Positions 1 through 64,000 of a stretch of 64,000 bases of DNA are shown here, one piece after another (the stretch's first letter is position 1; every line of letters starts with the position of its first letter). The notes under the pieces were generated by a model, which had not been told where the DNA came from, made no database searches, and was given only the letters and a program-made list of their open reading frames with translations. The stretch spans positions 121,841 through 185,840 of the forward strand of contig JAQTLZ010000002.1 in assembly GCA_028714635.1 (NCBI GenBank). Direction: 5' to 3'. The position numbers were made by a program, and so were the translations under genes. The stretch comes from Minisyncoccota bacterium. Lineage in GTDB: Bacteria > Patescibacteriota > Minisyncoccia > Phycocordibacterales > JAQTLZ01.

Positions 1-381
1 AACACTACGGTTATTGTTACCGATCCATCCGCGCCTATCATTACTGTGACTGCGCCAAATGGCGGAGAGAATTGGAAAATAAACGCTACGCGGGCGATAA
101 CATGGAGAGACAGTAACTATAATTCCAGCGCAAAAATTGATTTGTACTTGGGCAAACAATTGCCCGTCGTGTGCGTAAAAGCTCCCTGCGGACCTTTCTT
201 TGAATCATCTACGTACGTACTTGATAAAAATATTCCAAATACCGGTGTCTATAATTGGATCGTAGGAACAGACATCGTTAATAACCCTATTCCGCCAGAC
301 AGTTATGGTCTTCGAATTTGTGTAAGCGGGACTGACAATTGCGACTTGAGCGATGAGCCGTTTACACTTATTAATAATTAA
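1..381 (+). CDS. Hypothetical secreted/surface protein, C-terminal fragment (5' end outside window)
   Basis: Frame 1 is open from nt 1 and continues into the listed ORF 46..381. Thr/Ser/Asn-rich, Cys-containing C-terminus. No start codon in the window. Confidence 0.5.
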
Positions 382-392
382 TTATTCATAGT

Positions 393-1151
393 ATGCCCCT
401 TTTTTTTCTCGTTTTTGTCGTCGTCGTATTATTGTTTCTCTCGCTTAAGGTTTTGAAGGAGTACGAGCGGGGAGTCATTTTCTTTCTTGGAAAATCTACT
501 GGTATGCGAGGTCCCGGACTTATTATTCTCGTCCCCATTTTGGAAAAGATGACGCGAGTGGAGCTTCGTACTATCACGATGAATATTCCGTCCCAGAAAA
601 TTATTACCAAAGATAATGTGTCTATTGATATCGCCGCTGTCGCTTATTATCACGTCGTCGATTCAATAAAATCTGTCATTGCTATTGAAAATGTTGCAAG
701 CGCAGTCAATCAAATCAGTCAGACTACGGTGCGAAATGTCGTCGGGCGATTCAAGCTCGATGAGCTTCTTTCGCAGACTTCAGAGATCAATATAGACATA
801 AAAGATACGATAGACAGCCATACCGAGCCGTGGGGAGTGCAGGTCACCGCCGTAGAAATCAAAGACATTACGCTTCCTGATAACATGCAAAGAGCGATGG
901 CAAAAGAAGCTGAAGCAGAACGAGAAAGACGGGCAAAAATTGTTGCGGCAGAAGGAGAATTTCAGGCGGCGGTAAAGCTTGGCGAAGCGGCAGATATTAT
1001 TTCGGCTCACCCCGTAGCATTGCAACTGAGGACACTTCAAACAATGGCAGAGATTGCTACCGAGAGAAATTCTACAATTATTTTCCCAGCGCAATTCATG
1101 ACGACTGTTGCGGATGCGATGGCGACAATTCGACAGGATAACAAGAAATAG
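393..1151 (+). CDS. SPFH/band-7 family protein (stomatin/prohibitin-like)
   Basis: N-terminal TM helix followed by a typical stomatin core ([11 protein letters not shown]..., [38 protein letters not shown]) and a C-terminal Ala/Glu-rich coiled coil. Confidence 0.9.
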
Positions 1152-1220
1152 ATCGATTCTCCTAGATTAAAGCTCGTAACTCTGGTATAACAAAGGGGCT
1201 CATTTATTGAGTTTTTAAAT

Positions 1221-1292
1221 GGTGGCTATGGTGTAGCGGCAGCACAAGAGCTTGTGGAGCTTTTAGTCTGGGTTCAACTCCCAGTAGCCACC
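1221..1292 (+). tRNA. tRNA-His (anticodon GTG) with genome-encoded G-1
   Basis: Manual fold: G-1 pairs with discriminator C1292; 7-bp acceptor stem GTGGCTA/TAGCCAC; D-stem GTGT/GCAC; anticodon stem AGAGC/GCTTT with loop TTGTGGA (anticodon GTG); T-arm CTGGG-TTCAACT-CCCAG. CCA is not fully encoded. Confidence 0.8.
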
Positions 1293-1301
1293 CAAGGAAA
1301 C

Positions 1302-1326
1302 AAAACAGCCGAAAGGCTGTTTTGTC
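1302..1326 (+). terminator. Intrinsic terminator-like hairpin after tRNA-His
   Basis: AAAACAGCC-GAAA-GGCTGTTTT stem-loop (GNRA-type loop) followed by TTTTGTCTT. Confidence 0.65.
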
Positions 1327-1328
1327 TT

Positions 1329-1466
1329 GGGTGGCTAAGTGAGCAACCAAGGTTGCTCACGTCTGGGAGTTGAAGCCCGATTGAGCACACCGCCCTTTTA
1401 AAACAAAAGGGCGGGGTCCAATCGGGGTACTGCTTCTGTAAGAAGCGACATCCCCAGTAGCCACCC
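1329..1466 (+). ncRNA. tRNA-His-derived, highly structured RNA-like element (138 nt), function unknown
   Basis: A 9-bp terminal helix GGGTGGCTA/TAGCCACCC and the helix CTGGG/CCCAG copy the acceptor and T stems of the adjacent tRNA. Three perfect internal hairpins (1339-1360, 1390-1414, 1432-1446) and an 8-bp long-range helix (1376-1383/1419-1426). The 15-nt block CCCAGTAGCCACCCA is identical to the tRNA 3' end. Confidence 0.35.
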
Positions 1467-1545
1467 AAACAAAACATGTAACCAGTCTCTCGGTATTTCG
1501 TCATTTTGAGTAAAGGTCGCATTACTCAATTCTTAGAAAAAAACT

Positions 1546-1803
1546 ATGTTGGGATATTGCGGAGGATATGGCGGGTATAGTTTTGATCTCTTCGGGCTGT
1601 TTTTGTGGATAATGGTCTGGGTGCTCATCATCGGTCTCGTCGTGAGACTTGTCCGCGAGCATCACTGGTTCCATTGGTTCGGCGCGCATCATTTGACTCT
1701 GAAAAATTCAGCCGCTCTTGAAATTCTAGATTCTCGATACGCGAAAGGCGAGATCAGTAAAAACGAATACGAAGAAAAAAAGGCCGACATTATGAAACAA
1801 TGA
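1546..1803 (+). CDS. SHOCT-domain small membrane protein
   Basis: N-terminal hydrophobic helix, then a C-terminal SHOCT-like motif (ALEILDSRYAKGEISKNEYEEKKADI). Confidence 0.75.
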   Translation: MLGYCGGYGGYSFDLFGLFLWIMVWVLIIGLVVRLVREHHWFHWFGAHHLTLKNSAALEILDSRYAKGEISKNEYEEKKADIMKQ

Positions 1804-1814
1804 ATTTGACGACT

Positions 1815-1952
1815 ATGATCCAGAAAAGAAAAAGCGGATATTACGTGCTTTCGGAAAAAACAAAAAAGAATCTCGGAGGTCCGTATAAAACTCATGGAGA
1901 AGCGGTGAAAAGATTGCGGCAGGTCGAGTTTTTCAAGCACAGAGGGAAGTGA
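1815..1952 (+). CDS. Small hypothetical protein (45 aa, below ORF-track cutoff)
   Basis: ATG 1815 to TGA 1950-1952 translates to MIQKRKSGYYVLSEKTKKNLGGPYKTHGEAVKRLRQVEFFKHRGK. Basic, non-repetitive, 12 nt downstream of the SHOCT gene. Confidence 0.3.
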   Translation: MIQKRKSGYYVLSEKTKKNLGGPYKTHGEAVKRLRQVEFFKHRGK

Positions 1953-2142
1953 TCTTGGATTCTGCCTGTGAACAACTCATTTCGCTTGAAAAAAGTCTTG
2001 ATTTTCAAGCACTTTTTGAAGTGCCTTTTGCACTTTTCTTTTTTGACATACAGATGCTATAGGCATACAATTTTTTTGGGCGTCCCTAGAACAACTGTGT
2101 TCCGGGACATAGCGGGGGTTAGTTTTGCAGGAGGGTTCGGAG

Positions 2143-2610
2143 ATGGACAATGGAACAGAGGCAAAGTACGTGGACGTGGCTGATCGGCTTTGGGAGGAGA
2201 GGAATGCAAAAGACACCATTGTCAGGGACGATGGGTCTGTGATGGCGGTCTTCCGCGTCCTCGAAATCAATGCCCGTCGCAAGGCTCGCCGGGTGATCCT
2301 CGGGATCAAGTTTGTCGGCGGGAAGATTTTCCAGCAGCTCTTCGTGGTCAAGAAGGAGAAGGGTGCCACGGATATCTGTCACGGCGACCGCCTGATCGCG
2401 GTTCATTCCAGTTTCATGGACATCGCCGGGCTCGCCAAGGCTTCGTTGTCAGAGCGTCTCGAGAAGGCACTGGCAATTCTCGAAAACGTCGCTCACAGCA
2501 TCAGGCGCGATCCGGGCCTTCTGGAGAAGATTCGCAATCCCAAGGATTGCCGTTCGGTCAACACAGTGGGCGGGCAAAGGTGGGACAGGCGGCGGATAGC
2601 ATACGCCTAA
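2143..2610 (+). CDS. Hypothetical protein in a GC-rich island
   Basis: Globular-looking ORF (ILGIKFVGGKIFQQLFVVKKEKGATDICHGDRLIAVHSSFMDIAGLA). GGAGG RBS 9 nt before ATG 2143; the ORF track lists an upstream ATG at 2125. Local GC is clearly higher than the flanks. A competing Arg-rich frame (2190..2723) was rejected. Confidence 0.5.
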   Translation: MDNGTEAKYVDVADRLWEERNAKDTIVRDDGSVMAVFRVLEINARRKARRVILGIKFVGGKIFQQLFVVKKEKGATDICHGDRLIAVHSSFMDIAGLAKASLSERLEKALAILENVAHSIRRDPGLLEKIRNPKDCRSVNTVGGQRWDRRRIAYA

Positions 2611-2653
2611 TTCGACTCAACCCTTCGGAGGGAACAGATTTTCGTTTCAGTCT

Positions 2654-2695
2654 CCCACGGCGGTCCGCAAGGATTGTCCGTGGGTTTTTATTTTT
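2654..2695 (+). terminator. Intrinsic terminator
   Basis: CCCACGG ... CCGTGGG stem followed by TTTTTATTTTT. Confidence 0.5.
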
Positions 2696-2726
2696 CATGG
2701 GGTATACTTCTTTATATAGATAATCT

Positions 2727-3809
2727 ATGCATCTTCACAGGATTACCCACACTCTCGAGAAATATGAACGGCATATCTCATCAGGAATGCTCGTTTTTGG
2801 ATTTATTTTCGATTCGCTGACGCTTACTCGAATCGATAAATCTCGCGATCATATTATTCTTGCTTTCTATCTACTTCTCGTTCTTCTCTGTATATTTTTT
2901 GTAAATCTTTTTGAAGAGCGCCAATTAAAGGCGGGATTCCTGGAGAAAGCCCAGCCGTGGCTTCTCTTTGCAATCCAGTTTTCTTTCGGAGGACTTTTCA
3001 GCAATTTTATAATTCTTTACGCAAGAAGCGCTTCTTTTCTCTCAAGCTGGCCTTTTCTTCTCCTGCTTTTCGGGCTTCTTGTTGGAAATGAATTTTTCAA
3101 ACGACATTACGCTCGTTTTGCCTTTCACATGAGCGTGTTTTTTGTCGCTCTTTTTTCCTTCCTTATCTTCTTCATTCCTGTTGTCCTGAAACAGATGAGC
3201 GGAAGCATTTTCTTTTTGAGCGGACTTACTACTGTCGTCCTCTTTTTATTTGTCATGTACGAACTGTCTCGGTTTTTTCCGGAAAGGATTGAAGACAGCA
3301 AGAGGACGCTTACATTTAGCATAAGCATCATTTTTCTTCTCATTAACGTTCTTTATATTACAAATATCATCCCGCCTATTCCGCTTTCTTTAAAGGAGAT
3401 TGGTGTTTTTCATTCCATCTATCGCAAAAGCAGTACTGAATTTATAGTGCTTAGCGAAGAGCAAAAAGGATATGCATTCTTGCGTTCCTCCGACACGGTG
3501 AGTTTGAAGGAGGGCGAACCCGCGTATGTGTTATCGGCCGTTTTTGCCCCGACTGGCCTGTCTGTGAAAATCATCCATGATTGGCAATATTATGATGAGA
3601 AAGAGGGATGGGTATCTTCCGCGAAAATTCCTCTTACTGTGGTCGGAGGTCGGGAAGGAGGGTACCGTGTTTATTCAAAAAAGGAGAACATTTCACCAGG
3701 ACTTTGGAGAGTGAACGTAGAGACAGAGCGCGGGCAGGTGGTCGGTAAGATGAAATTTCTTGTTGAAAGAGTAACGACAAGCCCGCAACTCGAGTCTTCT
3801 TTGCGTTAA
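2727..3809 (+). CDS. Polytopic membrane protein with C-terminal DUF2914-like beta domain
   Basis: Multiple hydrophobic helices over ~230 aa, then a soluble C-terminal domain (WQYYDEKEGW...GGREGGYRVYSKK...GLWRVNVETERGQVVG). Confidence 0.8.
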   Translation: MHLHRITHTLEKYERHISSGMLVFGFIFDSLTLTRIDKSRDHIILAFYLLLVLLCIFFVNLFEERQLKAGFLEKAQPWLLFAIQFSFGGLFSNFIILYARSASFLSSWPFLLLLFGLLVGNEFFKRHYARFAFHMSVFFVALFSFLIFFIPVVLKQMSGSIFFLSGLTTVVLFLFVMYELSRFFPERIEDSKRTLTFSISIIFLLINVLYITNIIPPIPLSLKEIGVFHSIYRKSSTEFIVLSEEQKGYAFLRSSDTVSLKEGEPAYVLSAVFAPTGLSVKIIHDWQYYDEKEGWVSSAKIPLTVVGGREGGYRVYSKKENISPGLWRVNVETERGQVVGKMKFLVERVTTSPQLESSLR

Positions 3810-3851
3810 TTTGAGTATTCAAGAACTATTCAATAGGATATACTTTCTCTC

Positions 3852-5030
3852 GTGAAAGATTTCATTCGCATTCTTAAATCGCTCATCTCGAAAAGAAATA
3901 TTGCCGGGATGTGCGGATTATTTCTCTTCGGCCTTTTTTTCTTTGGTTTTAGCGCGTTTCATCCGAAAGTTCCTGTGGTAGCGGAGCAAAAAGAAATTGA
4001 TCTGGAAAAAGAAGATCCGAAAACGCTTGTGAAAGCGGTGCGATCCGCCCAAGCTGTTAAAAAGGAAAAATATCTGGTTTCAGCCTCTACTCCGCAATTT
4101 GTACTCCTTTCTTTTGATGGTTCGAAATCAGTAGATATGCTTCGCGAGACCTTGGATTTTGAAAGTCTTCTCTCTCAAGAAGGAAAACCGCTTCACTTCA
4201 CCTATTTCATCAACGCTGCCTATTTTCTAGGCCAGGGTTCCGCGTACTTGTATCAAGCTCCGGGACAGCCGGCGGGGAAATCGCTCATCGGTTTTTCTGA
4301 TTACGTGGCAGACATCTCCCTGCGAGTGGAGGGGTTTAATAAAGCGCTTGAGATGGGAAATGAAGTCGGCTCGCATCTTGCCGGGCATTTCAACGGCACG
4401 AGCTGGTCTGAAGCAGATTGGAAGCAGGAATTCAATTCTTTCAATCTGCTTCTTATAAATATGCAGAAAAATAATCCTTCAGTTTCCATACCGCAGGTGA
4501 ATTTCGGTCCCGATACTATCGTCGGACTTCGGGCGCCTGATTTGGGCGTGAATGCATCGCTCTATAAAGTGCTTCATGAGTATCATTTTCTGTATGACGC
4601 GAGCGGAGTAGCGTCGCTTTTGTCCCGAGATAATTGGCCGAAGAAAGATGGCTATGGGCTTTGGCATTTTCCGCTTGGCCGCGTATCTCTGGGGAAAAAT
4701 CATGTTTCGACGATTTCAATGGATTATAATTTATGGATGATGCAGTCCAATGTTCAGGAAGAGGCGGTAAAGGGGACAGAGCTTTGGCAAAAATATAAGG
4801 ATGATGTTGTTTCTGCCTATATGGATTATTTCAATTCTAATTTCGCCGAGAATCGCGCACCTGTTATTATTGGGCACCACTTCAATAAATGGAATGACGG
4901 GGTCTACTGGGAAGCGATGAAGACATTCGCCGAGAGTGTGTGCGGGCGGGAGAATGTGCGCTGTGTGACTTTTAAAGAGCTCGTAGAGTATTTAAATACA
5001 GAAGGTCCTCCACCTCTCGCAACTCAATAA
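3852..5030 (+). CDS. Polysaccharide deacetylase family protein (NodB/CE4 fold), membrane anchored
   Basis: N-terminal TM helix; SFDGS (TFDDG-like) motif, GSHLAGHF His motif, LRAPDLG motif. Start uncertain: GTG 3852 or ATG near 3909. Confidence 0.8.
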   Translation: MKDFIRILKSLISKRNIAGMCGLFLFGLFFFGFSAFHPKVPVVAEQKEIDLEKEDPKTLVKAVRSAQAVKKEKYLVSASTPQFVLLSFDGSKSVDMLRETLDFESLLSQEGKPLHFTYFINAAYFLGQGSAYLYQAPGQPAGKSLIGFSDYVADISLRVEGFNKALEMGNEVGSHLAGHFNGTSWSEADWKQEFNSFNLLLINMQKNNPSVSIPQVNFGPDTIVGLRAPDLGVNASLYKVLHEYHFLYDASGVASLLSRDNWPKKDGYGLWHFPLGRVSLGKNHVSTISMDYNLWMMQSNVQEEAVKGTELWQKYKDDVVSAYMDYFNSNFAENRAPVIIGHHFNKWNDGVYWEAMKTFAESVCGRENVRCVTFKELVEYLNTEGPPPLATQ

Positions 5031-5052
5031 AGAGCGGTGGTATACTTCCGTA

Positions 5053-6720
5053 ATGACTCAAGCAGAAGCGCTGAAAATTTTAAAAACGGGAGCAAATATT
5101 TTTCTCACGGGAGAGCCAGGGAGTGGCAAGACGCATACTATAAATGAATATACGCGCTATTTGCGTCAATGCGGGATTGAGCCCGCTATTACCGCTTCGA
5201 CAGGCATTGCCGCGACCCATATCGGAGGAATGACCATTCATTCGTGGAGCGGGATTGGAATTCGGAAATTTCTCAATGGATATGATCTGGATAAAATTGC
5301 GACCAGCGAATATGTGGCAAAGAGGGTCCGCAAAGCCAAAGTGCTGGTGATAGACGAAGTCTCGATGCTTTCTCCGGAAACTCTCTCGATGGTTGACGCG
5401 GTGTGTCGGGAAGTGAAAGGGAATACTGACGCGTTCGGAGGAATGCAAGTGATTTTTGTCGGAGATTTTTTCCAGCTTCCGCCGGTTGTGAAAGCAGATG
5501 TGGAATCTGAAAGCCAGTTATTTGAAGAAGAAGCTCCTCCTCGCTTTGCATATGGTTCGCCTTCGTGGAGAAACGCGAAAGTGCTTACCTGCTATTTGAG
5601 CGAGCAGTACCGCCAGGATGATAGTGATTTTCTCTCGCTTCTCTCTGCGATTCGGCAAAATACTTTCGGCGACGCGCATAAAGAACATCTTGAAGCGAGA
5701 AAGATTGGAGAGAAGAAAATTTCAAAAGATGTGCCTCGGCTTTTTTCTCATAATGCGAATGTTGATCTTTTGAATGACCAGATGCTCGGAGCACTCTCTG
5801 AAGAACCGCATGTATATCTCATGACCTCGAGTGGGAAACCCTTTTTAATTGAGGCGTTAAAAAAGGGATGTCTCTCTCCCGAAAAACTTTCACTGAAAAT
5901 CGGCGCATCGGTGATGTTTACCAAAAATAATCCCAAAGAAGGATTTGTAAATGGAACACTCGGTACTGTTTCCGGATTTGAGTCGAGTTCAAATTTTCCT
6001 ATTGTACAACTTCGAAATGGAAAAAAGATCGTGGTAACTCCGCTCGAATGGTCCGTGGAAGAAAATGGAAAAGTGCGAGCGCAAATTTCACAGCTTCCTC
6101 TTCGTCTTGCATGGGCGATTACGGTGCATAAAAGCCAAGGGATGAGCCTGGACGAGGCGGTGATGGATCTTTCGCAGGTGTTTGAATACGGACAAGGATA
6201 TGTGGCCCTTTCCCGCGTGCGCCGACTTTCAGGATTGCATCTTCTCGGTTGGAATGCAAAAACATTTCAGGTGCATCCGGAAGTGCTCTCGAAAGATGAG
6301 TCATTTCGAATTGCGTCGGATGAGGCGGCAGAAATTTTCGGGAAAATTTCTGCCGCCGAGCTCGACAAAATGCACGACAATTTTGTGAAAATATCTGGAG
6401 GGAACAGGCCAAAGCCAAAGATCGGTAGCTCGGAAGTGAAAGGTGACCCCAGTAGCGAAGCTATGCTCGCTACGGGGCAAGGAAAGAAAACGCTCGAAAA
6501 AATAAGAGAAAAACATCCGAATGCCTATCGTAAATGGGATGAAGCCCAAGATAAACAACTCAAAGATTTATTTGCAGAAAAGAAATCAATCCCTGATCTT
6601 ATGAAATTGCTCGGAAGGAAAAAGGGTGCAATTCAGATGCGTCTTTTGAAATTCGGACTTATCGAGGATGATGGTTTTTCTTTAGCCTTTCAGAAGAAAA
6701 AAGCAAAAAAGAATGGATAA
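5053..6720 (+). CDS. PIF1/RecD-like SF1 helicase with C-terminal HTH-like extension
   Basis: Walker A GEPGSGKTH, VLVIDEVSML (Walker B), FVGDFFQLPPV, ITVHKSQGMSLD motifs. Basic C-terminal ~100 aa tail looks helix-turn-helix-like. Confidence 0.9.
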   Translation: MTQAEALKILKTGANIFLTGEPGSGKTHTINEYTRYLRQCGIEPAITASTGIAATHIGGMTIHSWSGIGIRKFLNGYDLDKIATSEYVAKRVRKAKVLVIDEVSMLSPETLSMVDAVCREVKGNTDAFGGMQVIFVGDFFQLPPVVKADVESESQLFEEEAPPRFAYGSPSWRNAKVLTCYLSEQYRQDDSDFLSLLSAIRQNTFGDAHKEHLEARKIGEKKISKDVPRLFSHNANVDLLNDQMLGALSEEPHVYLMTSSGKPFLIEALKKGCLSPEKLSLKIGASVMFTKNNPKEGFVNGTLGTVSGFESSSNFPIVQLRNGKKIVVTPLEWSVEENGKVRAQISQLPLRLAWAITVHKSQGMSLDEAVMDLSQVFEYGQGYVALSRVRRLSGLHLLGWNAKTFQVHPEVLSKDESFRIASDEAAEIFGKISAAELDKMHDNFVKISGGNRPKPKIGSSEVKGDPSSEAMLATGQGKKTLEKIREKHPNAYRKWDEAQDKQLKDLFAEKKSIPDLMKLLGRKKGAIQMRLLKFGLIEDDGFSLAFQKKKAKKNG

Positions 6721-7771
6721 AGCGCTTATTCAAAGATTGGAAAAAGCAATTTCAGAAAAAACATTTCCCGGATGCGTCTTGGGAATTGTTTCTCGTGATG
6801 GCAAAAGGAGCATTTTTCCAGTTGGGAATTTTACTTATGAAAAAGATTCTCCAAAAGTTACAGAAAACACGATATATGATCTGGCTTCAATTACGAAATC
6901 AATCCCAACTTCTTGTGTTCTTCTGAAACTCCTTGAAAAAGGGAAGGTGAATATCGAGGATAAAGTTACGGATTTCATTCCCGAATTCGGAAATTTTCCT
7001 GAAAAAAAAGAAGTTACAATCAAAAATCTTCTCACCTATACATTGGAGCTTCAAGTTCCTGGACTTTCGTCGCTTAAAGATAAGACTTCGGAAGAAATTG
7101 TTGCGGAAGTCGTGAATGCACCTCTCAAGTCTCGGCCCGGTTCAAGATTTTTCTACAACAACGCAACAGCGCTTCTCATCGGTTTTGTCATCCAGAAAAT
7201 TATAAAAGAACCGCTCGATATCTATGCTGAAAGGGAATTTTTTGCACCGCTCGGTATGAGTCGGACGACATTCCATCCGGAGCGATTTCCGAAAATGGAA
7301 ATCGCTCCAACAGAAATAGACGACTGGCGGGAGAGAGTAATTCAAGGTGAAGTTCATGATGAAAGCACCTTCACGCTCCAGAAAAAATATTTTTTTGGCA
7401 TTGCCGGAGCTTTTTCTACGGTTCCCGATTTTCTCAATTTTCAAGAGATGCTTTTGAATGGGGGAGTCAAAAACGGAAAAAGATATTTCTCTGAAAATAT
7501 GATTCAAAAAATGCATACCAACATGATGCCGGACGCGAAAGGTGAGCCAGTAGGCCTCGGCTGGAATATTTATAATCCTCTGTATATGGGCACCAAAACA
7601 AGCAAAGAAGTATTCGGCAAAACTGGTTTTACCGGCACTCTTGTTCTGACCGATCCAGTGAAAGGTGTTGGATTTACACTTCTTTCAAACAGAACTTTTC
7701 CAAAACGCCCAAAAGATTCAAATCTCATAAACGCCGTCAGAGGCGATATTGCAGACATAATTTTTTCATAA
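6713..7771 (+). CDS. Serine hydrolase of the beta-lactamase/PBP (class C-like) family
   Basis: SITKS (S-x-x-K), YNNATA (Y-x-N) and KTGFTG (K-T-G) triad. Overlaps the helicase stop by 8 nt. Confidence 0.85.
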   Translation: MDKALIQRLEKAISEKTFPGCVLGIVSRDGKRSIFPVGNFTYEKDSPKVTENTIYDLASITKSIPTSCVLLKLLEKGKVNIEDKVTDFIPEFGNFPEKKEVTIKNLLTYTLELQVPGLSSLKDKTSEEIVAEVVNAPLKSRPGSRFFYNNATALLIGFVIQKIIKEPLDIYAEREFFAPLGMSRTTFHPERFPKMEIAPTEIDDWRERVIQGEVHDESTFTLQKKYFFGIAGAFSTVPDFLNFQEMLLNGGVKNGKRYFSENMIQKMHTNMMPDAKGEPVGLGWNIYNPLYMGTKTSKEVFGKTGFTGTLVLTDPVKGVGFTLLSNRTFPKRPKDSNLINAVRGDIADIIFS

Positions 7772-7872
7772 AAAAACAGCTGAAACTAAACTGTTATCTT
7801 GTCGTGTTATACTAAGGGCCGTTCTGTCCTTTTTGCTGTTTGGCCTCGGAATCTCTCTTGAAAGGAGGGGTT

Positions 7873-8958
7873 GTGAAGAATAAAAGTGTCACACACCCTT
7901 CGGAAAGGGTGGTTTTGAAGCGTGTCGCTTCTGTTGTGCTTCATGTTTACGCTCTCATCATGCTTATTGCGGTGGGGCTTAGCATGCAAGCAGTGCTTTC
8001 CGCTGTTTCAGCGTATCTTTTCATAAGATGCGTTATCGTCATCGTCCAGTTCGAGCGTGAAATAAGAAGAACTGACGAGGGCAAGGAGCGCAAGCATTTG
8101 AAAAAAGGAGACCGGGCAAAGCTCGCTCCCATTAACTGGGTGCGCAGTATCGGTTTCTTTAGCGTACACGTCGTCGGAATTGCAGGGCCTTTTGTGGTTG
8201 GCTGGAGTTGGTGGGCGACAGGCCTTGCGGTCTTTCTCTACTACCTCCGGATGTTTTTCATCACCGGTTTTTACCATCGGTATTTTAGCCACAAAAGTTT
8301 CAAGTCATCTCGTCGATTCGTTTGTATTATGGCGCTCTGCGGGGCAAGCGCTCTTCAGAGGTCCGCCACTTGGTGGGCAGCGGTGCATCGATGGCATCAT
8401 GCTCATTCGGATCAAGATGAGTCAGACAGGCACTCTCCAGTCGTTTGGAATATATTTGAGACGCATTTCGGCTGGCTCAACAGAAAGGGCGCAAAAATAT
8501 TCAAGCCTCTTTCTGATGAGTTCATGCAGGACCCAGTCTTTGTGAAAAGTCAGAAGTATCCATGGGTGTATCTCCCGGCCGTCATTATGGCCCTGGGGTG
8601 TTACATCTTGGGCGTGGTCCTTTCACACTGGTTCTATGATGTGAGCGGTGGGCAATTGCTTATCGCGTTCTTCACAAGCACGACAGCTCTCTATCACGGC
8701 ACAGCCTTTGTGAACTCTATCACGCACATGATGGGCGAACGGTCTCATGATACGAAGGACAACAGCGGAGATGTGTGGTGGCTCGTACTCTTCGTTCTCG
8801 GAGAGTGGAAGCATAATAAGCATCATCACGATCCGAGTGCCGCAAAAGAGAGTGAATGCGATCCGACCTATTGGGGGCTCCTTGTCCTCGAAAGGCTGGG
8901 GCTCATTTGGGATTTGATCCCGGAAAAGGAGGAAAGAGATAAGTTAAGGGCTGCTTGA
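7873..8958 (+). CDS. Membrane fatty-acid desaturase (acyl-CoA delta-9 desaturase-like)
   Basis: Three His boxes: HRYFSH, HRWHHAHSD, HNKHHHD. AAAGGAGGGG RBS before GTG 7873; the ORF track lists an alternative upstream start at 7840. Confidence 0.85.
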   Translation: MKNKSVTHPSERVVLKRVASVVLHVYALIMLIAVGLSMQAVLSAVSAYLFIRCVIVIVQFEREIRRTDEGKERKHLKKGDRAKLAPINWVRSIGFFSVHVVGIAGPFVVGWSWWATGLAVFLYYLRMFFITGFYHRYFSHKSFKSSRRFVCIMALCGASALQRSATWWAAVHRWHHAHSDQDESDRHSPVVWNIFETHFGWLNRKGAKIFKPLSDEFMQDPVFVKSQKYPWVYLPAVIMALGCYILGVVLSHWFYDVSGGQLLIAFFTSTTALYHGTAFVNSITHMMGERSHDTKDNSGDVWWLVLFVLGEWKHNKHHHDPSAAKESECDPTYWGLLVLERLGLIWDLIPEKEERDKLRAA

Positions 8959-9014
8959 AAAAGCGCCCTTTTTTCATTCTCTTTATGATATTCTAAATGC
9001 ATATTTTCATTACT

Positions 9015-9632
9015 ATGCCGGAGAAGAAAAAGAAAAAATCGAAACATATCCACGTCAAAGATGTCTATTTTGCGGATATGGGCGGGAAGATGAAAAAGGG
9101 ATTTGGACGCTCTCTCGTTAGGAAAATTTTTCATCGGCCTGTTTTTAAGCGCGAAATTCATCACAAGACTTTCTCGGCAGATTTTAGCGCTACAAAACTT
9201 CGTTGGTACTCCAATCTTTTGAATATGTTCTACTTGAAGCTCGATGGTACCGCTTCCTGTTTTTTTACCGATGAAGGAACGCTCGTGATTATTTTCATGG
9301 TTTGGGGAGATCCCGATGCGGAAGAATTTTTCGAAATGCCGGAGATGAAAGGTGAATTTGTGGAGGATAGGGAAGCGACCCAGAAGAAAAAGAAAAAGAG
9401 TTTGAAGGTGGATAAGGATTCAGTGAAGGAGGAAGTGAAAGATGACGGGTATCACCTTCAATATGAAGAGACGTATAAAGATCACGGAAAAGAAGTGAGA
9501 ATGTTTGAGCATGTGATTTATTCCGGAATTGATAAGCTGGTTTTCCGGGCGATTGTCCCACCGAAAGTTTTGCCGGAGACTCTTGATGATATTTTGGCGA
9601 TTGCAAAGTCGCTTAGAATAAAGGTAACTTAA
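9015..9632 (+). CDS. Hypothetical Lys-rich protein
   Basis: 205-aa ORF with no recognisable motif. Alternative start at 8997. Followed by a strong terminator. Confidence 0.55.
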   Translation: MPEKKKKKSKHIHVKDVYFADMGGKMKKGFGRSLVRKIFHRPVFKREIHHKTFSADFSATKLRWYSNLLNMFYLKLDGTASCFFTDEGTLVIIFMVWGDPDAEEFFEMPEMKGEFVEDREATQKKKKKSLKVDKDSVKEEVKDDGYHLQYEETYKDHGKEVRMFEHVIYSGIDKLVFRAIVPPKVLPETLDDILAIAKSLRIKVT

Positions 9633-9646
9633 TAAAAGACAGAGAA

Positions 9647-9689
9647 GCCCTGCCCGACGAAGTCGGGCAGGGCTGTTGCGTTTTTTTTT
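9647..9689 (+). terminator. Intrinsic terminator
   Basis: GCCCTGCCCGAC-GAA-GTCGGGCAGGGC 12-bp stem followed by T9. Confidence 0.85.
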
Positions 9690-9770
9690 CGTAACGAGTA
9701 GGGTAAAGAGCGGAAGGTAACGGCGAAAACCTTTAATTTCGCTACTGTTTTTTGTGGGAGGGCTAGTAAT

Positions 9771-10526
9771 ATGTCGCCTGTGAATAGTGATAGGGCATAC
9801 GTGCCAATTTACTTGGCACTGGACAAGAAGGACTGGGAGCAAGCATCTCCGCTCCTTCGCACGCTCGGCAATCGCATTGATGGAGTCAAGATCCATCGCA
9901 TCTGGGATGAGCTTGGCGCGAAATCTGTTTCGATGATTCGCGACCTTGGTGTCCCTGATGCCTGGGTTGATCTCAAGCTTTTTGATACGCCGGACACCGC
10001 GGCCGAACGCGCCGAACAGGTCAAGAAAGCTGGCGCCAAAATTTTGACCGTACACGCCAAGGGCGAAGTCGAAATGATGATGGCTGCGGTCAAGAACGGT
10101 CCGGAACTGGTTCTCGCCATCACGGAACTTACTTCGCTTACGGCGGAGCAGGTGGAAGTGGGCGGTGGCCTCACGCCTAAATCGGCCGTGCTTCATTGGG
10201 CGCGTGTTGCCAAGCTGGGGACTGTTGGTGGAGTCGTTACTTCCGCACTGGAAGTGGGCATGCTCTCGAAACGACCGGAACTCAAGGGTTTCGTTCTGGC
10301 TGTCCCGGGCACGCGCTCTGCGGGCGTGGACGTCAACGACCAGAAGCGTTCGGATACGCCTTACAACGCGGTGCTTGCGGGCGCAGGACTTATCGTCGCT
10401 GGTCGGCAGGTGACTGCCGCGGAAGACCCCGTTACCGCTATCGAAGCGCTTCGGGAAGAAGTCAACAAGGCGAGTGATGAGCGGCTTCGTCTCTTGCAGG
10501 AGATGGGAAAGAAGAAAGTCGCGTAA
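9771..10526 (+). CDS. pyrF: Orotidine 5'-phosphate decarboxylase
   Basis: IYLALD motif; DLKLFDTPDT matches the OMPDC DLKxHDIPNT signature; ILTVHAKGEVEMM matches VNVHASGGARMM. GGGAGGG RBS. GC-rich (~58%). Confidence 0.8.
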   Translation: MSPVNSDRAYVPIYLALDKKDWEQASPLLRTLGNRIDGVKIHRIWDELGAKSVSMIRDLGVPDAWVDLKLFDTPDTAAERAEQVKKAGAKILTVHAKGEVEMMMAAVKNGPELVLAITELTSLTAEQVEVGGGLTPKSAVLHWARVAKLGTVGGVVTSALEVGMLSKRPELKGFVLAVPGTRSAGVDVNDQKRSDTPYNAVLAGAGLIVAGRQVTAAEDPVTAIEALREEVNKASDERLRLLQEMGKKKVA

Positions 10527-10555
10527 CAACCCGGCTCACCCCGCCCATCGGCATT

Positions 10556-11431
10556 GTGCCGACGGGCGGGAAAGCCGAAGACAGAAGACAAAGAAAGGAG
10601 AGTACCTTGCATAAGGACCAAATAAGTCAGACGGCGACGTCTCTGATCCATTTCGATCGAGACACGCCTGTGCTGGAAATCCTCCGTCTCTGTGGTGGAG
10701 TCTACCTCTGCCCTAAGGATGCGGCGGGGAAACGTGTCGGCCCGCTCGTTGGGTACGCTGGAAAAAGCCCGCGCCTGAAGACTAATCTCGTGGGGGATAT
10801 CTACGCGAATTTCTCCACGGCCGAGCGCTACTGGCACGTCATGGCTGAGTTCGCGCGGCGTCTCGTCGAGAACCCGAGATTCCAGGAGATTCTTCCGAGA
10901 CTGGACGGTCTCTGTGGGATGCCCATGGGCGGGATTACATATTCGTCGCACCTTGCGCGAGCATGTGATCGTACGGGGATCTTTCTGGAAAAGCTGGTCA
11001 CCGCGGTGGCGAACCCGATCGAGGGGACGAAGGAAGAGTCCATTCTGGTGGCCGGTCGCTGCGAGATTATCCTTGGAGCCAACTACGCGATCGTCGAGGA
11101 CGTTACCAATAACTTTTCCACCACGCTGAAAGCGATCGGTCTGATCGAAAAAGCTGGCGGAAAGGTCATTGCCATCTGCAGTATCCTGAACCGTTCACCG
11201 AAGCATACGTCTGACTTTCCGCTTCCGGACGGTCGGGAAATTCCGGTCATCTCGGCTTACCAAGAGCCGTTCCCGGAATTTGAGACGGATGACGAGGCCG
11301 TTGCGGCGGACATTGCCGCTGGAAACGTGATCTGGAAGCCAAAGGAAAATTGGCCCAAGCTCATGACCGCGATGGATGCTGCGCGTGAGACGGCGCTAGC
11401 GAATCAGTCGGACAAGCCGTCCGGTTCGTAA
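10556..11431 (+). CDS. Phosphoribosyltransferase-like protein with degenerate PRPP motif (possible divergent OPRT)
   Basis: Type I PRTase pattern: ...GGITYSS... then YAIVEDVTNNFSTT in place of VLIVDDVxTTGGT. GC-rich. True start uncertain (10556 to ~10604). Confidence 0.6.
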   Translation: MPTGGKAEDRRQRKESTLHKDQISQTATSLIHFDRDTPVLEILRLCGGVYLCPKDAAGKRVGPLVGYAGKSPRLKTNLVGDIYANFSTAERYWHVMAEFARRLVENPRFQEILPRLDGLCGMPMGGITYSSHLARACDRTGIFLEKLVTAVANPIEGTKEESILVAGRCEIILGANYAIVEDVTNNFSTTLKAIGLIEKAGGKVIAICSILNRSPKHTSDFPLPDGREIPVISAYQEPFPEFETDDEAVAADIAAGNVIWKPKENWPKLMTAMDAARETALANQSDKPSGS

Positions 11432-11459
11432 GTTGTATTCGAATCAATTGTTTCTTAGT

Positions 11460-11494
11460 GCAGAGTCGCTCGCCCGGACTCTGCGCTTTTTTAT
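11460..11494 (+). terminator. Intrinsic terminator
   Basis: GCAGAGTC-GCTCGCCCG-GACTCTGC hairpin followed by GCTTTTTTATTT. Confidence 0.7.
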
Positions 11495-11522
11495 TTGTCT
11501 GAATTTTGTTACAGTTGCCAGC

Positions 11523-12434
11523 ATGAAATCAGAACTCATGAGTTTCCACACGAAAGACAAGCTTGAATTGCCGGGGCTTTTATATGAACCAGCACGAAAG
11601 AGTAATAAAGTAGCCATATTTCTTCATGGAAACGGCAATGGATCTGTTTTTAATAATCCTGTTTTGCAAAATACTATTGGTGACGCGCTGACGAAAAAGG
11701 GTATTGCTTATTTCCCATTCAACAATCGCGGGTCTGGGTATATCAGGAGTTTCAAAAAAATGGTGGACGGAAAGAAAGTCCGCCGGAATCTTGGCATGGC
11801 ATTTGAGCTTATTAAGGATTGTGTGATTGATATAGATGCCGCGCTTGCGGCCCTGCGCAAGCGCGGCTACTCCGAATTCTACTTACTCGGTGTTTCGACG
11901 GGAGCGAACAAAATCTGCGTCTACAACTACTACAAACCGAAAAATATTTTCTCAAAATTTATTTTACTCGCTCCAGGCGACGATGTCGGCGGGTATCTCG
12001 ATATGTGGGGTCCGCAGAAATTCGGCGCAATGCTTAAGATGTCGAAAGATAAGATCAAAGCAGGGAAGGGCGACGAGCTTGTTCCGCAAAATCTTTCCAG
12101 CTACAACTTTATTTCATTTAAATCTCTGTATGACATGATCAATCCCGATGGGAACTACAATGTTTTTCCGTATTTTGAAGTTTTGCATAATCTCGACCTA
12201 ACGAAAAAGAAAAAAATTTGGCGAGAATACCGGAGTCTCAAAAAACCAACCCTTGTTCTTATGCCAGGAAGGGACGAGTATTGTTATGGAAAGATAAAAG
12301 AAGTAGTGAAAATGCTCAAAGGAAATGGCAGCGCCACGAATTTCAATTTCAAAATTCTTCCCGGCTCATTGCACGGATTCTGGAAAAAAGAAAAAGAATT
12401 GGCAAAAATTCTCGCAGATTGGATTTTTGGGTAA
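11523..12434 (+). CDS. Alpha/beta-fold hydrolase
   Basis: GVSTG nucleophile elbow (GxSxG), HGNGNG oxyanion-region motif. ATG 11523 (MKSELMSF) chosen because the upstream listed ATG 11433 lies before the 11460-11494 terminator. Confidence 0.8.
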   Translation: MKSELMSFHTKDKLELPGLLYEPARKSNKVAIFLHGNGNGSVFNNPVLQNTIGDALTKKGIAYFPFNNRGSGYIRSFKKMVDGKKVRRNLGMAFELIKDCVIDIDAALAALRKRGYSEFYLLGVSTGANKICVYNYYKPKNIFSKFILLAPGDDVGGYLDMWGPQKFGAMLKMSKDKIKAGKGDELVPQNLSSYNFISFKSLYDMINPDGNYNVFPYFEVLHNLDLTKKKKIWREYRSLKKPTLVLMPGRDEYCYGKIKEVVKMLKGNGSATNFNFKILPGSLHGFWKKEKELAKILADWIFG

Positions 12435-12441
12435 AAATAAA

Positions 12442-12481
12442 GCGCGCATAAACATCTGGGAACGTAAGGTGCGCGCTTTTT
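12442..12481 (+). terminator. Putative terminator (long loop)
   Basis: AGCGCGCA ... TGCGCGCT 8-bp stem, 19-nt loop, then TTTTT. Confidence 0.4.
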
Positions 12482-12613
12482 CGGAGTTGTGGCCGCGGGG
12501 GCCTCTCGTCCGGTCATAATACGACTGCAAGCTGATCGAGTGGGACTCGATGGGTCTTGCATTTCTATAAAGTACGAAGTCGCGGCGCTCGTAGCTGGGC
12601 TGCTGTGGGTCAT

Positions 12614-13174
12614 TCAGGCCAGAACGACTTGACCGCGGCGGGCCGTCTCGATTGAGATCGGCTCGCACCTTTGCGTCGGCGCGTCTTCAGGCAACCTCGC
12701 ACAGGTGTCTTCCGGGGGCATCGGGATCGTCTCCACCTTGTAATTCTGGTGGAAGACCACCGATTTAGGCTGAATGATCGTGTCGTCGTCGATGGTGATT
12801 GTCGTCTTCGTGGCCGTGACCGACAACTTCGCATTTACGATCGAGATGAGGACCCAATGGAACTCTGCACCCTGTGGCATGAGAGCGATCCCTCGCTTCA
12901 TGATGGCGTCCAGTTCGGCGTGGAAGCTGGACTTTGCCACGATGAAGACCGGTGGCAACTCCTTCGGCTGAACGGCATTGGACGGCTGATGCGGGTTCCA
13001 GTGTGCGATTTCAACCTGGCACATCCTCGCTTCAGCGGGGACCGTTTCTCCGGCTGCGACCCGAATAGGATCCAGGGTGATGCTTCCCCCTGCACCGACG
13101 CCGATGTGGCGCTCTCCGAGCTTCTTTTGCAGCACTACTGCTTGCTGCGATACGGCTAACGATCGTTCCCGCAT
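12614..13174 (-). CDS. Hypothetical protein in a GC-rich island
   Basis: Minus-strand ORF more protein-like than the Arg-rich + frame. ATG (MRERSLAV) preceded by GAAAGG; the ORF track extends to a TTG at 13201. No family recognised. Confidence 0.4.
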   Translation of the reverse strand: MRERSLAVSQQAVVLQKKLGERHIGVGAGGSITLDPIRVAAGETVPAEARMCQVEIAHWNPHQPSNAVQPKELPPVFIVAKSSFHAELDAIMKRGIALMPQGAEFHWVLISIVNAKLSVTATKTTITIDDDTIIQPKSVVFHQNYKVETIPMPPEDTCARLPEDAPTQRCEPISIETARRGQVVLA

Positions 13175-13301
13175 AACTGCCTGCCTTTCTCCCCATGTCA
13201 AGCATGAGGTACTGTAATCTCCCCGTATCGACGGGGCAAACTTCTCTCATAATTCTATCTTTTTATCTCGCCTCACGCTATAGTAGGGGAAATAAATTTT
13301 T

Positions 13302-13889
13302 ATGCACACGCTTCTTGTTTTTGTTCTCCAGTGGAGTTACCTCGGTATTTTTGTCGTTGTCTTTGCCGAATCAGGATTTCTTCTGGGATTTTTTCTTCCT
13401 GGTGACTCACTTCTTTTTACCGCAGGACTTCTCGCTTCGCAGGGAATTTTTAATATTTGGATTCTCGTTCCTCTGATTGTCATCGGCGCAATTCTCGGAG
13501 ACAGTTTCGGTTATTACATGGGCAACAAATTAGGCCCGAAAATTTTCGTGCGGAAAGATTCATTTTTTTTCAAACAAGAGAATGTTGAAAAGACAAATCA
13601 TTTTTATGAAAAATATGGAGTGAAGACGATCATTCTCGCGCGATTCGTGCCGATTGTTCGCACTTTCGCTCCCATCTTTGCTGGTGTGGGTGGAATGAAA
13701 TACGCGACATTTCTTTCTTATAACGTGATTGGAGGATTTCTTTGGGGTGCTGGAGTGACTCTTGCCGGCTTTTTTCTCGGGCGAGCCTTCCCAGGAATTG
13801 AGCACTATCTCACTTATATTATTATCGCGATTATCCTCCTCTCTTTTGTTCCAATTCTCTTAGAGTATTTCAAGAAGCGAACAGCTTGA
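13302..13889 (+). CDS. DedA/SNARE-associated (VTT domain) membrane protein
   Basis: LPGDSLLFTAG, ARFVPIVRTFAPIFAGVGGM motifs typical of the DedA family. Confidence 0.9.
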   Translation: MHTLLVFVLQWSYLGIFVVVFAESGFLLGFFLPGDSLLFTAGLLASQGIFNIWILVPLIVIGAILGDSFGYYMGNKLGPKIFVRKDSFFFKQENVEKTNHFYEKYGVKTIILARFVPIVRTFAPIFAGVGGMKYATFLSYNVIGGFLWGAGVTLAGFFLGRAFPGIEHYLTYIIIAIILLSFVPILLEYFKKRTA

Positions 13890-13894
13890 AAAGT

Positions 13895-13903
13895 TTTATA
13901 AAA
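13895..13903 (+). promoter_or_regulatory. Extended -10-like element TTGTATAAT
   Basis: TGnTATAAT-like sequence ~45 nt upstream of ATG 13951. Confidence 0.35.
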
Positions 13904-13950
13904 GTTGTATAATAATCTCTTCAAAGAGTCCTTTCAGGAGGGTTGAAGAC

Positions 13951-14166
13951 ATGCCAGTAGACAAAGCGAAGTTGGAAAGAGAGATTCTCGCGGCTCTCCT
14001 CTTCAATCGTTGCATGATGACTGAGGGAGCGCTTCGCCAGAAACTTGGCACCTCTATTCCGTTGCCCGACCTTCTTGAGGTCAAACAAGACCTCATCGAG
14101 CGCGGTCTCATTGAAGAAGATCTGGGTGGGAGAAGTCCTACACTCATCCTTCTCGATGGGAAATAG
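13951..14166 (+). CDS. Small hypothetical protein (71 aa), possible winged-helix fold
   Basis: GGAGGG RBS 7 nt upstream. Helical N-half, conserved-looking LPDLLEVKQDLIERGLIEE. Confidence 0.55.
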   Translation: MPVDKAKLEREILAALLFNRCMMTEGALRQKLGTSIPLPDLLEVKQDLIERGLIEEDLGGRSPTLILLDGK

Positions 14167-14205
14167 TTTCCTCGCCATTCCAGGAGCCTCACCGCTTCTG
14201 GATTT

Positions 14206-14937
14206 TTGTTTTTAGCGTTATACTGGTATAAATTTATGACCACTTTCGGCCTCATCCTTCTTTGTTTTTTTCTTTTTGTCGGCTACATTTCTATTTATCG
14301 AAGAAAAGATCTGTTTACTCCTACGCAGGATCGTATATTTTTCACGCATCTCGTTATCATCGTCTTATTTATTGCAGTGAGTATTGTGAATGCCTTTCAT
14401 CTCGTCGATTCGGTGAATGTGGGAGTCCACGATTTTCTGCAAACGTTTTGGAATTCGAGCTTTGATACGCCGATGATAATGGCTAGTTTCCTCGCCAGTC
14501 CTGAAACGCTTGCGATCCTTTCCTGCCTTCTCCTTATCGTCCTTCACTTTAGGCACGAGCGTACACTTTTCTTTTTCACTTTCATTTCGCTAGTAGGTGC
14601 CTTGGTTTCTAATCTCATTTTGAAAGATCTTTTCAAATTGGTTCGCCCTGCAGTTTCTCTCATTCCTGAAACTTTTTGGAGTTTTCCAAGCGGACATTCG
14701 ACGATGATCGTCGTGTTTCTTTCTTGTTTGTATTACTGCTGGACTCGGATGTATCCGAATGTGGGGAAATGGAAAAAGCAGGCCGCGCTCTTTGCCGTTT
14801 TTCTCCTTTCTCTCCTCGTTGGCTTCAGCAGGCTTTATCTCGGTGTTCATTGGCTCTCTGACGTCGTCGCCGGCTTTCTTCTCGGGCTTTTCTGGGTGAC
14901 TTTTGCATATTTGAGTCCTAGGCCAAAGTCTGTATAA
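14206..14937 (+). CDS. PAP2-family phosphatase (undecaprenyl-diphosphatase/phosphatidate phosphatase type)
   Basis: KLVRPAVS (KxxxxxxRP), PSGHS, SRLYLGVHWLSDV (SRxxxxxHxxxD) motifs. Start may be ATG 14236 instead. Confidence 0.85.
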   Translation: MFLALYWYKFMTTFGLILLCFFLFVGYISIYRRKDLFTPTQDRIFFTHLVIIVLFIAVSIVNAFHLVDSVNVGVHDFLQTFWNSSFDTPMIMASFLASPETLAILSCLLLIVLHFRHERTLFFFTFISLVGALVSNLILKDLFKLVRPAVSLIPETFWSFPSGHSTMIVVFLSCLYYCWTRMYPNVGKWKKQAALFAVFLLSLLVGFSRLYLGVHWLSDVVAGFLLGLFWVTFAYLSPRPKSV

Positions 14938-14946
14938 TCTGGCTCA

Positions 14947-15813
14947 ATGATCCTTCTCGACGGAAAAAAAGTAAGTAAAGACAGGGCTCTTGAGCTGAAA
15001 GCGCAAGTTTCGGCTTTTAGAGTTGCTCCAACACTTGCCATTCTTCAAGTGGGGGATGATGAACGTTCGAGCGCCTATATCCGCCAGAAGAAACTTTTTG
15101 GAGAGAAAATTGGGTGCAAAGTGTTGCATGTTACATTTGAAAGCACTGTCTCGCATTCTGACATTATTGAAAAGGTAAGGGAATTGAATGCTGATATATC
15201 TGTCCATGGAATTATTTTGCAGTTGCCAATTCCTACTAATCTCGATTCGCGCTCTATTATTGAGGCGATTGATCCGAAGAAAGATGTAGACGGACTCCAC
15301 TCTGAAAACGCGAAAAAACTTACGGATGGAGATGTAAGCGGATTTATTCCTGCAACAGCCAAAGGGGTGATATCACTTCTTGATGCGTATAAAATTCCAA
15401 TTGCGGGAAAGAAGGCAACGGTAGTGGGACGCTCGGCTCTCGTGGGTACTCCGACAGCACTTTGTCTTACAAATCGCGGCGCGAATGTGACAGTGGTACA
15501 TCGCGCAACTGTGAATATTCCCGCAAAAACAAAACAAGCTGACATCCTTGTGGTTGCGGCAGGACATGCAAAGCTTATCGACGCTCGTCACGTTTCGGCA
15601 GGTCAGAGCGTTATTGATGTAGGAATCAATTTGGTGACGGGAGAAAAACTTGAGGATGAAATTCCCAAGAAAAAGTTGGTGGGTGATGTGGATTTTGATG
15701 AGGTGAAAGATATCGTTGGGGCTATTTCTCCGGTACCGGGAGGAGTGGGGCCGATGACTGTTCTTTCTTTGTTTGAAAATCTTATCCTCGCCTACGAAAG
15801 GGCTATTAATTAG
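14947..15813 (+). CDS. folD: Bifunctional methylene-THF dehydrogenase/methenyl-THF cyclohydrolase
   Basis: Full-length FolD pattern: YIRQKKLFGEKIG, DVDGLH, VVGRSALVGTPTA, PVPGGVGPMTV. Confidence 0.95.
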   Translation: MILLDGKKVSKDRALELKAQVSAFRVAPTLAILQVGDDERSSAYIRQKKLFGEKIGCKVLHVTFESTVSHSDIIEKVRELNADISVHGIILQLPIPTNLDSRSIIEAIDPKKDVDGLHSENAKKLTDGDVSGFIPATAKGVISLLDAYKIPIAGKKATVVGRSALVGTPTALCLTNRGANVTVVHRATVNIPAKTKQADILVVAAGHAKLIDARHVSAGQSVIDVGINLVTGEKLEDEIPKKKLVGDVDFDEVKDIVGAISPVPGGVGPMTVLSLFENLILAYERAIN

Positions 15814-15817
15814 TCGT

Positions 15818-15826
15818 GGTATAATA
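15818..15826 (+). promoter_or_regulatory. Extended -10 promoter element TGGTATAAT
   Basis: Perfect TGnTATAAT 5 nt after the folD stop, ~90 nt upstream of ATG 15914. Confidence 0.45.
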
Positions 15827-15854
15827 GGAGAAAATATATTAGTAGTTAATTCAC

Positions 15855-15905
15855 CCTGTTAAATATCGCACTTCGCGCGATCCCGTAGACGGGATTTAAC
15901 AGGGT
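15855..15905 (+). promoter_or_regulatory. Structured leader element (three-way junction) upstream of the SIMPL gene
   Basis: Outer 11-bp helix CCCTGTTAAAT/ATTTAACAGGG enclosing two hairpins (ATCGC-ACTTCGC-GCGAT and TCCCG-TAGA-CGGGA). Followed by A7 then ATG 15914. Confidence 0.4.
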
Positions 15906-15913
15906 AAAAAAAT

Positions 15914-16726
15914 ATGGACGAAAATAAAATAGGAAGTGGAACGAGTGTAGATCACTCACGAGTAAAAAAAGCTCTCGCGCTTTTTCTGGTAATTGTTTCG
16001 ATATTCTTTGTTATAAAAACAGTCAATGAAGTAAAGAAGGGTGAGCTTATCGGAAGCGGTACAACAGCGACGAATCTCATTTCAGTTTCAGGAACGGGGG
16101 ATGTTTCGGCAGTTCCAGATATCGCAACTTTTTCTTTGACGGTTACGAACTCGAATAAATCCGTATCTGTCGCGCAAGGAGCAACCACAGAAAAAATGAA
16201 TTCGGTTCTCAAAGTTTTGAAGGATACCTATAAGATTGATGAGAAAGATATTAAAACGACGGGCTACGATATTCAGCCGAATTATGATTATGTCCAAAGC
16301 CTTTGTATTCAAGGAGATTGTACTTCAGGGCGGCAAATTCTTCGAGATTATTCAGTATCACAGAGCATAACGGTGAAGGTGCGTGATACTGCGAAGGCAG
16401 GAGATATTATTGCAGCTGTCGGACAACTCAATGTGAATTATCTAAGTGGCCTTACATTTAGCATCGATAACCAAGATGCGCTTAACGAACAGGCTCGAAA
16501 GAAAGCGATTGATCAGGCGAAAGCGAAAGCAGAAGTATTGGCGGGGGATTTGGGCGTGAAGCTTGTGCGAATCGTGAACTTTAGCGAGAACGGAAATTAT
16601 CCGATTGCATTTGATAGAGGAATGATGGCATCTGCGCCGATGATGGAGAAAGCAGTGGCACCCGACATTCCAAAAGGGGAGAACAAGATCACTTCAAACG
16701 TGACGATTACGTACGAGATACGCTAG
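15914..16726 (+). CDS. SIMPL-domain (DUF541/BP26-like) periplasmic protein
   Basis: N-terminal TM/signal anchor, then a SIMPL-type sequence (VSGTGDVSAVPDIATFSLTV...QSITVKVRD...GENKITSNVTITYEI). Confidence 0.85.
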   Translation: MDENKIGSGTSVDHSRVKKALALFLVIVSIFFVIKTVNEVKKGELIGSGTTATNLISVSGTGDVSAVPDIATFSLTVTNSNKSVSVAQGATTEKMNSVLKVLKDTYKIDEKDIKTTGYDIQPNYDYVQSLCIQGDCTSGRQILRDYSVSQSITVKVRDTAKAGDIIAAVGQLNVNYLSGLTFSIDNQDALNEQARKKAIDQAKAKAEVLAGDLGVKLVRIVNFSENGNYPIAFDRGMMASAPMMEKAVAPDIPKGENKITSNVTITYEIR

Positions 16727-16847
16727 AACTAAGGATATTTTTGATAAGAAAAACTGCCGGTTCTGGCAGTTTTTCTTTGTTGACTTCTTTTTTGAAAAGA
16801 GTACTATATATACGAACCCCGCGGGGTGTTTTTTAATCCAAAAAAAT

Positions 16848-17027
16848 ATGTCAAAACTCACTGAATATGTTAAAGACACACAAGCAGAATTGAAGCATGT
16901 AAGCTGGCCGACACGAAGCCAAGCTATTGCTTTTACTGTTGTTGTTATTCTCATTTCTATCGTCGTATCATTTTTCCTTGGACTTTTCGATTCACTTTTT
17001 CAGTATTTGCTTTCACAAATCGTTTAA
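16848..17027 (+). CDS. secE: Preprotein translocase subunit SecE (59 aa, below ORF-track cutoff)
   Basis: Translated by hand: MSKLTEYVKDTQAELKHVSWPTRSQAIAFTVVVILISIVVSFFLGLFDSLFQYLLSQIV. Sits in the canonical position immediately upstream of nusG. Confidence 0.85.
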   Translation: MSKLTEYVKDTQAELKHVSWPTRSQAIAFTVVVILISIVVSFFLGLFDSLFQYLLSQIV

Positions 17028-17042
17028 CTTTTCCTCATAACT

Positions 17043-17588
17043 ATGGCAAAACAAAAAATAGACGAAGGGCGAAATTGGTATGTCATCCACACCTATGCTG
17101 GATATGAAAATGCCGTTGCTCGAAACCTAAAACAGCGCATCGAATCTCTTGGAATGGAGAACAAGATTTTCAACGTGCTCGTTCCAACAGAAAAGAAGAT
17201 CAAAATTAAAGGAGGGAAGCGAGTAGAGGAGGAAGAGAAAATTTATCCCGGATACATTCTTGTGGATATGATCGTGACTGATGATTCTTGGTACGTAGTT
17301 CGAAACACTCCTCGTGTGACCGGCTTCGTCGGCTCTGGAGTATACCCAGTTCCAATCGATCAGAAAGAAGTAGACGCGCTCTTCAAGAGAATGCAATCCG
17401 ATACCGTAAAGCACACGATTGATCTTGCTCCAGAAGACCATGTGATGATCGTTGACGGCCCATTCAAGGATTTGGACGGCAAGGTAAACGAGGTTGATCA
17501 GGAAAGAGGCAAGGTGAAAGTGCTTGTTTCGATGTTCGGACGAGAGACGCCAGTAGAACTCGACTTCCTTCAGGTCAAAAAGGCTTAA
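17043..17588 (+). CDS. nusG: Transcription antitermination factor NusG
   Basis: NGN domain (WYVIHTYAGYENAV) and C-terminal KOW motif (VDGPFKDLDGKV). Confidence 0.95.
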   Translation: MAKQKIDEGRNWYVIHTYAGYENAVARNLKQRIESLGMENKIFNVLVPTEKKIKIKGGKRVEEEEKIYPGYILVDMIVTDDSWYVVRNTPRVTGFVGSGVYPVPIDQKEVDALFKRMQSDTVKHTIDLAPEDHVMIVDGPFKDLDGKVNEVDQERGKVKVLVSMFGRETPVELDFLQVKKA

Positions 17589-17617
17589 AAAAGTTTAGCT
17601 GAAGCAAACTTTTTTAA

Positions 17618-17659
17618 CGTCGGGCTTTTTTCCTGAAATAATGAAAAAAGCCCGACGTA
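17618..17659 (+). terminator. 15-bp perfect hairpin (bidirectional terminator/attenuator) between nusG and rplK
   Basis: ACGTCGGGCTTTTTT-(12 nt)-AAAAAAGCCCGACGT. Preceded by a second A/T hairpin at 17587-17615. Confidence 0.6.
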
Positions 17660-17709
17660 AACTAGTTCAGTTGCAAATAAGAAGAAATTAAGATAACCTA
17701 CACACACTT

Positions 17710-18132
17710 ATGGCAAAGAAAGTAACAAAAAAATTGAAGCTTGTGATCGCCGGGGGAAAGGCAAACCCAGCTCCACCAATTGGCCCTGCGCTTGGTCAGG
17801 CTGGTATTAACATTGGGGAGTTCGTCACCAAGTTCAACGCTGCAACCAAGGATATGATCGGAGACCTCGTTCCCGTACAGGTTTTTGTATACGAAGACCG
17901 AACATTCTCTTTTGTCACCAAGACTCCTCCCGCATCGAGCCTTATCATGAAGGCGATCAAGATCGACAAAGGTTCAGGCAAGCCAAACACCTCAAAAGTA
18001 GGAAAGATCAGCCGAGCGCAGATCAAAGCAATTGCAGAAAAGAAACTTCCTGATTTGAATGCGAATGATTTGGCTGGGGCTATGAAGATTATTGAGGGAA
18101 GCGCCCGCTCAATGGGGGTTGATGTGATCTAA
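17710..18132 (+). CDS. rplK: 50S ribosomal protein L11
   Basis: Canonical L11: [21 protein letters not shown]. Confidence 0.95.
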
Positions 18133-18185
18133 ATCACATCAACCGACCTTTTGAGACAGAATTCCGCGTATGCGCGGAAATTATG

Positions 18186-18213
18186 TCCAAAAGGTGTACT
18201 GCTCCTGTAAGGA
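18186..18213 (+). repeat. Conserved 25-nt motif AAAGGTGTAC(T/A)GCTCCTGTAAGGAG, copy 1
   Basis: 24/25 nt identical to 45005-45032. Contains the small hairpin CTCCT-GTA-AGGAG. Confidence 0.5.
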
Positions 18214-18243
18214 GTTGATGTGATTGGATAAATAATGATAAAA

Positions 18244-18277
18244 AGCCCCGCGCCGTAAGGAGCGGGGCTTTTCTTTT
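18244..18277 (+). terminator. Intrinsic terminator after the rplK region
   Basis: GCCCCGC-(10 nt)-GCGGGGC then TTTTCTTTTT. Confidence 0.85.
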
Positions 18278-18297
18278 TCCTGTGATATAGTATTTTC

Positions 18298-20943
18298 ATG
18301 GAAAATTTTACTCCTAAAAATCCAGCCGAACTCGAACTTCAGCTCCAGAAGGCCAGCCAAACTCTTGGAGAATCTATTGCCGTTCCTTCTAAAATAGCAG
18401 ATACGCTTGGTATTTCTTTAGAAGACCTTAAGGTCAAGTTTCCTCGACGATACGAGGCGTATCTCAAGCTTATCCGAGCTGAGAAAAACAACCAGGAAAT
18501 TCCGCAAGAAGATCTCGAACATTTTCAAAAATGGATTCGAGCACTTAACAATCTTGATCGTTATATAGAATCACAAAAGACCGAAATCGGCAGAACCCTT
18601 CGTGAAAAACAAGTAGGCGTTTTCGAGGATATGAGGGATTTCGTGGAAGAGGGTGGCCAGGCTGGTTACGTTAAATTACCTACGGGATTTGGTAAGACTG
18701 TCATTTTCTCTCAATTCGTAGAGGCTCTTGGCTTACGTACACTTATCGCAGTCCCCAAGAAGAATCTTGTCCACCAAACAGCAAAAAGCCTTGAACGGTT
18801 CACTGATCTTGATGTTGGAAAACTGTATCAATATGCCAAAGAGCACGATAAGCCAGTGACGGTTAGTACATACCAATCGATGATAAAGGAAACTGAAGAT
18901 GGAGGATTAAAGCCGGAAGAGTACGACTGCCTTATCTTGGACGAAGCGCATAAAGCACTTGGGCCAAAAAGTGTTCACACCATTGAAAAGTTTGATCATG
19001 CGCTCCGGCTCGGATTCACAGCCACTCCGCAATATTCTGAAACAAAAGGAGTGCAAGATCTTTTGGAAACAGAAATCCACAGCATCTCGATCAAAGAGGC
19101 TGTGGACGATGGGGCGCTTTCCTCCTTTTCGGTCATTTTAGCAAGAACTAAAGTAGACCTTTCGAAAGTAAAGGTGAAATCTGACGGAGAATATGATGAA
19201 AAAGATTTGGAAAAAGCCATAAACGTAGCTTCCCGCAATATGGCTGCAATCAATCTTTATAAAAAGATGTTTAATGGAAAACACGCAATGGCCTATTGCG
19301 CTGGTGTCGAACATGCCCGGGAAGTTGCACGACTTTTCAACGAAGCTGGCATCAAAAGCGTAGCGGTCGCAGGTGAAGACCATCTTTCGGAAGAAGAAAT
19401 GTTGGATATCTTTGAAAAATTCCGTTCAGGAGAGATCAAAGTGATTACCAATGCTGATATTTTTGTCGAAGGATTCGATGAGCCGAAAGCTTCTGTGTGT
19501 CTCAATTTGCGCCCAACCGCATCACCGGTCGTGGCAGAACAGCGGGGCGGTAGAGTTTTGAGACTAGATCCTTCCGATGAGAATAAGCACGCGTTTATCG
19601 TTGACTTTGTTGATGAGGATGAGAAGGCAGATTCCATAAATATTTCTTTTGCAGAAGTTGCGGAAGCTTCTGAATTTCCTCCGAGGACAAACTCGCGTCT
19701 CGGAGAGGTCACTCCAGATCAAACTGAATCAGTTTCTCGCGAGAAAAGCGATATTGTCATCGAAGGGCTGGAGCTTGTAACTGATCCGAATGAAGTTATG
19801 AGGCTCGTACAGAACAAGGCGTCCAGAAAAAAAGGAACAAATGCCGAGCTAGAAGCTCAGGAAATACCGAAATGCCCGGAAGGATGGCTTGCCGTTTTGT
19901 ATTTTTCTGATGACCAACATAAAAAATATGGTTTAAAAAGATATATGGAACGTTCCATAATTTCTAGGGTAGAGCGCAAAAACGCGCATCTCTTCGGTCA
20001 ATTTAGAAGCGAGCGAAAAACGCAAGATACAGAGTGGTTTTTGTCGCCTGAAGCGCAGGCTCTTATTGAAAAGGATATGGCTTATCATGCGGGGTGGGAC
20101 TTGAAAGAGAGAGGATATACTTCTGGGCTTGAGCTCAGTAAAAGATTCGCTCTTTTTAGAGAAAAATTTCGACATTTGGAAGATGAAATATCAGAGGCGG
20201 ATCCGCAAGCGATAATTACCCGTACCTATCAGAGATTTTATTCTGCGGATGCAATAAAAGAAATTGAGGCTGTTTATGGCAAGTTTGCTCCAGAGGGATG
20301 GATTTATCGGGCGGATATCTTCCGTAAATATTTTGGCGGTAGTAAAACTGGGGGTGACGCAGGGAACAAGTTGGTGGAAAAGTTGAAGAAAGAGATGCCT
20401 GATGAAGTCGATGTGTTTGTGAATAGGCCAACTGGCCATAGTTTAGAGTTCTATTCGCCTCGTTTTGTTGAAGAGTTTGGGAAGAGAGATATAACCAGTG
20501 TCTACAAAAGCAAAGAAGAAAAAGCAAAGCGCATCGAGGATAAGAAGCGGGAAGGTCCTCCTTCGGGGTGGTTTCCTGTGAAAGATATTGTTATTTTGTG
20601 TCGAATTAAGGAACCTTTCCTCAGGCGCAAATTGAATGATATGGAGTTTTTGCACGATAATGAAATTAAAAATCTCGCTTTCGGCTTTAAGACGAACATA
20701 CTCTGTGCCACGGCAAAAATAATTCGCCAAATTATCCTGGATGATTGTAAACGTATCAAAACGGGAGAGCCGCCAGCTGGCTGGCAATCAACAGATGAGA
20801 TTTTACAGGCAAGAAGCTTAGAACTGCAAGATTTCTACTATAAACTTCTTTCTTTGCTGCCGACTCCAGAGACTATGAAGAGATATACAAAGAAAGGTGT
20901 CACTGACTACTATTTCAGTCCTGATTTTTTGGCAAAGTTATAA
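18298..20943 (+). CDS. SF2 DEAD/DEAH-box-type helicase with long C-terminal extension containing repeated PxGW modules
   Basis: Motif I GFGKTVIF, motif II LILDEAHKA, motif III GFTATP, motif VI QRGGRVLRL. C-terminal ~450 aa has four spaced P(E/S/A)GW motifs. Confidence 0.9.
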   Translation: MENFTPKNPAELELQLQKASQTLGESIAVPSKIADTLGISLEDLKVKFPRRYEAYLKLIRAEKNNQEIPQEDLEHFQKWIRALNNLDRYIESQKTEIGRTLREKQVGVFEDMRDFVEEGGQAGYVKLPTGFGKTVIFSQFVEALGLRTLIAVPKKNLVHQTAKSLERFTDLDVGKLYQYAKEHDKPVTVSTYQSMIKETEDGGLKPEEYDCLILDEAHKALGPKSVHTIEKFDHALRLGFTATPQYSETKGVQDLLETEIHSISIKEAVDDGALSSFSVILARTKVDLSKVKVKSDGEYDEKDLEKAINVASRNMAAINLYKKMFNGKHAMAYCAGVEHAREVARLFNEAGIKSVAVAGEDHLSEEEMLDIFEKFRSGEIKVITNADIFVEGFDEPKASVCLNLRPTASPVVAEQRGGRVLRLDPSDENKHAFIVDFVDEDEKADSINISFAEVAEASEFPPRTNSRLGEVTPDQTESVSREKSDIVIEGLELVTDPNEVMRLVQNKASRKKGTNAELEAQEIPKCPEGWLAVLYFSDDQHKKYGLKRYMERSIISRVERKNAHLFGQFRSERKTQDTEWFLSPEAQALIEKDMAYHAGWDLKERGYTSGLELSKRFALFREKFRHLEDEISEADPQAIITRTYQRFYSADAIKEIEAVYGKFAPEGWIYRADIFRKYFGGSKTGGDAGNKLVEKLKKEMPDEVDVFVNRPTGHSLEFYSPRFVEEFGKRDITSVYKSKEEKAKRIEDKKREGPPSGWFPVKDIVILCRIKEPFLRRKLNDMEFLHDNEIKNLAFGFKTNILCATAKIIRQIILDDCKRIKTGEPPAGWQSTDEILQARSLELQDFYYKLLSLLPTPETMKRYTKKGVTDYYFSPDFLAKL

Positions 20944-21024
20944 TTCTCGTCTTCGTCTATACTTATATAGACCAAGAATTTATCGTATATGTTAAACTAA
21001 TTCCATTATCATCTCTTTATTTTT

Positions 21025-22878
21025 ATGAACAAAAAAGGATTTTTGCCGGTTCTCATTGGAATAATTATCGCACTTCTTTTAGTCGGCGGGGGAATATTCT
21101 ATTTTGTTAAAAAACAGCAAACGGTATCTTCCTCTGTTGATGCTGTTTCTACTGCTGATTGGAAAACATATGGAAACGAGAAAGACGGTTTTGAATTTCA
21201 GTATCCCCCAAAATTTAAAATTGACCCAAATGCTTCCGAAGTATTTTTCGACATAACAGGAGAAGATAATCAGGTATTTTTTAGTGCTTCTGCTGACCCG
21301 ATCGTGGATGCACATGGAGTACCTTTGACTTTCGAAAAGTGGCTCAAATATTATGGCTTTGACGAGGGGTACAAAAGAGAAAACAGAACAATCAACGGGA
21401 ATTCATGGCTACGTTTAGAAGGTTCGGGTCGCGGTAGGACTTTTTATATTCTCGTGAAAGGAAATATGATGTACAGCTTTATTATGGGCTATGGAGCTCA
21501 GAATCGGCCGGACTTGCTTTTGTTGCAGGATAAAATTGTTACCACTTTCAAATTTACCTCTAATTCCATCTCCACTTCCGATTGGAAAACATACAGAAAC
21601 ATAAAAGAAAGATTTCAAATGCAGTATCCTCCCAGTTGGAAGGTGGTTGAAAATGTTTCTGCTCCATATCTTGTAAAATTTGTTGATCCTCTTCGTGAAG
21701 CAAAGCCGGGTACCGATCAGTCGGAAGATATGGTCTTAGTAGGTACGGGCACAATAAAACCCGCTGACTGGGAGAAAGGCTCCGGTTCGGTTTTCTGGAA
21801 GCAGGATTATGTAACGGGGGAACGCTACGTAAGAATGTCAGCCTTTGATGAAACTTCAGAAAAAATTGAAGAAAAAATTCAGTCTAGTTTTAGATTTTTA
21901 GAAGAAAAGGCGGGATGGTCTAGCTATCGAAGTACAACAGATCAATTTGATATATCTTATCCCGGCCTCTCGGCTCTGAATTTTTGGAAATTAAAGCAAG
22001 AACCCATAGAAGTTTATACCAATAAGTTACTTTTCGATTCAAGAGGGTGTCTTATAAGTAATCAAAAAAATCCTCTTGAATATATTGGAAGCCCTCTTCT
22101 TGGTGGTATTCAATTTTGTCTTAATCAAAGCATTGATCGTTCGATGGGAAATGTTTCTCTCGATTATTACTACACTACATTTAAATTCGGGAAATTTTAT
22201 GTAATTCACCTCAAGTCTGAAGGTCTTTGCACAGCCGATTCTTCAAAATCCTCTGATATTTGCAGTCTTGATAACCCCTCTGTCCAGTCGCGCATAAGGC
22301 AAGATGGGGATGAAGTTGCACTGTCTTTCAAATTTTTGGAGCCAGATCAATCAAAAGCTGATTGGGATACGTCCCCGGCAGATTGGTTGGTTTATAAGCA
22401 CCCGATTTATGGGTATTCTCTCAAATATCCTAGGAGTTTCTCGAACCATGATAGAGGAGAATCAGGAGAGAATTTAATTCCGCCCAATGATTATTTTGAG
22501 GGAACCACATTTCATGGCGGAGCCAGTTTTATAACCGGTATAAATGATGTTGATGAAAAAAACTGTTCAATGATACCTTATCGTTCCACTCAAGAGCTGG
22601 CCCGTGTTGTGAAGGATGGGCAAGTCTATTATAAAATTCAAACGAGCACTATCATGGCGGGAGATCCAAGGGACAGAGATCTCACTATTCAATACAGCGC
22701 GTTTAAGAATAGGGTATGCTATCAACTTACATTGAGCATGTATATCGTGAATCCTTCATCTGTTTATTCCAATCCTGAAGAAATTCTCAATGCCCAAAAA
22801 CAGAATATTATAGTGGAAGAGAAGTTGAAAAAACTATTTGATGTGATTGCTCAGACTTTTGTTGTACCGGCTAATTAG
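21025..22878 (+). CDS. Membrane-anchored extracytoplasmic protein with ~4 internal repeats
   Basis: N-terminal TM, then repeated modules each opening with a DW(K/D)TY...F(E/Q)(F/M)QYPP.(F/W)K-like signature. Confidence 0.85.
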   Translation: MNKKGFLPVLIGIIIALLLVGGGIFYFVKKQQTVSSSVDAVSTADWKTYGNEKDGFEFQYPPKFKIDPNASEVFFDITGEDNQVFFSASADPIVDAHGVPLTFEKWLKYYGFDEGYKRENRTINGNSWLRLEGSGRGRTFYILVKGNMMYSFIMGYGAQNRPDLLLLQDKIVTTFKFTSNSISTSDWKTYRNIKERFQMQYPPSWKVVENVSAPYLVKFVDPLREAKPGTDQSEDMVLVGTGTIKPADWEKGSGSVFWKQDYVTGERYVRMSAFDETSEKIEEKIQSSFRFLEEKAGWSSYRSTTDQFDISYPGLSALNFWKLKQEPIEVYTNKLLFDSRGCLISNQKNPLEYIGSPLLGGIQFCLNQSIDRSMGNVSLDYYYTTFKFGKFYVIHLKSEGLCTADSSKSSDICSLDNPSVQSRIRQDGDEVALSFKFLEPDQSKADWDTSPADWLVYKHPIYGYSLKYPRSFSNHDRGESGENLIPPNDYFEGTTFHGGASFITGINDVDEKNCSMIPYRSTQELARVVKDGQVYYKIQTSTIMAGDPRDRDLTIQYSAFKNRVCYQLTLSMYIVNPSSVYSNPEEILNAQKQNIIVEEKLKKLFDVIAQTFVVPAN

Positions 22879-22976
22879 AGTCTCTCCAGTGTTACCCTAT
22901 ATCTATCAACAGAAAATACTATCATATATGATAGTATTTTAGGAAAGGGAAAGGTCTACGTATAAGTGCTTTTTGA

Positions 22977-23882
22977 TTACATAGTGAAACCAGATGCAAT
23001 CATCTCACTAAGTTTCTTGCGCAGTATCTCATAACCATCGGGGATTTTTCTTCCTTGTTTTGTCTCCAGCATATGTTTTATGGGTCTTATAAGACCTGGG
23101 AATTTCGATCTTCTCAAGAGATCTTTGTCCTTTTGACCACTATAGAATGAGAAAGTCTGCTCTGCGAAAAGATTTCCATAATCCCACAAGCCAGCAAAAT
23201 CTGCTGCCGGATCTGCGATGTCGATATCTGAAAAATCAATAATGCCGGTTAAGGCTCCTGTGGTTTGGTCAAAAAGTATATGTTTGTTGTTTAAATCATA
23301 ATGAATTATTTTTGGTTCAAAGTCGAAAGACAGACCGAGATATTCATTGAACTGGTGTTCAACCCAGTCAACCTCTTTGTTTGTCAATTCAGGAAAAACT
23401 TTCTCTCGTAACTCTTTTAAAATTGATTCGATATTTCGCTTTCCCCACCAGTGCCCTTTCGGATCAGCCTTGAAACCGCAGTTTCTCAATATCTCCGTCG
23501 GCGTCGAATGTAAATCCGAAATAAATTTTCCTAATGCTTTGGCGATATCAGTTTTTTGAATTTCACTTTGTGAATTGAAAAGTTCAGGTTGCATTTCAGT
23601 ACCAGTCAGCATTTGATATCCACCAAAGCTCCTGTCTTTAGAAAGATAGATATATTTGGGAATGGGTAGCGTTACTTTTGTGAGTAGGTGTTCTAGGAAT
23701 TTTACCTCCACTTGAAAACGTCGAATATAATTCTCCGATTTAGGAAAACGGAAAATGAGCCTATCGTCCAAGACGATCACATTGTTATCCCATCCATGAG
23801 TGATCAATCTGGAATTTTGAAACGAAACTTCGGGGAATTCCTTTTTTATAAGCTCCAGATATTCTTCTTTTGTTCTTTCCAT
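22977..23882 (-). CDS. APH/choline-kinase-family phosphotransferase
   Basis: HYDLNNKHILFD (HxDxxxxN catalytic loop), GIIDFSD (DFxD). ATG (MERTKEEY) 2 nt downstream of the folA stop; the ORF track's upstream ATG 23906 lies inside folA. Confidence 0.85.
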   Translation of the reverse strand: MERTKEEYLELIKKEFPEVSFQNSRLITHGWDNNVIVLDDRLIFRFPKSENYIRRFQVEVKFLEHLLTKVTLPIPKYIYLSKDRSFGGYQMLTGTEMQPELFNSQSEIQKTDIAKALGKFISDLHSTPTEILRNCGFKADPKGHWWGKRNIESILKELREKVFPELTNKEVDWVEHQFNEYLGLSFDFEPKIIHYDLNNKHILFDQTTGALTGIIDFSDIDIADPAADFAGLWDYGNLFAEQTFSFYSGQKDKDLLRRSKFPGLIRPIKHMLETKQGRKIPDGYEILRKKLSEMIASGFTM

Positions 23883-23884
23883 AA

Positions 23885-24376
23885 CTATTTTTCCAAAGTG
23901 ACCCAAGAATATTTCAAATCGCCAAACATTTTTTCTTCTCGGAAAGTTTCTTTCTTGAATTCGTTTTCGTATTCTGGGAAAAATGTGTCGGCTGGGATTT
24001 CAGAGTGAATGATTGTGAGGTAGAGCCTGTCTGCGAAGGGGAGTGCTTGTTTGTAAATTTCTCCTCCACCGATGACGAAGATTTCGGCCGCGCCTCCTTC
24101 AGAGGCGCGGCCTTTTTCGAGCGCCTCTTCGATCGTATTTGTCACAATGCACCCTTCCGCTTTGAAATCTTTATTTCTGGTGACGATGATATTTGCACGG
24201 CCGGGGAGCGCCCGTCCTATGGACTCATACGTTTTTCGTCCCATGATAATGGGATGCCCCATCGTAAGCGCTTTAAACCGCTTCAAATCCTCTGGAATCC
24301 GCCACAGAAGCTTATTTTCCGTGCCGAGGCCACGGGTTTTCTCGCTTATTCCAGCTATCATGTTTACTTTTGACAT
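23885..24376 (-). CDS. folA: Dihydrofolate reductase
   Basis: MIAGISEKTRGLGTENKLLWRIPEDLKRFKALTMGHPIIMGRKTYESIG...IFVIGGGEIY: canonical DHFR. Confidence 0.95.
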   Translation of the reverse strand: MSKVNMIAGISEKTRGLGTENKLLWRIPEDLKRFKALTMGHPIIMGRKTYESIGRALPGRANIIVTRNKDFKAEGCIVTNTIEEALEKGRASEGGAAEIFVIGGGEIYKQALPFADRLYLTIIHSEIPADTFFPEYENEFKKETFREEKMFGDLKYSWVTLEK

Positions 24377-24446
24377 AGTAGGGTAATTTCTTTTCTTATT
24401 ATTTTCAAACTGTAAACCTCTTACGAAATACTATATACTATTATCT

Positions 24447-25040
24447 ATGTCAGAAGCTAATATAAAAAAGATCTTAAGCAATACTGCTGATCTGAAAACT
24501 CGTTTTATCGGTGATTACAAGGAATTAAAGAAAATCGTCGACACATTTAAAAAAATCGGTTATCGAATTGTTTTGACTCAAGGCGTGTATGACCTTATCC
24601 ACGAAGGCCACGCAGCTTATCTTGAAAAAGCTCGCTCTTACGGAGATCTTTTGATTGTCGGCGTTGATTCTGATGAACTCACGAAGCAGAGAAAGGGGCC
24701 GAATCGCCCTATAGTTCCGCAACAAGAAAGAATGAAGATGCTTGTTCATTTACGGCACGTTGATATTGTGACGATACGCGAAGCGCATCACAAGATCGGC
24801 GATCTTATCCGTCTCGTGAAGCCTGATGTGCTCATTGTTTCGAAAAGCACCAGCGATTTTACGAACAAAATGGTCAACGAATATACGCCGTATTGCAAAA
24901 AAATTGTCTCTCTTATGCCGCAGGCAACCACTTCGACATCAGCTCGCGTTAGAAATCTTACTCTCGAAGGAGCAGAGAAACTGGCCGGAGAGATCTCCAA
25001 ACTCACTGAAAATTTCATATTTAAGATCAGGCAAGCGTAA
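24447..25040 (+). CDS. Cytidylyl/adenylyltransferase-like nucleotidyltransferase (HxGH class)
   Basis: LTQGVYDLIHEGH (HxGH) and a Rossmann-like fold pattern. Stop overlaps the next ATG (TAATG). Confidence 0.8.
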   Translation: MSEANIKKILSNTADLKTRFIGDYKELKKIVDTFKKIGYRIVLTQGVYDLIHEGHAAYLEKARSYGDLLIVGVDSDELTKQRKGPNRPIVPQQERMKMLVHLRHVDIVTIREAHHKIGDLIRLVKPDVLIVSKSTSDFTNKMVNEYTPYCKKIVSLMPQATTSTSARVRNLTLEGAEKLAGEISKLTENFIFKIRQA

Positions 25041-25903
25041 TGAAAAAGGTTCTCGTCGCTTTTGTTCCGGTTATCCATCTCGGGTATCTCGATTTTTTCA
25101 AGAAGCATAACTGTCCGCTCTATGTCATTGGGTCGGAATTTTATGCTGAATTTCCAAAGTTGGAACGAGATGTCCGCGCTCTTTCTCCGGAAATAATTTC
25201 TACGGCACTTAAAGCGATAAAAATTCCGAGAGAAGTAGTTCTTCTTACCAAAAAGGATCTTGGAGATTTGAAAAAAGTTTCAATTGTCATGCCGGATGAT
25301 GAGCTCTCGAGGGAATTTGCAGAAAAGTATCTGAAGGGCACGAAAATTGATTTCGAATCAATCTTTTTGCGCTGGAATAAAATTATTACTACGTCGGAAT
25401 TTACAGTGCCTCCCAATCGAACTATTTCCTACGAAACTTTCGATAGAGAAATGTTTCCAAAGGTAAGAAAGGAAGCAAAAAAAAGTTCTGATTGGTGGAG
25501 GCAAAACGGCGCCATCCTTCTTCGAGACGGGAAAATCCTTGTGGAGAGCCATAATCGTCATCTTCCAACGGATTTAAGCATGGATGTTTTCGGCGATCCG
25601 CGGAGCAATTTTGATGCAGGGGAGAAGCTTACGAAAAAAATCGGAGGAATGGAGATAACTCCGAATGATCTCTCCACCGTCATCCATGCAGAAGCATCTG
25701 TTATTGGGATTGCAGCGAAAAAAGGGATTCCTCTCGAAGGGACATCGCTTTATTGCACCACTTTTCCTTGCCCCACTTGCGCGAAATTAGTTGCCGAAGC
25801 CGGAATTAAAAAAGTTTTCTATGAAAAAGGGTATTCAATTCTCGATGCCGAAAGAATTCTCCAGGCTTTCGGGATTGAAATAATTTTAGTAAAAGAAAAG
25901 TAA
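25040..25903 (+). CDS. dCMP/cytidine deaminase fused to an N-terminal degenerate nucleotidyltransferase-like domain
   Basis: C-terminal zinc-dependent deaminase motifs VIHAEASVI (HAE) and TFPCPTCAKLV (PCxxC). N-terminal ~140 aa with VAFVPVIHLGYL resembling a decayed HxGH motif. Confidence 0.85.
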   Translation: MKKVLVAFVPVIHLGYLDFFKKHNCPLYVIGSEFYAEFPKLERDVRALSPEIISTALKAIKIPREVVLLTKKDLGDLKKVSIVMPDDELSREFAEKYLKGTKIDFESIFLRWNKIITTSEFTVPPNRTISYETFDREMFPKVRKEAKKSSDWWRQNGAILLRDGKILVESHNRHLPTDLSMDVFGDPRSNFDAGEKLTKKIGGMEITPNDLSTVIHAEASVIGIAAKKGIPLEGTSLYCTTFPCPTCAKLVAEAGIKKVFYEKGYSILDAERILQAFGIEIILVKEK

Positions 25904-25905
25904 TC

Positions 25906-26358
25906 TCACTCCTTCTCTTCCCATTTGAACCCAAATTGTTTTTCCGCTTTCAGGTCGGGAGAAATAAGATGAGCGTGCAGATGTTGCACCGATGCTCCCG
26001 TGTATCTCGTGTCCCCGAATCTCATATGAAGTATGCCGCCGGGGGTTTTCTTTTTCTGTATAAAATCTTTCATCATACTGCGCAGTTCCTCCCACGCTTC
26101 TTTGGACATTTCTGTTATATCCGAGATATGTTTTCTATGGATAAAAAGGAGGTGAACTTTGGTATTTTTGTACGGATACATATTATCAGTGGCAATCCAG
26201 TAGGCGCCTTTTTGATGTATCGGCCTCTCGTGATGTTTATGGAGTTCTTCTTCGCAAAAAGGGCACACTTTTTGCTTAGCGATCTTTTTGATCACCTCCT
26301 CGTATACTCCACGCTTTGAGTTCGCGATATTTACGAAAGATTTTTTCGTTTTTGCCAT
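25906..26358 (-). CDS. HIT-family nucleotide hydrolase
   Basis: Histidine triad HLHAHLI near the C-terminus; CPFC zinc-ribbon-like motif. Confidence 0.9.
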   Translation of the reverse strand: MAKTKKSFVNIANSKRGVYEEVIKKIAKQKVCPFCEEELHKHHERPIHQKGAYWIATDNMYPYKNTKVHLLFIHRKHISDITEMSKEAWEELRSMMKDFIQKKKTPGGILHMRFGDTRYTGASVQHLHAHLISPDLKAEKQFGFKWEEKE

Positions 26359-26369
26359 ACAGATGATTT

Positions 26370-27281
26370 TTAAACTGGGGTCGGAATAATCATCGCTGGG
26401 TGAGGCTCGTAGTCGGAGAGCGTGAAATGTTCAGGTTTGAAATCAAAAATGTCTTTTATATTTGGGTCGAGTGTTACTGTTGGGAGTCGCTTTGGTTCTC
26501 GTTTCAAAAGTTCCTCGACATAGCTGTATTGGCTTTCGTAAATATGGGCGTCAGAAAAAGTGTGTACCAATTCTTTCATGGTGTAGCCGAGAAGCTGTGC
26601 CACCATCATACCGAATCCTGCATACTGAATGATGTTAAATGGCACTCCGACAGGGAAGTCCGCGCTTCTTTGGAAGTGATGAATAACAATTTCTTTTGTT
26701 TCGGGGAAAGCAAGAATGTGAATCCAGCCGTGGCATGGTGCAACCACTACTTTTCTTTTGAGGGTACTGTGCTGGATGGCGTATTGCGGGATCCATGGGC
26801 TTATAAAATGGGTTCGCAGGTATGGGCGTTCTTTCAGCTGTTTAATTACGTTTTCAATCTGGTTAAAGGGTGTTCCTTCTTTGGTAGGGAAGCTTGCCCA
26901 TGCCGCTCCGTATGAACCGTCTCCCAAATCTCCTTCGGGAAGTCCGAAGATGTCGCACTTTTCTTTGGTTACCCATCGTCCCCACCATTTACAGCCGAAT
27001 TTTTTCAACTCCTCATTGGTGCGAGCACCGTGAAGGAAAGCAATGTGTTCTGCGAGAGCTCCCTGGAAAAATTTTCCAGACAAGTCGCGTTCGGTGATAA
27101 CAGGAAAGCCGTTCTCGATAGGGTAGCGAAGCTGGACTCCCACGAGCATTTTCGCTTTTTCTCCCATTTTTCCGGTAGGAAGCCGGCTATGAATAGGAAC
27201 AATCTCGCGCCCCTCTTTCATTATCCTCCTTAGAATATCTTGATACTGGCTATCAGGAGTTCGGTCTTTGAGTGGTTTCAT
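26370..27281 (-). CDS. thyA: Thymidylate synthase (ThyA type)
   Basis: VAPCHGW (catalytic Cys), QRSADFPVGVPFNI (Arg and Asn of dUMP-specific ThyA), DAHIYESQ. Start set at MKPLKDR (27281) by homology with ThyA N-termini; the ORF extends upstream to 27380. Confidence 0.95.
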   Translation of the reverse strand: MKPLKDRTPDSQYQDILRRIMKEGREIVPIHSRLPTGKMGEKAKMLVGVQLRYPIENGFPVITERDLSGKFFQGALAEHIAFLHGARTNEELKKFGCKWWGRWVTKEKCDIFGLPEGDLGDGSYGAAWASFPTKEGTPFNQIENVIKQLKERPYLRTHFISPWIPQYAIQHSTLKRKVVVAPCHGWIHILAFPETKEIVIHHFQRSADFPVGVPFNIIQYAGFGMMVAQLLGYTMKELVHTFSDAHIYESQYSYVEELLKREPKRLPTVTLDPNIKDIFDFKPEHFTLSDYEPHPAMIIPTPV

Positions 27282-27288
27282 TGCAAGT

Positions 27289-27294
27289 ATTATA
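27289..27294 (-). promoter_or_regulatory. -10 hexamer TATAAT for thyA (leaderless arrangement)
   Basis: On the minus strand, TATAAT lies 7 nt upstream of the thyA ATG. Confidence 0.45.
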
Positions 27295-27345
27295 GAGGGT
27301 TTTAAAAAGAAAAGAAAATCGCCACAATGGGTGCCCTCGCTATAC

Positions 27346-27373
27346 TTGACAATATAATCATATATGTTAAAAT
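27346..27373 (+). promoter_or_regulatory. Sigma70-like promoter TTGACA-16-TAAAAT
   Basis: Consensus -35 TTGACA at 27346-27351; TGtTAAAAT extended -10 at 27365-27373. ~60 nt upstream of GTG 27435. Confidence 0.55.
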
Positions 27374-27434
27374 AATACAAGATTCCGTCCTTTCAAAACG
27401 GAACATTTTGGGGAAACAAACGTGGAGGTGGAGC

Positions 27435-28235
27435 GTGAGAAAGATTCCGTTTGCTGTTGTCATTATTATGGTGGTTGTGGGGTTTGGTGCAGGCGCTTTC
27501 CTGCTCATCTCCCACGACATGGAGCGCGTGGAGAAAATACAAGCATTGGGGTTCAAGGGAAGGCTTGTTGGGGCAGATCGGCACATCGAAATTGCCGAGC
27601 ATCCGCCGGGCCAGTTTCTTCCAGGCTACACGGTCGGCCATATCATGTGCCGATCCTATTTTGAAAAGGACTGGCGTGTTGCTGGGACAGGCACGCAGTT
27701 TCCCGACGAGAGCGTCGTAACCGCTATGCATGTTTTCGGCAAGTGCGAGGAACAGAAGCGCTATTGGGGATTTCGCCCCCTAACTTCGGATACTATTCGA
27801 GGGAAGGGGCTAATCATACCAATCGTCTCGATGTCTCCTACGAAGGCAGGAGACGATTCAGCAATCTGTGTTCTCGGCAAGCCGGGCGAAGACGAATACC
27901 GAAATCCTTTTTGCGGCCTCTTCTCCGAGAAAGAGGACTTGACGGAGTTTCAAGAAGGTAAGGACGGCAAAATCAACGCCGTACCGTACCAGGTCAAAGT
28001 TCGGTTTCTCTCTCGTCCAGATGTCGTCCTACAGGGGCAATATCTCATGGATGCACGCCCTGGAGCACAGTATCTCCTGTTTCCCGTGCAGGGCGGGGTG
28101 GCATCTGGGGAGAGTGGCACTCTCGGTATCATCGAGGGCGATCAAACCAAGTTCCTTTTGCTTACACAGCAAAGGGCGCGTCGGTTTGGGGTCGCGTTTG
28201 TGGTGAACCGAAACCAACTTGTTCCGAAGAAGTAA
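27435..28235 (+). CDS. Membrane-anchored protein (GC-rich), possible distant trypsin-like serine peptidase
   Basis: GGAGGTGGAG RBS then GTG 27435; the ORF track lists an alternative upstream ATG at 27327. N-terminal TM helix. TAMHVFGKC (His-like site) and GESGT (GDSG-like) are suggestive only. GC ~55%. Confidence 0.55.
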   Translation: MRKIPFAVVIIMVVVGFGAGAFLLISHDMERVEKIQALGFKGRLVGADRHIEIAEHPPGQFLPGYTVGHIMCRSYFEKDWRVAGTGTQFPDESVVTAMHVFGKCEEQKRYWGFRPLTSDTIRGKGLIIPIVSMSPTKAGDDSAICVLGKPGEDEYRNPFCGLFSEKEDLTEFQEGKDGKINAVPYQVKVRFLSRPDVVLQGQYLMDARPGAQYLLFPVQGGVASGESGTLGIIEGDQTKFLLLTQQRARRFGVAFVVNRNQLVPKK

Positions 28236-28250
28236 GAAAGTAGAATAAAA

Positions 28251-28295
28251 TCCGCTAAACAGACATCCGATTTGTTTAGCGGATGTTTGTTTTCC
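28251..28295 (+). terminator. Intrinsic terminator
   Basis: TCCGCTAAACA-(11 nt)-TGTTTAGCGGA followed by TGTTTGTTTT. Confidence 0.6.
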
Positions 28296-28396
28296 GGCGT
28301 TTTTTTATACAAAAAACATGCTAATATGGAAGAAATTAAGCATTTCTATGATTTAACTCCCGAAAGCCGAATATTACTCGATAATCAGCCATTTCT

Positions 28397-29668
28397 ATGA
28401 CTCAAAATTTAAAATTCATAAAGAAACAAGATCCGGCGGTCTATAAAGCGATAGTGGGGGAGGAAAAACGGGAAGCGGAAGGGCTTGAGCTCATTCCTTC
28501 GGAAAACTATGTTTCGCAGGCTGTGCTTGAAGCGAATGGCTCTGTTTTCACCAATAAATATTCTGAAGGATATATCGGGCGAAGATATTATGGCGGACAA
28601 GAATTTACTGATACAGTAGAGAAAATTGCTATCGAAAGAGCTTGCAAACTTTTTGGCGCAAAATATGCGAATGTTCAGACGCATTCTGGCGCACCGGCAA
28701 ACATCGGTCTCTATTTTGCTCTCATGAATCCGGGCGATACGATTCTCGGAATGGATCTCTCACACGGAGGGCACCTCACTCACGGACATCCTGTGACTTC
28801 GATTTCGAAAATTTTCAAATTCGTCCGCTACCAGATGAAAAATATCGAGACAGGTGAGATTGATTACGTGGGACTTCGGGAGACTGCGCTCAAAGAAAAA
28901 CCGAAAGTCATTCTCGCCGGCTATTCTGCATATCCGCGTGAGCTTGATTATGCGAAGTTTGTAGAAATTGCACGCGAAGTCGGCGCAGTCTGTGTGATGG
29001 ATATCGCTCATATCGCAGGACTCATTGCAGGCAAGGCGGTCAAGAATCCTTTTGATTATGGATTTGATGTGATGACGAGTACGACACACAAAACTTTGCG
29101 TGGTCCTCGCGGCGGTTTGATTTTGGTACGCGAGAATGAAGAGCTCGCAAAGAAAATTGATAAATCGGTTTTCCCCGGGCTTCAAGGTGGACCGCACATG
29201 CATACTGTCGCAGCAAAAGCAGTAGCGTTTGGTGAAGCACTGAAACCCGCTTTCAAAAAATATGCCGAGCAGATTCTCAAAAACGCGAAAGCAATGGAGG
29301 CGGTTTTCAAGCGAGAAAAAATTCGAATGATTACAGGTGGAACTTCAAATCATCTCATTCTCGCCGATGTGTGGGGCTCGCTCGACGTTTCTGGTAAAGA
29401 AGCGCAAACAGTACTCGATGAAGTGGGAATTACGCTCAATATGAATATGATCGCGGGGGATACAAGAAAGCCAATGGACCCATCAGGAATTCGCTTTGGT
29501 ACGCCAGCAATCACAACACGAGGATTTAAAGAAAAAGAATGTGCACGTGTCGCCGAATTGATTATTGAAACTCTAAAAAATAAAAGTGACGAAAAGAAAA
29601 AGAAAGCAATTCACACGGAAATAATAAAACTGGCAAAAAAGTTTCCGATACCAGATACATTCGTATGA
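28397..29668 (+). CDS. glyA: Serine hydroxymethyltransferase
   Basis: LIPSENY, YSEGYIGRRYYGG, TTHKTLRGPRGG (PLP lysine region). Confidence 0.95.
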   Translation: MTQNLKFIKKQDPAVYKAIVGEEKREAEGLELIPSENYVSQAVLEANGSVFTNKYSEGYIGRRYYGGQEFTDTVEKIAIERACKLFGAKYANVQTHSGAPANIGLYFALMNPGDTILGMDLSHGGHLTHGHPVTSISKIFKFVRYQMKNIETGEIDYVGLRETALKEKPKVILAGYSAYPRELDYAKFVEIAREVGAVCVMDIAHIAGLIAGKAVKNPFDYGFDVMTSTTHKTLRGPRGGLILVRENEELAKKIDKSVFPGLQGGPHMHTVAAKAVAFGEALKPAFKKYAEQILKNAKAMEAVFKREKIRMITGGTSNHLILADVWGSLDVSGKEAQTVLDEVGITLNMNMIAGDTRKPMDPSGIRFGTPAITTRGFKEKECARVAELIIETLKNKSDEKKKKAIHTEIIKLAKKFPIPDTFV

Positions 29669-29715
29669 TGTTATGATTTATAAGTCACTTTAATAACTAA
29701 TAAGTCAAATTAAAC

Positions 29716-30000
29716 ATGGAAGGTTATGAAATGGATCCAAAAGGATATTTAAAGCCCACGAAAGACCCTGGAGCGCCGTATTATATTCCCGGTCAGACGC
29801 CAAGTGGTGTAAAGTTTTTTATAAGTATGCCACTCAGCCCAGATGAACGAGTAGAAGTTCTCATACCAAAAGGAACAAGAGAGGAGGTGGAAGGTTGTAT
29901 TGAAAAGGTCTTTGCCGATATGAAGACTAAGGGAGTAACGATTAATGCTTATGTGATTCGCGAAATGGATTCGGAGCCTGAATCAAAAAAGCGCTTTTAG
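29716..30000 (+). CDS. Hypothetical small protein
   Basis: 94-aa ORF between glyA and tmk, no motif recognised. Confidence 0.45.
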   Translation: MEGYEMDPKGYLKPTKDPGAPYYIPGQTPSGVKFFISMPLSPDERVEVLIPKGTREEVEGCIEKVFADMKTKGVTINAYVIREMDSEPESKKRF

Positions 30001-30048
30001 ATTATTTCTTTTTTCCCAAGAAGTGTCCATTTTGCTAGTATTTTAGGT

Positions 30049-30723
30049 ATGAACAAACTCGGACGACTTATCATAATCGAAGGGCTTGATGGGGCAGGGA
30101 AAGCTGTTCAGACTAAGCTTCTTACCGAAGCTCTGCAAAAAGCTGGTAAAGAAGTGACGCTTTTTGATTTTCCTCGCTACACCACTTCGATGTTTGGAAA
30201 GTTGACCGGCGAAGCGCTTCAGGGCATGTACGGGGATTTCCGGAATATGTCCCCATTTCTTTCTTCGCTTCCGTTCGTGCTTGACCGAGCGACTGCAAAA
30301 AATGATATTGAGAAAGCGCTCGAGAAAGGAGATGTTATTTGCAATCGCTATACGCCTTCGAATCTCGCCTATCAATCTGCGAAACTCCCACCATCGCAGA
30401 GGAAAAAATTTGTAGACTTTTTAGAGAAAGCGGAATACGGGGAAATTGGAATTCCCAAGCCGGATGTTGTTTTCTATCTCTCCGTTCCCGTTGAGACCGC
30501 ACTTGGGCTCAATGCTCAAAAGCCAAAACGGGTGTATTTGAAAAAAGCTGGAGATAAAGACCAGCATGAAGACGACGAAATGTATCAAAAACAAGTAATT
30601 GAAGTTTATATGTCTTTCGCAAAAGAGAAAAAGAACTGGCATATCGTAGAATGTCTGAAGGGAGGCAAGCTTCTTTCACCGGAAGAAATTCATCTGAAAA
30701 TAATGGCAACACTCGCAAATTAA
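30049..30723 (+). CDS. tmk: Thymidylate kinase
   Basis: P-loop IIIEGLDGAGKAVQ, DRY-like CNRYTPS lid region. Confidence 0.9.
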   Translation: MNKLGRLIIIEGLDGAGKAVQTKLLTEALQKAGKEVTLFDFPRYTTSMFGKLTGEALQGMYGDFRNMSPFLSSLPFVLDRATAKNDIEKALEKGDVICNRYTPSNLAYQSAKLPPSQRKKFVDFLEKAEYGEIGIPKPDVVFYLSVPVETALGLNAQKPKRVYLKKAGDKDQHEDDEMYQKQVIEVYMSFAKEKKNWHIVECLKGGKLLSPEEIHLKIMATLAN

Positions 30724-30738
30724 AGGTATCATCTAGCA

Positions 30739-31329
30739 ATGTCAGACCAAAATCTTCGATTCTTATTTGAAATAGCGACGCTCCGAAATCTCGACCGCTC
30801 ATGGAGGCAGTATATCGGTATGGATGTTGAAAGTGTTCTAGAACATATTGTTCGTGTGATGTTTCTCGCGCTTCTTATCGCCCGTAAAGAAGGGGTGAAG
30901 AATGAAGAGAAAATTATGAAAATGGTGCTTGTTCACGATCTTGCGGAAACGAGAACGAGCGATCATATGTATGTTCATAAGGTATATGTGAAAGCGGACG
31001 AGAAAAAGGCCGCCGACCATCTCTTTTTCGGAACGCTTTTTGGAGATTTGCGAAAAGATATCCTTCATGAGTATGAAGAGCGGAAATCTATTGAGGCGAA
31101 AATTGTAAAAGATGCCGATAATCTTGAATGCGATATGGAACTCAAAGAATTGGAAGCGAGGGGGTCTACAGTGCGAAAGAAACTCGCTTCTGGGAGGAGA
31201 CTGGTGCGAGACAAGAAACTCTACACCAAAACCGCACGGAAGCTTTGGGATGCGATTCAAAAAGCAGATGTGGATGAGTGGCATCTTACGAGTAATAAGT
31301 GGCTTAAGATTCCGAATGCTGGGAAATAA
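30739..31329 (+). CDS. HD-domain phosphohydrolase (YfbR-like 5'-deoxynucleotidase type)
   Basis: H...HDLAE...D metal-binding pattern (VHDLAETRTSDH). Confidence 0.85.
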   Translation: MSDQNLRFLFEIATLRNLDRSWRQYIGMDVESVLEHIVRVMFLALLIARKEGVKNEEKIMKMVLVHDLAETRTSDHMYVHKVYVKADEKKAADHLFFGTLFGDLRKDILHEYEERKSIEAKIVKDADNLECDMELKELEARGSTVRKKLASGRRLVRDKKLYTKTARKLWDAIQKADVDEWHLTSNKWLKIPNAGK

Positions 31330-31332
31330 ACA

Positions 31333-33036
31333 ATGAAAGAGAAATTAGAAATTTCGGTAAAGAAAGCTCTGAAAACACTTTCTATTGAAGCGGAAAGTGT
31401 TTCTTTCGAGCACCCAACAGAAATTTCTCACGGGGATTATTCGACGAATATTGCTCTTGCACTTTCGAAACATTCAAAAGAAAATCCTCGGGTTTTGGCG
31501 GAAAAAATTGTGGGGGAAATTAATAAAAAACTTCCCAAAGAGATTCACAAAGTTGAAGTTGCCGGGGCGGGATTTATTAATTTTTTTCTTTCGAAGGAAT
31601 TTTTTGTAGAGCAAACGGCCGAAATTTTGGCGGAAGGCCAAAATTTCGGCCGAAACAGCTCTCTTAAAAAAGAAAAAGTAGTTATTGAATACACAAACCC
31701 AAATCCTTTCAAGCAATTTCATATCGGTCATTTGATGAATAATGCTATAGGCGAATCACTCTCGAGAATCGTCGATGCAAGCGGAGCTAAACTCACTCGC
31801 GTGAATTATCAGGGAGATGTTGGGCTTCATGTGGCGAAAGCTCTTTATGGAATGATGCACTCTTCACGCCCCCTTCCCAAAGAAGAATCACTCGAAAAGC
31901 AGATCGCATATCTTGGTGAATCCTATGTCGCAGGCGCGACTGCATATGAAGAAAATGAGGAAGCAAAAAAAGAAATTCAGGAAATAAATAAAAAAGTTTT
32001 TGAAAAAAGTGATAAGGAAATAAATAAGCTCTATGAATGGGGGAGAAAAATCAGTCTTGAAGATTTTGAGCGTCTGTATCAGAAACTCGGGACAAAGTTT
32101 GAGCATTATTTTTTTGAAAGCGAAGCTGGGGCGATAGGAAAGAAAATTGTGCTTGAATATCTTGAAAAAGGCGTTTTTGAGAAAAGTGATGGAGCTATTA
32201 TCTTTCCTGGTGAGAAACATGCCCTGCATACACGCGTTTTCATTAATTCACAAGGCTTGCCGACATATGAGGCAAAAGAGCTCGGAGTTTCGCAGATGAA
32301 ATATGACATGTATCGTTACGATCTTTCCTTGGTGGTTGCGGGAAACGAGATCAATGATTATTTCAAGGTACTTACAAGAGTGATCGCAATTTTGTACCCA
32401 GAACTTGCAGACAAAATAAAACATATACCAAATGGAATGCTTCGCCTTGCCAGCGGGAAAATGTCCTCTCGAAAGGGAAATGTGATATTAGGGAATGATT
32501 TGATTTCCGATGTCGAGAAATTAGTGGAAGAAAAAATGAAAGACCGCGAACTTCCAGCTGGTCAGAAAAAAGAAATTGTAGAAAAAGTGGCGATCGGCGC
32601 TATCAAGTATTCGATTCTTCGCCAATCACCCGGCAAAGATATTATTTTTGATCTTGATAAATCACTTTCATTCGAAGGAGATTCGGGACCATATCTGCAA
32701 TACACAGCAGTCCGCGCAAATTCTGTGCTAGAAAAAGCGAAAGAGATGAAAATCAAATCGAGCGCTAAAGATGGAGAAGGAGAAGTGAATCTTGTTGAAA
32801 AAATGTTGTATCGTTTTCCCGAAATTGTCGAGCTTTCTCTTAAAGAATACGCTCCACAATACATTGCGACATATCTCATCGAACTTGCGGGAGCTTTCAA
32901 TTCATATTATGGAAATACAAAAATTATCAATACCGATCCGGGTGTGTCATACAGACTTTCCCTTACGGAAGCTGTAAAAATAGTTCTCGCCAACGGCCTT
33001 AACCTTCTAGGCATACAAGTGCCTGAAAAAATGTAA
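31333..33036 (+). CDS. argS: Arginyl-tRNA synthetase
   Basis: Class I HIGH (FHIGHLMN), KMSSRKG (KMSK variant), C-terminal DALR-type anticodon-binding region. Confidence 0.95.
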   Translation: MKEKLEISVKKALKTLSIEAESVSFEHPTEISHGDYSTNIALALSKHSKENPRVLAEKIVGEINKKLPKEIHKVEVAGAGFINFFLSKEFFVEQTAEILAEGQNFGRNSSLKKEKVVIEYTNPNPFKQFHIGHLMNNAIGESLSRIVDASGAKLTRVNYQGDVGLHVAKALYGMMHSSRPLPKEESLEKQIAYLGESYVAGATAYEENEEAKKEIQEINKKVFEKSDKEINKLYEWGRKISLEDFERLYQKLGTKFEHYFFESEAGAIGKKIVLEYLEKGVFEKSDGAIIFPGEKHALHTRVFINSQGLPTYEAKELGVSQMKYDMYRYDLSLVVAGNEINDYFKVLTRVIAILYPELADKIKHIPNGMLRLASGKMSSRKGNVILGNDLISDVEKLVEEKMKDRELPAGQKKEIVEKVAIGAIKYSILRQSPGKDIIFDLDKSLSFEGDSGPYLQYTAVRANSVLEKAKEMKIKSSAKDGEGEVNLVEKMLYRFPEIVELSLKEYAPQYIATYLIELAGAFNSYYGNTKIINTDPGVSYRLSLTEAVKIVLANGLNLLGIQVPEKM

Positions 33037-33045
33037 TATACATAT

Positions 33046-33378
33046 ATGACTGAAGCAATTCCAGGACAAAATAGTGGGAATCCAAGATCGGCGGATAGAC
33101 AGGAGAAAATTAACGAGATGATTTTGGCACGCAATGGGGTGTTAGGATTAGTGAAAACTCCAAAGCAGAGAGAGATTGTTCGAGAAGAGAATCAGCAATT
33201 TATTATTCAACTCAGGAAAAACAACCCAGGGCGCGACACCCTTGCAAAATATCAAGCATGGCAGATTTTCTCAAGTGGCACAGATATCCAGGATGAGAAA
33301 GCTCCGGAGCTTGATTTCCCGGGAGAAGATTCTCTTATTGAATTTTATAAAAGACTTGAAGAAAAGTTGAAATCATGA
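33046..33378 (+). CDS. Hypothetical protein
   Basis: 110-aa ORF; stop overlaps the maf start (ATGA coupling). Confidence 0.5.
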   Translation: MTEAIPGQNSGNPRSADRQEKINEMILARNGVLGLVKTPKQREIVREENQQFIIQLRKNNPGRDTLAKYQAWQIFSSGTDIQDEKAPELDFPGEDSLIEFYKRLEEKLKS

Positions 33379-33953
33379 GAAAAATAATTCTCGCATCAGG
33401 TTCTCCGCGCCGGAAAGAAATTTTAGGAAGGCTCGGCATTCCTTTTGAGGTCGTGCAAAGCGATTTCCAGGAGTTTATTGATCCCAAAATATCTCCGGGT
33501 GCGTTAGCAGAAAAGCTCGCGATCGGAAAAGCAAAAGCGGTCGCTTTCAAATACCCCGACGCAATTATTATCGGAGCGGATACTGTCGTAGCGCTTCATG
33601 GCGAAGCGATGGGGAAACCCAAGACGCCAGAGGAGGCTGTGGCTATGCTCACGCGCCTTTCGGGAGAAACCCATTCGGTATTTACAGGCTTTACCATCAT
33701 GAGTACAAAGACAGGGAGATCAATCACTGACGTTTGTGAATCAAAAGTTACTTTCAAACAGCTTGATCCCGCTAGTATTGAAAAATATGTTATAAGCGGA
33801 GAACCATTAGAGATGGCTGGAGGCTACGCGATACAGAGTGGAGCGAAAGATTTCGTGGAAAAATACGAAGGAGATTACAATAACATTGTCGGACTTCCTC
33901 TTACTCTCGTGCGGAACGCTCTCAAGATGTTTGATGTCAGTGTGTCCTCATAA
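33375..33953 (+). CDS. maf: Maf-like nucleoside triphosphate pyrophosphatase
   Basis: ILASGSPRRKEIL N-terminus, GADTVV, typical Maf length. Confidence 0.9.
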   Translation: MRKIILASGSPRRKEILGRLGIPFEVVQSDFQEFIDPKISPGALAEKLAIGKAKAVAFKYPDAIIIGADTVVALHGEAMGKPKTPEEAVAMLTRLSGETHSVFTGFTIMSTKTGRSITDVCESKVTFKQLDPASIEKYVISGEPLEMAGGYAIQSGAKDFVEKYEGDYNNIVGLPLTLVRNALKMFDVSVSS

Positions 33954-34000
33954 TATTTTTCTTGTTTGCGCAAGAGGTATAACTTGCTACTATTAATGCT

Positions 34001-34450
34001 ATGGAAGGAGATTACGAAAGAGAAGATGTGGAGAAATCGCTCCAGCCGGAGACGCCTCATTACCCTGCACGACCTCATTACTATGGCGATATTGTAAGGC
34101 AGGCACTTTTTGCTATCGGCATCATTATGATCATCGGCATGCCGATTTTTTCAGACAAAATCAGTTTCAGCGGTTTCTTCATCATTTTGGGAATTCTTGG
34201 CGTAAATCTTTTTGCCGGACTTACCAATCCCAAGCAGGCTGTGAGCATCTGGGGTGATTTCATCATCTCTTTTCTCGGTCTTGTTTTCTTTGAGCTCATC
34301 GCTTTTTTTTACTACGCGGCATATCACAGCGTTCTCGATCTCTATTTCTGGTTTAACCAGGTCATCAGCATTCTTTTCTTCGTTTCTCTATATTTTAGTG
34401 TCAAAACGCTCCGCGGAATGCTCACCGGCTCAATTGAGGAGGATAACTAG
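34001..34450 (+). CDS. Hypothetical membrane protein
   Basis: Four predicted hydrophobic helices, acidic N-terminus. Confidence 0.6.
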   Translation: MEGDYEREDVEKSLQPETPHYPARPHYYGDIVRQALFAIGIIMIIGMPIFSDKISFSGFFIILGILGVNLFAGLTNPKQAVSIWGDFIISFLGLVFFELIAFFYYAAYHSVLDLYFWFNQVISILFFVSLYFSVKTLRGMLTGSIEEDN

Positions 34451-34513
34451 TTTTACCTCGTAGAGAGGCTGTTCTTGTGCTAAAATTGCCTAATTGCAGG
34501 CGATTTTTCATCT

Positions 34514-37500
34514 ATGTCCGAGAAAGAAACAGACAAAAAAGTGAAAAGCCCTTTAGCTCTCCGTGAAGAGGAGATTCTTCGATTTTGGCAGGAAAAGAAA
34601 ATTTTTGAGAAGACAGAAGAGGCAGGCAGAGGGCAGAAGGAATTTGTTTTCTATGAGGGACCGCCGACCGCGAATGGTCGGCCGGGAATCCATCATCTCG
34701 AAGCTCGGGCATTTAAAGACATCATTCCTCGCTATAAAACGATGCGAGGATATCACGTGCGCAGAAAAGGCGGCTGGGATACGCATGGGCTTCCGGTTGA
34801 GCTTGAAGTTGAGAAAAAACTCGGTCTCAAATCAAAAAAAGAGATCGAACAGTACGGCATCGCTAGATTTAACGCGGAGTGCAAAGAAAGTGTTTGGAAA
34901 TACGTGGACGAATGGAAACAATTTACCGAGCGAATGGGGTATTGGATCGATCTGAAAAATCCCTACATCACTTACGAGCCTTCGTATATGGAATCGCTTT
35001 GGAATGTGATGAAGACGGTGGATGAGAAAAAACTTCTCTACAAAGATTATCGAATTGTACCGTGGTGTCCGCGTTGTGGAACTGCGCTGTCGAGTCATGA
35101 ACTTGCCCAAGGCTATGCAGAAGTAAAAGATATTTCGGTTTACGCGAAATTTGAGCTCGTCGATGAGCCGGGTACATTTGTGTTGGCGTGGACGACGACA
35201 CCTTGGACATTGCCGGGGAATGTTGCTCTCGCAGTTGGGCCGAAAATCAAATATGTGAAAGTAAAGATTGGGAATGAGTTCTTTATTTTGGCGAAAGAGA
35301 GGCTTTCAATTCTGAAAGACAAAGCGCACGAAATGGTGGAGGAGTTTGATGCCGGAAAGATTATCGGGAAATCCTACAAACCGCTTTTCAATGCTTTTTC
35401 TGACCCAAAAATCCTAAACAAAGAAAATGCGTGGAAAATTTATGGAGCGGATTTTGTCACAACAACTGACGGAACCGGAGTGGTGCATATCGCGCCCATG
35501 TATGGAGCAGACGATTTCGCACTTGCGACGAAAGTAAATTTGCCGAAATATCATACGGTTACTCCAGCAGGCGCTTTTAATGCAGATAAAAATCTTCCGG
35601 GAAACATTTCAGGCATTTCTATTTCTTCCGAAGAGGATCGTAAAAAAGGGAACATTGAGATCCTTAAATATCTTCAGGAAAAAAATCTCTATTTCGATAA
35701 AGAATCTCATGCGCATGAATATCCTTTTTGTTGGCGCTGTAAAACCCCGCTTATCTATTACGCCCGCGATTCCTGGTATATCAAAATGTCTTCTCTTCGC
35801 GACAAATTGGTAAAAGAAAATGAAAAGATAAATTGGGAGCCAGACTATATCAAAGAGGGACGTTTCGGAGAATGGCTTCGCGAAGTGAAAGATTGGGCGA
35901 TCTCCCGCGAGCGCTATTGGGGCACACCTTTGCCTGTGTGGGAGTGCCAAAAATGCAAAAAACGCGAAGTGATCGGCTCAATCGAGGCTCTCAAAGAAAA
36001 AACATCTCGAAAAAATAAATACTTTCTTGTCCGTCATGGGGAAGCGGAATCGAATTTGACTGGGAAGGTAAGCTGTCGGCCAGATGATCCTTACAAGCTT
36101 ACTGACAAGGGAAGGGAACAAGTCGAGACCACAGCTAAGGCCCTTAAAAAGAAAAAAATCGATGTCATTTTTGTTTCTGATTACATTCGGACAAAAGAGA
36201 CAGCAGAAATTATCCGAGAAGCTTTGAATATTTCTCCTGACAAAGTCATCATCGATGCCCGGCTTCGCGAAGATAATATCGGAGTGTACCAAGGCAAGAC
36301 CTGGAAAGAATATCAGGATGAATATCCGTATCTCGAGCGATTCGTAAAAACTCCAGAAGGCGGAGAGACGCTTGCGGAAGTAAGAAAAAGATCTGGAGAT
36401 TTTCTGTTTGATATTGATTCTCGCTTTGCCGGAAAAAATATTCTGATTGTAAGCCATGATACCCCGATGACTCTGATTCTGGCAGTGGCGCAAGGCTGGA
36501 CGAAGGAAAGAATTCTGCTCGGTCACGAGAGAAAAACTCCCGAACCTTTCTATTTTCTGCCAGCAGAGCTTCGAGAGATTTCTTTTTCTCCCTATCCTCA
36601 CAATGATGACTATGAACTCGATCTTCACCGCCCGTTTATCGATGAAATAAAATTTCCTTGCGACTGTGGCCTGCCCCCTGGCCGGGCAGGCGGCCAGGGC
36701 GGAGAGATGAAACGAGTGAATGAAGTAATGGATGTCTGGTTTGATTCAGGCGCAATGCCGTTCGCCGAGGACCACTATCCATTCGAGAATAAAAAGTGGG
36801 TGGAGAAAGAAGGATTTCCGGCAGACTATATTTCTGAAGCGATTGATCAGACTCGCGGATGGTTTTATACGCTTCATGCTGTGGGAGTGCTTATGGGTTT
36901 CGGCAAGGCGTATAAAAATGTTATTTGTCTCGGGCATATTTTGGATAAGGACGGACAAAAAATGTCCAAATCAAAAGGTAACACGGTAAATCCGTGGGAG
37001 ATGATGGACAAGTATGGCGCTGATCCCCTTCGCTTTTGGATGTATGGCGTCAATCAGCCGGGCGAATCAAAAAACTTCGACGAGAAAACAGTTGATGAGG
37101 GAGTGAAAAAAGTATTCAATTTGCTTTTGAACGTTCTTTCTTTTTACGAGATGAATTCTCCCCAAGAGTTCGAAGTAAGCAAGCCGGGCGCAAGCGAGAA
37201 TGTCTTGGATAGATGGATCGAAGCGAAATTTGCCGAGCTCCTCGCTACAGTAGAAACCGGACTCGATGCGTATCGAGTATTTGAGCCTGCCCGCGCAATT
37301 CGCGATTTTATGGCTGACCTTTCGCAGTGGTATTTGAGGCGTTCTCGTGATCGATTTAAAAGTGATGACGTCTTAGATAGGACGAATGCAGTCCAAACAA
37401 CGCGCACGGTCCTTCTTCAATTGGCGAAACTTATGGCTCCGTTCACTCCGTTTGTTGCGGAAGATGTCTATCGAAGACTCAGGGGCGAGAAGGAGAGTGT

Positions 37501-37984
37501 GCATATGGAAAGCTGGCCAAAGAGAGAAAAAATAGATTCCAAACTTCTGAAAGAAATGGAAGCGGTGAGAAATCTTGTGTCACTCGGGCTCGAAGCTCGC
37601 TCGAAAGCGCTTATCAAGGTCCGCCAGCCGCTCGCGAAGATAACAGTGAAGGCCGAGAAAATGTCTCCAGAACTCGTCGGACTTATGAAAGATGAATTGA
37701 ATGTGAAGGAAGTGATGTTTGATGCGAAACTTTCTTCGAATGTTCTTCTCGATATTGTCATAACTCCTGCGTTAAAAGAAGAAGGAGAATATCGAGAACT
37801 TCTGCGAGTTATCCAAGATTTTAGAAAAGAAAAGAAGCTTCAAGCGAGCGACAAAATTTCGCTTTTTCTGACTGCACCGAAAGAGATCCTGGCAATTGTA
37901 AAAAAATTTGAAACTGAAATAAAAAAGGTTTGCAATGTTACCGGCTTTGAAACGAGGGAAGGCGAGTTTGAGCTTAAGCTGTAA
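34514..37984 (+). CDS. ileS: Isoleucyl-tRNA synthetase (type 2) carrying an inserted histidine-phosphatase (PGAM-like) domain
   Basis: PPTANGRPGIHH (HIGH), GWDTHGLPVE, DVWFDSG, KMSKSKGN. Between CQKC and DLHRPFIDEIKFPCDCG lies a ~200-aa module with LVRHGEAESN (RHG) and IVSHDTPM (second catalytic His). Confidence 0.95.
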   Translation: MSEKETDKKVKSPLALREEEILRFWQEKKIFEKTEEAGRGQKEFVFYEGPPTANGRPGIHHLEARAFKDIIPRYKTMRGYHVRRKGGWDTHGLPVELEVEKKLGLKSKKEIEQYGIARFNAECKESVWKYVDEWKQFTERMGYWIDLKNPYITYEPSYMESLWNVMKTVDEKKLLYKDYRIVPWCPRCGTALSSHELAQGYAEVKDISVYAKFELVDEPGTFVLAWTTTPWTLPGNVALAVGPKIKYVKVKIGNEFFILAKERLSILKDKAHEMVEEFDAGKIIGKSYKPLFNAFSDPKILNKENAWKIYGADFVTTTDGTGVVHIAPMYGADDFALATKVNLPKYHTVTPAGAFNADKNLPGNISGISISSEEDRKKGNIEILKYLQEKNLYFDKESHAHEYPFCWRCKTPLIYYARDSWYIKMSSLRDKLVKENEKINWEPDYIKEGRFGEWLREVKDWAISRERYWGTPLPVWECQKCKKREVIGSIEALKEKTSRKNKYFLVRHGEAESNLTGKVSCRPDDPYKLTDKGREQVETTAKALKKKKIDVIFVSDYIRTKETAEIIREALNISPDKVIIDARLREDNIGVYQGKTWKEYQDEYPYLERFVKTPEGGETLAEVRKRSGDFLFDIDSRFAGKNILIVSHDTPMTLILAVAQGWTKERILLGHERKTPEPFYFLPAELREISFSPYPHNDDYELDLHRPFIDEIKFPCDCGLPPGRAGGQGGEMKRVNEVMDVWFDSGAMPFAEDHYPFENKKWVEKEGFPADYISEAIDQTRGWFYTLHAVGVLMGFGKAYKNVICLGHILDKDGQKMSKSKGNTVNPWEMMDKYGADPLRFWMYGVNQPGESKNFDEKTVDEGVKKVFNLLLNVLSFYEMNSPQEFEVSKPGASENVLDRWIEAKFAELLATVETGLDAYRVFEPARAIRDFMADLSQWYLRRSRDRFKSDDVLDRTNAVQTTRTVLLQLAKLMAPFTPFVAEDVYRRLRGEKESVHMESWPKREKIDSKLLKEMEAVRNLVSLGLEARSKALIKVRQPLAKITVKAEKMSPELVGLMKDELNVKEVMFDAKLSSNVLLDIVITPALKEEGEYRELLRVIQDFRKEKKLQASDKISLFLTAPKEILAIVKKFETEIKKVCNVTGFETREGEFELKL

Positions 37985-37991
37985 GTCTCTC

Positions 37992-38585
37992 ATGCATCAT
38001 ATCTACCAAACAGAAGGGTTTGTTATCGGCGGGACGAATGCCGGCGAGGCAAATCGATATCTCAAAATTTTCACACTTGATTTCGGCATGATCTCTGGTT
38101 CTGCTCAAGGAATCAGACATTTAAAATCAAAACTTCGCTACAGCCTCCAGGATTTTTCCTACAGTTCAGTTTCTTTGGTGAAAGGGAAAGATGTTTGGAG
38201 AGTGGTGAACGCAGAAAAAAAGGAAAATCTCTGGGAACTTTTTCGCAAAGAAAAAAGGAAACTTGAAATTTTCGCCCGCTCTCTTTCGCTTCTCAAAAGA
38301 TTTTTACACGGAGAAGAGAAAAATGAGGCATTGTTTCGTCTTTTTTCTTCCAGCTGTTTCTACCTTGCGAAATCAGAGACTCTTTCTCCAGAGGACCTGC
38401 GTAATTTCGAGTATGTTTTAGTGCTTCGAATTTTGCATAATCTCGGCTATCTCAAAAAACTTCCCATACTTTCGCCTTTTTCGGAGACGGACGCGTGGAA
38501 TCAAGACATTCTTCGAGAAATGGAAGGACACAAAGCGCTTGCACTCGCCGAGATAAATCGCTCATTTACAGAAAGTCACCTCTAG
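37992..38585 (+). CDS. recO: DNA repair protein RecO (short form)
   Basis: N-terminal OB-fold pattern matches RecO (EGFVIGGTNAGEANRYLKIFTLDFGMISGSAQGIRHLKSKLRYSLQDFS), later LRILHNLGY. Confidence 0.65.
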   Translation: MHHIYQTEGFVIGGTNAGEANRYLKIFTLDFGMISGSAQGIRHLKSKLRYSLQDFSYSSVSLVKGKDVWRVVNAEKKENLWELFRKEKRKLEIFARSLSLLKRFLHGEEKNEALFRLFSSSCFYLAKSETLSPEDLRNFEYVLVLRILHNLGYLKKLPILSPFSETDAWNQDILREMEGHKALALAEINRSFTESHL

Positions 38586-38590
38586 ATTTG

Positions 38591-38599
38591 TGGTATAAT
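38591..38599 (+). promoter_or_regulatory. Extended -10 promoter element TGGTATAAT
   Basis: Perfect TGnTATAAT ~25 nt upstream of ATG 38625. Confidence 0.45.
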
Positions 38600-38624
38600 C
38601 CACTACAATCGTTTCTTATTCCCC

Positions 38625-40565
38625 ATGAACCAAGAAAAAGAAGAGAAAAGCAAAATAGATCTGCTTGAGAAAAAGCTCTACAATCGCGATGCGAAACCAT
38701 GGGTTCCGCGCCGAAGAGTTTTACCGCACGAATCTTCAGAAACTCCGAAGGAATGGGATGATTCAAAAGACATAGAGCCGGAGCTCGATTCTCGTGAAGA
38801 TACGCCTGATATGACGCACCGAATTCCAATCTTCCAGAAGATATTCATCGCTTCCGTTCTTTTTTTTATTGTTGCCTCCGCTTTTGGATTTTATATGTAT
38901 TTTCTTGGAGGAAATACTGTTTCTGCGGATAATATTTCCATTTCGGTACTCGGCCCCGTATCAGTCGGAGGGGGAGAGCCGCTTCCGCTCGATGTTACAA
39001 TACAAAACAGGAATAAATCGCCCCTGGAAGCTACAAGTTTGGTCATCACCTATCCTGACGGAACAAAATATGCCAAAGATCTCAGCATCGATTTGCCTCG
39101 GGAGCGCGATGATATCGGTGACCTGGCATCGGGAGACATCTCACATTTTAGAATAAATCCGGTTCTTTTCGGCGAAGAGGGCTCAACGAAAGCGATAAAA
39201 TTCAGTCTCGAGTATCGCATCCGGGATTCGAACGGAATTTTCAACAAGGATTTTACGTATAATGTTGGAATCACTTCGACTCCGATCACCCTTACCATCG
39301 ATTCTTTGAAAGAAATAAATTCCGGCCAGAGCGTGGAAATTACCGCAACTTTGGTTTCAAACTCGCCAGGAGTCATTAATCATTTGCTTTTGAGCGCGAG
39401 CTACCCATTCGGTTTCAGTTTCCAAAGCGCAAATCCAAAGCCGGTGTATCAGAATGCTCTGTGGGATTTGGGTGATGTTGAAACTGGCGGGAAGAGAACA
39501 ATAAAGATACGAGGACAATTGGACGGCCAAGATGGCGAAGAAAGGATTTTTAAGTTCAGTGCCGGACTTCCAAGCGGAAAAAATAATAAATCGATTGGAG
39601 TCGCTTTTCTTTCGGCGTCCGATTCGATAACTATCCAGAAGCCGTTCATCGGTCTTAGCTTAGCTCTCGATGGAAACACATCCAAAGACGCGGTTGTGAA
39701 AAGCGGGCAAACAGTCCGGGCGAAAATAAGTTGGTCAAATAATCTCGCTTCTCAAGTGTTGAGCGGTGCGGTGATAGTGAAATTCAGCGGGAATCTTTTG
39801 AACAAGTCTTCCGTGATTCCGGAACAGGGTTTTTATCGCTCGAGCGATAATACGATTACTTGGGATAAAACAACGAACAACGAACTCCTTGCTCTGGATC
39901 CCGGCGCAGAAGGAAGTCTCGCCTTTCAATTTTCAACATTGCCCCTTGTGCAGGGCGGCGTCTCGATAAGAAACCCTGAGCTTCGCATTGAGGTGAGTGC
40001 GAAGGGGAGCCGCGTTTCCGACAGGGATGTTCCGGAAGAAGTTGATGCGCTCGTTACTCGCAATATAAAAATTTCTACTGATTTGAATCTTTCTTCCCGT
40101 CTCGTGTATTCAATCGGTCCGTTTGAAAATTCCGGACCTCTTCCTCCTCGGGCTGATCAGAAGACCACCTATACCGTGCTTTGGGGCGTGACCAATTCTT
40201 CCAACTCGGTATCTGGAGCGAAAGTTTCTGCTGTTCTGCCTTCGTATGTGGATTGGAAAAATTTGGTAAATCCTTCTTCTGAACAGGTCTCTTTCAATCC
40301 CGTGAGCCGTGAGGTAGTATGGAACCTCGGGAATGTGAAAGAAAATACCGGCGTAACCGCTTCGCCTCGTTCTGTCGCTTTCCAAGTTTTTTTCCTTCCA
40401 AGTGTGAGCCAGATCGGTGCAAGCCCCGTCATGATAGGGGACGCGACTCTTTCTGGAGTTGATGACTGGAATGGAGATGATGTTGGTTCAAGAAACAGAG
40501 CGTTGACCACCGAAATCGTAAGCGATCCAAATTATTCCGAGGGACAGCAGAAAGTGGAGCAATAA
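38625..40565 (+). CDS. Large membrane-anchored surface protein with Ig-like/CARDB-type beta domains
   Basis: Charged cytoplasmic N-terminus, one TM helix, then ~550 aa of beta-rich, Ser/Thr/Asn/Gly-rich extracellular sequence. Confidence 0.8.
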   Translation: MNQEKEEKSKIDLLEKKLYNRDAKPWVPRRRVLPHESSETPKEWDDSKDIEPELDSREDTPDMTHRIPIFQKIFIASVLFFIVASAFGFYMYFLGGNTVSADNISISVLGPVSVGGGEPLPLDVTIQNRNKSPLEATSLVITYPDGTKYAKDLSIDLPRERDDIGDLASGDISHFRINPVLFGEEGSTKAIKFSLEYRIRDSNGIFNKDFTYNVGITSTPITLTIDSLKEINSGQSVEITATLVSNSPGVINHLLLSASYPFGFSFQSANPKPVYQNALWDLGDVETGGKRTIKIRGQLDGQDGEERIFKFSAGLPSGKNNKSIGVAFLSASDSITIQKPFIGLSLALDGNTSKDAVVKSGQTVRAKISWSNNLASQVLSGAVIVKFSGNLLNKSSVIPEQGFYRSSDNTITWDKTTNNELLALDPGAEGSLAFQFSTLPLVQGGVSIRNPELRIEVSAKGSRVSDRDVPEEVDALVTRNIKISTDLNLSSRLVYSIGPFENSGPLPPRADQKTTYTVLWGVTNSSNSVSGAKVSAVLPSYVDWKNLVNPSSEQVSFNPVSREVVWNLGNVKENTGVTASPRSVAFQVFFLPSVSQIGASPVMIGDATLSGVDDWNGDDVGSRNRALTTEIVSDPNYSEGQQKVEQ

Positions 40566-40571
40566 AAAGAA

Positions 40572-41876
40572 ATGGCTGATTCAAAAAAAGAGAATAATAA
40601 AATGGAAAATATTATCGCGCTTTGCAAGCGGCGTGGTTTTGTCTATCAGAGTTCAGAGATTTACGGTGGACTTGCTGGGATGTGGGATTATGGACCCTAT
40701 GGAGTGGCACTTCGAAATAATATAAAAAAGCTCTGGTGGAAGAGGTTCGTGGACGATAGAGAGGATATGTATGGAGTCGATGCTTCTATTTTAATGCGAC
40801 AAGAAGTCTGGCAAGCATCTGGGCATGCCCGTGGATTCGCGGATATGCTTGTTGATTGCACGAAATGCAAGCGCCGTTTCCGTGTTGATCATCTCGAAAA
40901 CAAAGAAGTGTGCCCTGAATGTGGAGGGAAGCTCGGTGAAGCGCGCCAATTCTATATGATGCTCGAAACTCATCTTGGGGCAGTGCAGGACGAATCTTCG
41001 CTGTCGTATCTTCGTCCAGAAACTGCCCAGGGGATGTTTGTGAATTTCAAAAACATTGTTGATTCATTTCATCCAAAACTTCCTTTTGGAATGGCACAAA
41101 TTGGAAAAGCTTTCAGGAATGAAATTGCCCCAAGGGACTTCATTTTCCGTCTTCGCGAACTTGAACAAATGGAAATCGAATATTTTGTCAGGCCTACTGA
41201 TTGGGAAAAATATTTCGAAGAATTCCGCCTACAAATGCACGAGTGGGTAAAAGATATCGGTTTGCAAAAACCTCACGTCCATGAGATTGAGATTAACGCA
41301 GAAGATCGAGCCCACTATTCAAAACGCACGATTGATTTTGAGTTCGATTTTCCTTTTGGCCAGAAAGAACTCTATGGCCTCGCATATCGAACGGATTATG
41401 ATCTTACTGCTCATAAGCTGGATTATTTAGATGAAGAGACAAAAACACGCATTATTCCTCATGTAATTGAACCATCTTTTGGACTTGATCGCACGATGCT
41501 TGCCATTCTTTCTGATGCCTATACTGAAGATGAACTTGGCGGGGAAGTGCGAACGTATTTGAAACTTTCGCCAAAAATCGCACCGGTCAAAGTGGCCGTC
41601 TTTCCGCTTCTCAAAAATAAGCCGGAATTGGTGGCGAAAGCACGAGAAGTATTTGCGATGCTTAAAAAAGAAATCGGCGCAGTTGAATTTGACGACAACG
41701 GCAATATCGGCAAGCGCTACCGCAGGCAAGATGAGATCGGCACTCCGTACTGTATCACGATCGATTTTGATACTATTGAAAAAGATGCTGGCGTAACAGT
41801 TCGCGATCGCGATACTGGAAAGCAAGAAAGAGTCGCACTCGAAGAAATTAGCAAAAAATTACAAGGTATTGTATAA
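40572..41876 (+). CDS. glyQS: Glycyl-tRNA synthetase, alpha2 (GlyQS) type
   Basis: RRGFVYQSSEIYGGLAGMWDYGPYG; class II motifs; C-terminal anticodon-binding domain. Confidence 0.95.
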   Translation: MADSKKENNKMENIIALCKRRGFVYQSSEIYGGLAGMWDYGPYGVALRNNIKKLWWKRFVDDREDMYGVDASILMRQEVWQASGHARGFADMLVDCTKCKRRFRVDHLENKEVCPECGGKLGEARQFYMMLETHLGAVQDESSLSYLRPETAQGMFVNFKNIVDSFHPKLPFGMAQIGKAFRNEIAPRDFIFRLRELEQMEIEYFVRPTDWEKYFEEFRLQMHEWVKDIGLQKPHVHEIEINAEDRAHYSKRTIDFEFDFPFGQKELYGLAYRTDYDLTAHKLDYLDEETKTRIIPHVIEPSFGLDRTMLAILSDAYTEDELGGEVRTYLKLSPKIAPVKVAVFPLLKNKPELVAKAREVFAMLKKEIGAVEFDDNGNIGKRYRRQDEIGTPYCITIDFDTIEKDAGVTVRDRDTGKQERVALEEISKKLQGIV

Positions 41877-41941
41877 CTACTCTAGTTAGTCGTTCCTGTG
41901 ATTTTCCTTCCGTTTACCCGTCTTCTTAAGGAGATTCAAGC

Positions 41942-42484
41942 ATGCCTGCCGCATTTTCCGCTCCAGTAAAGTTTGATCAAAAGCTTTGGTTATACCGCCT
42001 AACCGAATGTGTTCTCGGGGAGATTGGGGCTAACGAAGGCGGAGTAGATACCATAATGGATCAGCAGCTAGCGTTTGTGGCGGCCTTAAAAGAGGTCTGT
42101 CTCACGCACTCTGTGAAGTTTGCTCCCGAACTTAATCTTGTTCGGTCGTTTGAAGTCCTCATATCTGGGCGCTTCTACATTTGTGAAATATTTCGGCTCC
42201 TCTCTAATATCGGAACCGAAGGATTGCTCGAAATCGCCCGGGAATACGAGCGCATCCCCACCGGAATGTTGGGTGCCGGGCTTGTAGCGTTGAAACACGC
42301 TCCACAAGTGCCCACCGACAATTGGGTTGTGTGTCCGGGAGAAAGGGAGTCAGCGCCCGAAGAGGGTGGTCATCTTATGACTTATGTGATTCACCGTGAT
42401 GGTGATGGCGCAGAAGTCTACTTGAACTCTCTTGGTAACGGTTGTACCAGAGGCGCTTACGCGATGTTTCTGCGTGAAAAATAA
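41942..42484 (+). CDS. Hypothetical protein (moderately GC-rich)
   Basis: AAGGAGA RBS; 180-aa globular ORF with no motif recognised. Confidence 0.55.
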   Translation: MPAAFSAPVKFDQKLWLYRLTECVLGEIGANEGGVDTIMDQQLAFVAALKEVCLTHSVKFAPELNLVRSFEVLISGRFYICEIFRLLSNIGTEGLLEIAREYERIPTGMLGAGLVALKHAPQVPTDNWVVCPGERESAPEEGGHLMTYVIHRDGDGAEVYLNSLGNGCTRGAYAMFLREK

Positions 42485-42580
42485 CGTGCTTGACTGTTAC
42501 ATGGCTCTCCCATTCCCGGCAAAAGGATTGAGAGAGTTTTTTTCTTGTCTCTTTCTCTATTTTTCTGTAAGCTGAACACT

Positions 42581-43849
42581 ATGAAATATTCTAAAAAAGT
42601 ACTGCCGAACGGTCTTCGGATTATCACAGTGCCGATGAAAGATAATCCCACCGCGACAGTTATGGTGCTTGTTGAAGCCGGCTCGAAATATGAAACGAAA
42701 GACAAAGCCGGGATTTCTCATTTTCTCGAACACATCTGTTTCAAGGGCACGGAAAAACGCCCATCCTCTTTTCACATCACTCGCGAGCTTGATCAGATCG
42801 GAGCGACGTATAATGCATTCACCAGCCAGGAATTTACCGGCTACTACGCCAAAGCTCGTGCTGAAAATCTTCCAGAGATTCTAGATATTATTTCCGATCT
42901 CTATTTGAATCCTGTTTTTCCCGAAAAAGAAATTGAAAAAGAAAAAGGCGTTATCGTCGAGGAGATTAATATGTACGAAGATACTCCTCAAGATCATGTG
43001 CAGGATATGTTCGTAAAGCTCTTGTACGGTGATCAGCCCGCGGGATGGAATGTCGCCGGGACAAAAGAAGTCGTCACGCGCCTTAAACGCGATGATTTTG
43101 TGAAATATCGGAATAAACATTATGTCTCGAGCGCGACGACCATTGTGGTTGCGGGGCATATTGATGAAGAGAAGGTTATCTCCGAAATAGAAAAGTTATT
43201 TAAAAATATTTCTCGTACTCAAAAAGATGGAAAGCAAAAAGTTATAGAGAAACAAAAAGCGCCGGCAATTTTACTCAAAGAAAGAAAAGGCGATCAAGCG
43301 CATCTTGTGCTCGGCGTGCGCACCTTTGATGTGTATGATAAAAAAAGCAGAGTGGCGAATCTCTTGGCAGGAGTCTTGGGCGGGGGAATGAGCTCGCGTC
43401 TTTTCCAGAAACTTCGGGATGATTTGGGAATTTGTTACTACGTTCACGCCGGGAACGACGCTTCGACTGATCATGGGTATTTTTCTGTCTCGGCTGGGGT
43501 AGATGTGAACAGAGTTGAAGAAGCAATCGGAGCCATACTTGCTGAACTCAAAAAAGCAAAAGAGGAGCTTGTCTCTCTCGAGGAATTAAACCGCGTCAAA
43601 GAATACATCATCGGGCATCTCTATCTCGGACTCGAATCCTCGAATTCTCTTGCGAATTTCTATGGTTTTCAGGAGGTCCTCAAGCGTTCAATCCTTCGTC
43701 CAGAGGAAGTAGTGGCAGAACTCAAAGCCATAACGCCAGAACAGATCCAAACTATCGCAAAAGAAATTTTCCGTGATGAGAGGCTCAACCTCGCTCTCAT
43801 TGGTCCATACTCGGATTCCAAAAAATTCTCTTCGGTTGTAAAGTTCTAA
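42581..43849 (+). CDS. M16-family zinc peptidase (insulinase-like)
   Basis: HFLEHICFKGT (HxxEH inverted zincin motif). Start set at MKYSKK (42581); the ORF track lists an upstream ATG at 42545. Confidence 0.9.
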   Translation: MKYSKKVLPNGLRIITVPMKDNPTATVMVLVEAGSKYETKDKAGISHFLEHICFKGTEKRPSSFHITRELDQIGATYNAFTSQEFTGYYAKARAENLPEILDIISDLYLNPVFPEKEIEKEKGVIVEEINMYEDTPQDHVQDMFVKLLYGDQPAGWNVAGTKEVVTRLKRDDFVKYRNKHYVSSATTIVVAGHIDEEKVISEIEKLFKNISRTQKDGKQKVIEKQKAPAILLKERKGDQAHLVLGVRTFDVYDKKSRVANLLAGVLGGGMSSRLFQKLRDDLGICYYVHAGNDASTDHGYFSVSAGVDVNRVEEAIGAILAELKKAKEELVSLEELNRVKEYIIGHLYLGLESSNSLANFYGFQEVLKRSILRPEEVVAELKAITPEQIQTIAKEIFRDERLNLALIGPYSDSKKFSSVVKF

Positions 43850-43890
43850 ATACCTTTGAAAAGGCCTGTCTTGGGTGATATGATACCCGT

Positions 43891-44961
43891 ATGAACAATG
43901 AGCCCCAAAATACCCTCATTCATATCTCCACGGGCACGATCATTAAAAGTCTCCTGTTTATTATCCTTGTCCTCGCCCTCTATTTTTTAAGAGATATCGT
44001 TCTCATTATTTTGACGGCGATCGTCATTGCATCAGCTATTGAACCAGCGACTCGATATCTTGTAGAGAAAAAAATTCCTCGGACGTTCTCTGTCGTTATT
44101 CTCTATGTACTTGTTATTTTTGCTCTTGCAGCTGTCTTTTATTTCCTTCTACCGACCCTTCTTTCAGAGACGACAAGTTTCTTGGAGAGAATAAACTCCA
44201 TCGATGTCCTCGGATCTTTGAAAGAACAAGGAATACTCTCTCCTGACAATCCGCTCCAAGGCCTTTCTTCGCAGTTTAATCTGCAAGGAGTTATCGGCTC
44301 TGTTCGGGGAGTGGTGAACCAGTTTTCGAGCGGGTTCTTTAATACTGCAAGCATCCTTTTCGGTGGAGCGCTTTCTTTCATTCTCATATTCGTGCTCTCT
44401 TTCTATTTTGCGGTGCAGGAAGACGGAGTGGAAGATTTTCTTCAAGTAGCATCGCCTATTCGGTATAAAAATTATGTAACGGATTTGTGGAAGCGTTCAC
44501 AGAAGAAGATTGGCCTCTGGCTTCAAGGCCAGCTTCTTCTCGGGCTTCTTGTCGGAGTTTTGGATTTTCTTGGCCTTACTATTTTCGGAATTAAGCATGC
44601 GCTTCTTCTCGCGGTCCTCGCAGCACTTTTGGAGATCATTCCGCTTTTCGGCCCAATTCTCTCTGCAATTCCAGGTGTTGCTATCGCGTTTGTGAGCGGA
44701 GGTACCCCGCTTGCGCTTTTAGTGCTTGCTTTGTACGTCATTGTTCAGCAGTTTGAGAATCATCTCATCTATCCTTTGGTGGTAAACAAAATAGTGGGTA
44801 TTTCGCCGATTCTTGTTATCATTTCGCTCCTTGTCGGTTGGAGACTTGCGGGATTCCTTGGGGTGCTTCTTTCTGTCCCGGTCGCGGCGGTATTCATGGA
44901 ATACTATTCTGATGTGCGAAAGAATAAATTCGGGCACCTCACCAAGGTGAGGGAAGGGTAG
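43891..44961 (+). CDS. AI-2E family transporter (PerM/UPF0118)
   Basis: Eight hydrophobic segments; conserved GISPILVIISLLVGWRLAGFLGVLLSVP C-terminal region. Confidence 0.9.
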   Translation: MNNEPQNTLIHISTGTIIKSLLFIILVLALYFLRDIVLIILTAIVIASAIEPATRYLVEKKIPRTFSVVILYVLVIFALAAVFYFLLPTLLSETTSFLERINSIDVLGSLKEQGILSPDNPLQGLSSQFNLQGVIGSVRGVVNQFSSGFFNTASILFGGALSFILIFVLSFYFAVQEDGVEDFLQVASPIRYKNYVTDLWKRSQKKIGLWLQGQLLLGLLVGVLDFLGLTIFGIKHALLLAVLAALLEIIPLFGPILSAIPGVAIAFVSGGTPLALLVLALYVIVQQFENHLIYPLVVNKIVGISPILVIISLLVGWRLAGFLGVLLSVPVAAVFMEYYSDVRKNKFGHLTKVREG

Positions 44962-45004
44962 GGACCCGTCCCGCAAGACCTTGAGTGTTTTGTAATCAAA
45001 AAGC

Positions 45005-45032
45005 GAAAGGTGTACAGCTCCTGTAAGGAGGA
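45005..45032 (+). repeat. Conserved 25-nt motif, copy 2
   Basis: GCGAAAGGTGTACAGCTCCTGTAAGGAGG; 24/25 identical to copy 1 at 18186-18213. Lies in the 5' leader of metG. Confidence 0.5.
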
Positions 45033-45051
45033 ATATCAAAGACATAATTTC

Positions 45052-46482
45052 ATGGCAGAAAAGAAATCCTTTTATATCACGACGACTCTTCCGTACGTGA
45101 ATTCTGATCCACATATCGGTTTTGCCGCGGAAATTGTACACGCTGATATTCTGGCTCGCTACGCGCGTCTCATGGGCCAAAGCGTTTTCTTTAATACCGG
45201 TACGGATGAACATGGCATAAAAGTGTATCGAAAGGCCGAGGAAGAGGGAATTTCTACTCAAAAATATGTTGATGAAAAAGCAACGCATTTTGAAAGCCTA
45301 AAACTTTCTCTCAACTTGAGTTTCAATAGTTTTATTCGCACTACGGACGCGAAGCATAAAAAAGCGGCGGGAAGCTTTTGGGAGGCCTGTGCTGCTTCCG
45401 GCGACATCTACAAAAAAGCCTACAAAATTAAATATTGCGTCGGCTGTGAACTTGAAAAGACAGAATCGGAACTTATAAACGGCAGATGCGCGATACACCC
45501 GAATTTAGAGCTCGAGATTATTGAAGAAGAAAATTATTTTTTTAGATTTTCAAAATATCAGAAAGTGCTTCTGGATTTGTATGAAAAAAATCCAGAATTT
45601 GTTGTTCCGGCAACGCGTCTACACGAGATAAAAGCATTTGTTGAAAGGGGACTTGAAGATTTTTCAATTTCCCGTTTAAAAAGCAAAATGCCGTGGGGAG
45701 TGGATGTTCCTGGAGATGAAGAGCATGTTATGTACGTTTGGTTTGATGCACTTGTGAATTATATTGATGTTATCGGCTGGCCAGAAAATGAAACCGAATT
45801 TGCAAAATGGTGGCCAGGAATTCAAATCGCTGGGAAAGACAACCTTCGTCAGCAATCGGCAATGTGGCAGGCGATGCTTCTCTCCGCGGGGCTTCAAAAT
45901 TCAAAACAAATAATCCTTCGCGGGCACATAATTAGCGGCGGGCAAAAAATGTCCAAGTCCCTAGGCAATGTCATAAGCCCTACTGATCTGGTAAAAGAAT
46001 ACGGCACGGATGCTGTGCGCTATTTCCTTGCTAGGGAAGTGAATCCGTTTGAAGATAGTGATGTAACGCTCGAGCGTATTAAAGAAGCCTATAACGCGAA
46101 TCTTGCGAATGGCTTGGGGAATCTCGTCGCTCGAATAATGAAAATGGCACAAACAAATTTAGAAAAGGCGCCGAAAATTCCAGAGGATCCAATCCCAGAA
46201 ATATTTAAAAAAGCCATTGAAAAATACGATATAAAAACCGCGGCGGACTACGTATGGAAAGAAATCGCGGTGCTTGATTCGATCATTCAAGAAGAAGAGC
46301 CGTTCAAGCTTATAAAAACGAACAAAGCAGAGGCGATAACCATTATTGAAGATCTCTGCGTCCGTCTCTACACAATCGGCAGAATGTTAAATTCAATATT
46401 GCCCGAAACGTCAGAAAAAATTAAATCCGCGGTGAAGGCAAACAAAATGCCCGAAGTTTCTCTTTTTCCGAGGAAGGAATAA
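45052..46482 (+). CDS. metG: Methionyl-tRNA synthetase
   Basis: PYVNSDPHIGFA (HIGH-type), zinc knuckle CVGCE...CAIH, KMSKSLGN. Start set at MAEKK (45052); the ORF track extends to 45010. Confidence 0.95.
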   Translation: MAEKKSFYITTTLPYVNSDPHIGFAAEIVHADILARYARLMGQSVFFNTGTDEHGIKVYRKAEEEGISTQKYVDEKATHFESLKLSLNLSFNSFIRTTDAKHKKAAGSFWEACAASGDIYKKAYKIKYCVGCELEKTESELINGRCAIHPNLELEIIEEENYFFRFSKYQKVLLDLYEKNPEFVVPATRLHEIKAFVERGLEDFSISRLKSKMPWGVDVPGDEEHVMYVWFDALVNYIDVIGWPENETEFAKWWPGIQIAGKDNLRQQSAMWQAMLLSAGLQNSKQIILRGHIISGGQKMSKSLGNVISPTDLVKEYGTDAVRYFLAREVNPFEDSDVTLERIKEAYNANLANGLGNLVARIMKMAQTNLEKAPKIPEDPIPEIFKKAIEKYDIKTAADYVWKEIAVLDSIIQEEEPFKLIKTNKAEAITIIEDLCVRLYTIGRMLNSILPETSEKIKSAVKANKMPEVSLFPRKE

Positions 46483-46572
46483 AGCGAATATTGACAACAC
46501 TTTCTTTTTTCTATCTAATCTATCCAGTGAGCTGATGAATCAGCTTTGGCCTTTTGAGGAAGGGATTCCCCC

Positions 46573-47199
46573 ATGTTAGATAATTGGATCGCGGTGCTTT
46601 TCGTGGTAATGGCTGTTGTTCTATGTCTCGTCGTTCTGTACATTACGATCCTTGCCGTGAAGAATCCGAAGCTTACACTGAAGGCAACATTACGATTCCG
46701 GGAGTACGCAGATCTCGGGGTTCTGCAGGTACCGGCGGATTACAATCATAGGACGTATTTGGCATCCTGTGTTCAAAGGAATGGAGACGAGTGGGATTTC
46801 GATTCAGGTGCAACAGACGCTAATTTCCCGACGCCGAGTCGTATCTTGCGTCCAGGAGACAGGCTTCGTGTCCGAATTTGGGAGCAGATAGGAGGTACCA
46901 ACTCCCATACACGGATGGAGTTTCTCGATAGTCTCGGCGCCGTCTATCCGGGCGTTCAGGGTATTTGTCTCTTGTGTGAGGAGATGGAGCCGAAGTTGCC
47001 ACATCACCATTCCAATTTGTGGTTCGGCTCGTATGATCGGCCGGAGAACCTTTTTCAAGACGAGCGTGGTAATCAGATGTTTATGCGCGCGCTTGTCGTG
47101 AAAGATCCCGATTCGATCTTTCTGTGTCTCTGCTCATTCGGTTCCCCTTCGGATGACAATGAGATGGGACTTATCGTTTGTTTTACCGAAGCGGGCTAA
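46573..47199 (+). CDS. Hypothetical membrane-anchored protein (GC-rich island)
   Basis: N-terminal TM helix; Cys/His-containing soluble domain; no family recognised. Confidence 0.5.
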   Translation: MLDNWIAVLFVVMAVVLCLVVLYITILAVKNPKLTLKATLRFREYADLGVLQVPADYNHRTYLASCVQRNGDEWDFDSGATDANFPTPSRILRPGDRLRVRIWEQIGGTNSHTRMEFLDSLGAVYPGVQGICLLCEEMEPKLPHHHSNLWFGSYDRPENLFQDERGNQMFMRALVVKDPDSIFLCLCSFGSPSDDNEMGLIVCFTEAG

Positions 47200-47340
47200 G
47201 TGTCGCTTTGTGCACGAAACGTTTACTACTGAACCGCCTTTCCGAAAGGAATAGGAGGTTCTTTTATTTATTGGACAAAACTTCAGTTAGATCCTAGTAT
47301 TCTTAATAGGAAACGTGGTGTTTCCGGAAAGGAGTTTGCA

Positions 47341-47619
47341 TTGGAATACGAAATACAGTTGAAAGACAACTCGGTTCCTGGAACGCATCTGACATTACCA
47401 GGTTCCTACGAGTTCTTTGGCCCGTTCGGTTCCATCCAACAGGCTGAAGATCTTCTGAGAGCAAAAGGTTGGAGGCGGACAGAGCGTCTTGATCCCAACA
47501 TTTTGTGCGAGCCGATTATTGTGGAATGGCTGGGGTTGGCACCTCATTTGGTGATGACCATCAATACTATTCCAGAACGGTCTCGCAAATCTCCGGAAGT
47601 TTTGCCTGCTGCCGCGTGA
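47341..47619 (+). CDS. Hypothetical small protein (GC-rich island)
   Basis: 92-aa ORF followed by a terminator. Confidence 0.4.
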   Translation: MEYEIQLKDNSVPGTHLTLPGSYEFFGPFGSIQQAEDLLRAKGWRRTERLDPNILCEPIIVEWLGLAPHLVMTINTIPERSRKSPEVLPAAA

Positions 47620-47634
47620 AGTCTCAATTTTTCG

Positions 47635-47674
47635 AATGCCTGGCGTGAGTTCATCGCGCTAGGCATTTTATTTT
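47635..47674 (+). terminator. Intrinsic terminator
   Basis: AATGCCTGGCG-(9 nt)-CGCTAGGCATT (one G-U) then TTTATTTT. Confidence 0.7.
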
Positions 47675-47689
47675 GTTAAAATTGAGCGA

Positions 47690-48529
47690 ATGAAATTTCA
47701 ATTTGTAGATATTCATACTCATGTCAATTTTGTTGCGTTTGAGAAAGACCGTGAGGAGGTTATTCAACGTGCCTCGGATGCGGGAGTTGCGATGATAAAT
47801 GTTGGTACGCAGGTTGATACTTCAAAAAAGGCTATTGAGATGGCTGAGAAATATGAGAATTGTTACGCAATTGTCGGGCTTCACCCAGTTCATACTTCCA
47901 GATCTTTTCATGATGAAAAGGAACTAGGTGAAGGTGGAAAAGAATTTACTTCAAGAGGTGAGCAATTTGATACGAGCGTTTATCGAAGCATGCTGAAGCA
48001 TCCGAAAGTAGTGGGGATAGGGGAATGCGGACTCGACTACTATCATCTCGATGAGGAATCAATAAAAATCCAGCGGGAGAATTTCGAAATGCAGATTGAT
48101 TTGGCGAATGAAGCGGGGAAGTCCCTGATGCTTCATGTTCGCTCGAATAAAGAATCGGGGAAAAGTGCTTATAAAGATGCACTGGAGATTTTGAAAGCTC
48201 GGGCAAAAGTAAAAGGAAATTTTCATTTCTTTGCTGGCTCATGGGAAGAAGCAAAAGAAATTCTTGATTTTGGTTACACAATTTCTTTTACGGGGGTAAT
48301 TACGTTTGCCAGAGACTATGACGAAGTGATAAAAAACGCTCCGCTCGATATGATTATGTCCGAAACGGATGCTCCGTACGTTTCTCCCGCGCCATTTCGT
48401 GGAAAAAGAAACGAGCCTGCTCATGTGAGGGAAGTGGTGAAGAAAATTGCTGAAATTCGGGGAGAGGATTATGAGAAAGTACCAGCCCAGCTTGCCGAAA
48501 ACGCGGGACGCGTTTTCGGTCTTTGGTAA
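47690..48529 (+). CDS. tatD: TatD-family metal-dependent DNase/hydrolase
   Basis: DIHTHVNF, GECGLDYYH, LMLHVR, ETDAPY motifs. Confidence 0.9.
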   Translation: MKFQFVDIHTHVNFVAFEKDREEVIQRASDAGVAMINVGTQVDTSKKAIEMAEKYENCYAIVGLHPVHTSRSFHDEKELGEGGKEFTSRGEQFDTSVYRSMLKHPKVVGIGECGLDYYHLDEESIKIQRENFEMQIDLANEAGKSLMLHVRSNKESGKSAYKDALEILKARAKVKGNFHFFAGSWEEAKEILDFGYTISFTGVITFARDYDEVIKNAPLDMIMSETDAPYVSPAPFRGKRNEPAHVREVVKKIAEIRGEDYEKVPAQLAENAGRVFGLW

Positions 48530-48672
48530 TTGCAATAGGCCATTTCCTATGCTAATCTAGTGCCAACTCTCGCTAGATACGCCCTTACAGACGTATCTCA
48601 AAGGTCCATGGTGAGGGTCTTTGTTTTGCCAAAATTCTTGTCAAAACAAAATTAATCTTAACGATAAAACTC

Positions 48673-49182
48673 ATGAGTGAAATAGAAAAAGATGAAGCGG
48701 TAGAAAGTGAGGCGCGGATCTACGAAGTGGGCTACCACATCGTTCCGCTTGTAGCAGAGGAAAATGTTCCCAAAGAAGCAGGAGATGTAAAATTTCTTAT
48801 TGAAAAGCAAAAAGGAGTTATAATCTCTGAAGAGCTTCCAAGACTTCATCCTCTTGCGTACACGATTGCAAAAACGGTAGCAGGAAAGAAGCGTATCTTC
48901 GACAAGGCATATTTCGGTTGGATAAAATTTGAAGCAGACGCGACAGCGCTTCCAGCAATTAAGGAGGCGATGGAAGCAAATGAAAACGTGCTTCGGTTCT
49001 TACTTATTAAGACTGTTCGAGAGAACACGCTTGTATCTATGCAGAAAATCATTTCCCAAGCTCGAATGGATAAGGAAGGAGGGGAGAAGAAAGCTCCGGG
49101 AGTTGGCGCTACGGCGGAAAAAGACAAAAAGCCAGTTTCTGTAGAAGAATTGGATAAATCTATCGACGAACTCCTTAAATAA
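48673..49182 (+). CDS. rpsF: 30S ribosomal protein S6 (with acidic/Lys-rich C-terminal tail)
   Basis: S6 core pattern (YE.GYHIVP...RLHPLAYTIAKTVAGKKRIFDKAYFGWIKFEAD...VLRFLLIK). First gene of an rpsF-ssb-rpsR arrangement. Confidence 0.85.
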   Translation: MSEIEKDEAVESEARIYEVGYHIVPLVAEENVPKEAGDVKFLIEKQKGVIISEELPRLHPLAYTIAKTVAGKKRIFDKAYFGWIKFEADATALPAIKEAMEANENVLRFLLIKTVRENTLVSMQKIISQARMDKEGGEKKAPGVGATAEKDKKPVSVEELDKSIDELLK

Positions 49183-49321
49183 GTATGTATCCCGTAGTAG
49201 AATTTCAGGTTGTTCCAAGTTACTGGCAATAATCTACCACGGGAGTACAATGATGTTATTAAACATAAATTGATTTTGGGGAAGTTTTTGGAACAAAAAC
49301 GACCTAAAATTTCACTACGGG

Positions 49322-49798
49322 ATGTATCTCAACAAAGCATTCGTCATTGGAAATCTTACTCGCGATCCAGAAGTGCGTGCGCTTCCTTCAGGAATTCAGG
49401 TTTGCAGTTTCTCTGTAGCTACCAACTCTCGTTTTAAAGATAAAAGCGGAGCGTGGCAGGATAAAGCGGAATATCACAATATTGTGGTCTTCGGTAGATC
49501 TGCAGAGACAAGCGCACAGTATCTCAAAAAGGGAAGTAATGTGCTTGTGGAAGGCAGAATGCAGACACGAAGCTGGGATGACAAGGCAACAGGAGCAAAA
49601 AAGTATCGAACAGAGATCGTTGCAGAAAGAGTGCAGTTTGGGAATCGGCCAGCTGGCGGTGCAGGTGCTCCAATGGGAGGCTCTGCAGCAAGTACGGTCG
49701 CGCCAAAAGGCAAAGCTCCGGCAGGGGATGATGCTCCACCACTCGATACCATTCAGTATCCAGAAGAAGACATCAATACGGAAGATATTCCGTTCTAG
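49322..49798 (+). CDS. ssb: Single-stranded DNA-binding protein
   Basis: OB-fold N-domain (NKAFVIGNLTRDPEVR...), Gly/Ala/Pro-rich linker, C-terminal acidic tip ending DIPF. Confidence 0.95.
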   Translation: MYLNKAFVIGNLTRDPEVRALPSGIQVCSFSVATNSRFKDKSGAWQDKAEYHNIVVFGRSAETSAQYLKKGSNVLVEGRMQTRSWDDKATGAKKYRTEIVAERVQFGNRPAGGAGAPMGGSAASTVAPKGKAPAGDDAPPLDTIQYPEEDINTEDIPF

Positions 49799-49821
49799 TA
49801 TTAAAAATTAAATTTCAGATT

Positions 49822-50025
49822 ATGAATAAGCAATGTTTTTTCACCAGTAACAATATTAAATATATTGATTACAAGGATACAGAAATTCTCAAGAAATTTT
49901 TGAATCCTCATGCTCGAATGATTTCTCGAAAGAAATCAGGGGTGTGTTCAAAGAGCCAGAGACAGCTTGCAGAGGCTATTAAGCGAGCTCGATTTATGGC
50001 GCTTTTGCCGTATTTGACTCGATAA
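49822..50025 (+). CDS. rpsR: 30S ribosomal protein S18
   Basis: IDYKDTEILKKFLNPHARMISRKKSGVCSKSQRQLAEAIKRARFMALLPY: canonical S18. Confidence 0.9.
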   Translation: MNKQCFFTSNNIKYIDYKDTEILKKFLNPHARMISRKKSGVCSKSQRQLAEAIKRARFMALLPYLTR

Positions 50026-50060
50026 TCGTCAAGAGTAGTGAGAGAAAAAGAAAACGGCAC

Positions 50061-50684
50061 TCAGACGAGCTGCCGTTTTTCGATTTCTTCTGCCCATTTT
50101 TCGTAATGTGCTAGGAGAAGTCCGTCTGCCTTTTTATAGTACCAGAATTGACTGTAGAGAGTTAAAACTATTGCTATGACTCCTCCAATCACGCTGGTCC
50201 AGAATGCGGCAGTATGAATGTACTCTGGCGCGGTACTTCGTAGGACACCAACTGCTCCGATGAAAAGGTATTGAAATACTGCTTTCACTTTTCCCGGCAT
50301 GTCAGCATCGAAACTAATTCCGAGCTTCTCCATTCTCCACCTAAGTACCCCTATCTCTACTTCACGCTGCATTATGATTAGCGCAGTAGGTATTACCGGA
50401 AGGGGGTACTCCCAAGAGTAGTCATACAAGAGTTCAGCAGTGAAGATTTTATCCGAAATGGAATCAATCTGACCGCCAGACTTGCACTTTCCTCCCAGGC
50501 GCTTTGCGACTACGCCATCCAGTATGTCGCTCACCACAACTCCGAGCATTACCAGCAACACTTCCTTCCAACCTGCTTTGTGCAGGTTGAGGTAAATCAT
50601 GTAAGGCCCGAAGAAGACGGGCCGAGAGGCTGAGAGCACGAATGCGATCATTACAGCCACTATCCTGCCCGTCTTCCTTAGCAT
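50061..50684 (-). CDS. CDP-alcohol phosphatidyltransferase family protein
   Basis: DILDGVVAKRLGGKCKSGGQIDSISD fits D-G-x2-A-(R/K)-x8-G-x3-D-x3-D. Multiple TM helices. Confidence 0.85.
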   Translation of the reverse strand: MLRKTGRIVAVMIAFVLSASRPVFFGPYMIYLNLHKAGWKEVLLVMLGVVVSDILDGVVAKRLGGKCKSGGQIDSISDKIFTAELLYDYSWEYPLPVIPTALIIMQREVEIGVLRWRMEKLGISFDADMPGKVKAVFQYLFIGAVGVLRSTAPEYIHTAAFWTSVIGGVIAIVLTLYSQFWYYKKADGLLLAHYEKWAEEIEKRQLV

Positions 50685-50745
50685 TTTTTGGTCTCCGTGG
50701 GTTTTCTGAAAACTAATGTATCACAACAAAAAAATTAGTAAAATG

Positions 50746-50779
50746 AAAAAGCCCCGCCCTGAAAAGGGCGGGGCTTTTT
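50746..50779 (-). terminator. Intrinsic (bidirectional-type) terminator downstream of efp
   Basis: GCCCCGCCCT-GAAA-AGGGCGGGGC flanked by A5 and T5. Confidence 0.8.
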
Positions 50780-50786
50780 GTTCGTG

Positions 50787-51359
50787 TTAGTTATTAGCTC
50801 GCTCTACATAATCTCCTGTCTCGGTATTCACTCGGATAGTTTCACCTTCTTTAATAAAGAGGGGAACATTCACGGTTGCGCCATTCTCCAAAATCGCGAT
50901 CTTATTCGCACCGCTTGAGGTATTGCCTCGCACTGCATCAGGAGCTTCTTTTACTTTGAGTTCCACTTTGATAGGGAGCTTCACTCCGATAATCTTTTCA
51001 TCAAAAACCATCGCTTCAATAGTGGAGTTAGCTTTGAGAAATCTCCCGCCAGGGCCGATCATGTCAGCTGCAAGCTGGAATCGCTTTGAGGGGTCGTTTA
51101 CCTCGCAGAACCAGTACTCGCCCTTGTTCAAATAGAGGAATTTTACATCCTTGTAATCAATTTCCGCCTCTTCCACCTTATCTGTGGTGTGGTAGGAAAC
51201 TTCCGTTACTCGGCCGTTGATAAGGCTTTTGATCTTCACAGCATTCACCGGCTTTCGCTGTTGTTTACGGAAAACGTGAGAATCAATCACTTCAAAAGGC
51301 TCACCATCGTGAATAATGTATTTGTGAACTGTCGCTTCGTTGTATTCAAGCATTGCCAT
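50787..51359 (-). CDS. efp: Elongation factor P
   Basis: Three-domain EF-P pattern (KYIIHDGEPFEVIDSHVF...KIKSLINGRVTEV..., C-terminal OB domains). Confidence 0.9.
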   Translation of the reverse strand: MAMLEYNEATVHKYIIHDGEPFEVIDSHVFRKQQRKPVNAVKIKSLINGRVTEVSYHTTDKVEEAEIDYKDVKFLYLNKGEYWFCEVNDPSKRFQLAADMIGPGGRFLKANSTIEAMVFDEKIIGVKLPIKVELKVKEAPDAVRGNTSSGANKIAILENGATVNVPLFIKEGETIRVNTETGDYVERANN

Positions 51360-51472
51360 GGGAATAGGGTAGGCTTAATTCGTAATGCCAAGAGTTTACA
51401 GGAAAAACAGAAAAAGTCCATTAAAAACTCAAACCCAAGCCTTTTTGAATCCGCCGAGTTTGAAACCGGATT

Positions 51473-51748
51473 TCAGAAAAGGGGAAGTGCACTTGTACAC
51501 TCGAAAGCTCCATAAATCGACGTTTCGATAACTCCAAGTATTAAGAAAAAAAGCACTACACTAAGAAGTCCATAGGCAATGGACGTCGGTATATCTTTTC
51601 TCGAAGAGAACATTCCAAAGAAAACTATACCTAAACTCAAACAAGCAGCGAACACTGGCCAACTTGCACAGGAATGAAAAAAGAATTCTATACTTAAGAA
51701 AATCAATGACAATAATCCTCCAATAACTATCACTATCTTGCCTTTCAT
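51473..51748 (-). CDS. Hypothetical small membrane protein
   Basis: 91 aa with three hydrophobic helices, between recA and efp. Confidence 0.4.
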   Translation of the reverse strand: MKGKIVIVIGGLLSLIFLSIEFFFHSCASWPVFAACLSLGIVFFGMFSSRKDIPTSIAYGLLSVVLFFLILGVIETSIYGAFECTSALPLF

Positions 51749-51781
51749 AAATATGCACGTGAATTACATTCCTCTAATAAA

Positions 51782-52852
51782 CTACTCTTCCTTCTCTTCT
51801 GTACCCGTTGTCGGAGCTCCGTGCATCAAGAGGTAATTCTCATCAGCGAGATTTTTTGTGATTTCTTTGAGGATCGCTCCAGAGACTTTTTTGTTTTCTT
51901 TCAGAAATTGCCTTGTTGCATCATATCCTCGTCCGAGCTTTTCCTCGCCGTAGTTGTAGGATGTTCCGCTTTTTTTGATGATTCCCATTTTCTCTCCGAG
52001 TGCGATAAGTTCGCCTTCACGAGAAATTCCTTCATTGTACATAAGGTCGAATTCTGTTTGTTTGAATGGTGCCGCTACTTTATTCTTTACTACCTTTGCT
52101 CGCACGCGTCCTCCGACGATTTCCTCACCTTTTTTGATCTGGGCGATTCGGCGGATATCGATTCGTACCGATGTGTAGAATTTGAGCGCCTTTCCTCCCG
52201 GAGTTGTCTCTGGATTTCCAAACATGACTCCGATCTGCATTCGGATTTGGTTTATGAAAATGACGATGGTCTTTGAGTGGGCGACAATAGCGGTCAATTT
52301 GCGGAGCGCTTGCGACATAAGTCGAGCTTGCTTGCCGACGTGAGATTGTCCCATGTCTCCTTCAATTTCGTCTTTCGGTGTAAGAGCAGCGACAGAGTCG
52401 ATGACAATGACATCGATCTTTCCGCTTCGCACCAGCGATTCTACAATCTCGAGCGCTTGCTCTCCTGTGTCCGGCTGTGAAAGAAGAAGCTCTTTGATGT
52501 TTACGCCAAGCCGAGCAGAGTACTGTGGGTCCATCGCGTGTTCAGCGTCGATGAATGCGCAGATTCCGCCTTTCTTTTGCGCCTCTGCAATAACGTGAAG
52601 CGAGAGGGTGGTCTTTCCAGATGATTCGGGGCCGAAAATTTCGATGATTCTTCCTCGAGGAAGTCCTCCAATACCAAGTGCTGCATCAAGCCCGATAGAG
52701 CCGGTAGAGATAGCGTCTACGCTCACTTTAGGCCTGTCGCCAAGCTTCATGATCGCCTCATCGCCGAATTTGGTGCGAATCGCGTCCAATGTGTCTTCAA
52801 TATTCACCCCTATCTGTTTTGCCTCCTTTTTCTCCTTTTTTACGAATGCCAT
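51782..52852 (-). CDS. recA: Recombinase RecA
   Basis: Walker [10 protein letters not shown], RecA loops L1/L2 ([29 protein letters not shown]). Confidence 0.97.
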
Positions 52853-52949
52853 GTGTTTGTATGATCTGATAATGATAATAAAAGCTGTCGTTACAATCTT
52901 CCACTATTCTATCAAACGCTCGGTTTACCCGCCATAAATTTTTTCGTAT

Positions 52950-53309
52950 TTAATTTACGGCGGGTTTGTAAACTATTTGCAAAATTTTCTCTGCTGTTTT
53001 CTTAAATTGGTTCTCTACGCGGATTTTTATGATATTCAGTCCAGGCATAAGTACCCGCTCTTCTTTGAAGTTTCCGGCTTCGTCCATAACAATCGGATTA
53101 TCGTCGAGAGAAATATTTGTCGCGTCGGACACTTGTCCGGAAATAGTAATGGTCGAAGAGGCAACGGTCTCTCCGTCAATGGGGGAGGAGATTCTGATCT
53201 CGGGCCCGCTTAAAAGTTTTCTTGATTGATACCCTGCGTAGCCGAGAAATCCTGCCAAGAAGAGTATGACAAGGATCAATTTCACATAGAATTCTATCCC
53301 ACGTTTCAT
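52950..53309 (-). CDS. Hypothetical membrane-anchored beta-rich protein
   Basis: N-terminal TM; start overlaps the ftsK stop (TAATG coupling). Confidence 0.6.
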   Translation of the reverse strand: MKRGIEFYVKLILVILFLAGFLGYAGYQSRKLLSGPEIRISSPIDGETVASSTITISGQVSDATNISLDDNPIVMDEAGNFKEERVLMPGLNIIKIRVENQFKKTAEKILQIVYKPAVN

Positions 53310-55558
53310 TACAGTAGTTCTTTGGGAGTGGCTTCTTCCGAAGTATCGTCTTCTCCGATTTCTTCTCCTGCATCACTCGCGTCTCCTCCCATTACTTCTC
53401 TGGCCTTTGCTCCGCTTCCCGCGCCGATTACTCCGTTTTCTTCAAGCATGTCGATGAGGCGCGCTGCTCTCGCATACCCGACTCGCAGTTTCCTTTGGAG
53501 GTATGAAGTGGAAGCTTTCCCAGCTTTGAGCACTATCTCGCGCGCCTCTTCGTAGAGAGGATCTTCGTCGGCAGGATTTTCACCGTCTTCGAGATTAGAA
53601 GAAAAGGCAACATTTTTTTCAAGAGCTTCCGGAGAAAGGTTTATCTCGTTCGGCAATTCATCTTTGTATTGATCGACGATAAATTTCACCACATTCTTCA
53701 CTTCGCTTTCTGAAATAAAAGGAGATTGAAGCCGGAGCGGTTTGGACATTTCTCCTGAAAGATAGAGCAGGTCTCCGGCACCAAGGAGTTTCTCTGCTCC
53801 TCCCGTATCAAGAATGGTTCGAGAGTCAATTTGCGACGAGACCTGGAGTGCTACTCGAGCGGGGATGTTCGCTTTGATAAGTCCTGTGATGACGTCTACC
53901 GAAGGACGTTGGGTGGAAAGTATAAGGTGAATTCCAACAGCTCGGCTCATTTGCGCGAGGCGAACAATAGACGCTTCAAGTTCTCGTGGATAGGTGGTCA
54001 TGATGTCAGCGAGTTCGTCGAGAACAATGACGATATACGGCATTGTTTCTGGGAGCTGACCCGATTCGACTGGAGCTGTTTCGCCTTTATGTGCTTCCAG
54101 CATTTTTTTCTGTGCTGGAGCAAGGATATTTTTATGGTATGACTCAATGTCACGCACAGACTCCGCCTCAAGAATGTCATAACGGCGATCCATTTCTTTC
54201 GCTGCCCATTTGAGGGAGAGGATGGCTTTCTTCGCTTCGGTAATTACGGGAGTGAGAAGGTGGGGAATTTTGTTATACAAAGTGAGCTCAACACGCTTCG
54301 GGTCTATCATAATAAATCGAAGGCTTTCAGGAGAGTTCCGGTAGAGAAGGGAAGTGATGAGCGCGTGGATCGCCACTGATTTTCCAGAACCAGTCGAACC
54401 GGCGAGGAGGAGGTGTGGCATTTTTGCGATGTTTCCAAAATGTGCTTTTCCAGAAACGCTTTTCCCGAGGCCGACGAGAAGAGCTTTTTCAGAAGACTGA
54501 AATTCTTCCGTGCCGAGAATGGTCCCAAGTCCGACAGTTGTCTTATCGCGGTTTGGTATTTCAATTCCAACGAGCGATTGGCCGGGAATCGGTGCTTCGA
54601 TACGGATGCTTTTTGCTGCAAGCGAGAGCGCAAGATCATTCTGAAGTGCGACGATCTTCGAGAGCTTTACTCCTTCGGCGGGCTTGAGTGAATATCGAGT
54701 GACCGAGGGGCCGATCGATATTTCATCCATCTCCACAGTGATTCCAAAGTTTTGGAGGGTTCTTTTTATGATATTCGCATTCGCTTTTATATCTCCCACT
54801 CCAGGCTTTCCCTTGTCCTCCTCAAGAAGAGAGAGTGGGGGAGGGGTGAAGGGTCGCATGCTTATGTATGACTTATGAGGAGCATCCATTTCCTCCTTTA
54901 CTTTTCGCGATAGTGGAGGAGTGTCTCCGGGCTTTTCAATTTTGTAAACCTTCTCGGCGTCATCATCATTTGGCACTTCTTTCGCGAGCTTCATCCGCAT
55001 TTCGTCCTTTTTGGTGAGTCCAAGCACGCTTACCTTAACTTCCTTCTCCTGCACCTCTCTTTTTTTGAACAAAGAAACAAACCAAGACCACTGAAGCGGA
55101 GTATCGAGAATTACGAGAAGGGAAATAATAATGACCACAAAGAGAAGGAAGACGCTTGCGTAGAAGTCAAAAAATGTAAGGAATGGGGTTGAGACGATTT
55201 TCCCGACGATCCCAGCTCGAAAAGGAGCGAGGAGATCGAGGACTCCGAGACCTGCGAAAAAGAAAAAGAGCGAACCAAGTATTCTCGAAAGGACAAAATG
55301 CCCGGTAGCTTTTTTGATCGAAGAAAATCCGAGAAGGATAAAGAGAAGGGGAATAAGAAAATATCCGATGCCGAGGAGGAAGGCGAAGAGTTCATAGATT
55401 GCTTTGCCTACGGGCCCGGCTTTATCCGCACTCGCGAGCAAAAAGAATACAGCTATAGCAAAAAAAACAAGACCAAGTATTGTTTGGGAGGTCTCTTCCT
55501 TTAATCGCAAGGAAGATCTTTTTTCCTCATTTTTTTTCGCCATAATTCTCATCATCAT
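53309..55558 (-). CDS. ftsK: DNA translocase FtsK/SpoIIIE
   Basis: N-terminal 4-TM domain, Walker A LLAGSTGSGKSV, Walker B IVIVLDELAD, C-terminal gamma winged-helix (YLQRKLRVGYARAARLIDMLE). Exact start among MMMRIMAKK uncertain. Confidence 0.95.
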   Translation of the reverse strand: MMMRIMAKKNEEKRSSLRLKEETSQTILGLVFFAIAVFFLLASADKAGPVGKAIYELFAFLLGIGYFLIPLLFILLGFSSIKKATGHFVLSRILGSLFFFFAGLGVLDLLAPFRAGIVGKIVSTPFLTFFDFYASVFLLFVVIIISLLVILDTPLQWSWFVSLFKKREVQEKEVKVSVLGLTKKDEMRMKLAKEVPNDDDAEKVYKIEKPGDTPPLSRKVKEEMDAPHKSYISMRPFTPPPLSLLEEDKGKPGVGDIKANANIIKRTLQNFGITVEMDEISIGPSVTRYSLKPAEGVKLSKIVALQNDLALSLAAKSIRIEAPIPGQSLVGIEIPNRDKTTVGLGTILGTEEFQSSEKALLVGLGKSVSGKAHFGNIAKMPHLLLAGSTGSGKSVAIHALITSLLYRNSPESLRFIMIDPKRVELTLYNKIPHLLTPVITEAKKAILSLKWAAKEMDRRYDILEAESVRDIESYHKNILAPAQKKMLEAHKGETAPVESGQLPETMPYIVIVLDELADIMTTYPRELEASIVRLAQMSRAVGIHLILSTQRPSVDVITGLIKANIPARVALQVSSQIDSRTILDTGGAEKLLGAGDLLYLSGEMSKPLRLQSPFISESEVKNVVKFIVDQYKDELPNEINLSPEALEKNVAFSSNLEDGENPADEDPLYEEAREIVLKAGKASTSYLQRKLRVGYARAARLIDMLEENGVIGAGSGAKAREVMGGDASDAGEEIGEDDTSEEATPKELL

Positions 55559-55759
55559 ATCATATTTTCTTTTTCTTTTGGCGCGGATTTGCTTTATAAC
55601 TTTAAAACTTTACAACTTTATAACAAAATCTCGTCAATAGACGGGTTTGTTTGTCCGATATATAATGGACACTAAGAATCAGAAAAAAATCTCCAAAAAT
55701 CTCCAAAAATTGATAAAGGACAGGTAAGGGAAGTGTAAAAGACAATAAAAGACACAAGA

Positions 55760-56617
55760 ATGGAAGAAAAAAACAATAGTAATTCAAATAACCGAAGTTA
55801 CGATTCTTCACCCAGGAATGAAGAAAATAAGGGATTTTCGGGTAATGAGATTAAAACGCAAGATGGGCACTTTGATTTCTTGTCTCAGAAGTCTCAAAGA
55901 CTTTCCACTGCCCTTTATATGCTCACTAACCTTTTTGAGCAAAACGACCCTCTTCGTTTCAAGCTCCGGGAGATGGCCGTAAAGCTCGTATCGGACACAA
56001 TGTGTCTCATACATTTATCAATAAAAGAAAGAGATCAGAAAATAAAAACAACATATTTTCTCGCGACAGAGATACTCTCTCTGTGCGAGATTGGTTATGC
56101 ATCCGGAATGATGTCGGAGATGAATCACCTCATCTTGAAGAAGGAATTTGGGCTTTTTACAGAGACTTTGCAGTCGAAAAGAGTTCGAAAAGATGAAGAA
56201 AATACTTTCACTATTCCAAGCAATTTTTTCAGCGTGAATGAAATATCGGACAATCATTCCGGGACGCTTCTGAAAGGAGGCAGTTTCGAAAAGGATATAA
56301 TCAAGAATCTTTCCACGGGAGACAAAAGACCCCTCTTGGGTTATAAAGGACATTATAAAAGACATATAGATGTAAAAGACAATAATGTCCTTTATAAAGA
56401 CATCCAAAGGACAGCGCCTGCTGTTGATAGAAGAGAAATGATATTAAAGGCTTTTAGAGATAGAAAAGAAGGCTCGTTGACCATAAAAGACATTGGGGAG
56501 GTTATAAAGGACTGCAGCGAAAAAACTATTCAGAGACAGCTCATTGATATGGTTAAGAATGGTGTCCTAGAGAAACATGGCGAAAGACGATGGAGTTCTT
56601 ATTCTATTAAGAAATAG
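55760..56617 (+). CDS. Hypothetical protein with C-terminal winged-helix-like DNA-binding domain
   Basis: 285-aa ORF, Asn/Ser-rich N-terminus. The C-terminus (TIKDIGEVIKDCSEKTIQRQLIDMVKNGVLEKHGERRWSSYSI) resembles a wHTH. Confidence 0.55.
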   Translation: MEEKNNSNSNNRSYDSSPRNEENKGFSGNEIKTQDGHFDFLSQKSQRLSTALYMLTNLFEQNDPLRFKLREMAVKLVSDTMCLIHLSIKERDQKIKTTYFLATEILSLCEIGYASGMMSEMNHLILKKEFGLFTETLQSKRVRKDEENTFTIPSNFFSVNEISDNHSGTLLKGGSFEKDIIKNLSTGDKRPLLGYKGHYKRHIDVKDNNVLYKDIQRTAPAVDRREMILKAFRDRKEGSLTIKDIGEVIKDCSEKTIQRQLIDMVKNGVLEKHGERRWSSYSIKK

Positions 56618-57399
56618 GATAGCTTAGAATAAACATCTTGATTGCGCGCTCCCTACCATACATGTTCAAAAGTGATCTTGGTCACAATTTACTCTGTTCT
56701 ACGTCATTAAGGGTAGTCATACCCTATTTGGATTGACTTTAAGCCCCTAAATGAGTAGAATCATTGAATGTTGAAATACAACAAAAAAAGGGCCACATAA
56801 GGCCATTTTGGCGTTTTTCAACAATCCTTCTACGGGTGGTTTAATAAGGTCTTATTTTGGGGAAACTGCAGAAATCAGTTATCCACATAAGCCTTATTTT
56901 ACAGCTACGATATGGGGATATATAATTGAGCGGTGAGATAATTTCGCATTCAATTTGCGCAATTTATCCGGATACTGTTCTGTTATATTTGTCCGAGAGA
57001 ACGAAACAGATCATTGACATTTTCATAGAGAGTCCTATTTACAGAATTCCTTATTCTTCCACTCTTTCTATATGAAAGAGGGACACGACATGTTTACGGT
57101 AAGTATTTCAGACCAAAATTCGTTAACTACTTTTTTCATCTTGTGTCGATATATGAGATGGGGAAAATAGTGTAGTTAGAGAGAGTGCTTTGCAAGAAAT
57201 TGCAAAGTTACATATTGAATCATTATCGTTTCCGCATTGAAAAATGTTGAGACGAGATTGATTAAAAGCGCAAATGCATTTTTAGTTCTTAAGTCGAGAC
57301 TGAAATGTGTTTCGCACATTACGCAATCAGGAATAATTTTTTTCTTCATTCATTATTAATAATCTGAAGAGAAAGGTATTTCCAAAAAATTAATAAAAT

Positions 57400-59343
57400 A
57401 TGAATTATAAAACAAAGAGAGTAGTTGCAGGAGTTCTCGGTTTGGCAATGGCAGTCTCAATGGTTGCTGCTGCTGGAGGAGCTCTTACAGCTTTGGCTTC
57501 GTTCGACGTAAACCTTACTGTCGGCTCAACAGGAGCAGATGTAACGGCACTTCAAAACTGGCTTATTGAGAACGGATTTCTCAGTATCCCAGCTGCGACT
57601 GGCTACTTCGGTCCTTTGACCCAATCAGCAGTTGCTGCTTATCAGACAAGTGTTGGTATTACACCAGCAGCTGGTTATGTAGGTCCAATCACTCGAGCTA
57701 AGCTCAACGCGGGCGGTTCAGTTTCTGGAAACTTCCCAGCAGGTTGTACAAGCGCTTCAGGTTACAGCAGTGTAACAGGATTGCCTTGCGCACCGATTGG
57801 TTTCCCAGCAGGATGTACTTCAGCTTCAGGATTTAGTTCAACAACTGGACAGCCATGTTCGGGTGGTGGATCTTTCCCAGCAGGATGTACTTCAGCTTCA
57901 GGATTTAGCACAACAACCGGAATGTCATGTTCTGGCGGTTCATCAGGAGGTGGTTCACTTTCTGGTGGCGCAGGTGAAATAACAGTAACTGCTAAGACAG
58001 CTGGTACAGAAACCACTGTTGGCGAAGGAAAAGAGGAAAAGGTCCTCGGTATGGAGATAGAGGCTGATGATAACTCTGATGCTGAAATCACTTCTATGCG
58101 ACTTATCGCTACTGTTGACACCGATGGAGCAACAAGATTCAACCGATATGTTGACGAAGTAAAGGTATATATGGGAAGCAAAGAGGTAGGTTCATTGGAT
58201 TCATCTGATTTCTCACGAGATGCAGCTGAATTCACTGGAACCATTTCTCTCCATGGTGCCGTCGTACAGAAAGGCGAGAAAGTTCGATTCTATGTCGCTT
58301 TTGTCGCTAACAACATTATTGATTCTGATGATCTAGACAATACGATCAATCTCGTCGTAAGTCGAATCCGATTTACTGACGCTACAGGAGCAATCCTCAC
58401 AAATGAGGACATTGATACTGATGATGTGACCGTATCTTTCGAAGACGCAACAGAAAGTGATGGAGCAAAGGTGCAATCAGACTCTTCTACACCTGATGCA
58501 CAGATTTTGAAAGTTGAAGATAATAGTAGTTCAGAAGAATACCATATCTTCTCATTCAAGATTAAGTCAGACTCAGGCGCATCTGATATGGAGGTCACAT
58601 CGCTTCCTATCAACCTCTCAATCTACAACGCATCTACTACAGCTATCAACACGGAAGACTTGATTGATGATATGTATGTGATGATTGGTGGAAAGAAGTA
58701 TGATGATTACACATTCGACAACACAAGTATTGCTACAGCTAGTACAGAGACCGCTATAGCTACCTTCACCATAGACGAAGGAGATCTAACAGTTGACGGT
58801 GGTACTACTGAGCAAGCTAAGGTGTACGTCAAATTCGGTAGACAAGAAGACAAATACGCTGCTGCTGATACAACAGTTACAGCTTCTGTCGTCGGTTCTA
58901 CTATTGACGCAGAAAACTCTAACGGTGATACCATTGACTTGACTGGTACTGTCACTGGAAAGACAATGACAGCTGCTATTTCTGCTGCTGAAGTCACAGA
59001 CTTCACTTGGGCAGTAGGAACTGGCGGAACATACATAGACTTCTTCTTCACAGTAACAGCTGGCGATGAAGACTTCGATGTTCTTACAGCAAGCATTGCT
59101 TCTTCTACATCTGGTAATGCAACAACATCTTCTGGAACTCTCACAAAGAGCTCTGGCGATGATGTAACTAGCATTTCAGGAGGATTCACTGTCGCTTCTG
59201 GAGATACAACAACGTTCAAAGTTAGATACTTGGTAACAGGTTCTAACGGAACAATCTCAACAGTAACGATTACTTCTGTGGCTGGACAAGAGGTACCTGA
59301 CAACAAACAGGAATCTCCTACAGCAACAAGAAACGTTTACTAA
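57400..59343 (+). CDS. Cell-surface protein: signal peptide + PG_binding_1-like domain + three Cys-containing 20-aa repeats + Thr/Ser/Asp-rich beta region (S-layer-like candidate)
   Basis: Signal peptide. GSTGADVTALQNWLIENGF...GYFGPLTQSAVAAYQ resembles a peptidoglycan-binding domain. Three FPAGCTSASG(F/Y)S..TG.(P/S)C repeats. Translationally efficient codon choice (GCT/ACT/GGT/GAC). Two tandem terminators follow. Confidence 0.9.
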   Translation: MNYKTKRVVAGVLGLAMAVSMVAAAGGALTALASFDVNLTVGSTGADVTALQNWLIENGFLSIPAATGYFGPLTQSAVAAYQTSVGITPAAGYVGPITRAKLNAGGSVSGNFPAGCTSASGYSSVTGLPCAPIGFPAGCTSASGFSSTTGQPCSGGGSFPAGCTSASGFSTTTGMSCSGGSSGGGSLSGGAGEITVTAKTAGTETTVGEGKEEKVLGMEIEADDNSDAEITSMRLIATVDTDGATRFNRYVDEVKVYMGSKEVGSLDSSDFSRDAAEFTGTISLHGAVVQKGEKVRFYVAFVANNIIDSDDLDNTINLVVSRIRFTDATGAILTNEDIDTDDVTVSFEDATESDGAKVQSDSSTPDAQILKVEDNSSSEEYHIFSFKIKSDSGASDMEVTSLPINLSIYNASTTAINTEDLIDDMYVMIGGKKYDDYTFDNTSIATASTETAIATFTIDEGDLTVDGGTTEQAKVYVKFGRQEDKYAAADTTVTASVVGSTIDAENSNGDTIDLTGTVTGKTMTAAISAAEVTDFTWAVGTGGTYIDFFFTVTAGDEDFDVLTASIASSTSGNATTSSGTLTKSSGDDVTSISGGFTVASGDTTTFKVRYLVTGSNGTISTVTITSVAGQEVPDNKQESPTATRNVY

Positions 59344-59387
59344 TCTCTTGTGACTTATTGGGCCCAAAAGCCTAATGAGATGATTAC

Positions 59388-59420
59388 AAAACCGCCCTTC
59401 GGGGCGGTTTTGTTTTGTCT
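59388..59420 (+). terminator. Intrinsic terminator 1 after the surface-protein gene
   Basis: AACCGCCC-TTCG-GGGCGGTT followed by TTGTTTTG. Confidence 0.8.
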
Positions 59421-59453
59421 GGTTTCTCATATAAAGTTGGAAAGGCCTTAAAA

Positions 59454-59488
59454 GCCCCGCCGAGCTTGCTCTCGGCGGGGCTTTTTTG
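59454..59488 (+). terminator. Intrinsic terminator 2 (tandem)
   Basis: GCCCCGCCGAG-CTTGCT-CTCGGCGGGGC followed by T6. Confidence 0.85.
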
Positions 59489-59526
59489 TGGATGTTTTCT
59501 TCCGAGATGGATGGTACACTATTCGT

Positions 59527-59685
59527 ATGTGGAAATACTTCGATAAGACCTTTTTTAAGTTTCTGATAGGTTTTTTGGTCATTCTGACCGCCAGTTTTCT
59601 CCTCCTCATTTTCACCAACGCCTATAAGATAAAAATCGAAGCGCAATCCCAATTCGCCAATCCTCCTTTAGTGCAAGATCAATGA
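59527..59685 (+). CDS. Small hydrophobic protein (52 aa), translationally coupled to the downstream gene
   Basis: Stop TGA overlaps ATG 59682 (ATGA). One TM helix (FKFLIGFLVILTASFLLLIF). The ORF track lists this as 59488..59685 from an ATG inside the terminator T-run; ATG 59527 preferred. Confidence 0.35.
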   Translation: MWKYFDKTFFKFLIGFLVILTASFLLLIFTNAYKIKIEAQSQFANPPLVQDQ

Positions 59686-62600
59686 GACGGCGAGGGTTAC
59701 AAATTTTTCTCCTCATTTTTTCTTCTCTCTGCATTTTCAATATAAACTCTGTAAAAGCGGAGACCGTCATCACCGATTCAGAAATTTCTGTCGATACCAC
59801 ATGGACAAAAGTAAATAGCCCCTATATTATTTCAGGCGATTTGATTATCGATTCAGGCGTGACTCTCACAATTGAACCAGGAGTTATTGTGAAAATGGAA
59901 AACAGCGCTTTGTATGTAGATGGGAAAATCGTCGCGGAAGGCACTGAAAACGAGAAGATATACTTCACCTCGTTTGCAGACGATTCTCTCGGAGGAGACA
60001 CGAATGGCGACGGTGCTCTCACGACACCATCGGAATTCGATTACGACGGCATCAGGTTGTGGGGAAGCGACCCTGGATCACATTTCTCTCATGCAGTTTT
60101 CCAGTATGCTTCAATAGCTCTCGATTTCGATACCACTACTGCCACACTGGATGCTGTCTCCATCGAGCATGGCAATGGAGGAATCTCTGCCTTTAATGCA
60201 GATATTTCTCTTAAAAATTCTCATCTTTTCGATCTTTCATTTGATGCAGTTGATGGATATGGCGCGAGTAAGATACTCGTTGCTTCAAGCATTATCGAAG
60301 ATCTTCAGGGCTCTGCTTTTGGCATGTATAACGACTCGATGCTCATACTCAAAGACTCGACGATAAAAAATCTTCAAGATGGAACTGGTGTGATCTTATT
60401 CGATTCTTTTGCGGATATTCAAGATTCGACTTTTGAAAATATTACTCGGGATGCGGTGGGTGTCTACAATTCGAAGCTTACTTTCAAGGATTCTTCAGCC
60501 AAAGATAATGATTGGGGTTCTGCAATTTATGCGCAAGGCACAAGCGATGTCACCATTTCAGGAAGTTCATTCGACGGCGGTTTCAATTCGGGCGTTGAAT
60601 TTTATGGAAACAGCTGGAGCGGACAACATTCTTCTTTTTCTGTATCAAACTCGACTTTTCAAAATTATCTTTATGCCGGAATAAGTGCGGGGGATATTGT
60701 TTCCGGGAGTATCGCTTCAAGCACAATTCAGAAAAATTTTATCGGTCTTGATGTGTGGAATATCCCGTTGCTCATAAGCGGAAGTGCAATAAAAGAGAAT
60801 GATCTTCTGGGACTTTGGAATGAATCGGATGAAAAAGTAGTTGATGCAAAAAATAACTGGTGGGGAGATGTAGGAGGCCCGTACGAAGAAGTTGGGAATC
60901 CGCTTGGATTTGGAAATGAGGTAATGGGAGCTGTTAATTACACGCCATGGCTTAGCGAAGATCCATTTTTAGTAATAGAGCCGGAGTGCTGTTCAAGCGT
61001 TGCATTTTTGCCGGGAATCGAGGGAAGTAGGTTGTATAAGCAGGGCCTGATTTTTGAAGACCAGCTTTGGGAGCCGAATTACTATAGCGATGTAGAGGCT
61101 CTTCATTTAGATGCAAATGGAAAAAGCAAAGACCCTTCGGTTTACACAAAGGACGTTATTGATAGTGTAAATATTGCGGGTACAAAAATTTACCGAAGTT
61201 TCATGGATGAGATGGATGGTTTGAAAACCGCAGGCACAATATCAGATTGGGAACCGCTTCCGTATGATTGGCGGCTTTCCGCGGATGATACGGTGGCGAA
61301 TCCTGTGAAGCTCGCAGGCGGGGGTACATATTCGATGGTTGCCCAAATTGAAAATCTGGCGGCAAATTCGAAAACGGGGAAAGTCACGCTCATCGCGCAC
61401 AGTATGGGAGGAATTGTAAGCAAAGCGCTTATCAAAGCACTTGAGGCAAAAGGGGAGGCGGGACTTATCGATAAGTTAATTCTGGTCGCCTCTCCGCAGA
61501 TCGGTACGCCACAGACAATTGGTTCGCTTCTGCACGGATACGGAGAAGAACTTTTCCACGGACTTCTGGCGGGCGCAGCCACAATGCGAACATTTGGCGA
61601 GAATCTTTCCGGAGCGTATCAGCTTTTGCCTTCTGCAGAATATTTTACAAAAGTGTCGGATCCGGTTGTTACATTTGATCCATCAATCGATACCGTTTCA
61701 GATTTCAGACAAAAATATGGAGAAAGTATTTCCACCAAAGCAGGACTTCAGAATTTTCTTCTTGGAGCAGATGGCAGAGCAAAACCATCGGCAGAAGATA
61801 TTACCTTGCCGAATATTTTGAATTCTACAATTCTCACAAATGTAAATACACTTCATGACAATATCGATTCATACCAAATTCCGTCGGACATTGCAGTAAC
61901 GCAAATTGCCGGTTGGGGATTGGATACGATAAAAGGAATTAAATATCAGACGAAAGATGTAACAGTCTGCGCCGATAAAGGAGCCTGTCAGACGAATAAA
62001 GAATTGGACATGCGACCAATCTTTACGGAAGATGGAGATGGGACGGTGGTGGTGCCAAGTGCGGCGAAGTTGAATACGAGTAAATATTTTTTTGATTTTC
62101 CCCTCTATAACTCGCAATTTAATATATCTCTTGAACATAAGAACATTCTCGAGTCTTCTGTAATTCTCGATTTTCTAAAAAACAAAATTATCGAAGCGAC
62201 AAGTTCTGCTGATTTCATTACTTCCACAGAACCAGATCCAGTTGATCTTGGCAAACAGATTCGTCTTTCTGGTCACTCGCCGATTTCACTAGATCTCTAT
62301 GATAGCGACGGTCATCACACGGGCCTTATCTCTATTCCTAATTCAGATTTTAATTACGCAGAAGAACAAATTCCGAATAGTTATTATTTTGAACTTGGCG
62401 ATGGGAAGTATGTAGGATTCCCAGATGATAATTCCACAAATGTAAAAATATCTGGCACTGGTATTGGAACTTTTACCCTCGATATTGAACGAGTGGTAGG
62501 AGGCCAGACAACCACAACTTCTTCATACGCGGATATTCCCGTTTTCCCAACAACGCAAGCCTCTCTTCTCGTATCTGCGACTTCCACCACGCTTTCACTA

Positions 62601-62924
62601 GATCTCGATGGGAATGGTGCAGTGGATTTCAATCTAGCTCCGACGCAAGAGCTTGATTCAATCGCGTATTTCAAAGTAATGAAGAATATCATTGCTTCTC
62701 TCAACTTATCTCCTGGCGTTACCAAGCCTCTTCTTGCTAAAATTGATAATGCGATAAAGATGCTTCAGAAAAGCAAGGTGTCAAATGTCCAGAAAAGAAT
62801 TTCTAGTATGTTGCATCAGATAGAAATAAAAAATAAAAAGAAAGTGAATAAAAAAATTGATTCTATCGACGCACAATTCTTGGTTACTATGCTTACTAAT
62901 TTATTAGATAATCTCCCAAAATAA
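59682..62924 (+). CDS. Secreted multidomain protein: N-terminal right-handed beta-helix repeats + C-terminal alpha/beta-hydrolase (LCAT/PGAP1-like lipase/esterase) domain
   Basis: Signal peptide. ~430 aa of parallel beta-helix-type repeats (Gly/Asp/Ser/Asn-rich, repeated 'S.F.' rungs). Lipase-like region with LIAHSMGGIV (GxSxG) and LVASPQIGTPQ. Confidence 0.9.
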   Translation: MRRRGLQIFLLIFSSLCIFNINSVKAETVITDSEISVDTTWTKVNSPYIISGDLIIDSGVTLTIEPGVIVKMENSALYVDGKIVAEGTENEKIYFTSFADDSLGGDTNGDGALTTPSEFDYDGIRLWGSDPGSHFSHAVFQYASIALDFDTTTATLDAVSIEHGNGGISAFNADISLKNSHLFDLSFDAVDGYGASKILVASSIIEDLQGSAFGMYNDSMLILKDSTIKNLQDGTGVILFDSFADIQDSTFENITRDAVGVYNSKLTFKDSSAKDNDWGSAIYAQGTSDVTISGSSFDGGFNSGVEFYGNSWSGQHSSFSVSNSTFQNYLYAGISAGDIVSGSIASSTIQKNFIGLDVWNIPLLISGSAIKENDLLGLWNESDEKVVDAKNNWWGDVGGPYEEVGNPLGFGNEVMGAVNYTPWLSEDPFLVIEPECCSSVAFLPGIEGSRLYKQGLIFEDQLWEPNYYSDVEALHLDANGKSKDPSVYTKDVIDSVNIAGTKIYRSFMDEMDGLKTAGTISDWEPLPYDWRLSADDTVANPVKLAGGGTYSMVAQIENLAANSKTGKVTLIAHSMGGIVSKALIKALEAKGEAGLIDKLILVASPQIGTPQTIGSLLHGYGEELFHGLLAGAATMRTFGENLSGAYQLLPSAEYFTKVSDPVVTFDPSIDTVSDFRQKYGESISTKAGLQNFLLGADGRAKPSAEDITLPNILNSTILTNVNTLHDNIDSYQIPSDIAVTQIAGWGLDTIKGIKYQTKDVTVCADKGACQTNKELDMRPIFTEDGDGTVVVPSAAKLNTSKYFFDFPLYNSQFNISLEHKNILESSVILDFLKNKIIEATSSADFITSTEPDPVDLGKQIRLSGHSPISLDLYDSDGHHTGLISIPNSDFNYAEEQIPNSYYFELGDGKYVGFPDDNSTNVKISGTGIGTFTLDIERVVGGQTTTTSSYADIPVFPTTQASLLVSATSTTLSLDLDGNGAVDFNLAPTQELDSIAYFKVMKNIIASLNLSPGVTKPLLAKIDNAIKMLQKSKVSNVQKRISSMLHQIEIKNKKKVNKKIDSIDAQFLVTMLTNLLDNLPK

Positions 62925-63337
62925 TGAGTCATCGAAAAATTCTAGGGACACTGGTAGTCATAATAACTTTATTGTTTGGCATCGGTTTGTCATTGATGTA
63001 TCCGAATAATATTGGATTGTGTTCTATTGGAGAAAGGTGTGTTTACGATTCAGTATTTTATCTCTGGAAACCTCTACTCTTCAGTCTAATACCTGTTCTT
63101 TTAGTATTGATCTTATTCCTATTTCTTTCAGATAAATTTTTCAATATTTGGTGGAAATTTGCCCTTGTTTATTTTATTCTCGCTTTTTTGTGGATTTCGA
63201 CAACACCCATAATGTGCCGCAGTCTTATCTGTTTTGACCGTGAATATGTGGCGATAGTTTCTGGAGTCGGATTTCTTATCGTTAGTTTCATTATAATCAT
63301 TACAAAAACTGTTCTTCTTCGCAGGAAAAAGATTTAA
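62924..63337 (+). CDS. Hypothetical membrane protein, coupled to the beta-helix/lipase gene
   Basis: ATG overlaps the upstream TAA by 1 nt; four hydrophobic helices. Confidence 0.55.
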   Translation: MSHRKILGTLVVIITLLFGIGLSLMYPNNIGLCSIGERCVYDSVFYLWKPLLFSLIPVLLVLILFLFLSDKFFNIWWKFALVYFILAFLWISTTPIMCRSLICFDREYVAIVSGVGFLIVSFIIIITKTVLLRRKKI

Positions 63338-63389
63338 AACTCGTACCAAACTTTTGCGCTCAAAGGTTCTTTGTTTGGGTGGGTGAGCG

Positions 63390-63438
63390 TAGTTAACATA
63401 TGTTAACTATTGCAATCTTAGTTAACATAGCATATAAT
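63390..63438 (+). promoter_or_regulatory. Operator/promoter: 20-bp perfect palindrome TAGTTAACATATGTTAACTA + third half-site + TTGCAA-16-TATAAT
   Basis: Palindrome 63390-63409; half-site TAGTTAACATA at 63419-63429 inside the spacer; -10 TATAAT at 63433-63438 only 6 nt before ATG 63445. Confidence 0.6.
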
Positions 63439-63444
63439 CGACCC

Positions 63445-63711
63445 ATGGAAAATAAAGGAACCAAGAAACTCTTATCGACCGCTGAAGTGGCTAAAATCCT
63501 TGGAATTAGTCGTGTTGCTGTATTTAAGAAGATTCAAAGTGGTGAAATAAAAGCCCAAAAAATCGGCCGAAATTATGTTATCGAAAGCACTGATTTGAGT
63601 GCAGCTCTCGGTGTTATTTTATCTCCTGAAAGGAAAAAAGAGATTGAGAAATCAGTTGACAAAACAGTGAAAGAATACGGTGAAGCTCTCAAGATGCTGG
63701 GTAAAGAATAA
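63445..63711 (+). CDS. Excisionase/MerR-like helix-turn-helix DNA-binding protein (putative antitoxin/autoregulator)
   Basis: LLSTAEVAKILGISRVAVFKKIQSGEIKAQKIGRNYVI: typical Xis-type HTH. Leaderless ATG 63445 preferred over the ORF-track ATG 63400, which lies inside the palindrome. Confidence 0.75.
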   Translation: MENKGTKKLLSTAEVAKILGISRVAVFKKIQSGEIKAQKIGRNYVIESTDLSAALGVILSPERKKEIEKSVDKTVKEYGEALKMLGKE

Positions 63712-63716
63712 TTGCC

Positions 63717-64000
63717 ATGAGAATACTTTCAGTCGCCGATGTTGAATATATTGGTTACGATCTGGCAAAGAAGCTTATGGCGTTTGATGAGCCCATTCCC
63801 GATTTTGTCACTCGTTATCCAGATGTTTTGGAACGATGTCTTATTGCCCCTTTCCAAACATATGATAATCGAGATTTGTATCCGACCCTCATAAAGAAAT
63901 CAGCCATTCTTTTTTATCTCATGATTAAAAATCATCCTTTTCAAAATGGGAATAAAAGAATTGCTGTAGCAACATCACTTTTCTTTTTAGCTGATAACGA
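63717..64000 (+). CDS. Fic/Doc-family toxin (death-on-curing type), 3' end outside window
   Basis: HPFQNGNKRIAV matches the Doc/Fic HPFx(D/N)GNKR motif. Starts 5 nt after the HTH gene. Confidence 0.8.
   Translation, partial: MRILSVADVEYIGYDLAKKLMAFDEPIPDFVTRYPDVLERCLIAPFQTYDNRDLYPTLIKKSAILFYLMIKNHPFQNGNKRIAVATSLFFLADN

What the first reader, a model, noticed from the sequence alone, without database searches (positions are those of the whole stretch)
1221..1466. tRNA-His followed by a 138-nt highly base-paired element that re-uses the tRNA acceptor and T-stem sequences
A clean tRNA-His(GTG) with encoded G-1 (1221-1292) and a terminator-like hairpin (1302-1326) is followed by a second element (1329-1466). 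Its terminal 9-bp helix (GGGTGGCTA/TAGCCACCC) and an inner 5-bp helix (CTGGG/CCCAG) are sequence copies of the tRNA acceptor and T stems. The 15-nt block CCCAGTAGCCACCCA is identical at 1280-1294 and 1453-1467. In place of a 7-nt T-loop, the T-like helix encloses ~85 nt holding three perfect hairpins and an 8-bp long-range helix (CCCGATTG/CAATCGGG). This density of perfect Watson-Crick helices is not expected by chance. Possibilities are a tRNA-like ncRNA, a tRNA gene carrying a large non-canonical insertion, or a relic duplication from an integration event at the tRNA. No integrase or mobile gene is nearby, and ~170 nt is too small for an element.
Basis: seen in the sequence. Interest (0 to 1): 0.6.

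Follow-up and report, generated by a model that had tools for sequence, protein, structure and literature searches.

The report
Tiny structured insertion element beside tRNA-His
The "second tRNA-like element" is one copy of a previously uncatalogued family of tiny, gene-less, hairpin-rich insertion elements in Patescibacteria that land at the 3' ends of genes (tRNAs, a ribosomal protein gene). Each copy carries an inverted and a direct copy of its target's last ~20 bases, which is why this one looks like tRNA-His.

Summary
tRNA-His(GTG) lies at 1221-1293, a perfect 11-bp hairpin at 1300-1325, and a 138-nt element at 1329-1467 folds at -78 kcal/mol (z = -9). The 15-nt block is repeated exactly.

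It is not a one-off relic and not a tRNA. It belongs to a family found after tRNA-His, tRNA-Leu and tRNA-Ser in Paceibacterota and Saccharibacteria MAGs. This window holds two more copies: 18129-18224 inside the end of rplK, and about 44977-45031.

Every copy has the layout target end X, hairpin linker, inverted copy X', conserved core, direct copy X2. The core is a long hairpin, then GUACUG, then a 5-bp hairpin with a UGUAA loop. In tRNA-linked copies a 9-bp hairpin usually splits X' at the acceptor/T-stem boundary.

Two filled-versus-empty comparisons show insertion:
- rplK relatives (96-98% identical L11) lack the 96-nt block and keep the codon that continues in frame after X2.
- One relative's tRNA-His locus lacks a 197-nt block that is flanked by a 20-nt direct repeat, with identical flanks on both sides.

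Nine distinct sequences show strong covariation (37 of 48 pairs). Rfam has no matching family. No transposase, integrase or reverse transcriptase is encoded in the 64 kb.

How the element moves, and how X' is matched to each target, remains inferred.

The parts
1221..1293 (+). tRNA-His(GTG) with encoded G-1. This is the target gene.
   Evidence: ARAGORN. Rfam RF00005, 59.4 bits.
1273..1294 (+). X1: the target segment that is copied, comprising the T-loop, 3' T-stem, 3' acceptor strand and C73-C-A. The inferred insertion point is right after 1294.
   Evidence: Inverted repeats I1 and I2 and direct repeat D1. The insertion point is set by analogy with the L011/L058 filled/empty pair, where the block starts right after ..CCACCCA.
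1295..1328 (+). Linker L: A-run, GC hairpin (stem 1300-1310/1315-1325, loop GAAA), T-run. It looks like a bidirectional terminator and is element-borne.
   Evidence: 11-bp perfect inverted repeat I5. Such hairpins follow 9 of 9 tRNAs that have the element and none of 12 tRNAs without it at -10 kcal/mol or below. The corresponding hairpin is part of the inserted block in L011 versus L058. The simple terminator scan does not call it.
1326..1337 (+). X'a: inverted copy of the tRNA 3' acceptor strand plus the first trailer bases (CTTGGGTGGCTA). It is the 5' strand of the terminal helix P1.
   Evidence: I2: 12 of 12 bases complementary to 1285-1296. P1 appears in the fold.
1338..1362 (+). AG-P2-CGT module: a 9-bp perfect hairpin that splits X' exactly at the acceptor/T-stem boundary.
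   Evidence: I8. P2 is paired in 100% of cells and 8 of its 9 pairs have changes on both sides. The same module occurs in His-, Leu- and Ser-linked copies.
1363..1374 (+). X'b: inverted copy of the T-loop plus 3' T-stem (CTGGGAGTTGAA). It is the 5' strand of P3.
   Evidence: 12 of 12 bases complementary to TTCAACTCCCAG at 1273-1284.
1375..1446 (+). Conserved core: P4 (1376-1383/1419-1426), P5 hairpin (1391-1413), GTACTG (1427-1432), and P6, a 5-bp stem with a TGTAA loop (1432-1446).
   Evidence: Core model R2 scores 69.6 bits, E = 9e-17. Coordinates. Covariation.
1453..1476 (+). X2: direct copy of the tRNA 3' end (exact over 1453-1467, similar through 1476). It is the 3' strand of P3 and P1.
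18129..18224 (+). Second copy in the window, inserted in the penultimate codon of rplK. Layout: CTAA linker (new stop codon), X' ATCACATCAACC, core, X2 GTTGATGTGAT.
   Evidence: R2 scores 71.5 bits. Sequence. The closest L11 relatives are 1 aa longer and end ..VDVIG. Empty sites are seen in L027 and L028. The repeat triplet is located.
44977..45031 (+). Third, partly decayed copy of the core. It lies between an AI-2E transporter gene and metG, and no X2 is recognisable.
   Evidence: R2 scores 27.2 bits, E = 3e-5. Sequence. Neighbouring genes.

Best explanation
Window 1295-1467 is one copy of a family of small (about 95-200 nt), non-coding, highly base-paired insertion elements of Patescibacteria. 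They sit at the 3' ends of genes, co-oriented with the gene.

Shown:
- The element is multi-copy and has a conserved, covarying core.
- It is absent from the same site in close relatives.
- Its insertion leaves the target's last 11-20 nt (X) on both sides.
- It carries an inverted copy of X (X') behind a hairpin linker.
- The tRNA-like terminal helix and T-like helix of the finding are therefore X' paired with X2. These are the element's target-matched arms, not remains of a second tRNA.

Inferred:
- The element is non-autonomous and is moved in trans, because no enzyme gene lies in or near it.
- It homes to a site that matches its own X. The folded X2-linker-X' hairpin reproduces the double-stranded target, so a recombinase or homology-dependent exchange within X would give exactly the observed order X-L-X'-core-X.
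- X' is kept matched to the neighbouring gene by templated copying or correction across the hairpin.
- The A-run/GC-hairpin/T-run linker supplies a terminator-like 3' hairpin (or, in rplK, a stop codon). This would make insertion nearly harmless.
For: Family and breadth:
- The same architecture follows tRNA-His in a Paceibacterota and a Saccharibacteria MAG and in metagenome contigs.
- It also follows tRNA-Leu(GAG) and tRNA-Ser(GCT).
- The window has three copies, and a fourth lies 1.4 kb upstream in the same genome.

Structure:
- 94.9% of cells are paired and 37 of 48 pairs have changes on both sides.
- The covariation score is 0.663, against 0.209 in shuffles (0 of 500 reach it) and 0.07-0.17 for slid controls.

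Insertion:
- rplK in the window ends ..VDVI*, while relatives 96-98% identical end ..VDVIG.
- Their DNA reads GATGTGATTGGATAA where the window has GATGTGAT[96 nt]TGGATAA.
- L011 differs from L058 by a 197-nt block flanked by a 20-nt direct repeat. The left flank is 219/220 identical and the right flank 115/115.
- Three states occur among close relatives: E2 only, E1+E2, and E1 only.

Target matching:
- P1 and P3 follow the local tRNA. Examples are GTGTCTA in L018, Leu in L022 and L024, and Ser in L037.
- X' matches the neighbouring tRNA over perfect runs of 11-15 nt. These runs are as long as or longer than its longest perfect run against its own X2 in all nine copies examined.

Other points:
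- Decay and turnover are seen in L019, L023 and L024.
- Strong hairpins follow 9 of 9 tRNAs with the element and 0 of 12 without it.
- No Rfam family matches.
- No transposase, integrase or reverse transcriptase is found in the window.
Against: - No mobilising enzyme has been identified, so movement is inferred only from presence/absence.
- Simple homology-based homing does not explain how a lineage first acquires X' and X2 for an unrelated target such as rplK.
- It also does not explain why the AG-P2-CGT hairpin sits exactly at the acceptor/T-stem boundary in His-, Leu- and Ser-linked copies. That placement looks like deliberate tRNA mimicry.
- Paralogous copies within one genome are strongly diverged but keep their structure. 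This fits selection on a functional RNA as well as it fits a mobile element.
- The alignment used for the covariation counts was fitted to the model.
- Only about 15 loci were examined, all found through biased searches.
Confidence: 0.7

Rival explanations
1. It is a host-useful structured RNA: a tRNA-like small RNA or a 3'-end riboregulator. X' can pair either with the upstream gene's 3' end (X1) or with the decoy X2. The conserved core then acts like an aptamer or protein-binding domain that sets this switch, or the acceptor-like helix is handled by RNase P, the CCA-adding enzyme or HisRS. This could coexist with mobility.
For: - Strong covariation and conserved unpaired motifs (GUACUG, UGUAA loop).
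- The + strand, which is the sense of the upstream gene, folds better in 10 of 11 copies.
- The P2 hairpin emerges exactly where the D/anticodon domain leaves a real tRNA, and P1 keeps G-1:C73.
- The rplK copy lies upstream of the gene's original terminator, so it should be transcribed.
- One copy lies in the leader of metG.
Against: - The element is sporadic among close relatives and is often truncated or decayed.
- Tandem copies occur.
- No promoter-like site is found, and a terminator-like hairpin sits immediately upstream of tRNA-linked copies.
- Very few G-U pairs occur, 0-4 per about 50 pairs. That would be unusually low for a helix maintained only at the RNA level, in my experience of structured RNAs; no reference set was compared here.
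- There is no Rfam family.
Confidence: 0.2
2. It is a scar of a conventional integrase-mediated island or prophage that integrated at the tRNA-His 3' end and was later deleted, leaving attL and attR close together.
For: - There is a direct repeat of the tRNA 3' end.
- In L012-L016 a large serine recombinase gene abuts the same tRNA-His 3' end. So this site is used by integrating elements in these bacteria.
Against: - The same about 140-nt unit, with a conserved and covarying interior, recurs in many genomes and at unrelated targets.
- The whole 197-nt or 96-nt unit is what differs between filled and empty sites.
- Independent deletions would not leave the same interior.
- An inverted target copy is not an att feature.
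Confidence: 0.04
3. It is a local replication accident, such as a fold-back or template switch at a terminator hairpin, that duplicated the tRNA 3' end once in this genome.
For: A palindrome is centred on the hairpin loop, with the pattern original, inverted copy, direct copy.
Against: Homologous elements with the same core occur in different phyla-level lineages and at other genes. The 72-nt core is not derived from the tRNA.
Confidence: 0.03
4. It is a degenerate second tRNA-His gene or pseudogene whose D and anticodon arms and T-loop were replaced by insertions.
For: The acceptor and T-stem sequences are identical to those of tRNA-His.
Against: - It is not called by ARAGORN or the Rfam tRNA model.
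- The segment after the T-stem is the antisense, not the sense, of the T-loop.
- The same core sits at rplK, where the stems copy the rplK coding sequence.
- The stems switch to Leu or Ser next to those tRNAs.
Confidence: 0.02

Closest known systems
Bacterial miniature non-autonomous elements that fold as hairpins and can sit inside genes (MITEs such as Neisseria Correia elements; Rickettsia palindromic elements). Comparison from my own knowledge.
   Same: They are small, non-coding, multi-copy and strongly base-paired. They show insertion polymorphism between relatives, can lie inside or at the end of coding genes and beside RNA genes, and encode no transposase.
   Different: Those families have fixed terminal inverted repeats and short, fixed target duplications. 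Here the closing stems differ at every locus and are copies of the target (11-20+ nt), one inverted and one direct. What is conserved is an internal core.
Integrative elements at tRNA 3' ends (attL/attR direct repeats that rebuild the tRNA), and integrase-less cis-mobilisable derivatives (CIMEs). Comparison from my own knowledge.
   Same: Insertion is exactly at the tRNA 3' end and gives a direct repeat of about 20 nt of the tRNA. Tandem accretion occurs (E1+E2). A serine recombinase element uses the same tRNA-His end in relatives.
   Different: The size is 0.1-0.2 kb with no genes. An inverted target copy and a conserved structured core are present. The family is also found at a protein-gene end with matching arms.
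Recombination sites that work as folded single strands: integron attC sites, and the CTX-phi attP(+) hairpin used by XerCD. Comparison from my own knowledge.
   Same: Structure is conserved while stem sequence varies freely. A hairpin whose stem imitates the double-stranded target would, by exchange in one arm, give the observed order X-L-X'-core-X.
   Different: No IntI or Xer-type signature boxes were seen. No recombinase is linked to the element. The strandedness and the intermediate are untested.
Group I intron P1/internal guide sequence, and group II intron EBS-IBS pairing. Comparison from my own knowledge.
   Same: The element starts with a segment complementary to the sequence immediately upstream of its insertion point.
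   Different: There is no Rfam intron hit. The 72-nt core is far too small for either ribozyme. The target is duplicated, which splicing elements do not do.

Membership tests
tRNA / tRNA pseudogene | Cloverleaf recognised by tRNA models (D arm, anticodon arm, T-loop) | tested here: not met
   ARAGORN finds only 1222-1293. The Rfam tRNA model hits only the true tRNA, even at E<=10. The T-loop is present only as its antisense.
Any curated RNA family (Rfam 15, 4227 models, including tmRNA, Y RNA-like, T-box, introns, omega/HEARO RNAs) | Covariance-model match at or near the gathering score | tested here: not met
   Nothing but tRNA reaches the gathering score in the window or in 12 related loci. 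Only chance-level hits appear at E<=10 in 1100-1600.
MITE | Small, non-coding, multi-copy, with insertion polymorphism | tested here: met
   There are at least 4 copies in this genome. Filled and empty sites are documented. No ORF spans the element.
MITE | Family-wide terminal inverted repeats of fixed sequence, and a short target duplication of fixed length | tested here: not met
   The terminal stems are locus-specific copies of the target. The duplication is 11 nt at rplK and 20 nt at tRNA-His in L011.
Integrase-type integrative element at a tRNA gene | Direct repeat of the tRNA 3' end flanking the insert | tested here: met
   15-24 nt in the window. 20 nt in L011.
Integrase-type integrative element at a tRNA gene | Integrase or recombinase gene within the element | tested here: not met
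   The insert is 96-197 nt. No recombinase is found among 50 ORFs of the window. A serine recombinase lies next to tRNA-His only in other genomes.
Rho-independent terminator (linker L) | GC-rich hairpin followed by a T-run | tested here: inconclusive
   An 11-bp hairpin is followed by TTTTGTCTT. Folding energy is -10 to -26 kcal/mol in 9 of 9 element-bearing loci. The consensus scan calls no terminator in 1100-1700.
Folded single-strand recombination site (attC / CTX-type) | Recombination by a dedicated recombinase on one folded strand | not testable with these tools
   Only the architecture and a weak + strand bias (10 of 11 copies) are available.

The most novel reading that the evidence does not exclude
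This is a new class of bacterial mobile element. It is a gene-less, about 100-200-nt structured cassette whose arms are written from, or re-matched to, the target itself: one inverted and one direct copy of the target's last about 20 nt. In effect it would be a self-retargeting homing element for gene 3' ends that brings its own terminator or stop codon. It might be moved through a folded single-stranded or RNA intermediate by a still unknown enzyme. The tRNA-shaped version would double as a tRNA mimic.
Probability: 0.3. Interest if true: 0.85.

Novelty: new variant of a known kind. Interest (0 to 1): 0.68.

Why it matters
If correct, Patescibacteria (CPR bacteria with tiny genomes and few recognised mobile elements) carry an uncatalogued family of miniature insertion elements. 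These elements target the 3' ends of tRNA and ribosomal-protein genes and carry copies of their own target.

Practical consequences:
- They create tRNA-like false signals.
- They may contribute to assembly breaks. The Logan contigs stop at 1196 and restart at 1264, on either side of the 5' part of the tRNA-His gene and just upstream of the repeats.
- They alter gene ends, as in L11, which is shortened by one residue.

Conceptually, the way the arms are matched to each target is not explained by known transposition or integration chemistry. A census combined with phylogenetic profiling could point to the enzyme. Target-templated arms, if real, would be of interest as a programmable insertion principle.

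Tried and rejected
- Rfam at gathering and at permissive thresholds gave nothing but tRNA.
- I read the minus strand as a tRNA with insertions. No T-arm can be formed, and the minus strand folds worse in 10 of 11 copies.
- Two Parabeggiatoa hits from the genome-wide pattern scan are unrelated palindromic repeats.
- A core-pattern scan of viral contigs gave 29 hits. Only one (L037) is confirmed by the covariance model; the rest are at chance level for a 19-base pattern.
- The first pattern scan of viral contigs gave 0 hits.
- A promoter scan around the element found none.
- Pfam scans of 50 window ORFs for a transposase, integrase or reverse transcriptase found none.
- Five successful literature searches, plus one that failed on term length, found no description of such an element.
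- I could not obtain an empty site for the window's own tRNA-His copy. The closest relatives either have different downstream genes (L024) or a decayed copy beside a different tRNA-His allele (L023).
- I considered hammerhead-like, group I and group II ribozyme readings, a retroviral-type primer-binding site, and a split tRNA. I rejected them on sequence motifs, size, or because complementarity follows the genomic trailer rather than a CCA end.

Full report
**1.
- The window carries one tRNA, tRNA-His(GTG), at 1222-1293 with G-1 at 1221.
- It is followed by an 11-bp perfect hairpin at 1300-1325 and by a segment, 1329-1467, that folds at -78.4 kcal/mol. Shuffles give -42.3 +/- 3.9, so z = -9.15.
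- CCCAGTAGCCACCCA is present exactly at 1280-1294 and 1453-1467.
  - The direct repeat runs on into the trailer (CCCAA[gga]ACAAAACA).
  - The 5' part of the element is a perfect inverted copy of the tRNA's T-loop, 3' T-stem, 3' acceptor strand and first trailer bases. That copy consists of CTTGGGTGGCTA and CTGGGAGTTGAA, separated by a 25-nt hairpin module.
- No Rfam family other than tRNA matches, at gathering or at permissive thresholds.
- The window's first 2252 bases equal the end of NCBI contig JAQTSW010000039.1, from a Paceibacterota/Pacebacteria MAG.

**2. It is a family.**
- I scanned one genome per species for the pattern 'tRNA-His 3' strand, its complement, 100-130 nt, the 3' strand again'. 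This found the same arrangement after tRNA-His in another Paceibacterota MAG and in a Saccharibacteria MAG.
- A metagenome scan added three more loci.
- All share the same length (134-139 nt) and the same fold.
- Five sequences already give 22 pairs with compensatory changes.
- With nine distinct sequences aligned to covariance model R1, 94.9% of cells pair and 37 of 48 pairs have changes on both sides. The covariation score is 0.663, against 0.209 for shuffles (0 of 500 reach it) and 0.07-0.17 for slid controls.
- The alignment was fitted to the model, which inflates these numbers somewhat. Even so, the 9-bp hairpin P2 is different in every sequence and is paired in 100% of cells.

**3. The tRNA-like stems follow the neighbour.**
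- Where tRNA-His has acceptor GTGTCTA (L018), the element has GGGTGTCTA/TAGACAC, and its P3 strand is the reverse complement of that tRNA's T-loop and T-stem.
- Homologous elements lie after tRNA-Leu(GAG) (L024, L022) and after tRNA-Ser(GCT) (L037). Their P1/P3 strands copy those tRNAs.
- Across nine copies, X' matches the neighbouring gene's 3' end over perfect runs of 11-15 nt. These runs are at least as long as X' shares with its own 3' strand.

**4. The core is independent of tRNAs.**
- The conserved interior consists of P4, with ..TTGAG..CCAA.. around a variable hairpin P5, then G-N-TAC-T-G, then a 5-bp stem with a TGTAA loop.
- It recurs in the window at 18145-18215 (71.5 bits) and 44977-45031 (27 bits). 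It also lies 1.4 kb upstream of the window start in the same genome.
- Every copy is co-oriented with the gene upstream of it.
- The general layout is U - X - linker - X' - core - X - D, where X is the last 11-20+ nt of the upstream gene.

**5. Insertion is demonstrated twice.**
- At rplK:
  - The window's L11 protein is 140 aa and ends ..SMGVDVI. The three closest relatives (96-98% identical) are 141 aa and end ..SMGVDVIG.
  - Their DNA reads ..GAT GTG/GTC ATT GGA TAA followed by a terminator.
  - The window reads ..GTTGATGTGAT | CTAA ATCACATCAACC GA core GTTGATGTGAT | TGGATAA followed by the same kind of terminator.
  - So 96 nt were inserted within the penultimate codon. The target is duplicated directly (11 nt) and invertedly (12 nt), and the linker provides a new stop codon.
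- At tRNA-His:
  - L058 (neighbouring protein 97% identical to that of L011) has tRNA-His, a hairpin, then E2.
  - L011 has an extra 197-nt block (1986-2182) between the tRNA and that hairpin. The block contains its own A-run/GC-hairpin/T-run linker, X', a core of a second subtype (E1) and X2.
  - The block is flanked by the 20-nt repeat CAACCCCCGATAGCCACCCA. The left flank is 219/220 identical and the right flank 115/115.
  - A third relative has E1 alone.
  - The linker hairpin therefore arrives with the element, and the insertion point is immediately after ..CCACCCA.
- Consistently, 9 of 9 tRNAs with the element are followed by a strong hairpin (-10 to -26 kcal/mol in 45 nt), against 0 of 12 tRNAs without it.
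- By analogy, the inserted block in the window is about 1295-1467.

**6. Turnover.**
- tRNA-His lacks the element in L017, L022 and L024.
- In L019 the 3' arm is replaced at a synteny break.
- In L023 a decayed copy of the window type sits beside a different tRNA-His allele.
- In L001 a Leu-matched copy has lost its tRNA.
- In L012-L016 a 571-aa large serine recombinase gene abuts the same tRNA-His end. So the site is also used by conventional integrating DNA.

**7. What it most likely is, and how it may work.**
- Shown: it is a multi-copy, structured, non-coding unit that is gained at gene 3' ends with a target duplication and an inverted target copy.
- Inferred, part 1: it is non-autonomous. 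No transposase, integrase or reverse transcriptase lies among 50 ORFs of the 64 kb.
- Inferred, part 2: it homes to sites matching its own X.
  - The observed order X-L-X'-core-X is what exchange within X would produce between the chromosome and a small molecule [L-X'-core-X].
  - In that molecule the X2-L-X' hairpin imitates the double-stranded target.
  - The exchange could be made by a trans-acting recombinase or by homology-assisted recombination after DNA uptake. Neither route was tested here.
- Stems are almost purely Watson-Crick, with 0-4 G-U per about 50 pairs.
- Linker stems differ between copies whose cores are nearly identical, and X'b follows the local T-loop base (GTTGAA versus GTCGAA).
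- Together these points suggest that the arms and hairpins are made or corrected by templated DNA copying across the hairpin, not maintained only by RNA-level selection.
- The linker gives the upstream gene a terminator-like 3' hairpin, or a stop codon. That would explain why insertions at these positions are tolerated.

**8. What remains unexplained.**
- How a lineage first acquires arms for an unrelated target such as rplK.
- Why the AG-P2-CGT hairpin splits X' exactly at the acceptor/T-stem boundary in His-, Leu- and Ser-linked copies, while the E1 subtype and the rplK copy have a continuous X'.
  - That placement reproduces the point where the D/anticodon domain leaves a real tRNA.
  - It keeps an RNA-level reading alive: tRNA mimicry, processing by RNase P, RNase Z or the CCA-adding enzyme, or a switch in which X' pairs either with the gene's 3' end or with the decoy X2.
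- The + strand folds better in 10 of 11 copies, which gives weak support for a sense-strand structure.

**9. Comparison with known systems** (from my own knowledge, apart from the Rfam and Pfam results).
- The element behaves like a MITE or a Rickettsia-type palindromic element in size, copy number and tolerance inside genes. It fails the defining test of fixed terminal repeats and a short fixed duplication.
- It resembles tRNA-targeting integrative elements in insertion point, direct repeat and tandem accretion. It has no integrase and is 0.1-0.2 kb.
- Its 'structure conserved, sequence free' stems, and the predicted product of a hairpin-mimic exchange, resemble attC and CTX-phi sites. No such recombinase is linked to it.
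- It is not an intron by model search or by size.
- I therefore file it as a new variant of miniature non-autonomous insertion elements. I give a 0.3 chance that the target-written arms reflect a truly new mobility mechanism.

**10. Verdict.**
- The finding is real and more interesting than a relic.
- Confidence is 0.7 in the descriptive claim (family, insertion, target-derived arms). This is the same 0.7 I give the best explanation as a whole.
- Confidence is about 0.35 in the proposed way of moving.
- No experiment or expression data were available.

Noticed in passing
L012 3049-4764 (also L013-L016): A 571-aa large serine recombinase gene (Resolvase, Recombinase and Zn_ribbon domains) lies on the minus strand immediately after tRNA-His. 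Its called ORF runs antisense through the whole tRNA gene. The sequence diverges from L011 exactly at the tRNA 3' end.
   Followed up: partly
window 1222-1293 versus L023 3826-3899: Two genomes whose SPFH proteins are 93% identical, and whose sequence upstream of the tRNA is visibly similar, carry very different tRNA-His alleles. Their D-loops, T-arms and anticodon stems differ. The tRNA gene itself appears to have been replaced in one lineage.
   Followed up: no
window 18298-23906: About 5.6 kb lies between the rplK terminator and the DHFR gene: a ResIII/DEAD helicase (881 aa), a 617-aa protein and an APH-family kinase. Relatives L027 and L028 have only one 160-171-aa ORF there, so this looks like an inserted island next to the rplK element copy.
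   Followed up: partly
L027 1215-1439: A free-standing 74-aa GIY-YIG ORF sits between nusG and rplK in a close relative. It is absent from the window, where the gap 17588-17710 is only 122 nt.
   Followed up: no
window 34514-37984: The class I aminoacyl-tRNA synthetase (IleRS-like, 1156 aa) carries a histidine-phosphatase (His_Phos_1) domain at residues 504-666, inside the catalytic domain.
   Followed up: no
L001 2190-2440 (same genome, upstream of the window start): A GC-rich stretch of about 250 nt with many short hairpins and no ORF call, tRNA or Rfam match lies just upstream of the Leu-type element copy. The expected tRNA-Leu is missing there.
   Followed up: no
L006 3330-3590 and L008 1000-1370 (Candidatus Parabeggiatoa): Tandem palindromic repeats containing GTAGCCACCCAAGTC...GACTTGGGTGGCTAC around an A/T-run hairpin. 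They are unrelated to tRNA-His and matched my pattern by coincidence of sequence.
   Followed up: no
window 1196-1264 and 2252: Logan contigs of SRR22315508 break at 1196 and restart at 1264, around the 5' part of the tRNA gene. The NCBI MAG contig ends at 2252, while a Logan contig runs through that point. The composition changes after about 1950.
   Followed up: partly
L037 10531-10618: ARAGORN calls a second tRNA-Ser with anticodon ACT directly downstream of the Ser-linked element, on a contig classed as viral in IMG/VR.
   Followed up: no
L018 846-1505: A 219-aa ORF with a faint LAGLIDADG_3 hit lies between rplS (L19) and tRNA-Leu in one Paceibacterota contig.
   Followed up: no

Follow-up and report, generated by a model that had tools for sequence, protein, structure and literature searches.

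Our analysis of a 64 kb stretch of DNA (hereafter, “the window”) makes it likely that two adjacent genes form a self-contained operon for pyrF and a non-canonical analogue of pyrE, with a putative route from orotate through OMP to UMP and with a GC excess that belongs to the cassette. The genome is that of a Candidatus Paceibacterota (Patescibacteria/CPR). The enzymatic activity, orotate source and transfer history proposed below are predictions from family conservation, protein fold, synteny, gene fusions and composition.

Two genes bracketed by terminators

The first gene (9771..10526, plus strand) encodes a 251 aa protein. HMM scores and motif alignment indicate that it is an ordinary, bona fide type-1 orotidine-5ʹ-phosphate decarboxylase (OMPDC), as the preliminary description had proposed from the peptides ALD, DLKLFDTPDT and TVHAKGEVEMM, all of which are found in the translation. 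The protein passes the cutoffs of PF00215 (112.4 bits; cutoff 27) and TIGR01740 (100 bits; cutoff 92.3), scores 140.8 bits with NF001273, under the stricter cutoff of 193 for that model, and is annotated by NCBI as OMP decarboxylase (MDD5356909.1). It keeps the motifs ALD, GVK, DLKLFD(T)P, LTS, PGTR, DQKR..TP and VAGR, aligned column-for-column with the OMPDCs 8dop, 3tfx and 1eix; the sole change in these motifs relative to the solved enzymes is I to T following the second Asp. Since the catalytic and phosphate-gripper motifs are retained, the substrate should be 5ʹ-phosphorylated OMP. A Shine-Dalgarno-like sequence, GGGAGGG, can be read 9 nt upstream of the ATG (9756..9762, plus strand).

The second gene (10607..11431, plus strand; “gene 2”) encodes a 274 aa protein that homologs, fold and profiles identify as a non-canonical, OPRT-like phosphoribosyltransferase (PRT) of an unnamed conserved family. 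Its start is the TTG at 10607 rather than 10556: the Shine-Dalgarno sequence AAGGAG is read 6 nt upstream (10595..10600, plus strand), and the product is identical to NCBI MDD5068427.1. The AF2 model has a pLDDT of 93.7. The fold is that of a type-I PRT, with OPRTs as the nearest structures, and a profile search of the PDB has OPRT 4paw as its top match (E = 2.5e-11). The type-I layout and the non-consensus loop VEDVTNNFSTT, both recognized in the preliminary description, are present in the protein. The window copy has no Pfam match, PF00156 included; 20 of 30 relatives match PF00156 at E ≤ 0.01 (best 3.7e-8). Curated OPRT models score gene 2 far under their cutoffs (TIGR01367, 42.3 bits against 150.25; TIGR00336, 16.5 against 106.8), and by alignment gene 2 is not the canonical active OPRT that the preliminary description had entertained as a counter-case.

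The two genes lie between intrinsic terminators, in agreement with the earlier claim, and each terminator consists of a hairpin and a T-run. The terminator at the left border (9646..9689, plus strand) belongs to the preceding gene (8997-9632); its hairpin (9646-9674) has a 13-bp stem, including 10 GC pairs, and a free energy of -32.7 kcal/mol (z = -6.9). The terminator at the right border (11457..11494, plus strand) is that of the two-gene operon. Its hairpin (11457-11487) has an 11-bp stem and a 9-nt loop, with -19.1 kcal/mol on folding (z = -3.3), and was overlooked by a terminator pattern scan that limits loops to 8 nt. A very stable, GC-rich intercistronic hairpin (10532..10577, plus strand; -37.5 kcal/mol, z = -5.9 relative to shuffles) separates pyrF from gene 2, with no T-run downstream. 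An Rfam search of the window returned tRNA-His alone; hence, this hairpin does not belong to a known RNA family.

A conserved family with an Asn-Asn-Phe loop

Gene 2 has at least 147 homologs, and 304 clusters are recovered at E ≤ 1e-30. The family comprises ~300 clusters at 50% identity from 197 species; it is concentrated in Patescibacteria, and a single clade belongs to free-living Lichenihabitans. The closest relative of the window copy is only 54% identical. NCBI annotation names members of the family “hypothetical protein”, and curated HMMs miss them.

The codons at 11096..11125 (plus strand) specify the variant PRPP (5-phosphate) loop, E164-D165-V-T-N168-N169-F170-S-T-T173, which we aligned to D124-D125-V-I-T128-A129-G130-T131 of E. 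coli PyrE and to the APRT loop DDVVSTGST. T128-A129-G130-T131 of E. coli PyrE is replaced by N-N-F-S in gene 2. The loop E-D-V-x-N-N-F-S-T-T is almost invariant across the family, the canonical T-x-G turn occurs in 0 of 260 members, and the exact motif of the window copy, EDVTNNFSTT, is the second commonest variant (35/260). Alignments of 30 and of 260 sequences reveal 31 columns that are at least 90% identical, and columns conserved at this level include E164, D165, N168, N169, F170, K129, N195-R196-S197, GPLVGY and PMGG. The window copy departs at two of the 31 (H152C and Q227T); two or more such departures are found in 34% of family members. Judged from these alignments, the window copy is a typical member of its family, and its loop is a trait of a family under purifying selection rather than the product of decay that the preliminary description had taken it to be.

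Several positions that matter in E. coli PyrE have counterparts in gene 2. The acidic pair E164-D165 corresponds to D124-D125, and each residue is at least 90% conserved in 260 relatives. R196, within an L-N-R-S motif that is at least 90% conserved, aligns in hhalign with the orotate-binding R156, and also with human LDRE and 4paw ANRG; the C-terminal helix aligns as well. In the flexible catalytic loop, K129 corresponds to K100, the R99 column is a conserved Glu, and the positions of K103 and H105 are not conserved. This loop is ~8–11 residues longer in the gene 2 family, with a conserved (R/K)142-E-x-S and a conserved R151-H152 (Cys152 in the window).

Family members are closely associated with pyrimidine genes. 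Among the 73 loci with enough flank for a synteny count, 63 have a type-1 or type-2 OMPDC no more than 300 nt from the family gene; pyrD is near in 24 and pyrB in 14. For this count, neighbours were scored with HMMs built from neighbour clusters and validated with Pfam and NCBIfam; type-2 OMPDCs escape a count that uses BLASTP only. The operon in Lichenibacterium/Lichenihabitans has the order pyrD, a pyrC-like gene, pyrF, the family gene and pyrB, with pyrF scoring 234 with TIGR02127 (cutoff 110.6) and pyrB scoring 256 with TIGR00670 (cutoff 237). OPRT is the sole step absent from this operon, and the family gene fills the pyrE slot. At least eight clusters consist of fusions, proteins of ~500 aa with an N-terminal OMPDC and a C-terminal gene 2 family domain. 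The fusions include both type-1-like and type-2 OMPDCs, indicating at least two fusion events. They share the order OMPDC-PRT with the bifunctional OMPDC-OPRTs (bacterial NF004034; Leishmania UMP synthase 3qw4), but they score at most 30 bits with NF004034, for which the cutoff is 656, and their PRT half has the NNF loop. The fusions are therefore independent ones, built on the gene 2 family.

A Pfam survey of 57 ORFs detected no pyrB, pyrC, pyrD, carAB or second PRTase in the 64 kb window, which bears out the earlier statement that no other de novo pyrimidine gene is visible there. Canonical OPRT queries, run against the window and ~1.1 Mb of related loci, detected no further pyrE-like ORF. 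Genes for dCMP-deaminase, ThyA, DHFR, SHMT and Tmk are located elsewhere in the window. A full-text literature search yielded nothing on OPRT in Patescibacteria, on HP1257 as an OPRT, or on pyrimidine metabolism in Lichenibacterium; on pyrimidine synthesis and pyrE in CPR it gave only general statements, to the effect that the de novo portion of the pathway is often missing from these bacteria.

Origin of the GC excess

The island (9771-11431) has 57% GC, as compared with 44% in the remaining window, close to the ~58% and ~40% given by the preliminary description. GC is 0.574 for pyrF (z = 3.7) and 0.570 for gene 2 (z = 3.6); the mean for the other 53 window ORFs is 0.437 (sd 0.037). GC3 is 0.62 (z = 3.2) and 0.67 (z = 4.1), respectively, versus 0.43 for window ORFs, and codon choice is atypical relative to the 53 window genes (z = -2.2 for pyrF and -2.5 for gene 2). 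The jump in GC does not reflect an assembly chimera, since an independent NCBI assembly (L089) matches the island and both of its borders at 100% identity over 9.9 kb, and a 1.8 kb Logan contig (L090) is identical across both genes and their immediate flanks. The window contains a further GC-rich block at 12500-13200 that the preliminary description missed. The GC-rich ORF within it (12614-13201, minus strand) had itself as the sole match in a homology search, and the window also holds a GC-enriched desaturase gene.

The GC excess is not confined to the window. Of 58 low-GC loci, 52 have a cassette with elevated GC, and in low-GC relatives the GC3 offsets of the PRT gene and pyrF are correlated (r = 0.91). 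At 27 of 48 loci, no ORF exceeds the PRT gene in GC3. The excess is much larger at GC3 (+8.6 points) than at GC2 (+2), and cassette GC follows host GC (slope 0.73, r = 0.90). Recurrence in dozens of distantly related hosts argues that the excess is a property of the module and not of the window genome alone, and the pattern points to repeated cassette transfer or module-specific bias.

What is the cause of this excess? We propose, as the likeliest cause, that the two genes may pass between lineages as a unit. Mobility of the cassette is indicated by neighbours that vary at nearly every locus and by a neighbor-joining tree in which Lichenihabitans sequences form a clade within Patescibacteria and the type of pyrF switches repeatedly along the PRT tree. 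An alternative explanation, possible but on balance doubtful, is that the excess is not a signature of transfer and instead represents an intrinsic property of the cassette, maintained by selection or mutation (mRNA structure or stability, or expression-linked codon choice). The distribution of the excess over the whole family tree fits such a property, as does its persistence at ~54% identity, where synonymous sites should have ameliorated (in one such relative, L086, GC is 0.376 in the flank, 0.626 in pyrF and 0.570 in the PRT gene). The dependence of cassette GC on host GC is also on the side of an intrinsic property, and no mobility features were found: there is no integrase or transposase gene among the island neighbours, flanking att-like or inverted repeats are just short, chance-level matches, and there is no adjacent tRNA, the only tRNA of the window being at 1222-1293. 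However, an intrinsic property is harder to reconcile with the concentration of the excess at GC3, with codon choice that is atypical for the host, with the signs of real mobility described above, and with the presence in the same window of another GC-rich ORFan and the GC-enriched desaturase gene. A phage- or plasmid-borne cassette was considered and rejected: IMG/VR contains no relatives, and PLSDB has only remote matches to canonical PRTs. Horizontal acquisition, as suggested in the preliminary description, is plausible for the cassette, but mobility genes and att-like repeats were not found, nor was a near-identical donor of the window cassette, for which the nearest relative is the one with 54% identity.

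Predicted function and implications

From sequence and fold comparisons, the gene 2 family appears as an unnamed conserved branch of type-I phosphoribosyltransferases, and the nearest known relatives are OPRTs of the Thermus/Helicobacter type (TIGR01367 pyrE_Therm; 4paw, H. pylori HP1257). Gene 2 is only 13–15% identical to these, with 42 bits against a TIGR01367 cutoff of 150, and differs from them in having NNFSTT in place of TTGKS, an ~11-residue insertion in the flexible loop, and a longer N-terminal hood with GPLVGYAG and VGDIYANF. The most likely function of the family is to make OMP from orotate, a predicted reaction and pathway position shared with PyrE/OPRT (TIGR00336; E. coli b3642; human UMPS 2wns). 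The preliminary description had considered a repurposed protein; adjacency to pyrF, the fusions and the pyrE slot of full pyr operons instead point to an ordinary OPRT role.

We propose that gene 2 joins orotate and PRPP to form OMP. The acidic pair E164-D165 would hold the ribose hydroxyls, R196 stands at the position of the orotate arginine, and the 5-phosphate-binding turn T-x-G-T is remade as N-N-F-S-T-T. PyrF would then decarboxylate OMP to UMP, which could feed the products of the dCMP-deaminase, ThyA, DHFR, SHMT and Tmk genes. Orotate may be supplied by pyrBCD beyond the window or, in this reduced genome, by a host or the environment. Some features count against an OPRT function. The glycine of the 5-phosphate turn, considered a hallmark of type-I PRTases, is Phe family-wide; for enterobacterial K103 and H105 no clear equivalents exist, the R99 column is a conserved Glu, and the curated OPRT models score gene 2 far under their cutoffs.

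Gene 2 might instead be a PyrF-coupled enzyme with a PRTase fold and non-textbook chemistry, using another donor (for example, ribose-1,5-bisphosphate) or another acceptor (for example, an orotate analogue). A remade 5-phosphate loop would then reflect a changed substrate, and a nucleotide-salvage route through ribose-1,5-bisphosphate has been reported in many Patescibacteria. We consider this unlikely, given that PyrF partners of both types keep the canonical OMP-binding and phosphate-gripper residues, that orotate to OMP is the sole vacant step in full pyr operons, and that the acidic pair and the equivalent of the orotate arginine are invariant. A more far-reaching proposal, which we regard as quite improbable, is that the NNF-loop family represents a mechanistically distinct OMP-forming enzyme whose remade phosphate turn and larger catalytic loop could enable it to use a non-PRPP activated ribose or to bind PRPP in a new way, and that it forms with pyrF a GC-rich, mobile, two-gene cassette for UMP synthesis, exchanged repeatedly in Patescibacteria and once into free-living Hyphomicrobiales.

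Gene 2 might alternatively be non-catalytic: a regulator that senses nucleotides or PRPP, or else an accessory subunit of OMP decarboxylase. PyrR and PurR, which share with it the PRT fold and a nucleotide-biosynthesis operon setting, would be the precedents. This is very unlikely: gene 2 resembles OPRTs more than it does PyrR or PurR, a domain search detected no DNA- or RNA-binding domain in it, the equivalents of catalytic positions (acidic pair, R196 and K129) are invariant, and the family sits in the pyrE slot with no other OPRT seen. Lastly, we reject a pseudogene, and with it the reading of the preliminary description, that gene 2 is a decaying OPRT remnant in a recently acquired partial module, as having almost no likelihood: the missing Pfam match, the off-consensus loop and the H152C and Q227T changes at positions conserved in >90% of relatives would fit decay, but an RBS and a terminator accompany an undamaged ORF, AF2 models the protein with very high confidence, two departures are ordinary in this family, and the loop motif is kept over 260 relatives at 36–54% identity.

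The preferred reading, that the gene 2 family supplies OPRT activity alongside PyrF, bears on how Patescibacteria are viewed, since metabolic reconstructions of these bacteria rest on the curated HMMs. If the family is an OPRT, many genomes scored as lacking pyrE do encode the two final steps on the way to UMP. These would belong to a full de novo pathway or to an orotate-scavenging shortcut, and estimates of dependence on host pyrimidines would change. For enzymologists, the family-wide replacement of the glycine turn by Asn-Asn-Phe is a natural experiment, and the occurrence of the family in the cultured genus Lichenibacterium makes genetics feasible. The co-varying GC3 excess, recurrent across dozens of hosts with low GC, may illustrate how ultra-small bacteria exchange small metabolic cassettes.

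A conserved phosphoribosyltransferase-like family with an unusual PRPP loop

The second gene of the cassette (gene 2; 10607–11431, plus strand) starts at TTG 10607, preceded by AAGGAG, in agreement with the 274-aa NCBI protein. Its product is identical to MDD5068427.1 and MDD5356910.1, both named "hypothetical protein"; these, and the database twin of the upstream gene product, belong to "Candidatus Pacebacteria/Paceibacterota bacterium" MAGs, which assigns the window to a Patescibacteria (CPR) genome. A collection of 5.8 billion proteins contains at least 147 homologs (36–54% identity). When 1.84 billion cluster representatives were searched exhaustively with a profile, 304 matched at E ≤ 1e-30 and 438 at E ≤ 1e-10.

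The preliminary description regarded gene 2 as degenerate. Its relatives argue otherwise. In a 30-sequence alignment, E164, D165, N168 and N169 never vary, and T172 and T173 hardly do. With 260 members aligned, conservation reaches 90% or more at 31 columns, among them GPLVGY, VG.xY.N...E, P.GG, K129, R151-H152, E164-D165, N168-N169-F170, N195-R196-S197, Q227 and PK..W. The loop consensus is E-D-[VIL]-x-N-N-F-[ST]-T-T; the EDVTNNFSTT of gene 2 is the second commonest variant (35/260), and the canonical T-x-G turn occurs in none of the 260. Gene 2 departs from consensus at two of the 31 columns (H152C and Q227T), which is ordinary, since 34% of members depart at two or more. To judge from these alignments, purifying selection has kept the unusual loop as a hallmark of the family, and it is not a product of decay.

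What kind of phosphoribosyltransferase (PRT) is this? With a confident AlphaFold model built on the family alignment (pLDDT 93.7, pTM 0.88), a Foldseek search of the PDB places orotate phosphoribosyltransferases (OPRTs, PyrE) at ranks 1–15, led by 4paw (H. pylori HP1257). The family profile likewise matches 4paw (E = 2.5e-11), human OPRT (3e-7) and APRTs (from 4e-6), and pyrE_Therm is the top NCBIfam model for each member tested, always far under cutoff. When aligned by hhalign with E. coli PyrE (sequence from NC_000913), E164-D165 pairs with D124-D125, K129 with K100, R196 with R156, N168-N169-F170-S171 with T128-A129-G130-T131, and a conserved Glu with R99. The catalytic loop is 8–11 residues longer, with (R/K)-E-x-S and R-H conserved in it; K103 and H105 of PyrE lack clear counterparts. 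HMMER and hhalign disagree over the N-terminal hood, and we therefore assign no K26 equivalent. Neither Pfam nor NCBIfam has a model dedicated to the family; it is named "hypothetical protein" or "phosphoribosyltransferase" by NCBI and inconsistently by JGI, and full-text literature searches gave no published account of it. These comparisons point to an OPRT-like family that has diverged and whose PRPP loop has been rebuilt. In that loop, Asn, Asn, Ser and Thr side chains may replace the glycine-containing backbone cradle in 5-phosphate binding.

Association with pyrF and a predicted role in UMP synthesis

Gene 1 (9771–10526, plus strand) is a bona fide type 1 OMP decarboxylase (OMPDC, PyrF), as the preliminary description had proposed; every peptide quoted there is present in the window translations. 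The protein is identical to MDD5356909.1 (NCBI "orotidine-5'-phosphate decarboxylase"), scores 112 bits against PF00215 (cutoff 27) and 100 bits against TIGR01740 (cutoff 92.3), and keeps the ALD, VK, D-x-K-x-x-D, LTS, PG.R, DQKR..TP and GR motifs of solved OMPDCs. Between the two genes lies a very stable stem-loop (10532–10577; −37.5 kcal/mol, z = −5.9) that is not followed by a T-run and has no match in Rfam. Its possible roles are mRNA stabilisation, RNA processing and translational coupling.

When 185,579 species, each represented by one genome, were scanned, 197 had relatives of gene 2. The best 80 loci are mostly from Patescibacteria; ~15 are from Lichenihabitans or Lichenibacterium, Hyphomicrobiales of high G+C content, among them the cultured L. 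minor RmlP026. We called neighbouring genes with HMMs from neighbour clusters, validated by Pfam and NCBIfam. Among 73 loci flanked on each side by 900 nt or more, 63 have a type 1 or type 2 OMPDC gene within 300 nt of the PRT gene, usually directly 5ʹ on the same strand; 24 loci have pyrD close by, and 14 have pyrB. The pair is also found in the three nearest relatives of gene 2 and in complete 1-Mb genomes. The Patescibacteria-type cassette also occurs on short low-GC contigs of many third-party (TPA) MAGs (L006, L009, L011, L014, L024, L032, L033 and others), whose "uncultured Gammaproteobacteria" and "Candidatus Saccharibacteria" labels look unreliable.

The two protein families are also joined in single proteins. 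At least eight 50%-identity clusters (P0228, P0248, P0281, P0282, P0293, P0295, P0299 and P0303; ~490–570 aa) fuse an N-terminal OMPDC to a C-terminal PRT, with the NNF loop in all. The OMPDC half is type-1-like in seven and type 2 in one, and at least two independent fusion events must therefore have occurred. None of the fusions matches NF004034, the known bifunctional model.

In Lichenibacterium/Lichenihabitans the operon order is pyrD, a pyrC-like gene (TIGR00856 homolog), type 2 pyrF (TIGR02127, 234 bits; cutoff 110.6), the PRT-like gene and pyrB (TIGR00670, 256 bits; cutoff 237). The PRT-like gene therefore fills the sole vacant step, that of OPRT. Carriers of this operon are free-living high-GC Hyphomicrobiales (L046, Lichenibacterium minor RmlP026; L005, L019, L038, L044 and others), and a ureidoglycolate-lyase-like gene sometimes follows pyrB. 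Searches with canonical OPRTs turned up no second pyrE-like ORF, either in the window or across ~1.1 Mb of related loci.

The family is thus of PRT fold, nearest to OPRT, and tightly coupled to pyrF by adjacency, fusion and operon position. We propose that gene 2 probably encodes an enzyme converting orotate and PRPP to OMP, from which PyrF would make UMP. For all the changes in its PRPP and catalytic loops, a PRT-fold enzyme with an altered donor or acceptor seems unlikely beside the vacant OPRT step. A non-catalytic regulator or subunit is less likely still, with E164-D165 and K129 conserved. A decaying remnant is scarcely credible for a copy that is ordinary at the conserved columns of a family with a near-uniform loop.

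A Pfam survey of 57 ORFs in the 64 kb bears out the earlier statement that the window has no other de novo pyrimidine gene: pyrB, pyrC and pyrD are absent, as are carAB and any second PRTase. The survey detected FolD (14947–15813), DHFR, dCMP deaminase, ThyA, SHMT, Tmk, an HD-domain protein and Maf. All but FolD belong, with a cytidylyltransferase-like protein and a HIT protein, to a dense run of thymidylate-cycle/pyrimidine-interconversion genes at 23885–33953, with ArgRS interleaved; its dCMP-deaminase-domain protein (287 aa) has an unassigned N-terminal ~130 aa. The class-I aminoacyl-tRNA synthetase encoded at 34514–37984 (1156 aa; PF00133, Ile/Leu/Val/Met type) has a histidine-phosphatase domain (PF00300, residues 504–666) inserted into its catalytic domain.

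The GC-rich island and its origin

The GC-rich island described earlier is real, but its background is ~44% G+C (43.8% for the entire window), not 40%. In 200-nt windows, G+C is ~0.44 at 9600–9799, 0.54–0.63 for 9800–11499, and back down to 0.39–0.45 by 11400–11699. Relative to the other 53 window ORFs (mean 0.437, sd 0.037), both pyrF (0.574, z = 3.7) and gene 2 (0.570, z = 3.6) deviate, as they do in GC3 (0.62, z = 3.2, and 0.67, z = 4.1; background 0.43) and synonymous-codon choice (z = −2.2 and −2.5). An assembly chimera is ruled out as the source of the jump, because an independent NCBI assembly (L089, GCA_028711105.1; 9.9 kb) is 100% identical over both borders, with the same neighbour genes, and a 1.8-kb Logan contig (L090) is identical across both genes.

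The bracketing terminators reported earlier are likewise genuine: 9646–9674 plus T-run (13 pairs, −32.7 kcal/mol, z = −6.9) on the left and 11457–11487 plus T-run (−19.1 kcal/mol, z = −3.3) on the right. The ORF of the adjacent alpha/beta-hydrolase (PF12146/DUF1749; 11433–12434) overlaps the latter if read from TTG 11433; ATG 11524, the start of the 303-aa L089 gene call, is more likely. The 7.8–13.2 kb region is a mosaic in which host-like genes lie between the cassette, a fatty-acid desaturase gene (PF00487; 7840–8958) with raised G+C (0.50; GC3 0.57, z = 2.3), and a further GC-rich block at 12500–13201 (0.585; GC3 0.71, z = 4.7). In this block, a 162-aa plus-strand ORF overlaps a minus-strand ORFan (12614–13201; 186/195 aa), which has no Pfam match and, among 5.8 billion proteins, matches only itself (NCBI hypothetical protein PHS53_02075).

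The G+C excess recurs. Across 58 related loci with flanks below 55% G+C, the PRT gene is richer in G+C than the flanking DNA in 52, with a mean difference of +6.5 points; for pyrF the count is 41 of 47 and the mean difference +6.9 points. GC3 of the PRT gene is 8.6 points above the median of the other ORFs of its locus (higher in 39/48, p = 4e-7) and the highest of all in 27/48; the PRT and pyrF offsets are correlated (r = 0.91). Two of the closest relatives of gene 2, at only ~54% protein identity, show a marked excess (L086: flanks 0.376, pyrF 0.626, PRT 0.570; L087: 0.408, 0.542, 0.540).

The preliminary description considered the island horizontally acquired. The genes beside the cassette vary between loci, the pyrF type flips repeatedly along a neighbour-joining tree of PRT proteins, and in that tree the Lichenihabitans sequences form a monophyletic group that falls inside Patescibacteria. 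Together, these observations indicate real mobility, and the tree suggests that the family entered Hyphomicrobiales by a single inter-phylum transfer. However, we found no integrase, att-like repeats or adjacent tRNA at the cassette, and no phage or plasmid copies of it, which, with an excess maintained across deep divergence, argues against a simple recent acquisition. On balance, horizontal acquisition is plausible and somewhat favored. An alternative explanation is module-specific pressure for G+C. We hold this only tentatively, although it would account for an excess that persists at ~54% protein identity and that single acquisitions with later amelioration can hardly explain. Biochemistry or a census would raise the significance of the NNF-loop family if it showed altered chemistry, or replacement of canonical pyrE across Patescibacteria.

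Follow-up and report, generated by a model that had tools for sequence, protein, structure and literature searches.

In the canonical L11 operon, rplK, which encodes ribosomal protein uL11, is followed by rplA and then by rplJ and rplL. The loss of uL1 in a subgroup of Parcubacteria has been published and confirmed on complete genomes (PMC9297842); these uL1-lacking Parcubacteria correspond to 'OD1-L1' of Brown et al. 2015, to which PMC9297842 and PMC5220378 refer. The locus described here resembles OD1-L1 Parcubacteria in that secE-nusG-rplK occurs without rplA in the window (the whole stretch of DNA analysed, 64 kb), and it departs from the canonical operon in that rplA is not immediately downstream of rplK. 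The next gene encodes an 881-aa SF2 helicase. The initial annotation of this DNA had described the same order, with no rplA between the two genes, and ORF calls and Pfam matches agree with it; its remark that absence of L1 next to L11 is reported for some CPR lineages agrees with the published Parcubacteria subgroup. The reading that accounts best for the locus, and that is probably correct, is that it comes from a small-genome CPR bacterium of the Paceibacteria (Parcubacteria/OD1) and belongs to their uL1-lacking subgroup, that the helicase is an incidental neighbour of rplK brought there by insertion, and that an XPB/RadD-like motor is targeted to DNA by an array of PxGW winged-helix modules.

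Gene organization around rplK

The genes secE (16848..17027; Pfam SecE, 6.4e-18), nusG (17043..17588; Pfam NusG, 2.3e-28, plus KOW), and rplK (17710..18132; Pfam Ribosomal_L11_N, 6e-25, and Ribosomal_L11, 7e-29) lie in this order on the forward strand and are followed, on the same strand, by the helicase gene (18298..20943), which is identified by its ORF, Pfam matches, and a homologue search. The uL11 protein consists of 140 aa, and its C-terminus reads ...GVDVI*. The gap between nusG and rplK contains a GC-rich palindromic hairpin (17617..17658; ACGTCGGGC ... GCCCGACGT), which is bordered by runs of T and of A, resembles a bidirectional terminator, and matches no Rfam family at its threshold. 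At the gathering threshold, Rfam recognises tRNA-His alone in the whole window.

Repeat search and RNA folding place an intrinsic terminator of rplK on the forward strand at 18241..18279. It is composed of a 14-bp GC-rich stem (hairpin 18241-18272) and a T-run, is strong, and has a counterpart at the equivalent position in L003, the closest relative among the loci compared. Just beyond it, an extended -10-like sequence, TGATATAGT (18283..18291, forward strand), can be read 7 nt ahead of the helicase ATG, which suggests that the helicase has its own promoter and a leaderless mRNA; a two-hexamer promoter scan did not report this sequence.

Absence of L1 in the clade

No match to rplA, rplJ, or rplL was found within the 64-kb window by tblastn with E. 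coli L1, L10, and L7/L12 as queries; the same queries recover the genes in 12 outgroup loci. L1, L10, and L12 are also absent within 10 kb of rplK in approx. 67 of 80 related Paceibacteria loci (tblastn). A divergent L1 was sought in ten loci by reading the translations of the ORFs right after rplK by eye; none was seen, and the first ORFs proved to be unrelated enzymes and membrane proteins. As judged by sequence comparison, an rplK without neighbouring rplA characterises the entire clade.

Because rplJ and rplL are not in the window either, they must be located elsewhere in the genome. With 64 kb of the genome visible, the same could be proposed for rplA, so that the L11-L1 operon would be merely split; in some outgroup CPR loci (L022, L050, L056, and L073), L1 and L11 are indeed 1-4 kb apart and have other genes between them. 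However, the window L11 groups by identity with the loci that lack L1, which represent approx. 67 related species, and the loss of uL1 in the Parcubacteria subgroup holds on complete genomes. A split operon is very improbable here.

The helicase as a neighbour of rplK

The usual neighbour downstream of rplK in this clade, at a distance of 0-1.2 kb, is a convergent DHFR/thymidylate cluster composed of DHFR, CTP-transferase, dCMP-deaminase, and ThyA genes. The distance to DHFR is 11-1200 nt in at least 25 species versus 5759 nt in the window, where this usual downstream neighbour is found 5.76 kb away on the reverse strand (23885..24376). Three extra genes fill the interval: that of the helicase, that of a 617-aa protein predicted to be a membrane or secreted protein (21025..22878, forward strand; ORF and comparison with L003), and that of an APH-family phosphotransferase (22977..23906, reverse strand; Pfam APH, 8.5e-27). 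In L003, whose rplK is 94% identical in nucleotides to that of the window up to position 18098, rplK and its terminator are directly followed by a homologue of window positions 20990-21042, and no helicase DNA occurs at the site. This segment (20990..21042, forward strand; 89% identity to L003 10484-10536) covers the upstream region and the start of the gene for the 617-aa protein, so that the helicase indel has its right edge here. The L003 counterpart of the 617-aa protein has 160 aa and only its N-terminus in common with it, and the APH-type kinase gene is missing from the corresponding L003 site. Parsimony over the synteny of the clade argues for an insertion here rather than a deletion in L003. 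The GC content of the helicase gene is host-like (0.428, compared with 0.438 for the window), and composition thus gives no signal of recent acquisition.

The helicase gene adjoins rplK only in L001, a locus of the same species as the window, and in none of 79 other rplK loci; conversely, 12 other loci of the helicase family contain neither L11 nor NusG. A search of JGI metagenomes yielded no close relatives of the helicase; a profile scan of the same resource yielded generic helicases for the most part, and of the eight in-family loci none was near L11. These observations suggest that secE-nusG-rplK is a self-contained unit in the uL1-lacking Paceibacteria clade, beside which one species has gained lineage-specific DNA, namely a ~2.7-kb single-gene helicase cassette together with the genes for the 617-aa protein and the APH-type kinase. 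The strong terminator insulates the helicase from rplK, and the helicase appears to possess its own extended -10. Since the loss of L1 is clade-wide and the insertion species-specific, the helicase probably stands next to rplK incidentally and does not substitute for rplA. The initial annotation had placed the helicase 'in place of rplA'; this claim fails on the clade-wide absence of rplA, on an adjacency limited to one species, and on the terminator between the two genes, and the gene order in relatives, which lack the helicase at this site or carry it away from L11 and NusG, tells against it as well.

That the helicase serves the ribosome or L11, for instance as a DbpA-like RNA helicase whose rRNA-binding C-terminal modules were recruited beside rplK and compensate for the lost L1 stalk or for ribosome-biogenesis factors, is extremely unlikely. 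The helicase gene does physically adjoin rplK, but it does so in no other species examined, the closest relative included, and the two genes have a strong terminator between them. Sets of ribosome-biogenesis factors are reduced in CPR genomes, according to PMC12641178, which would fit a compensating role. DbpA-type DEAD-box RNA helicases do figure among the weaker matches in NCBIfam and in the structural comparison, but the motor is of the DEAH/ResIII type and is nearest to the DNA translocases RadD, XPB, and HsdR; its array of modules is also fused to SNF2+DNA-methyltransferase-type proteins. Moreover, the helicase family also occurs in Levybacteria, which we take to belong to Microgenomates. 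For Microgenomates, uL1 sequences have been described (PMC9297842). With the helicase regarded as an incidental neighbour, its presence at the position of rplA is explained away, and a false lead on a functional replacement of L1 is stopped.

The helicase motor and its relatives

The helicase resembles the SF2 dsDNA translocases XPB/Rad25 and archaeal XPB-II in its two-lobed ResIII + Helicase_C motor and in its DEAH motif II. Pfam ResIII (4e-25, 89 bits) and Helicase_C (8e-12, 46 bits) both match above their cut-offs, and the motifs GFGKT (residue 130), DEAH (215), TAT (241), and QRGGR (415), already listed in the initial annotation of a DEAD/DEAH-type SF2 helicase, represent motifs I, II, III, and VI in two RecA-like lobes. 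The motor comprises residues ~100-460 (18595..19680, forward strand), and all family-invariant columns are intact. It is preceded by an all-helical, family-specific N-terminal domain (residues 1-99; 18298..18594, forward strand), which has no Pfam family and whose helices are predicted at pLDDT >85 in an AF2 model with a mean pLDDT of 84.7. Both the N-terminal domain and the motor are conserved over 86 homologous sequences.

In NCBIfam, the nearest relatives of the motor are RadD, XPB, and EcoAI HsdR; a PDB sequence search yields 7clg (SauUSI), XPB-II, RAD25, and RadD, and Foldseek returns the same motor relatives (RadD, XPB, SauUSI, and HsdR). Against XPB/Rad25, the helicase scores 74.2 bits, compared with an NCBIfam equivalog cut-off of 610 bits; the RED motif that XPB has in lobe 1 is missing from it and present in only 2 of 86 family members, and it shows no match to XPB or its Bax1 complexes outside the motor lobes, the N-terminal domain and the C-terminal array being different. 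RadD (YejH) is the best match both in Foldseek (6jde, E 7e-17) and in NCBIfam (80.6 bits) for the motor, but far below the 720-bit equivalog cut-off. In contrast to RadD with its zinc finger, the helicase has no CxxC among its 7 cysteines, and five winged helix-turn-helix (wHTH) modules stand where RadD has its C-terminal domain. Restriction motors (SauUSI 7clg, type I HsdR, type ISP) share the ResIII-type motor, and 7clg is the best PDB sequence match (1.1e-18); however, the helicase has no PLD or other nuclease domain and no methylase or specificity partner nearby. DEAD-box RNA helicases of the DbpA/RhlE type differ in motif II, which is DEAH here; DbpA scores 21 bits against a cut-off of 524 bits, and the Pfam DEAD model matches at 41 bits, more weakly than ResIII.

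At least 120 homologues of the helicase are listed, all with E <1e-124 and with source names that refer to CPR/Patescibacteria or to an unclassified 'bacterium'; among the matches listed, the family thus appears to be confined to CPR/Patescibacteria. NCBIfam has no model for the helicase family or for the PxGW module. Within the family, the C-terminal array varies and consists of the PxGW winged-helix module, of INT_rpt (PF14882), or of other unclassified C-termini. A large CPR helicase family that has so far been named just generically can now be described as an XPB/RadD-like motor joined to an unmodelled winged-helix repeat. Such a protein would act as an ATP-driven dsDNA translocase or helicase, with its multivalent winged-helix array serving to anchor or target it to DNA; that the substrate is DNA and not RNA is inferred solely from the winged-helix fold and from the closest relatives of the motor.

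The PxGW winged-helix repeat array

The C-terminal 451 aa of the helicase contain four P.GW segments, at residues 527, 665, 755, and 826, a number reached in 0 of 200,000 composition-preserving shuffles. The four segments noted in the initial annotation are real and non-random, but its count was short by one, as a fifth copy that lacks the P (HAGW, residue 597) had been missed. Its suggestion of a repeated small domain is supported by homologues P0003, P0032, and P0082, which contain 5-7 crisp tandem PxGW copies, and by the match of the window protein to a module HMM built from homologue copies only. The module is ~68 aa long, and all five degenerate copies of the window helicase, each encoded on the forward strand, align with one another (alignment A2). 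Module 1 (CPEGW; residues 526-596; 19873..20085) matches the HMM with an i-E of 0.016 (527-595) and has the secondary structure beta-H-H-hairpin-H in the model, a pattern repeated in module 2 (HAGW; residues 597-663; 20086..20286). Module 3 (APEGW; residues 664-735; 20287..20502) is the best preserved, with an i-E of 9.5e-7 (664-727). Module 4 (PPSGW; residues 754-824; 20557..20769) is the most degenerate; it is missed by the HMM, and pLDDT is low over residues 789-820. Module 5 (PPAGW ... YYFSPDFLAKL; residues 825-881; 20770..20940) is supported by the HMM (i-E 0.55, 826-880), A2, and the model. Taken singly, modules 4 and 5, and partly module 1, are statistically weak.

Each module is predicted to fold as a beta strand (PxGW), a helix-turn-helix, a beta hairpin, and a helix. 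With its helix-turn-helix and beta-hairpin wing, it is structurally similar to solved wHTH domains, and the array is a putative set of DNA-binding-type modules. Residues 431-881 match zero Pfam families at E<=10. HRDC and RQC, which the initial annotation had named as known domains to look for there, are among the families without a match, although the array does turn out to have a known fold, the winged helix. Among known domains, the module is closest to winged-helix DNA-binding domains (MerR/excisionase HTH_17-type, ParA N-terminal HTH, pSK1 Par, PadR/MarR, and RecQ RQC); the window copies are set apart from them by the lack of any Pfam or NCBIfam model at E<=10, and from RecQ by their tandem arrangement, as RecQ has a single WH. 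INT_rpt takes the same C-terminal position in family members P0015 and P0116, in 3-9+ tandem copies, but it has no match in the window protein and its consensus differs (HPGWPS...WPGW...FLG).

The module is found in 796 cluster representatives and has no Pfam or NCBIfam model; it occurs as tandem arrays of 4-15 copies, and its signature motifs are PxGW, HPEWF, and (E)hYSPEL; from sequence searches, it is a widespread family without a curated model. It provides a handle for the annotation of CPR genomes and for the question of how reduced genomes target DNA translocases. Exchangeable winged-helix and INT_rpt arrays on CPR SF2 motors could serve as modular DNA readers.

The diversity of these arrays among family members also bears on the view that the helicase cassette is a mobile or defence gene (restriction-like, anti-phage, or selfish) that was inserted beside rplK by chance. 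Such an origin would agree with the presence/absence indel between sibling species, the unrelated contexts of other family members, and the fusion of module relatives to methyltransferases. The helicase also matches the phage helicase family phrog_16 strongly (3.7e-74), but the phage proteins are just 23-30% identical to it. Its matches to PADLOC systems (PbeA and the type IV and type I restriction motors mREase_IV and REase_I) span only the generic motor and not the full length, and its neighbours have no PADLOC matches. Moreover, the helicase lacks a nuclease domain, neither a methylase nor an integrase is encoded next to it in the window or in L083-L086, no flanking repeats bound the cassette in the window, and the composition is host-like. 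A mobile or defence gene is unlikely.

A structured element at the 3' end of rplK

As the initial annotation had recognised, an inverted repeat straddles the rplK stop codon, with the terminator hairpin (18241-18272) and its T-run following. Repeat search and RNA folding define it as a hairpin, P1 (18117..18144, forward strand), with a perfect 12-bp stem whose arms, GGTTGATGTGAT (18117-18128) and ATCACATCAACC (18133-18144), pair exactly and enclose a 4-nt loop, CTAA, that contains the stop. A P1-type layout, built from other sequences, is seen at 10 further loci that lack L1. Compared with L003, whose rplK ends GVDVIG*, the window has an insertion of ~96 nt (18129..18224, forward strand). Within it lie a long hairpin (18146-18195) and the conserved motif AAGGTGTACTGCTCCTGTAAGGAG (18191-18214), and the end of rplK is present in it twice, once inverted and once as a second, direct copy, GTTGATGTGAT (18214-18224). 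After the insertion come, at 18223-18231, the ancestral codons ATT GGA TAA. Covariance model R1 scores the insertion at 98.5 bits.

Permissive Rfam scans of 16700-18400, of L012 10380-10560, and of window positions 1200-1520 gave nothing at or near any threshold, and the L1 leader, the L10 leader, ribozymes, and SRP were rejected as sources of the rplK 3' structures for lack of an Rfam match. The conserved 22-nt motif of the element has no match in IMG/VR viral contigs. The sequence CUGACGAG in the type II core was considered as a hammerhead and rejected, since it lacks the GAAA and the stem III that a hammerhead needs and the Rfam ribozyme models do not match. The structured insertion recurs at the rplK end in other species with strong covariation and has no Rfam match; next to the helicase family, it is the second point of modest value at this locus.

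The hairpin at the rplK stop may represent a single instance of a hitherto undescribed family of structured Paceibacteria elements, ~70-100 nt long and located exactly at the 3' ends of ORFs. The element could be a small mobile element of a novel type, one that makes a duplicate of its target. Alternatively, it could act as an RNA switch: its inverted copy would pair now with one direct copy and now with the other, and the switch would thereby sense ribosomes that terminate on rplK. This reading of the element, like the separate one in which the arrays act as modular DNA readers, is tentative. In the common layout of the element, the last ORF codons and an inverted copy of them form a stem whose loop contains the stop codon; there is a conserved core, either (C/A)GACCTT ... 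AAGGTGTACNGCTCCTGTAAGGAG or a second type, CCGGAGGCTGACGAGCCGAGG..., and the ORF end occurs a second time as a direct copy, after which comes the displaced ancestral stop codon. It differs from a classical MITE in that its conserved ends are not terminal inverted repeats, and in a target duplication that varies from 5 to ~23 nt.

Gene order at rplK and absence of a neighbouring rplA

In the window, secE (16848-17027; Pfam SecE), nusG (17043-17588; Pfam NusG/KOW), and rplK (17710-18132; both L11 domains in Pfam) are followed, across a 165-nt spacer, by an 881-aa ORF (18298-20943; Pfam ResIII and Helicase_C). As the initial annotation had described, this ORF encodes an SF2 helicase and not L1; E. 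coli L1, L10, and L7/L12 used as tblastn queries yield no match in the 64-kb window but do pick up their genes in outgroup loci. An intrinsic terminator (18241-18279), a 14-bp GC-rich hairpin with a T-run, lies between rplK and the helicase gene. An extended -10-like sequence, TGATATAGT (18283-18291), stops 7 nt short of the helicase start codon, and a Shine-Dalgarno sequence is absent from 18283-18300; this putative promoter suggests a helicase transcript that is independent of rplK and possibly leaderless. In uL1-lacking Parcubacteria, the anti-SD motif is reported to be often missing (PMC9297842).

The comparison set comprised 80 genome loci fetched around L11 relatives, the nearest of which all belong to Paceibacteria/Parcubacteria-type CPR genomes. 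L1 is found within a few kb of L11 in 12 of the 80, namely in outgroup bacteria and CPR lineages with a more distant L11; in the approx. 67 remaining loci, from closer relatives, tblastn detects no L1, L10, or L12 within 10 kb of rplK. A divergent L1 hidden after rplK was considered and rejected: the next ORFs in ten L1-less loci, judged by eye without a family search, encode unrelated proteins (CYTH-like, ATP-grasp, deaminase, and membrane proteins). The absence of uL1 in a Parcubacteria subgroup was reported by Brown et al. 2015 (as cited in PMC9297842); Tsurumaki et al. 2022 (PMC9297842) verified it on complete genomes, and "OD1-L1" is an established label for the uL1-less group (PMC5220378). 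Given these L1-less loci and the published loss, the lack of rplA beside rplK is an already known clade trait, in line with the reports for some CPR lineages to which the initial annotation had referred.

Probable insertion of the helicase gene

The initial annotation had also placed the helicase "in place of rplA", a reading that fails on four counts, including the terminator between the two genes. The closest relative (locus L003) has a nucleotide identity to the window of 94% in rplK and approx. 75% over the region as a whole, and the two are collinear from folD through rplK. There, the rplK terminator leads directly into the counterpart of window 20990-21042, which comprises the start of the next gene and the stretch upstream of it, and the helicase cassette (window approx. 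18275-20985) is absent from the site. Moreover, the order FolD, SIMPL(DUF541), secE, nusG, rplK, DHFR(-), CTP-transferase, dCMP deaminase, ThyA(-) is conserved in the window (14947-27380) and in about 25 related loci. DHFR lies 11-1200 nt downstream of rplK in at least 25 species versus 5759 nt here; thus, the genes for the helicase, a 617-aa protein, and an APH-type kinase appear to be lineage-specific additions. Among the 80 loci, adjacency of rplK and the helicase is confined to one species: apart from L001, of the same species as the window, the helicase gene occurs at no other rplK locus. At twelve further helicase-family loci, there is neither L11 nor NusG nor any common neighbour. A role of the helicase at the ribosome or on RNA, which its position beside rplK might bring to mind, is very improbable. 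The comparisons indicate that the helicase stands beside rplK owing to a lineage-specific insertion. Its GC content (0.428) resembles that of the window (0.438); composition therefore cannot date the event.

From the FolD-DHFR-ThyA order around secE-nusG-rplK, it follows that folate and thymidylate genes surround the translation-gene cluster of the L1-less clade. The gene next downstream of the helicase (21025-22878; 617 aa) has a counterpart of just 160 aa in L003 (10519-11001), the two proteins sharing only a signal/TM-like N-terminus (MNKKGF...), and the kinase gene (22977-23906) is also missing there. L003 has its own insertion between nusG and rplK (9685-9960), a 74-aa ORF absent from the window, GIY-YIG nuclease-like by eye (without a family search) and bracketed by the inverted repeat TCCCGCCCTCAT / ATGAGGGCGGGA.

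Helicase motor and C-terminal repeats

NCBI has a protein identical to the helicase, from a "Candidatus Pacebacteria bacterium" MAG (GCA_028711105.1). Pfam assigns residues 100-245 to ResIII (4e-25) and 325-423 to Helicase_C (8e-12), and the four motifs named in the initial annotation lie at residues 130 (GFGKT), 215 (DEAH), 241 (TAT), and 415 (QRGGR). Relatives found by a database search number in the hundreds; among the best 120, each with E < 1e-124, the source names given are all CPR/Patescibacteria or unclassified "bacterium". Identity to relatives is 45-53% over the first approx. 57% of the protein; beyond this part, it drops strongly or disappears. In an alignment of 86 sequences, an all-helical N-domain (residues 1-99) is conserved and every catalytic residue of the motor is invariant. 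Sequence and fold searches of the PDB agree on RadD, XPB/XPB-II, SauUSI, and HsdR as relatives, so the motor is likened to dsDNA translocases on sequence and predicted structure. Scores against the nearest NCBIfam models fall far below cut-off (RadD, 80.6 of 720 bits; XPB, 74 of 610; EcoAI HsdR, 66 of 550), and the helicase lacks both the RED motif of XPB and the CxxC-type zinc finger of RadD. The helicase belongs to no named family, no curated family covering it, and represents an uncharacterised one, seen here only in CPR/Patescibacteria. That it is a mobile or defence gene is a minor possibility: PADLOC matches are confined to the motor region, and phage family phrog_16 matches strongly (3.7e-74), although actual phage proteins are only 23-30% identical.

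The initial annotation had rightly suggested a repeated small domain from four PxGW segments in the C-terminus. All four are present (residues 527, 665, 755, and 826), a number reached by 0 of 200,000 shuffles of the 451-aa C-terminus, and the repeat is clear in homologues P0003, P0032, and P0082, which have 5-7 tandem copies of approx. 68 aa (consensus APEGWLTASELAKKLGKSEETIKRVAEKYREEHPEWFKEYLDEKGRVIEHYSPELVKIIEKEL). A repeat HMM built from 39 homologue repeats, with the window protein left out, recognizes residues 664-727 (i-E 9.5e-7), 527-595 (0.016), and 826-880 (0.55). All five window segments can be aligned to the repeat, the one at residue 597 being a HAGW copy without the P, so the protein has five degenerate copies rather than four. 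In the full-length model (mean pLDDT 84.7), each copy forms a strand (PxGW), two helices, a beta hairpin, and a helix; a single-module model reaches pLDDT 90.3. Individual copies in homologues P0025 and P0064 match Pfam HTH_29, HTH_28, and HTH_17; for the copies in the window protein, Pfam gives no match even at E<=10, and the consensus has only sub-threshold HTH similarities in NCBIfam. A profile search of 1.84 billion cluster representatives recovered 796 proteins with 4-15 copies each. Two types of DNA motor carry the module as a fusion, those of this helicase family and of SNF2-methyltransferase proteins, and other helicase-family members carry INT_rpt (PF14882) arrays in the same C-terminal position. 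The profile matches include proteins of 1500-1800 aa (P0125, P0129, P0135) in which an SNF2 motor and a Methyltransf_11 domain follow N-terminal arrays with 8-12 copies. As a sequence family, the PxGW module is new; its predicted fold, the winged helix, is a known one. Most probably, the helicase acts as an ATP-driven DNA translocase or helicase, which a multivalent winged-helix array of this predicted fold would anchor or target on DNA.

A structured element at the rplK stop codon

The most unusual item of the interval is a small structured element at the 3' end of rplK. In L003, rplK ends in GVDVIG and a stop codon, and the element is absent; relative to it, the window has an insertion of approx. 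96 nt (18129-18224). The rplK end GTTGATGTGAT (18118-18128) is followed by a CTAA loop (between 18128 and 18133), the source of the new stop codon, and by the rplK end again, perfectly inverted (18133-18144), so the inverted repeat reported across the stop codon is real. A long hairpin (18146-18195), the motif AAGGTGTACTGCTCCTGTAAGGAG (18191-18214), and a direct second copy of GTTGATGTGAT (18214-18224) follow, the last two bases of which begin the ancestral codons ATT GGA TAA (18223-18231). Compared with shuffled controls, the region folds far better (z = -8.3). The same architecture, with entirely different stem sequences, occupies the rplK stop codon in other species (loci L045, L020, L055); covariation is strong, a five-sequence alignment having 95.6% paired cells and 12 pairs altered on both sides, a number reached by 0 of 500 shuffles. 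Hairpins of 9 bp or more that place the rplK stop codon in their loop occur in 11 L1-less loci.

The motif recurs at 45007-45030, where it directly follows the stop codon of a gene for an AI-2E transporter and has metG downstream; a weaker occurrence lies at 1421-1445. A covariance search (R1) revealed further copies at rplK ends in L039 and, weakly, L038, as well as behind unrelated genes (e.g., those for the RNR small subunit and UPF0047). The element could be a small, target-duplicating mobile element or an RNA switch with two alternative pairings; it has no Rfam match, and its motif has none in viral contigs. Copies are dispersed, approx. 70-100 nt long, and placed exactly at ORF 3' ends: window 18117-18231 and 44948-45030, L045 3385-3495, L020 10408-10516 and 4935-5029, L055 2081-2192, L038 3153-3248, and L039 10405-10560. 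Each has, in this order, a variable stem (last codons and inverted copy, stop in the loop), a conserved core, GACCTT...AAGGTGTACNGCTCCTGTAAGGAG, and a directly repeated ORF end. A second core type, CCGGAGGCTGACGAGCCGAGGYGGGCCC...TTTTCAGCAGAAAAKTATGYGTGGG, occurs at rplK 3' ends in L012 and L026 (both 10408-10500), L030 (10405-10500), L071 (7747-7840), and L042 (6009-6036); nesting of the two types is seen in L039 and L042. At +60 nt from the second core, the last L11 codons and a stop are present once more (L012, L026, L030, L071, L039).

Other features of the window

An RNA candidate of approx. 140 nt (1328-1468) follows tRNA-His (1222-1293). Closed by GGGTGGCTA...TAGCCACCC (folding z = -9.4) and without an Rfam match, it includes a variant of the GGTACTGCTYCTGTAAGRAG module from the rplK 3' element and is syntenic in a distant Paceibacteria genome (L081, approx. 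2320-2475), also after a tRNA. Two tandem 72-nt copies (57801-57944; 86% identical) lie within ORF 57400-59343 and point to an internal protein repeat.
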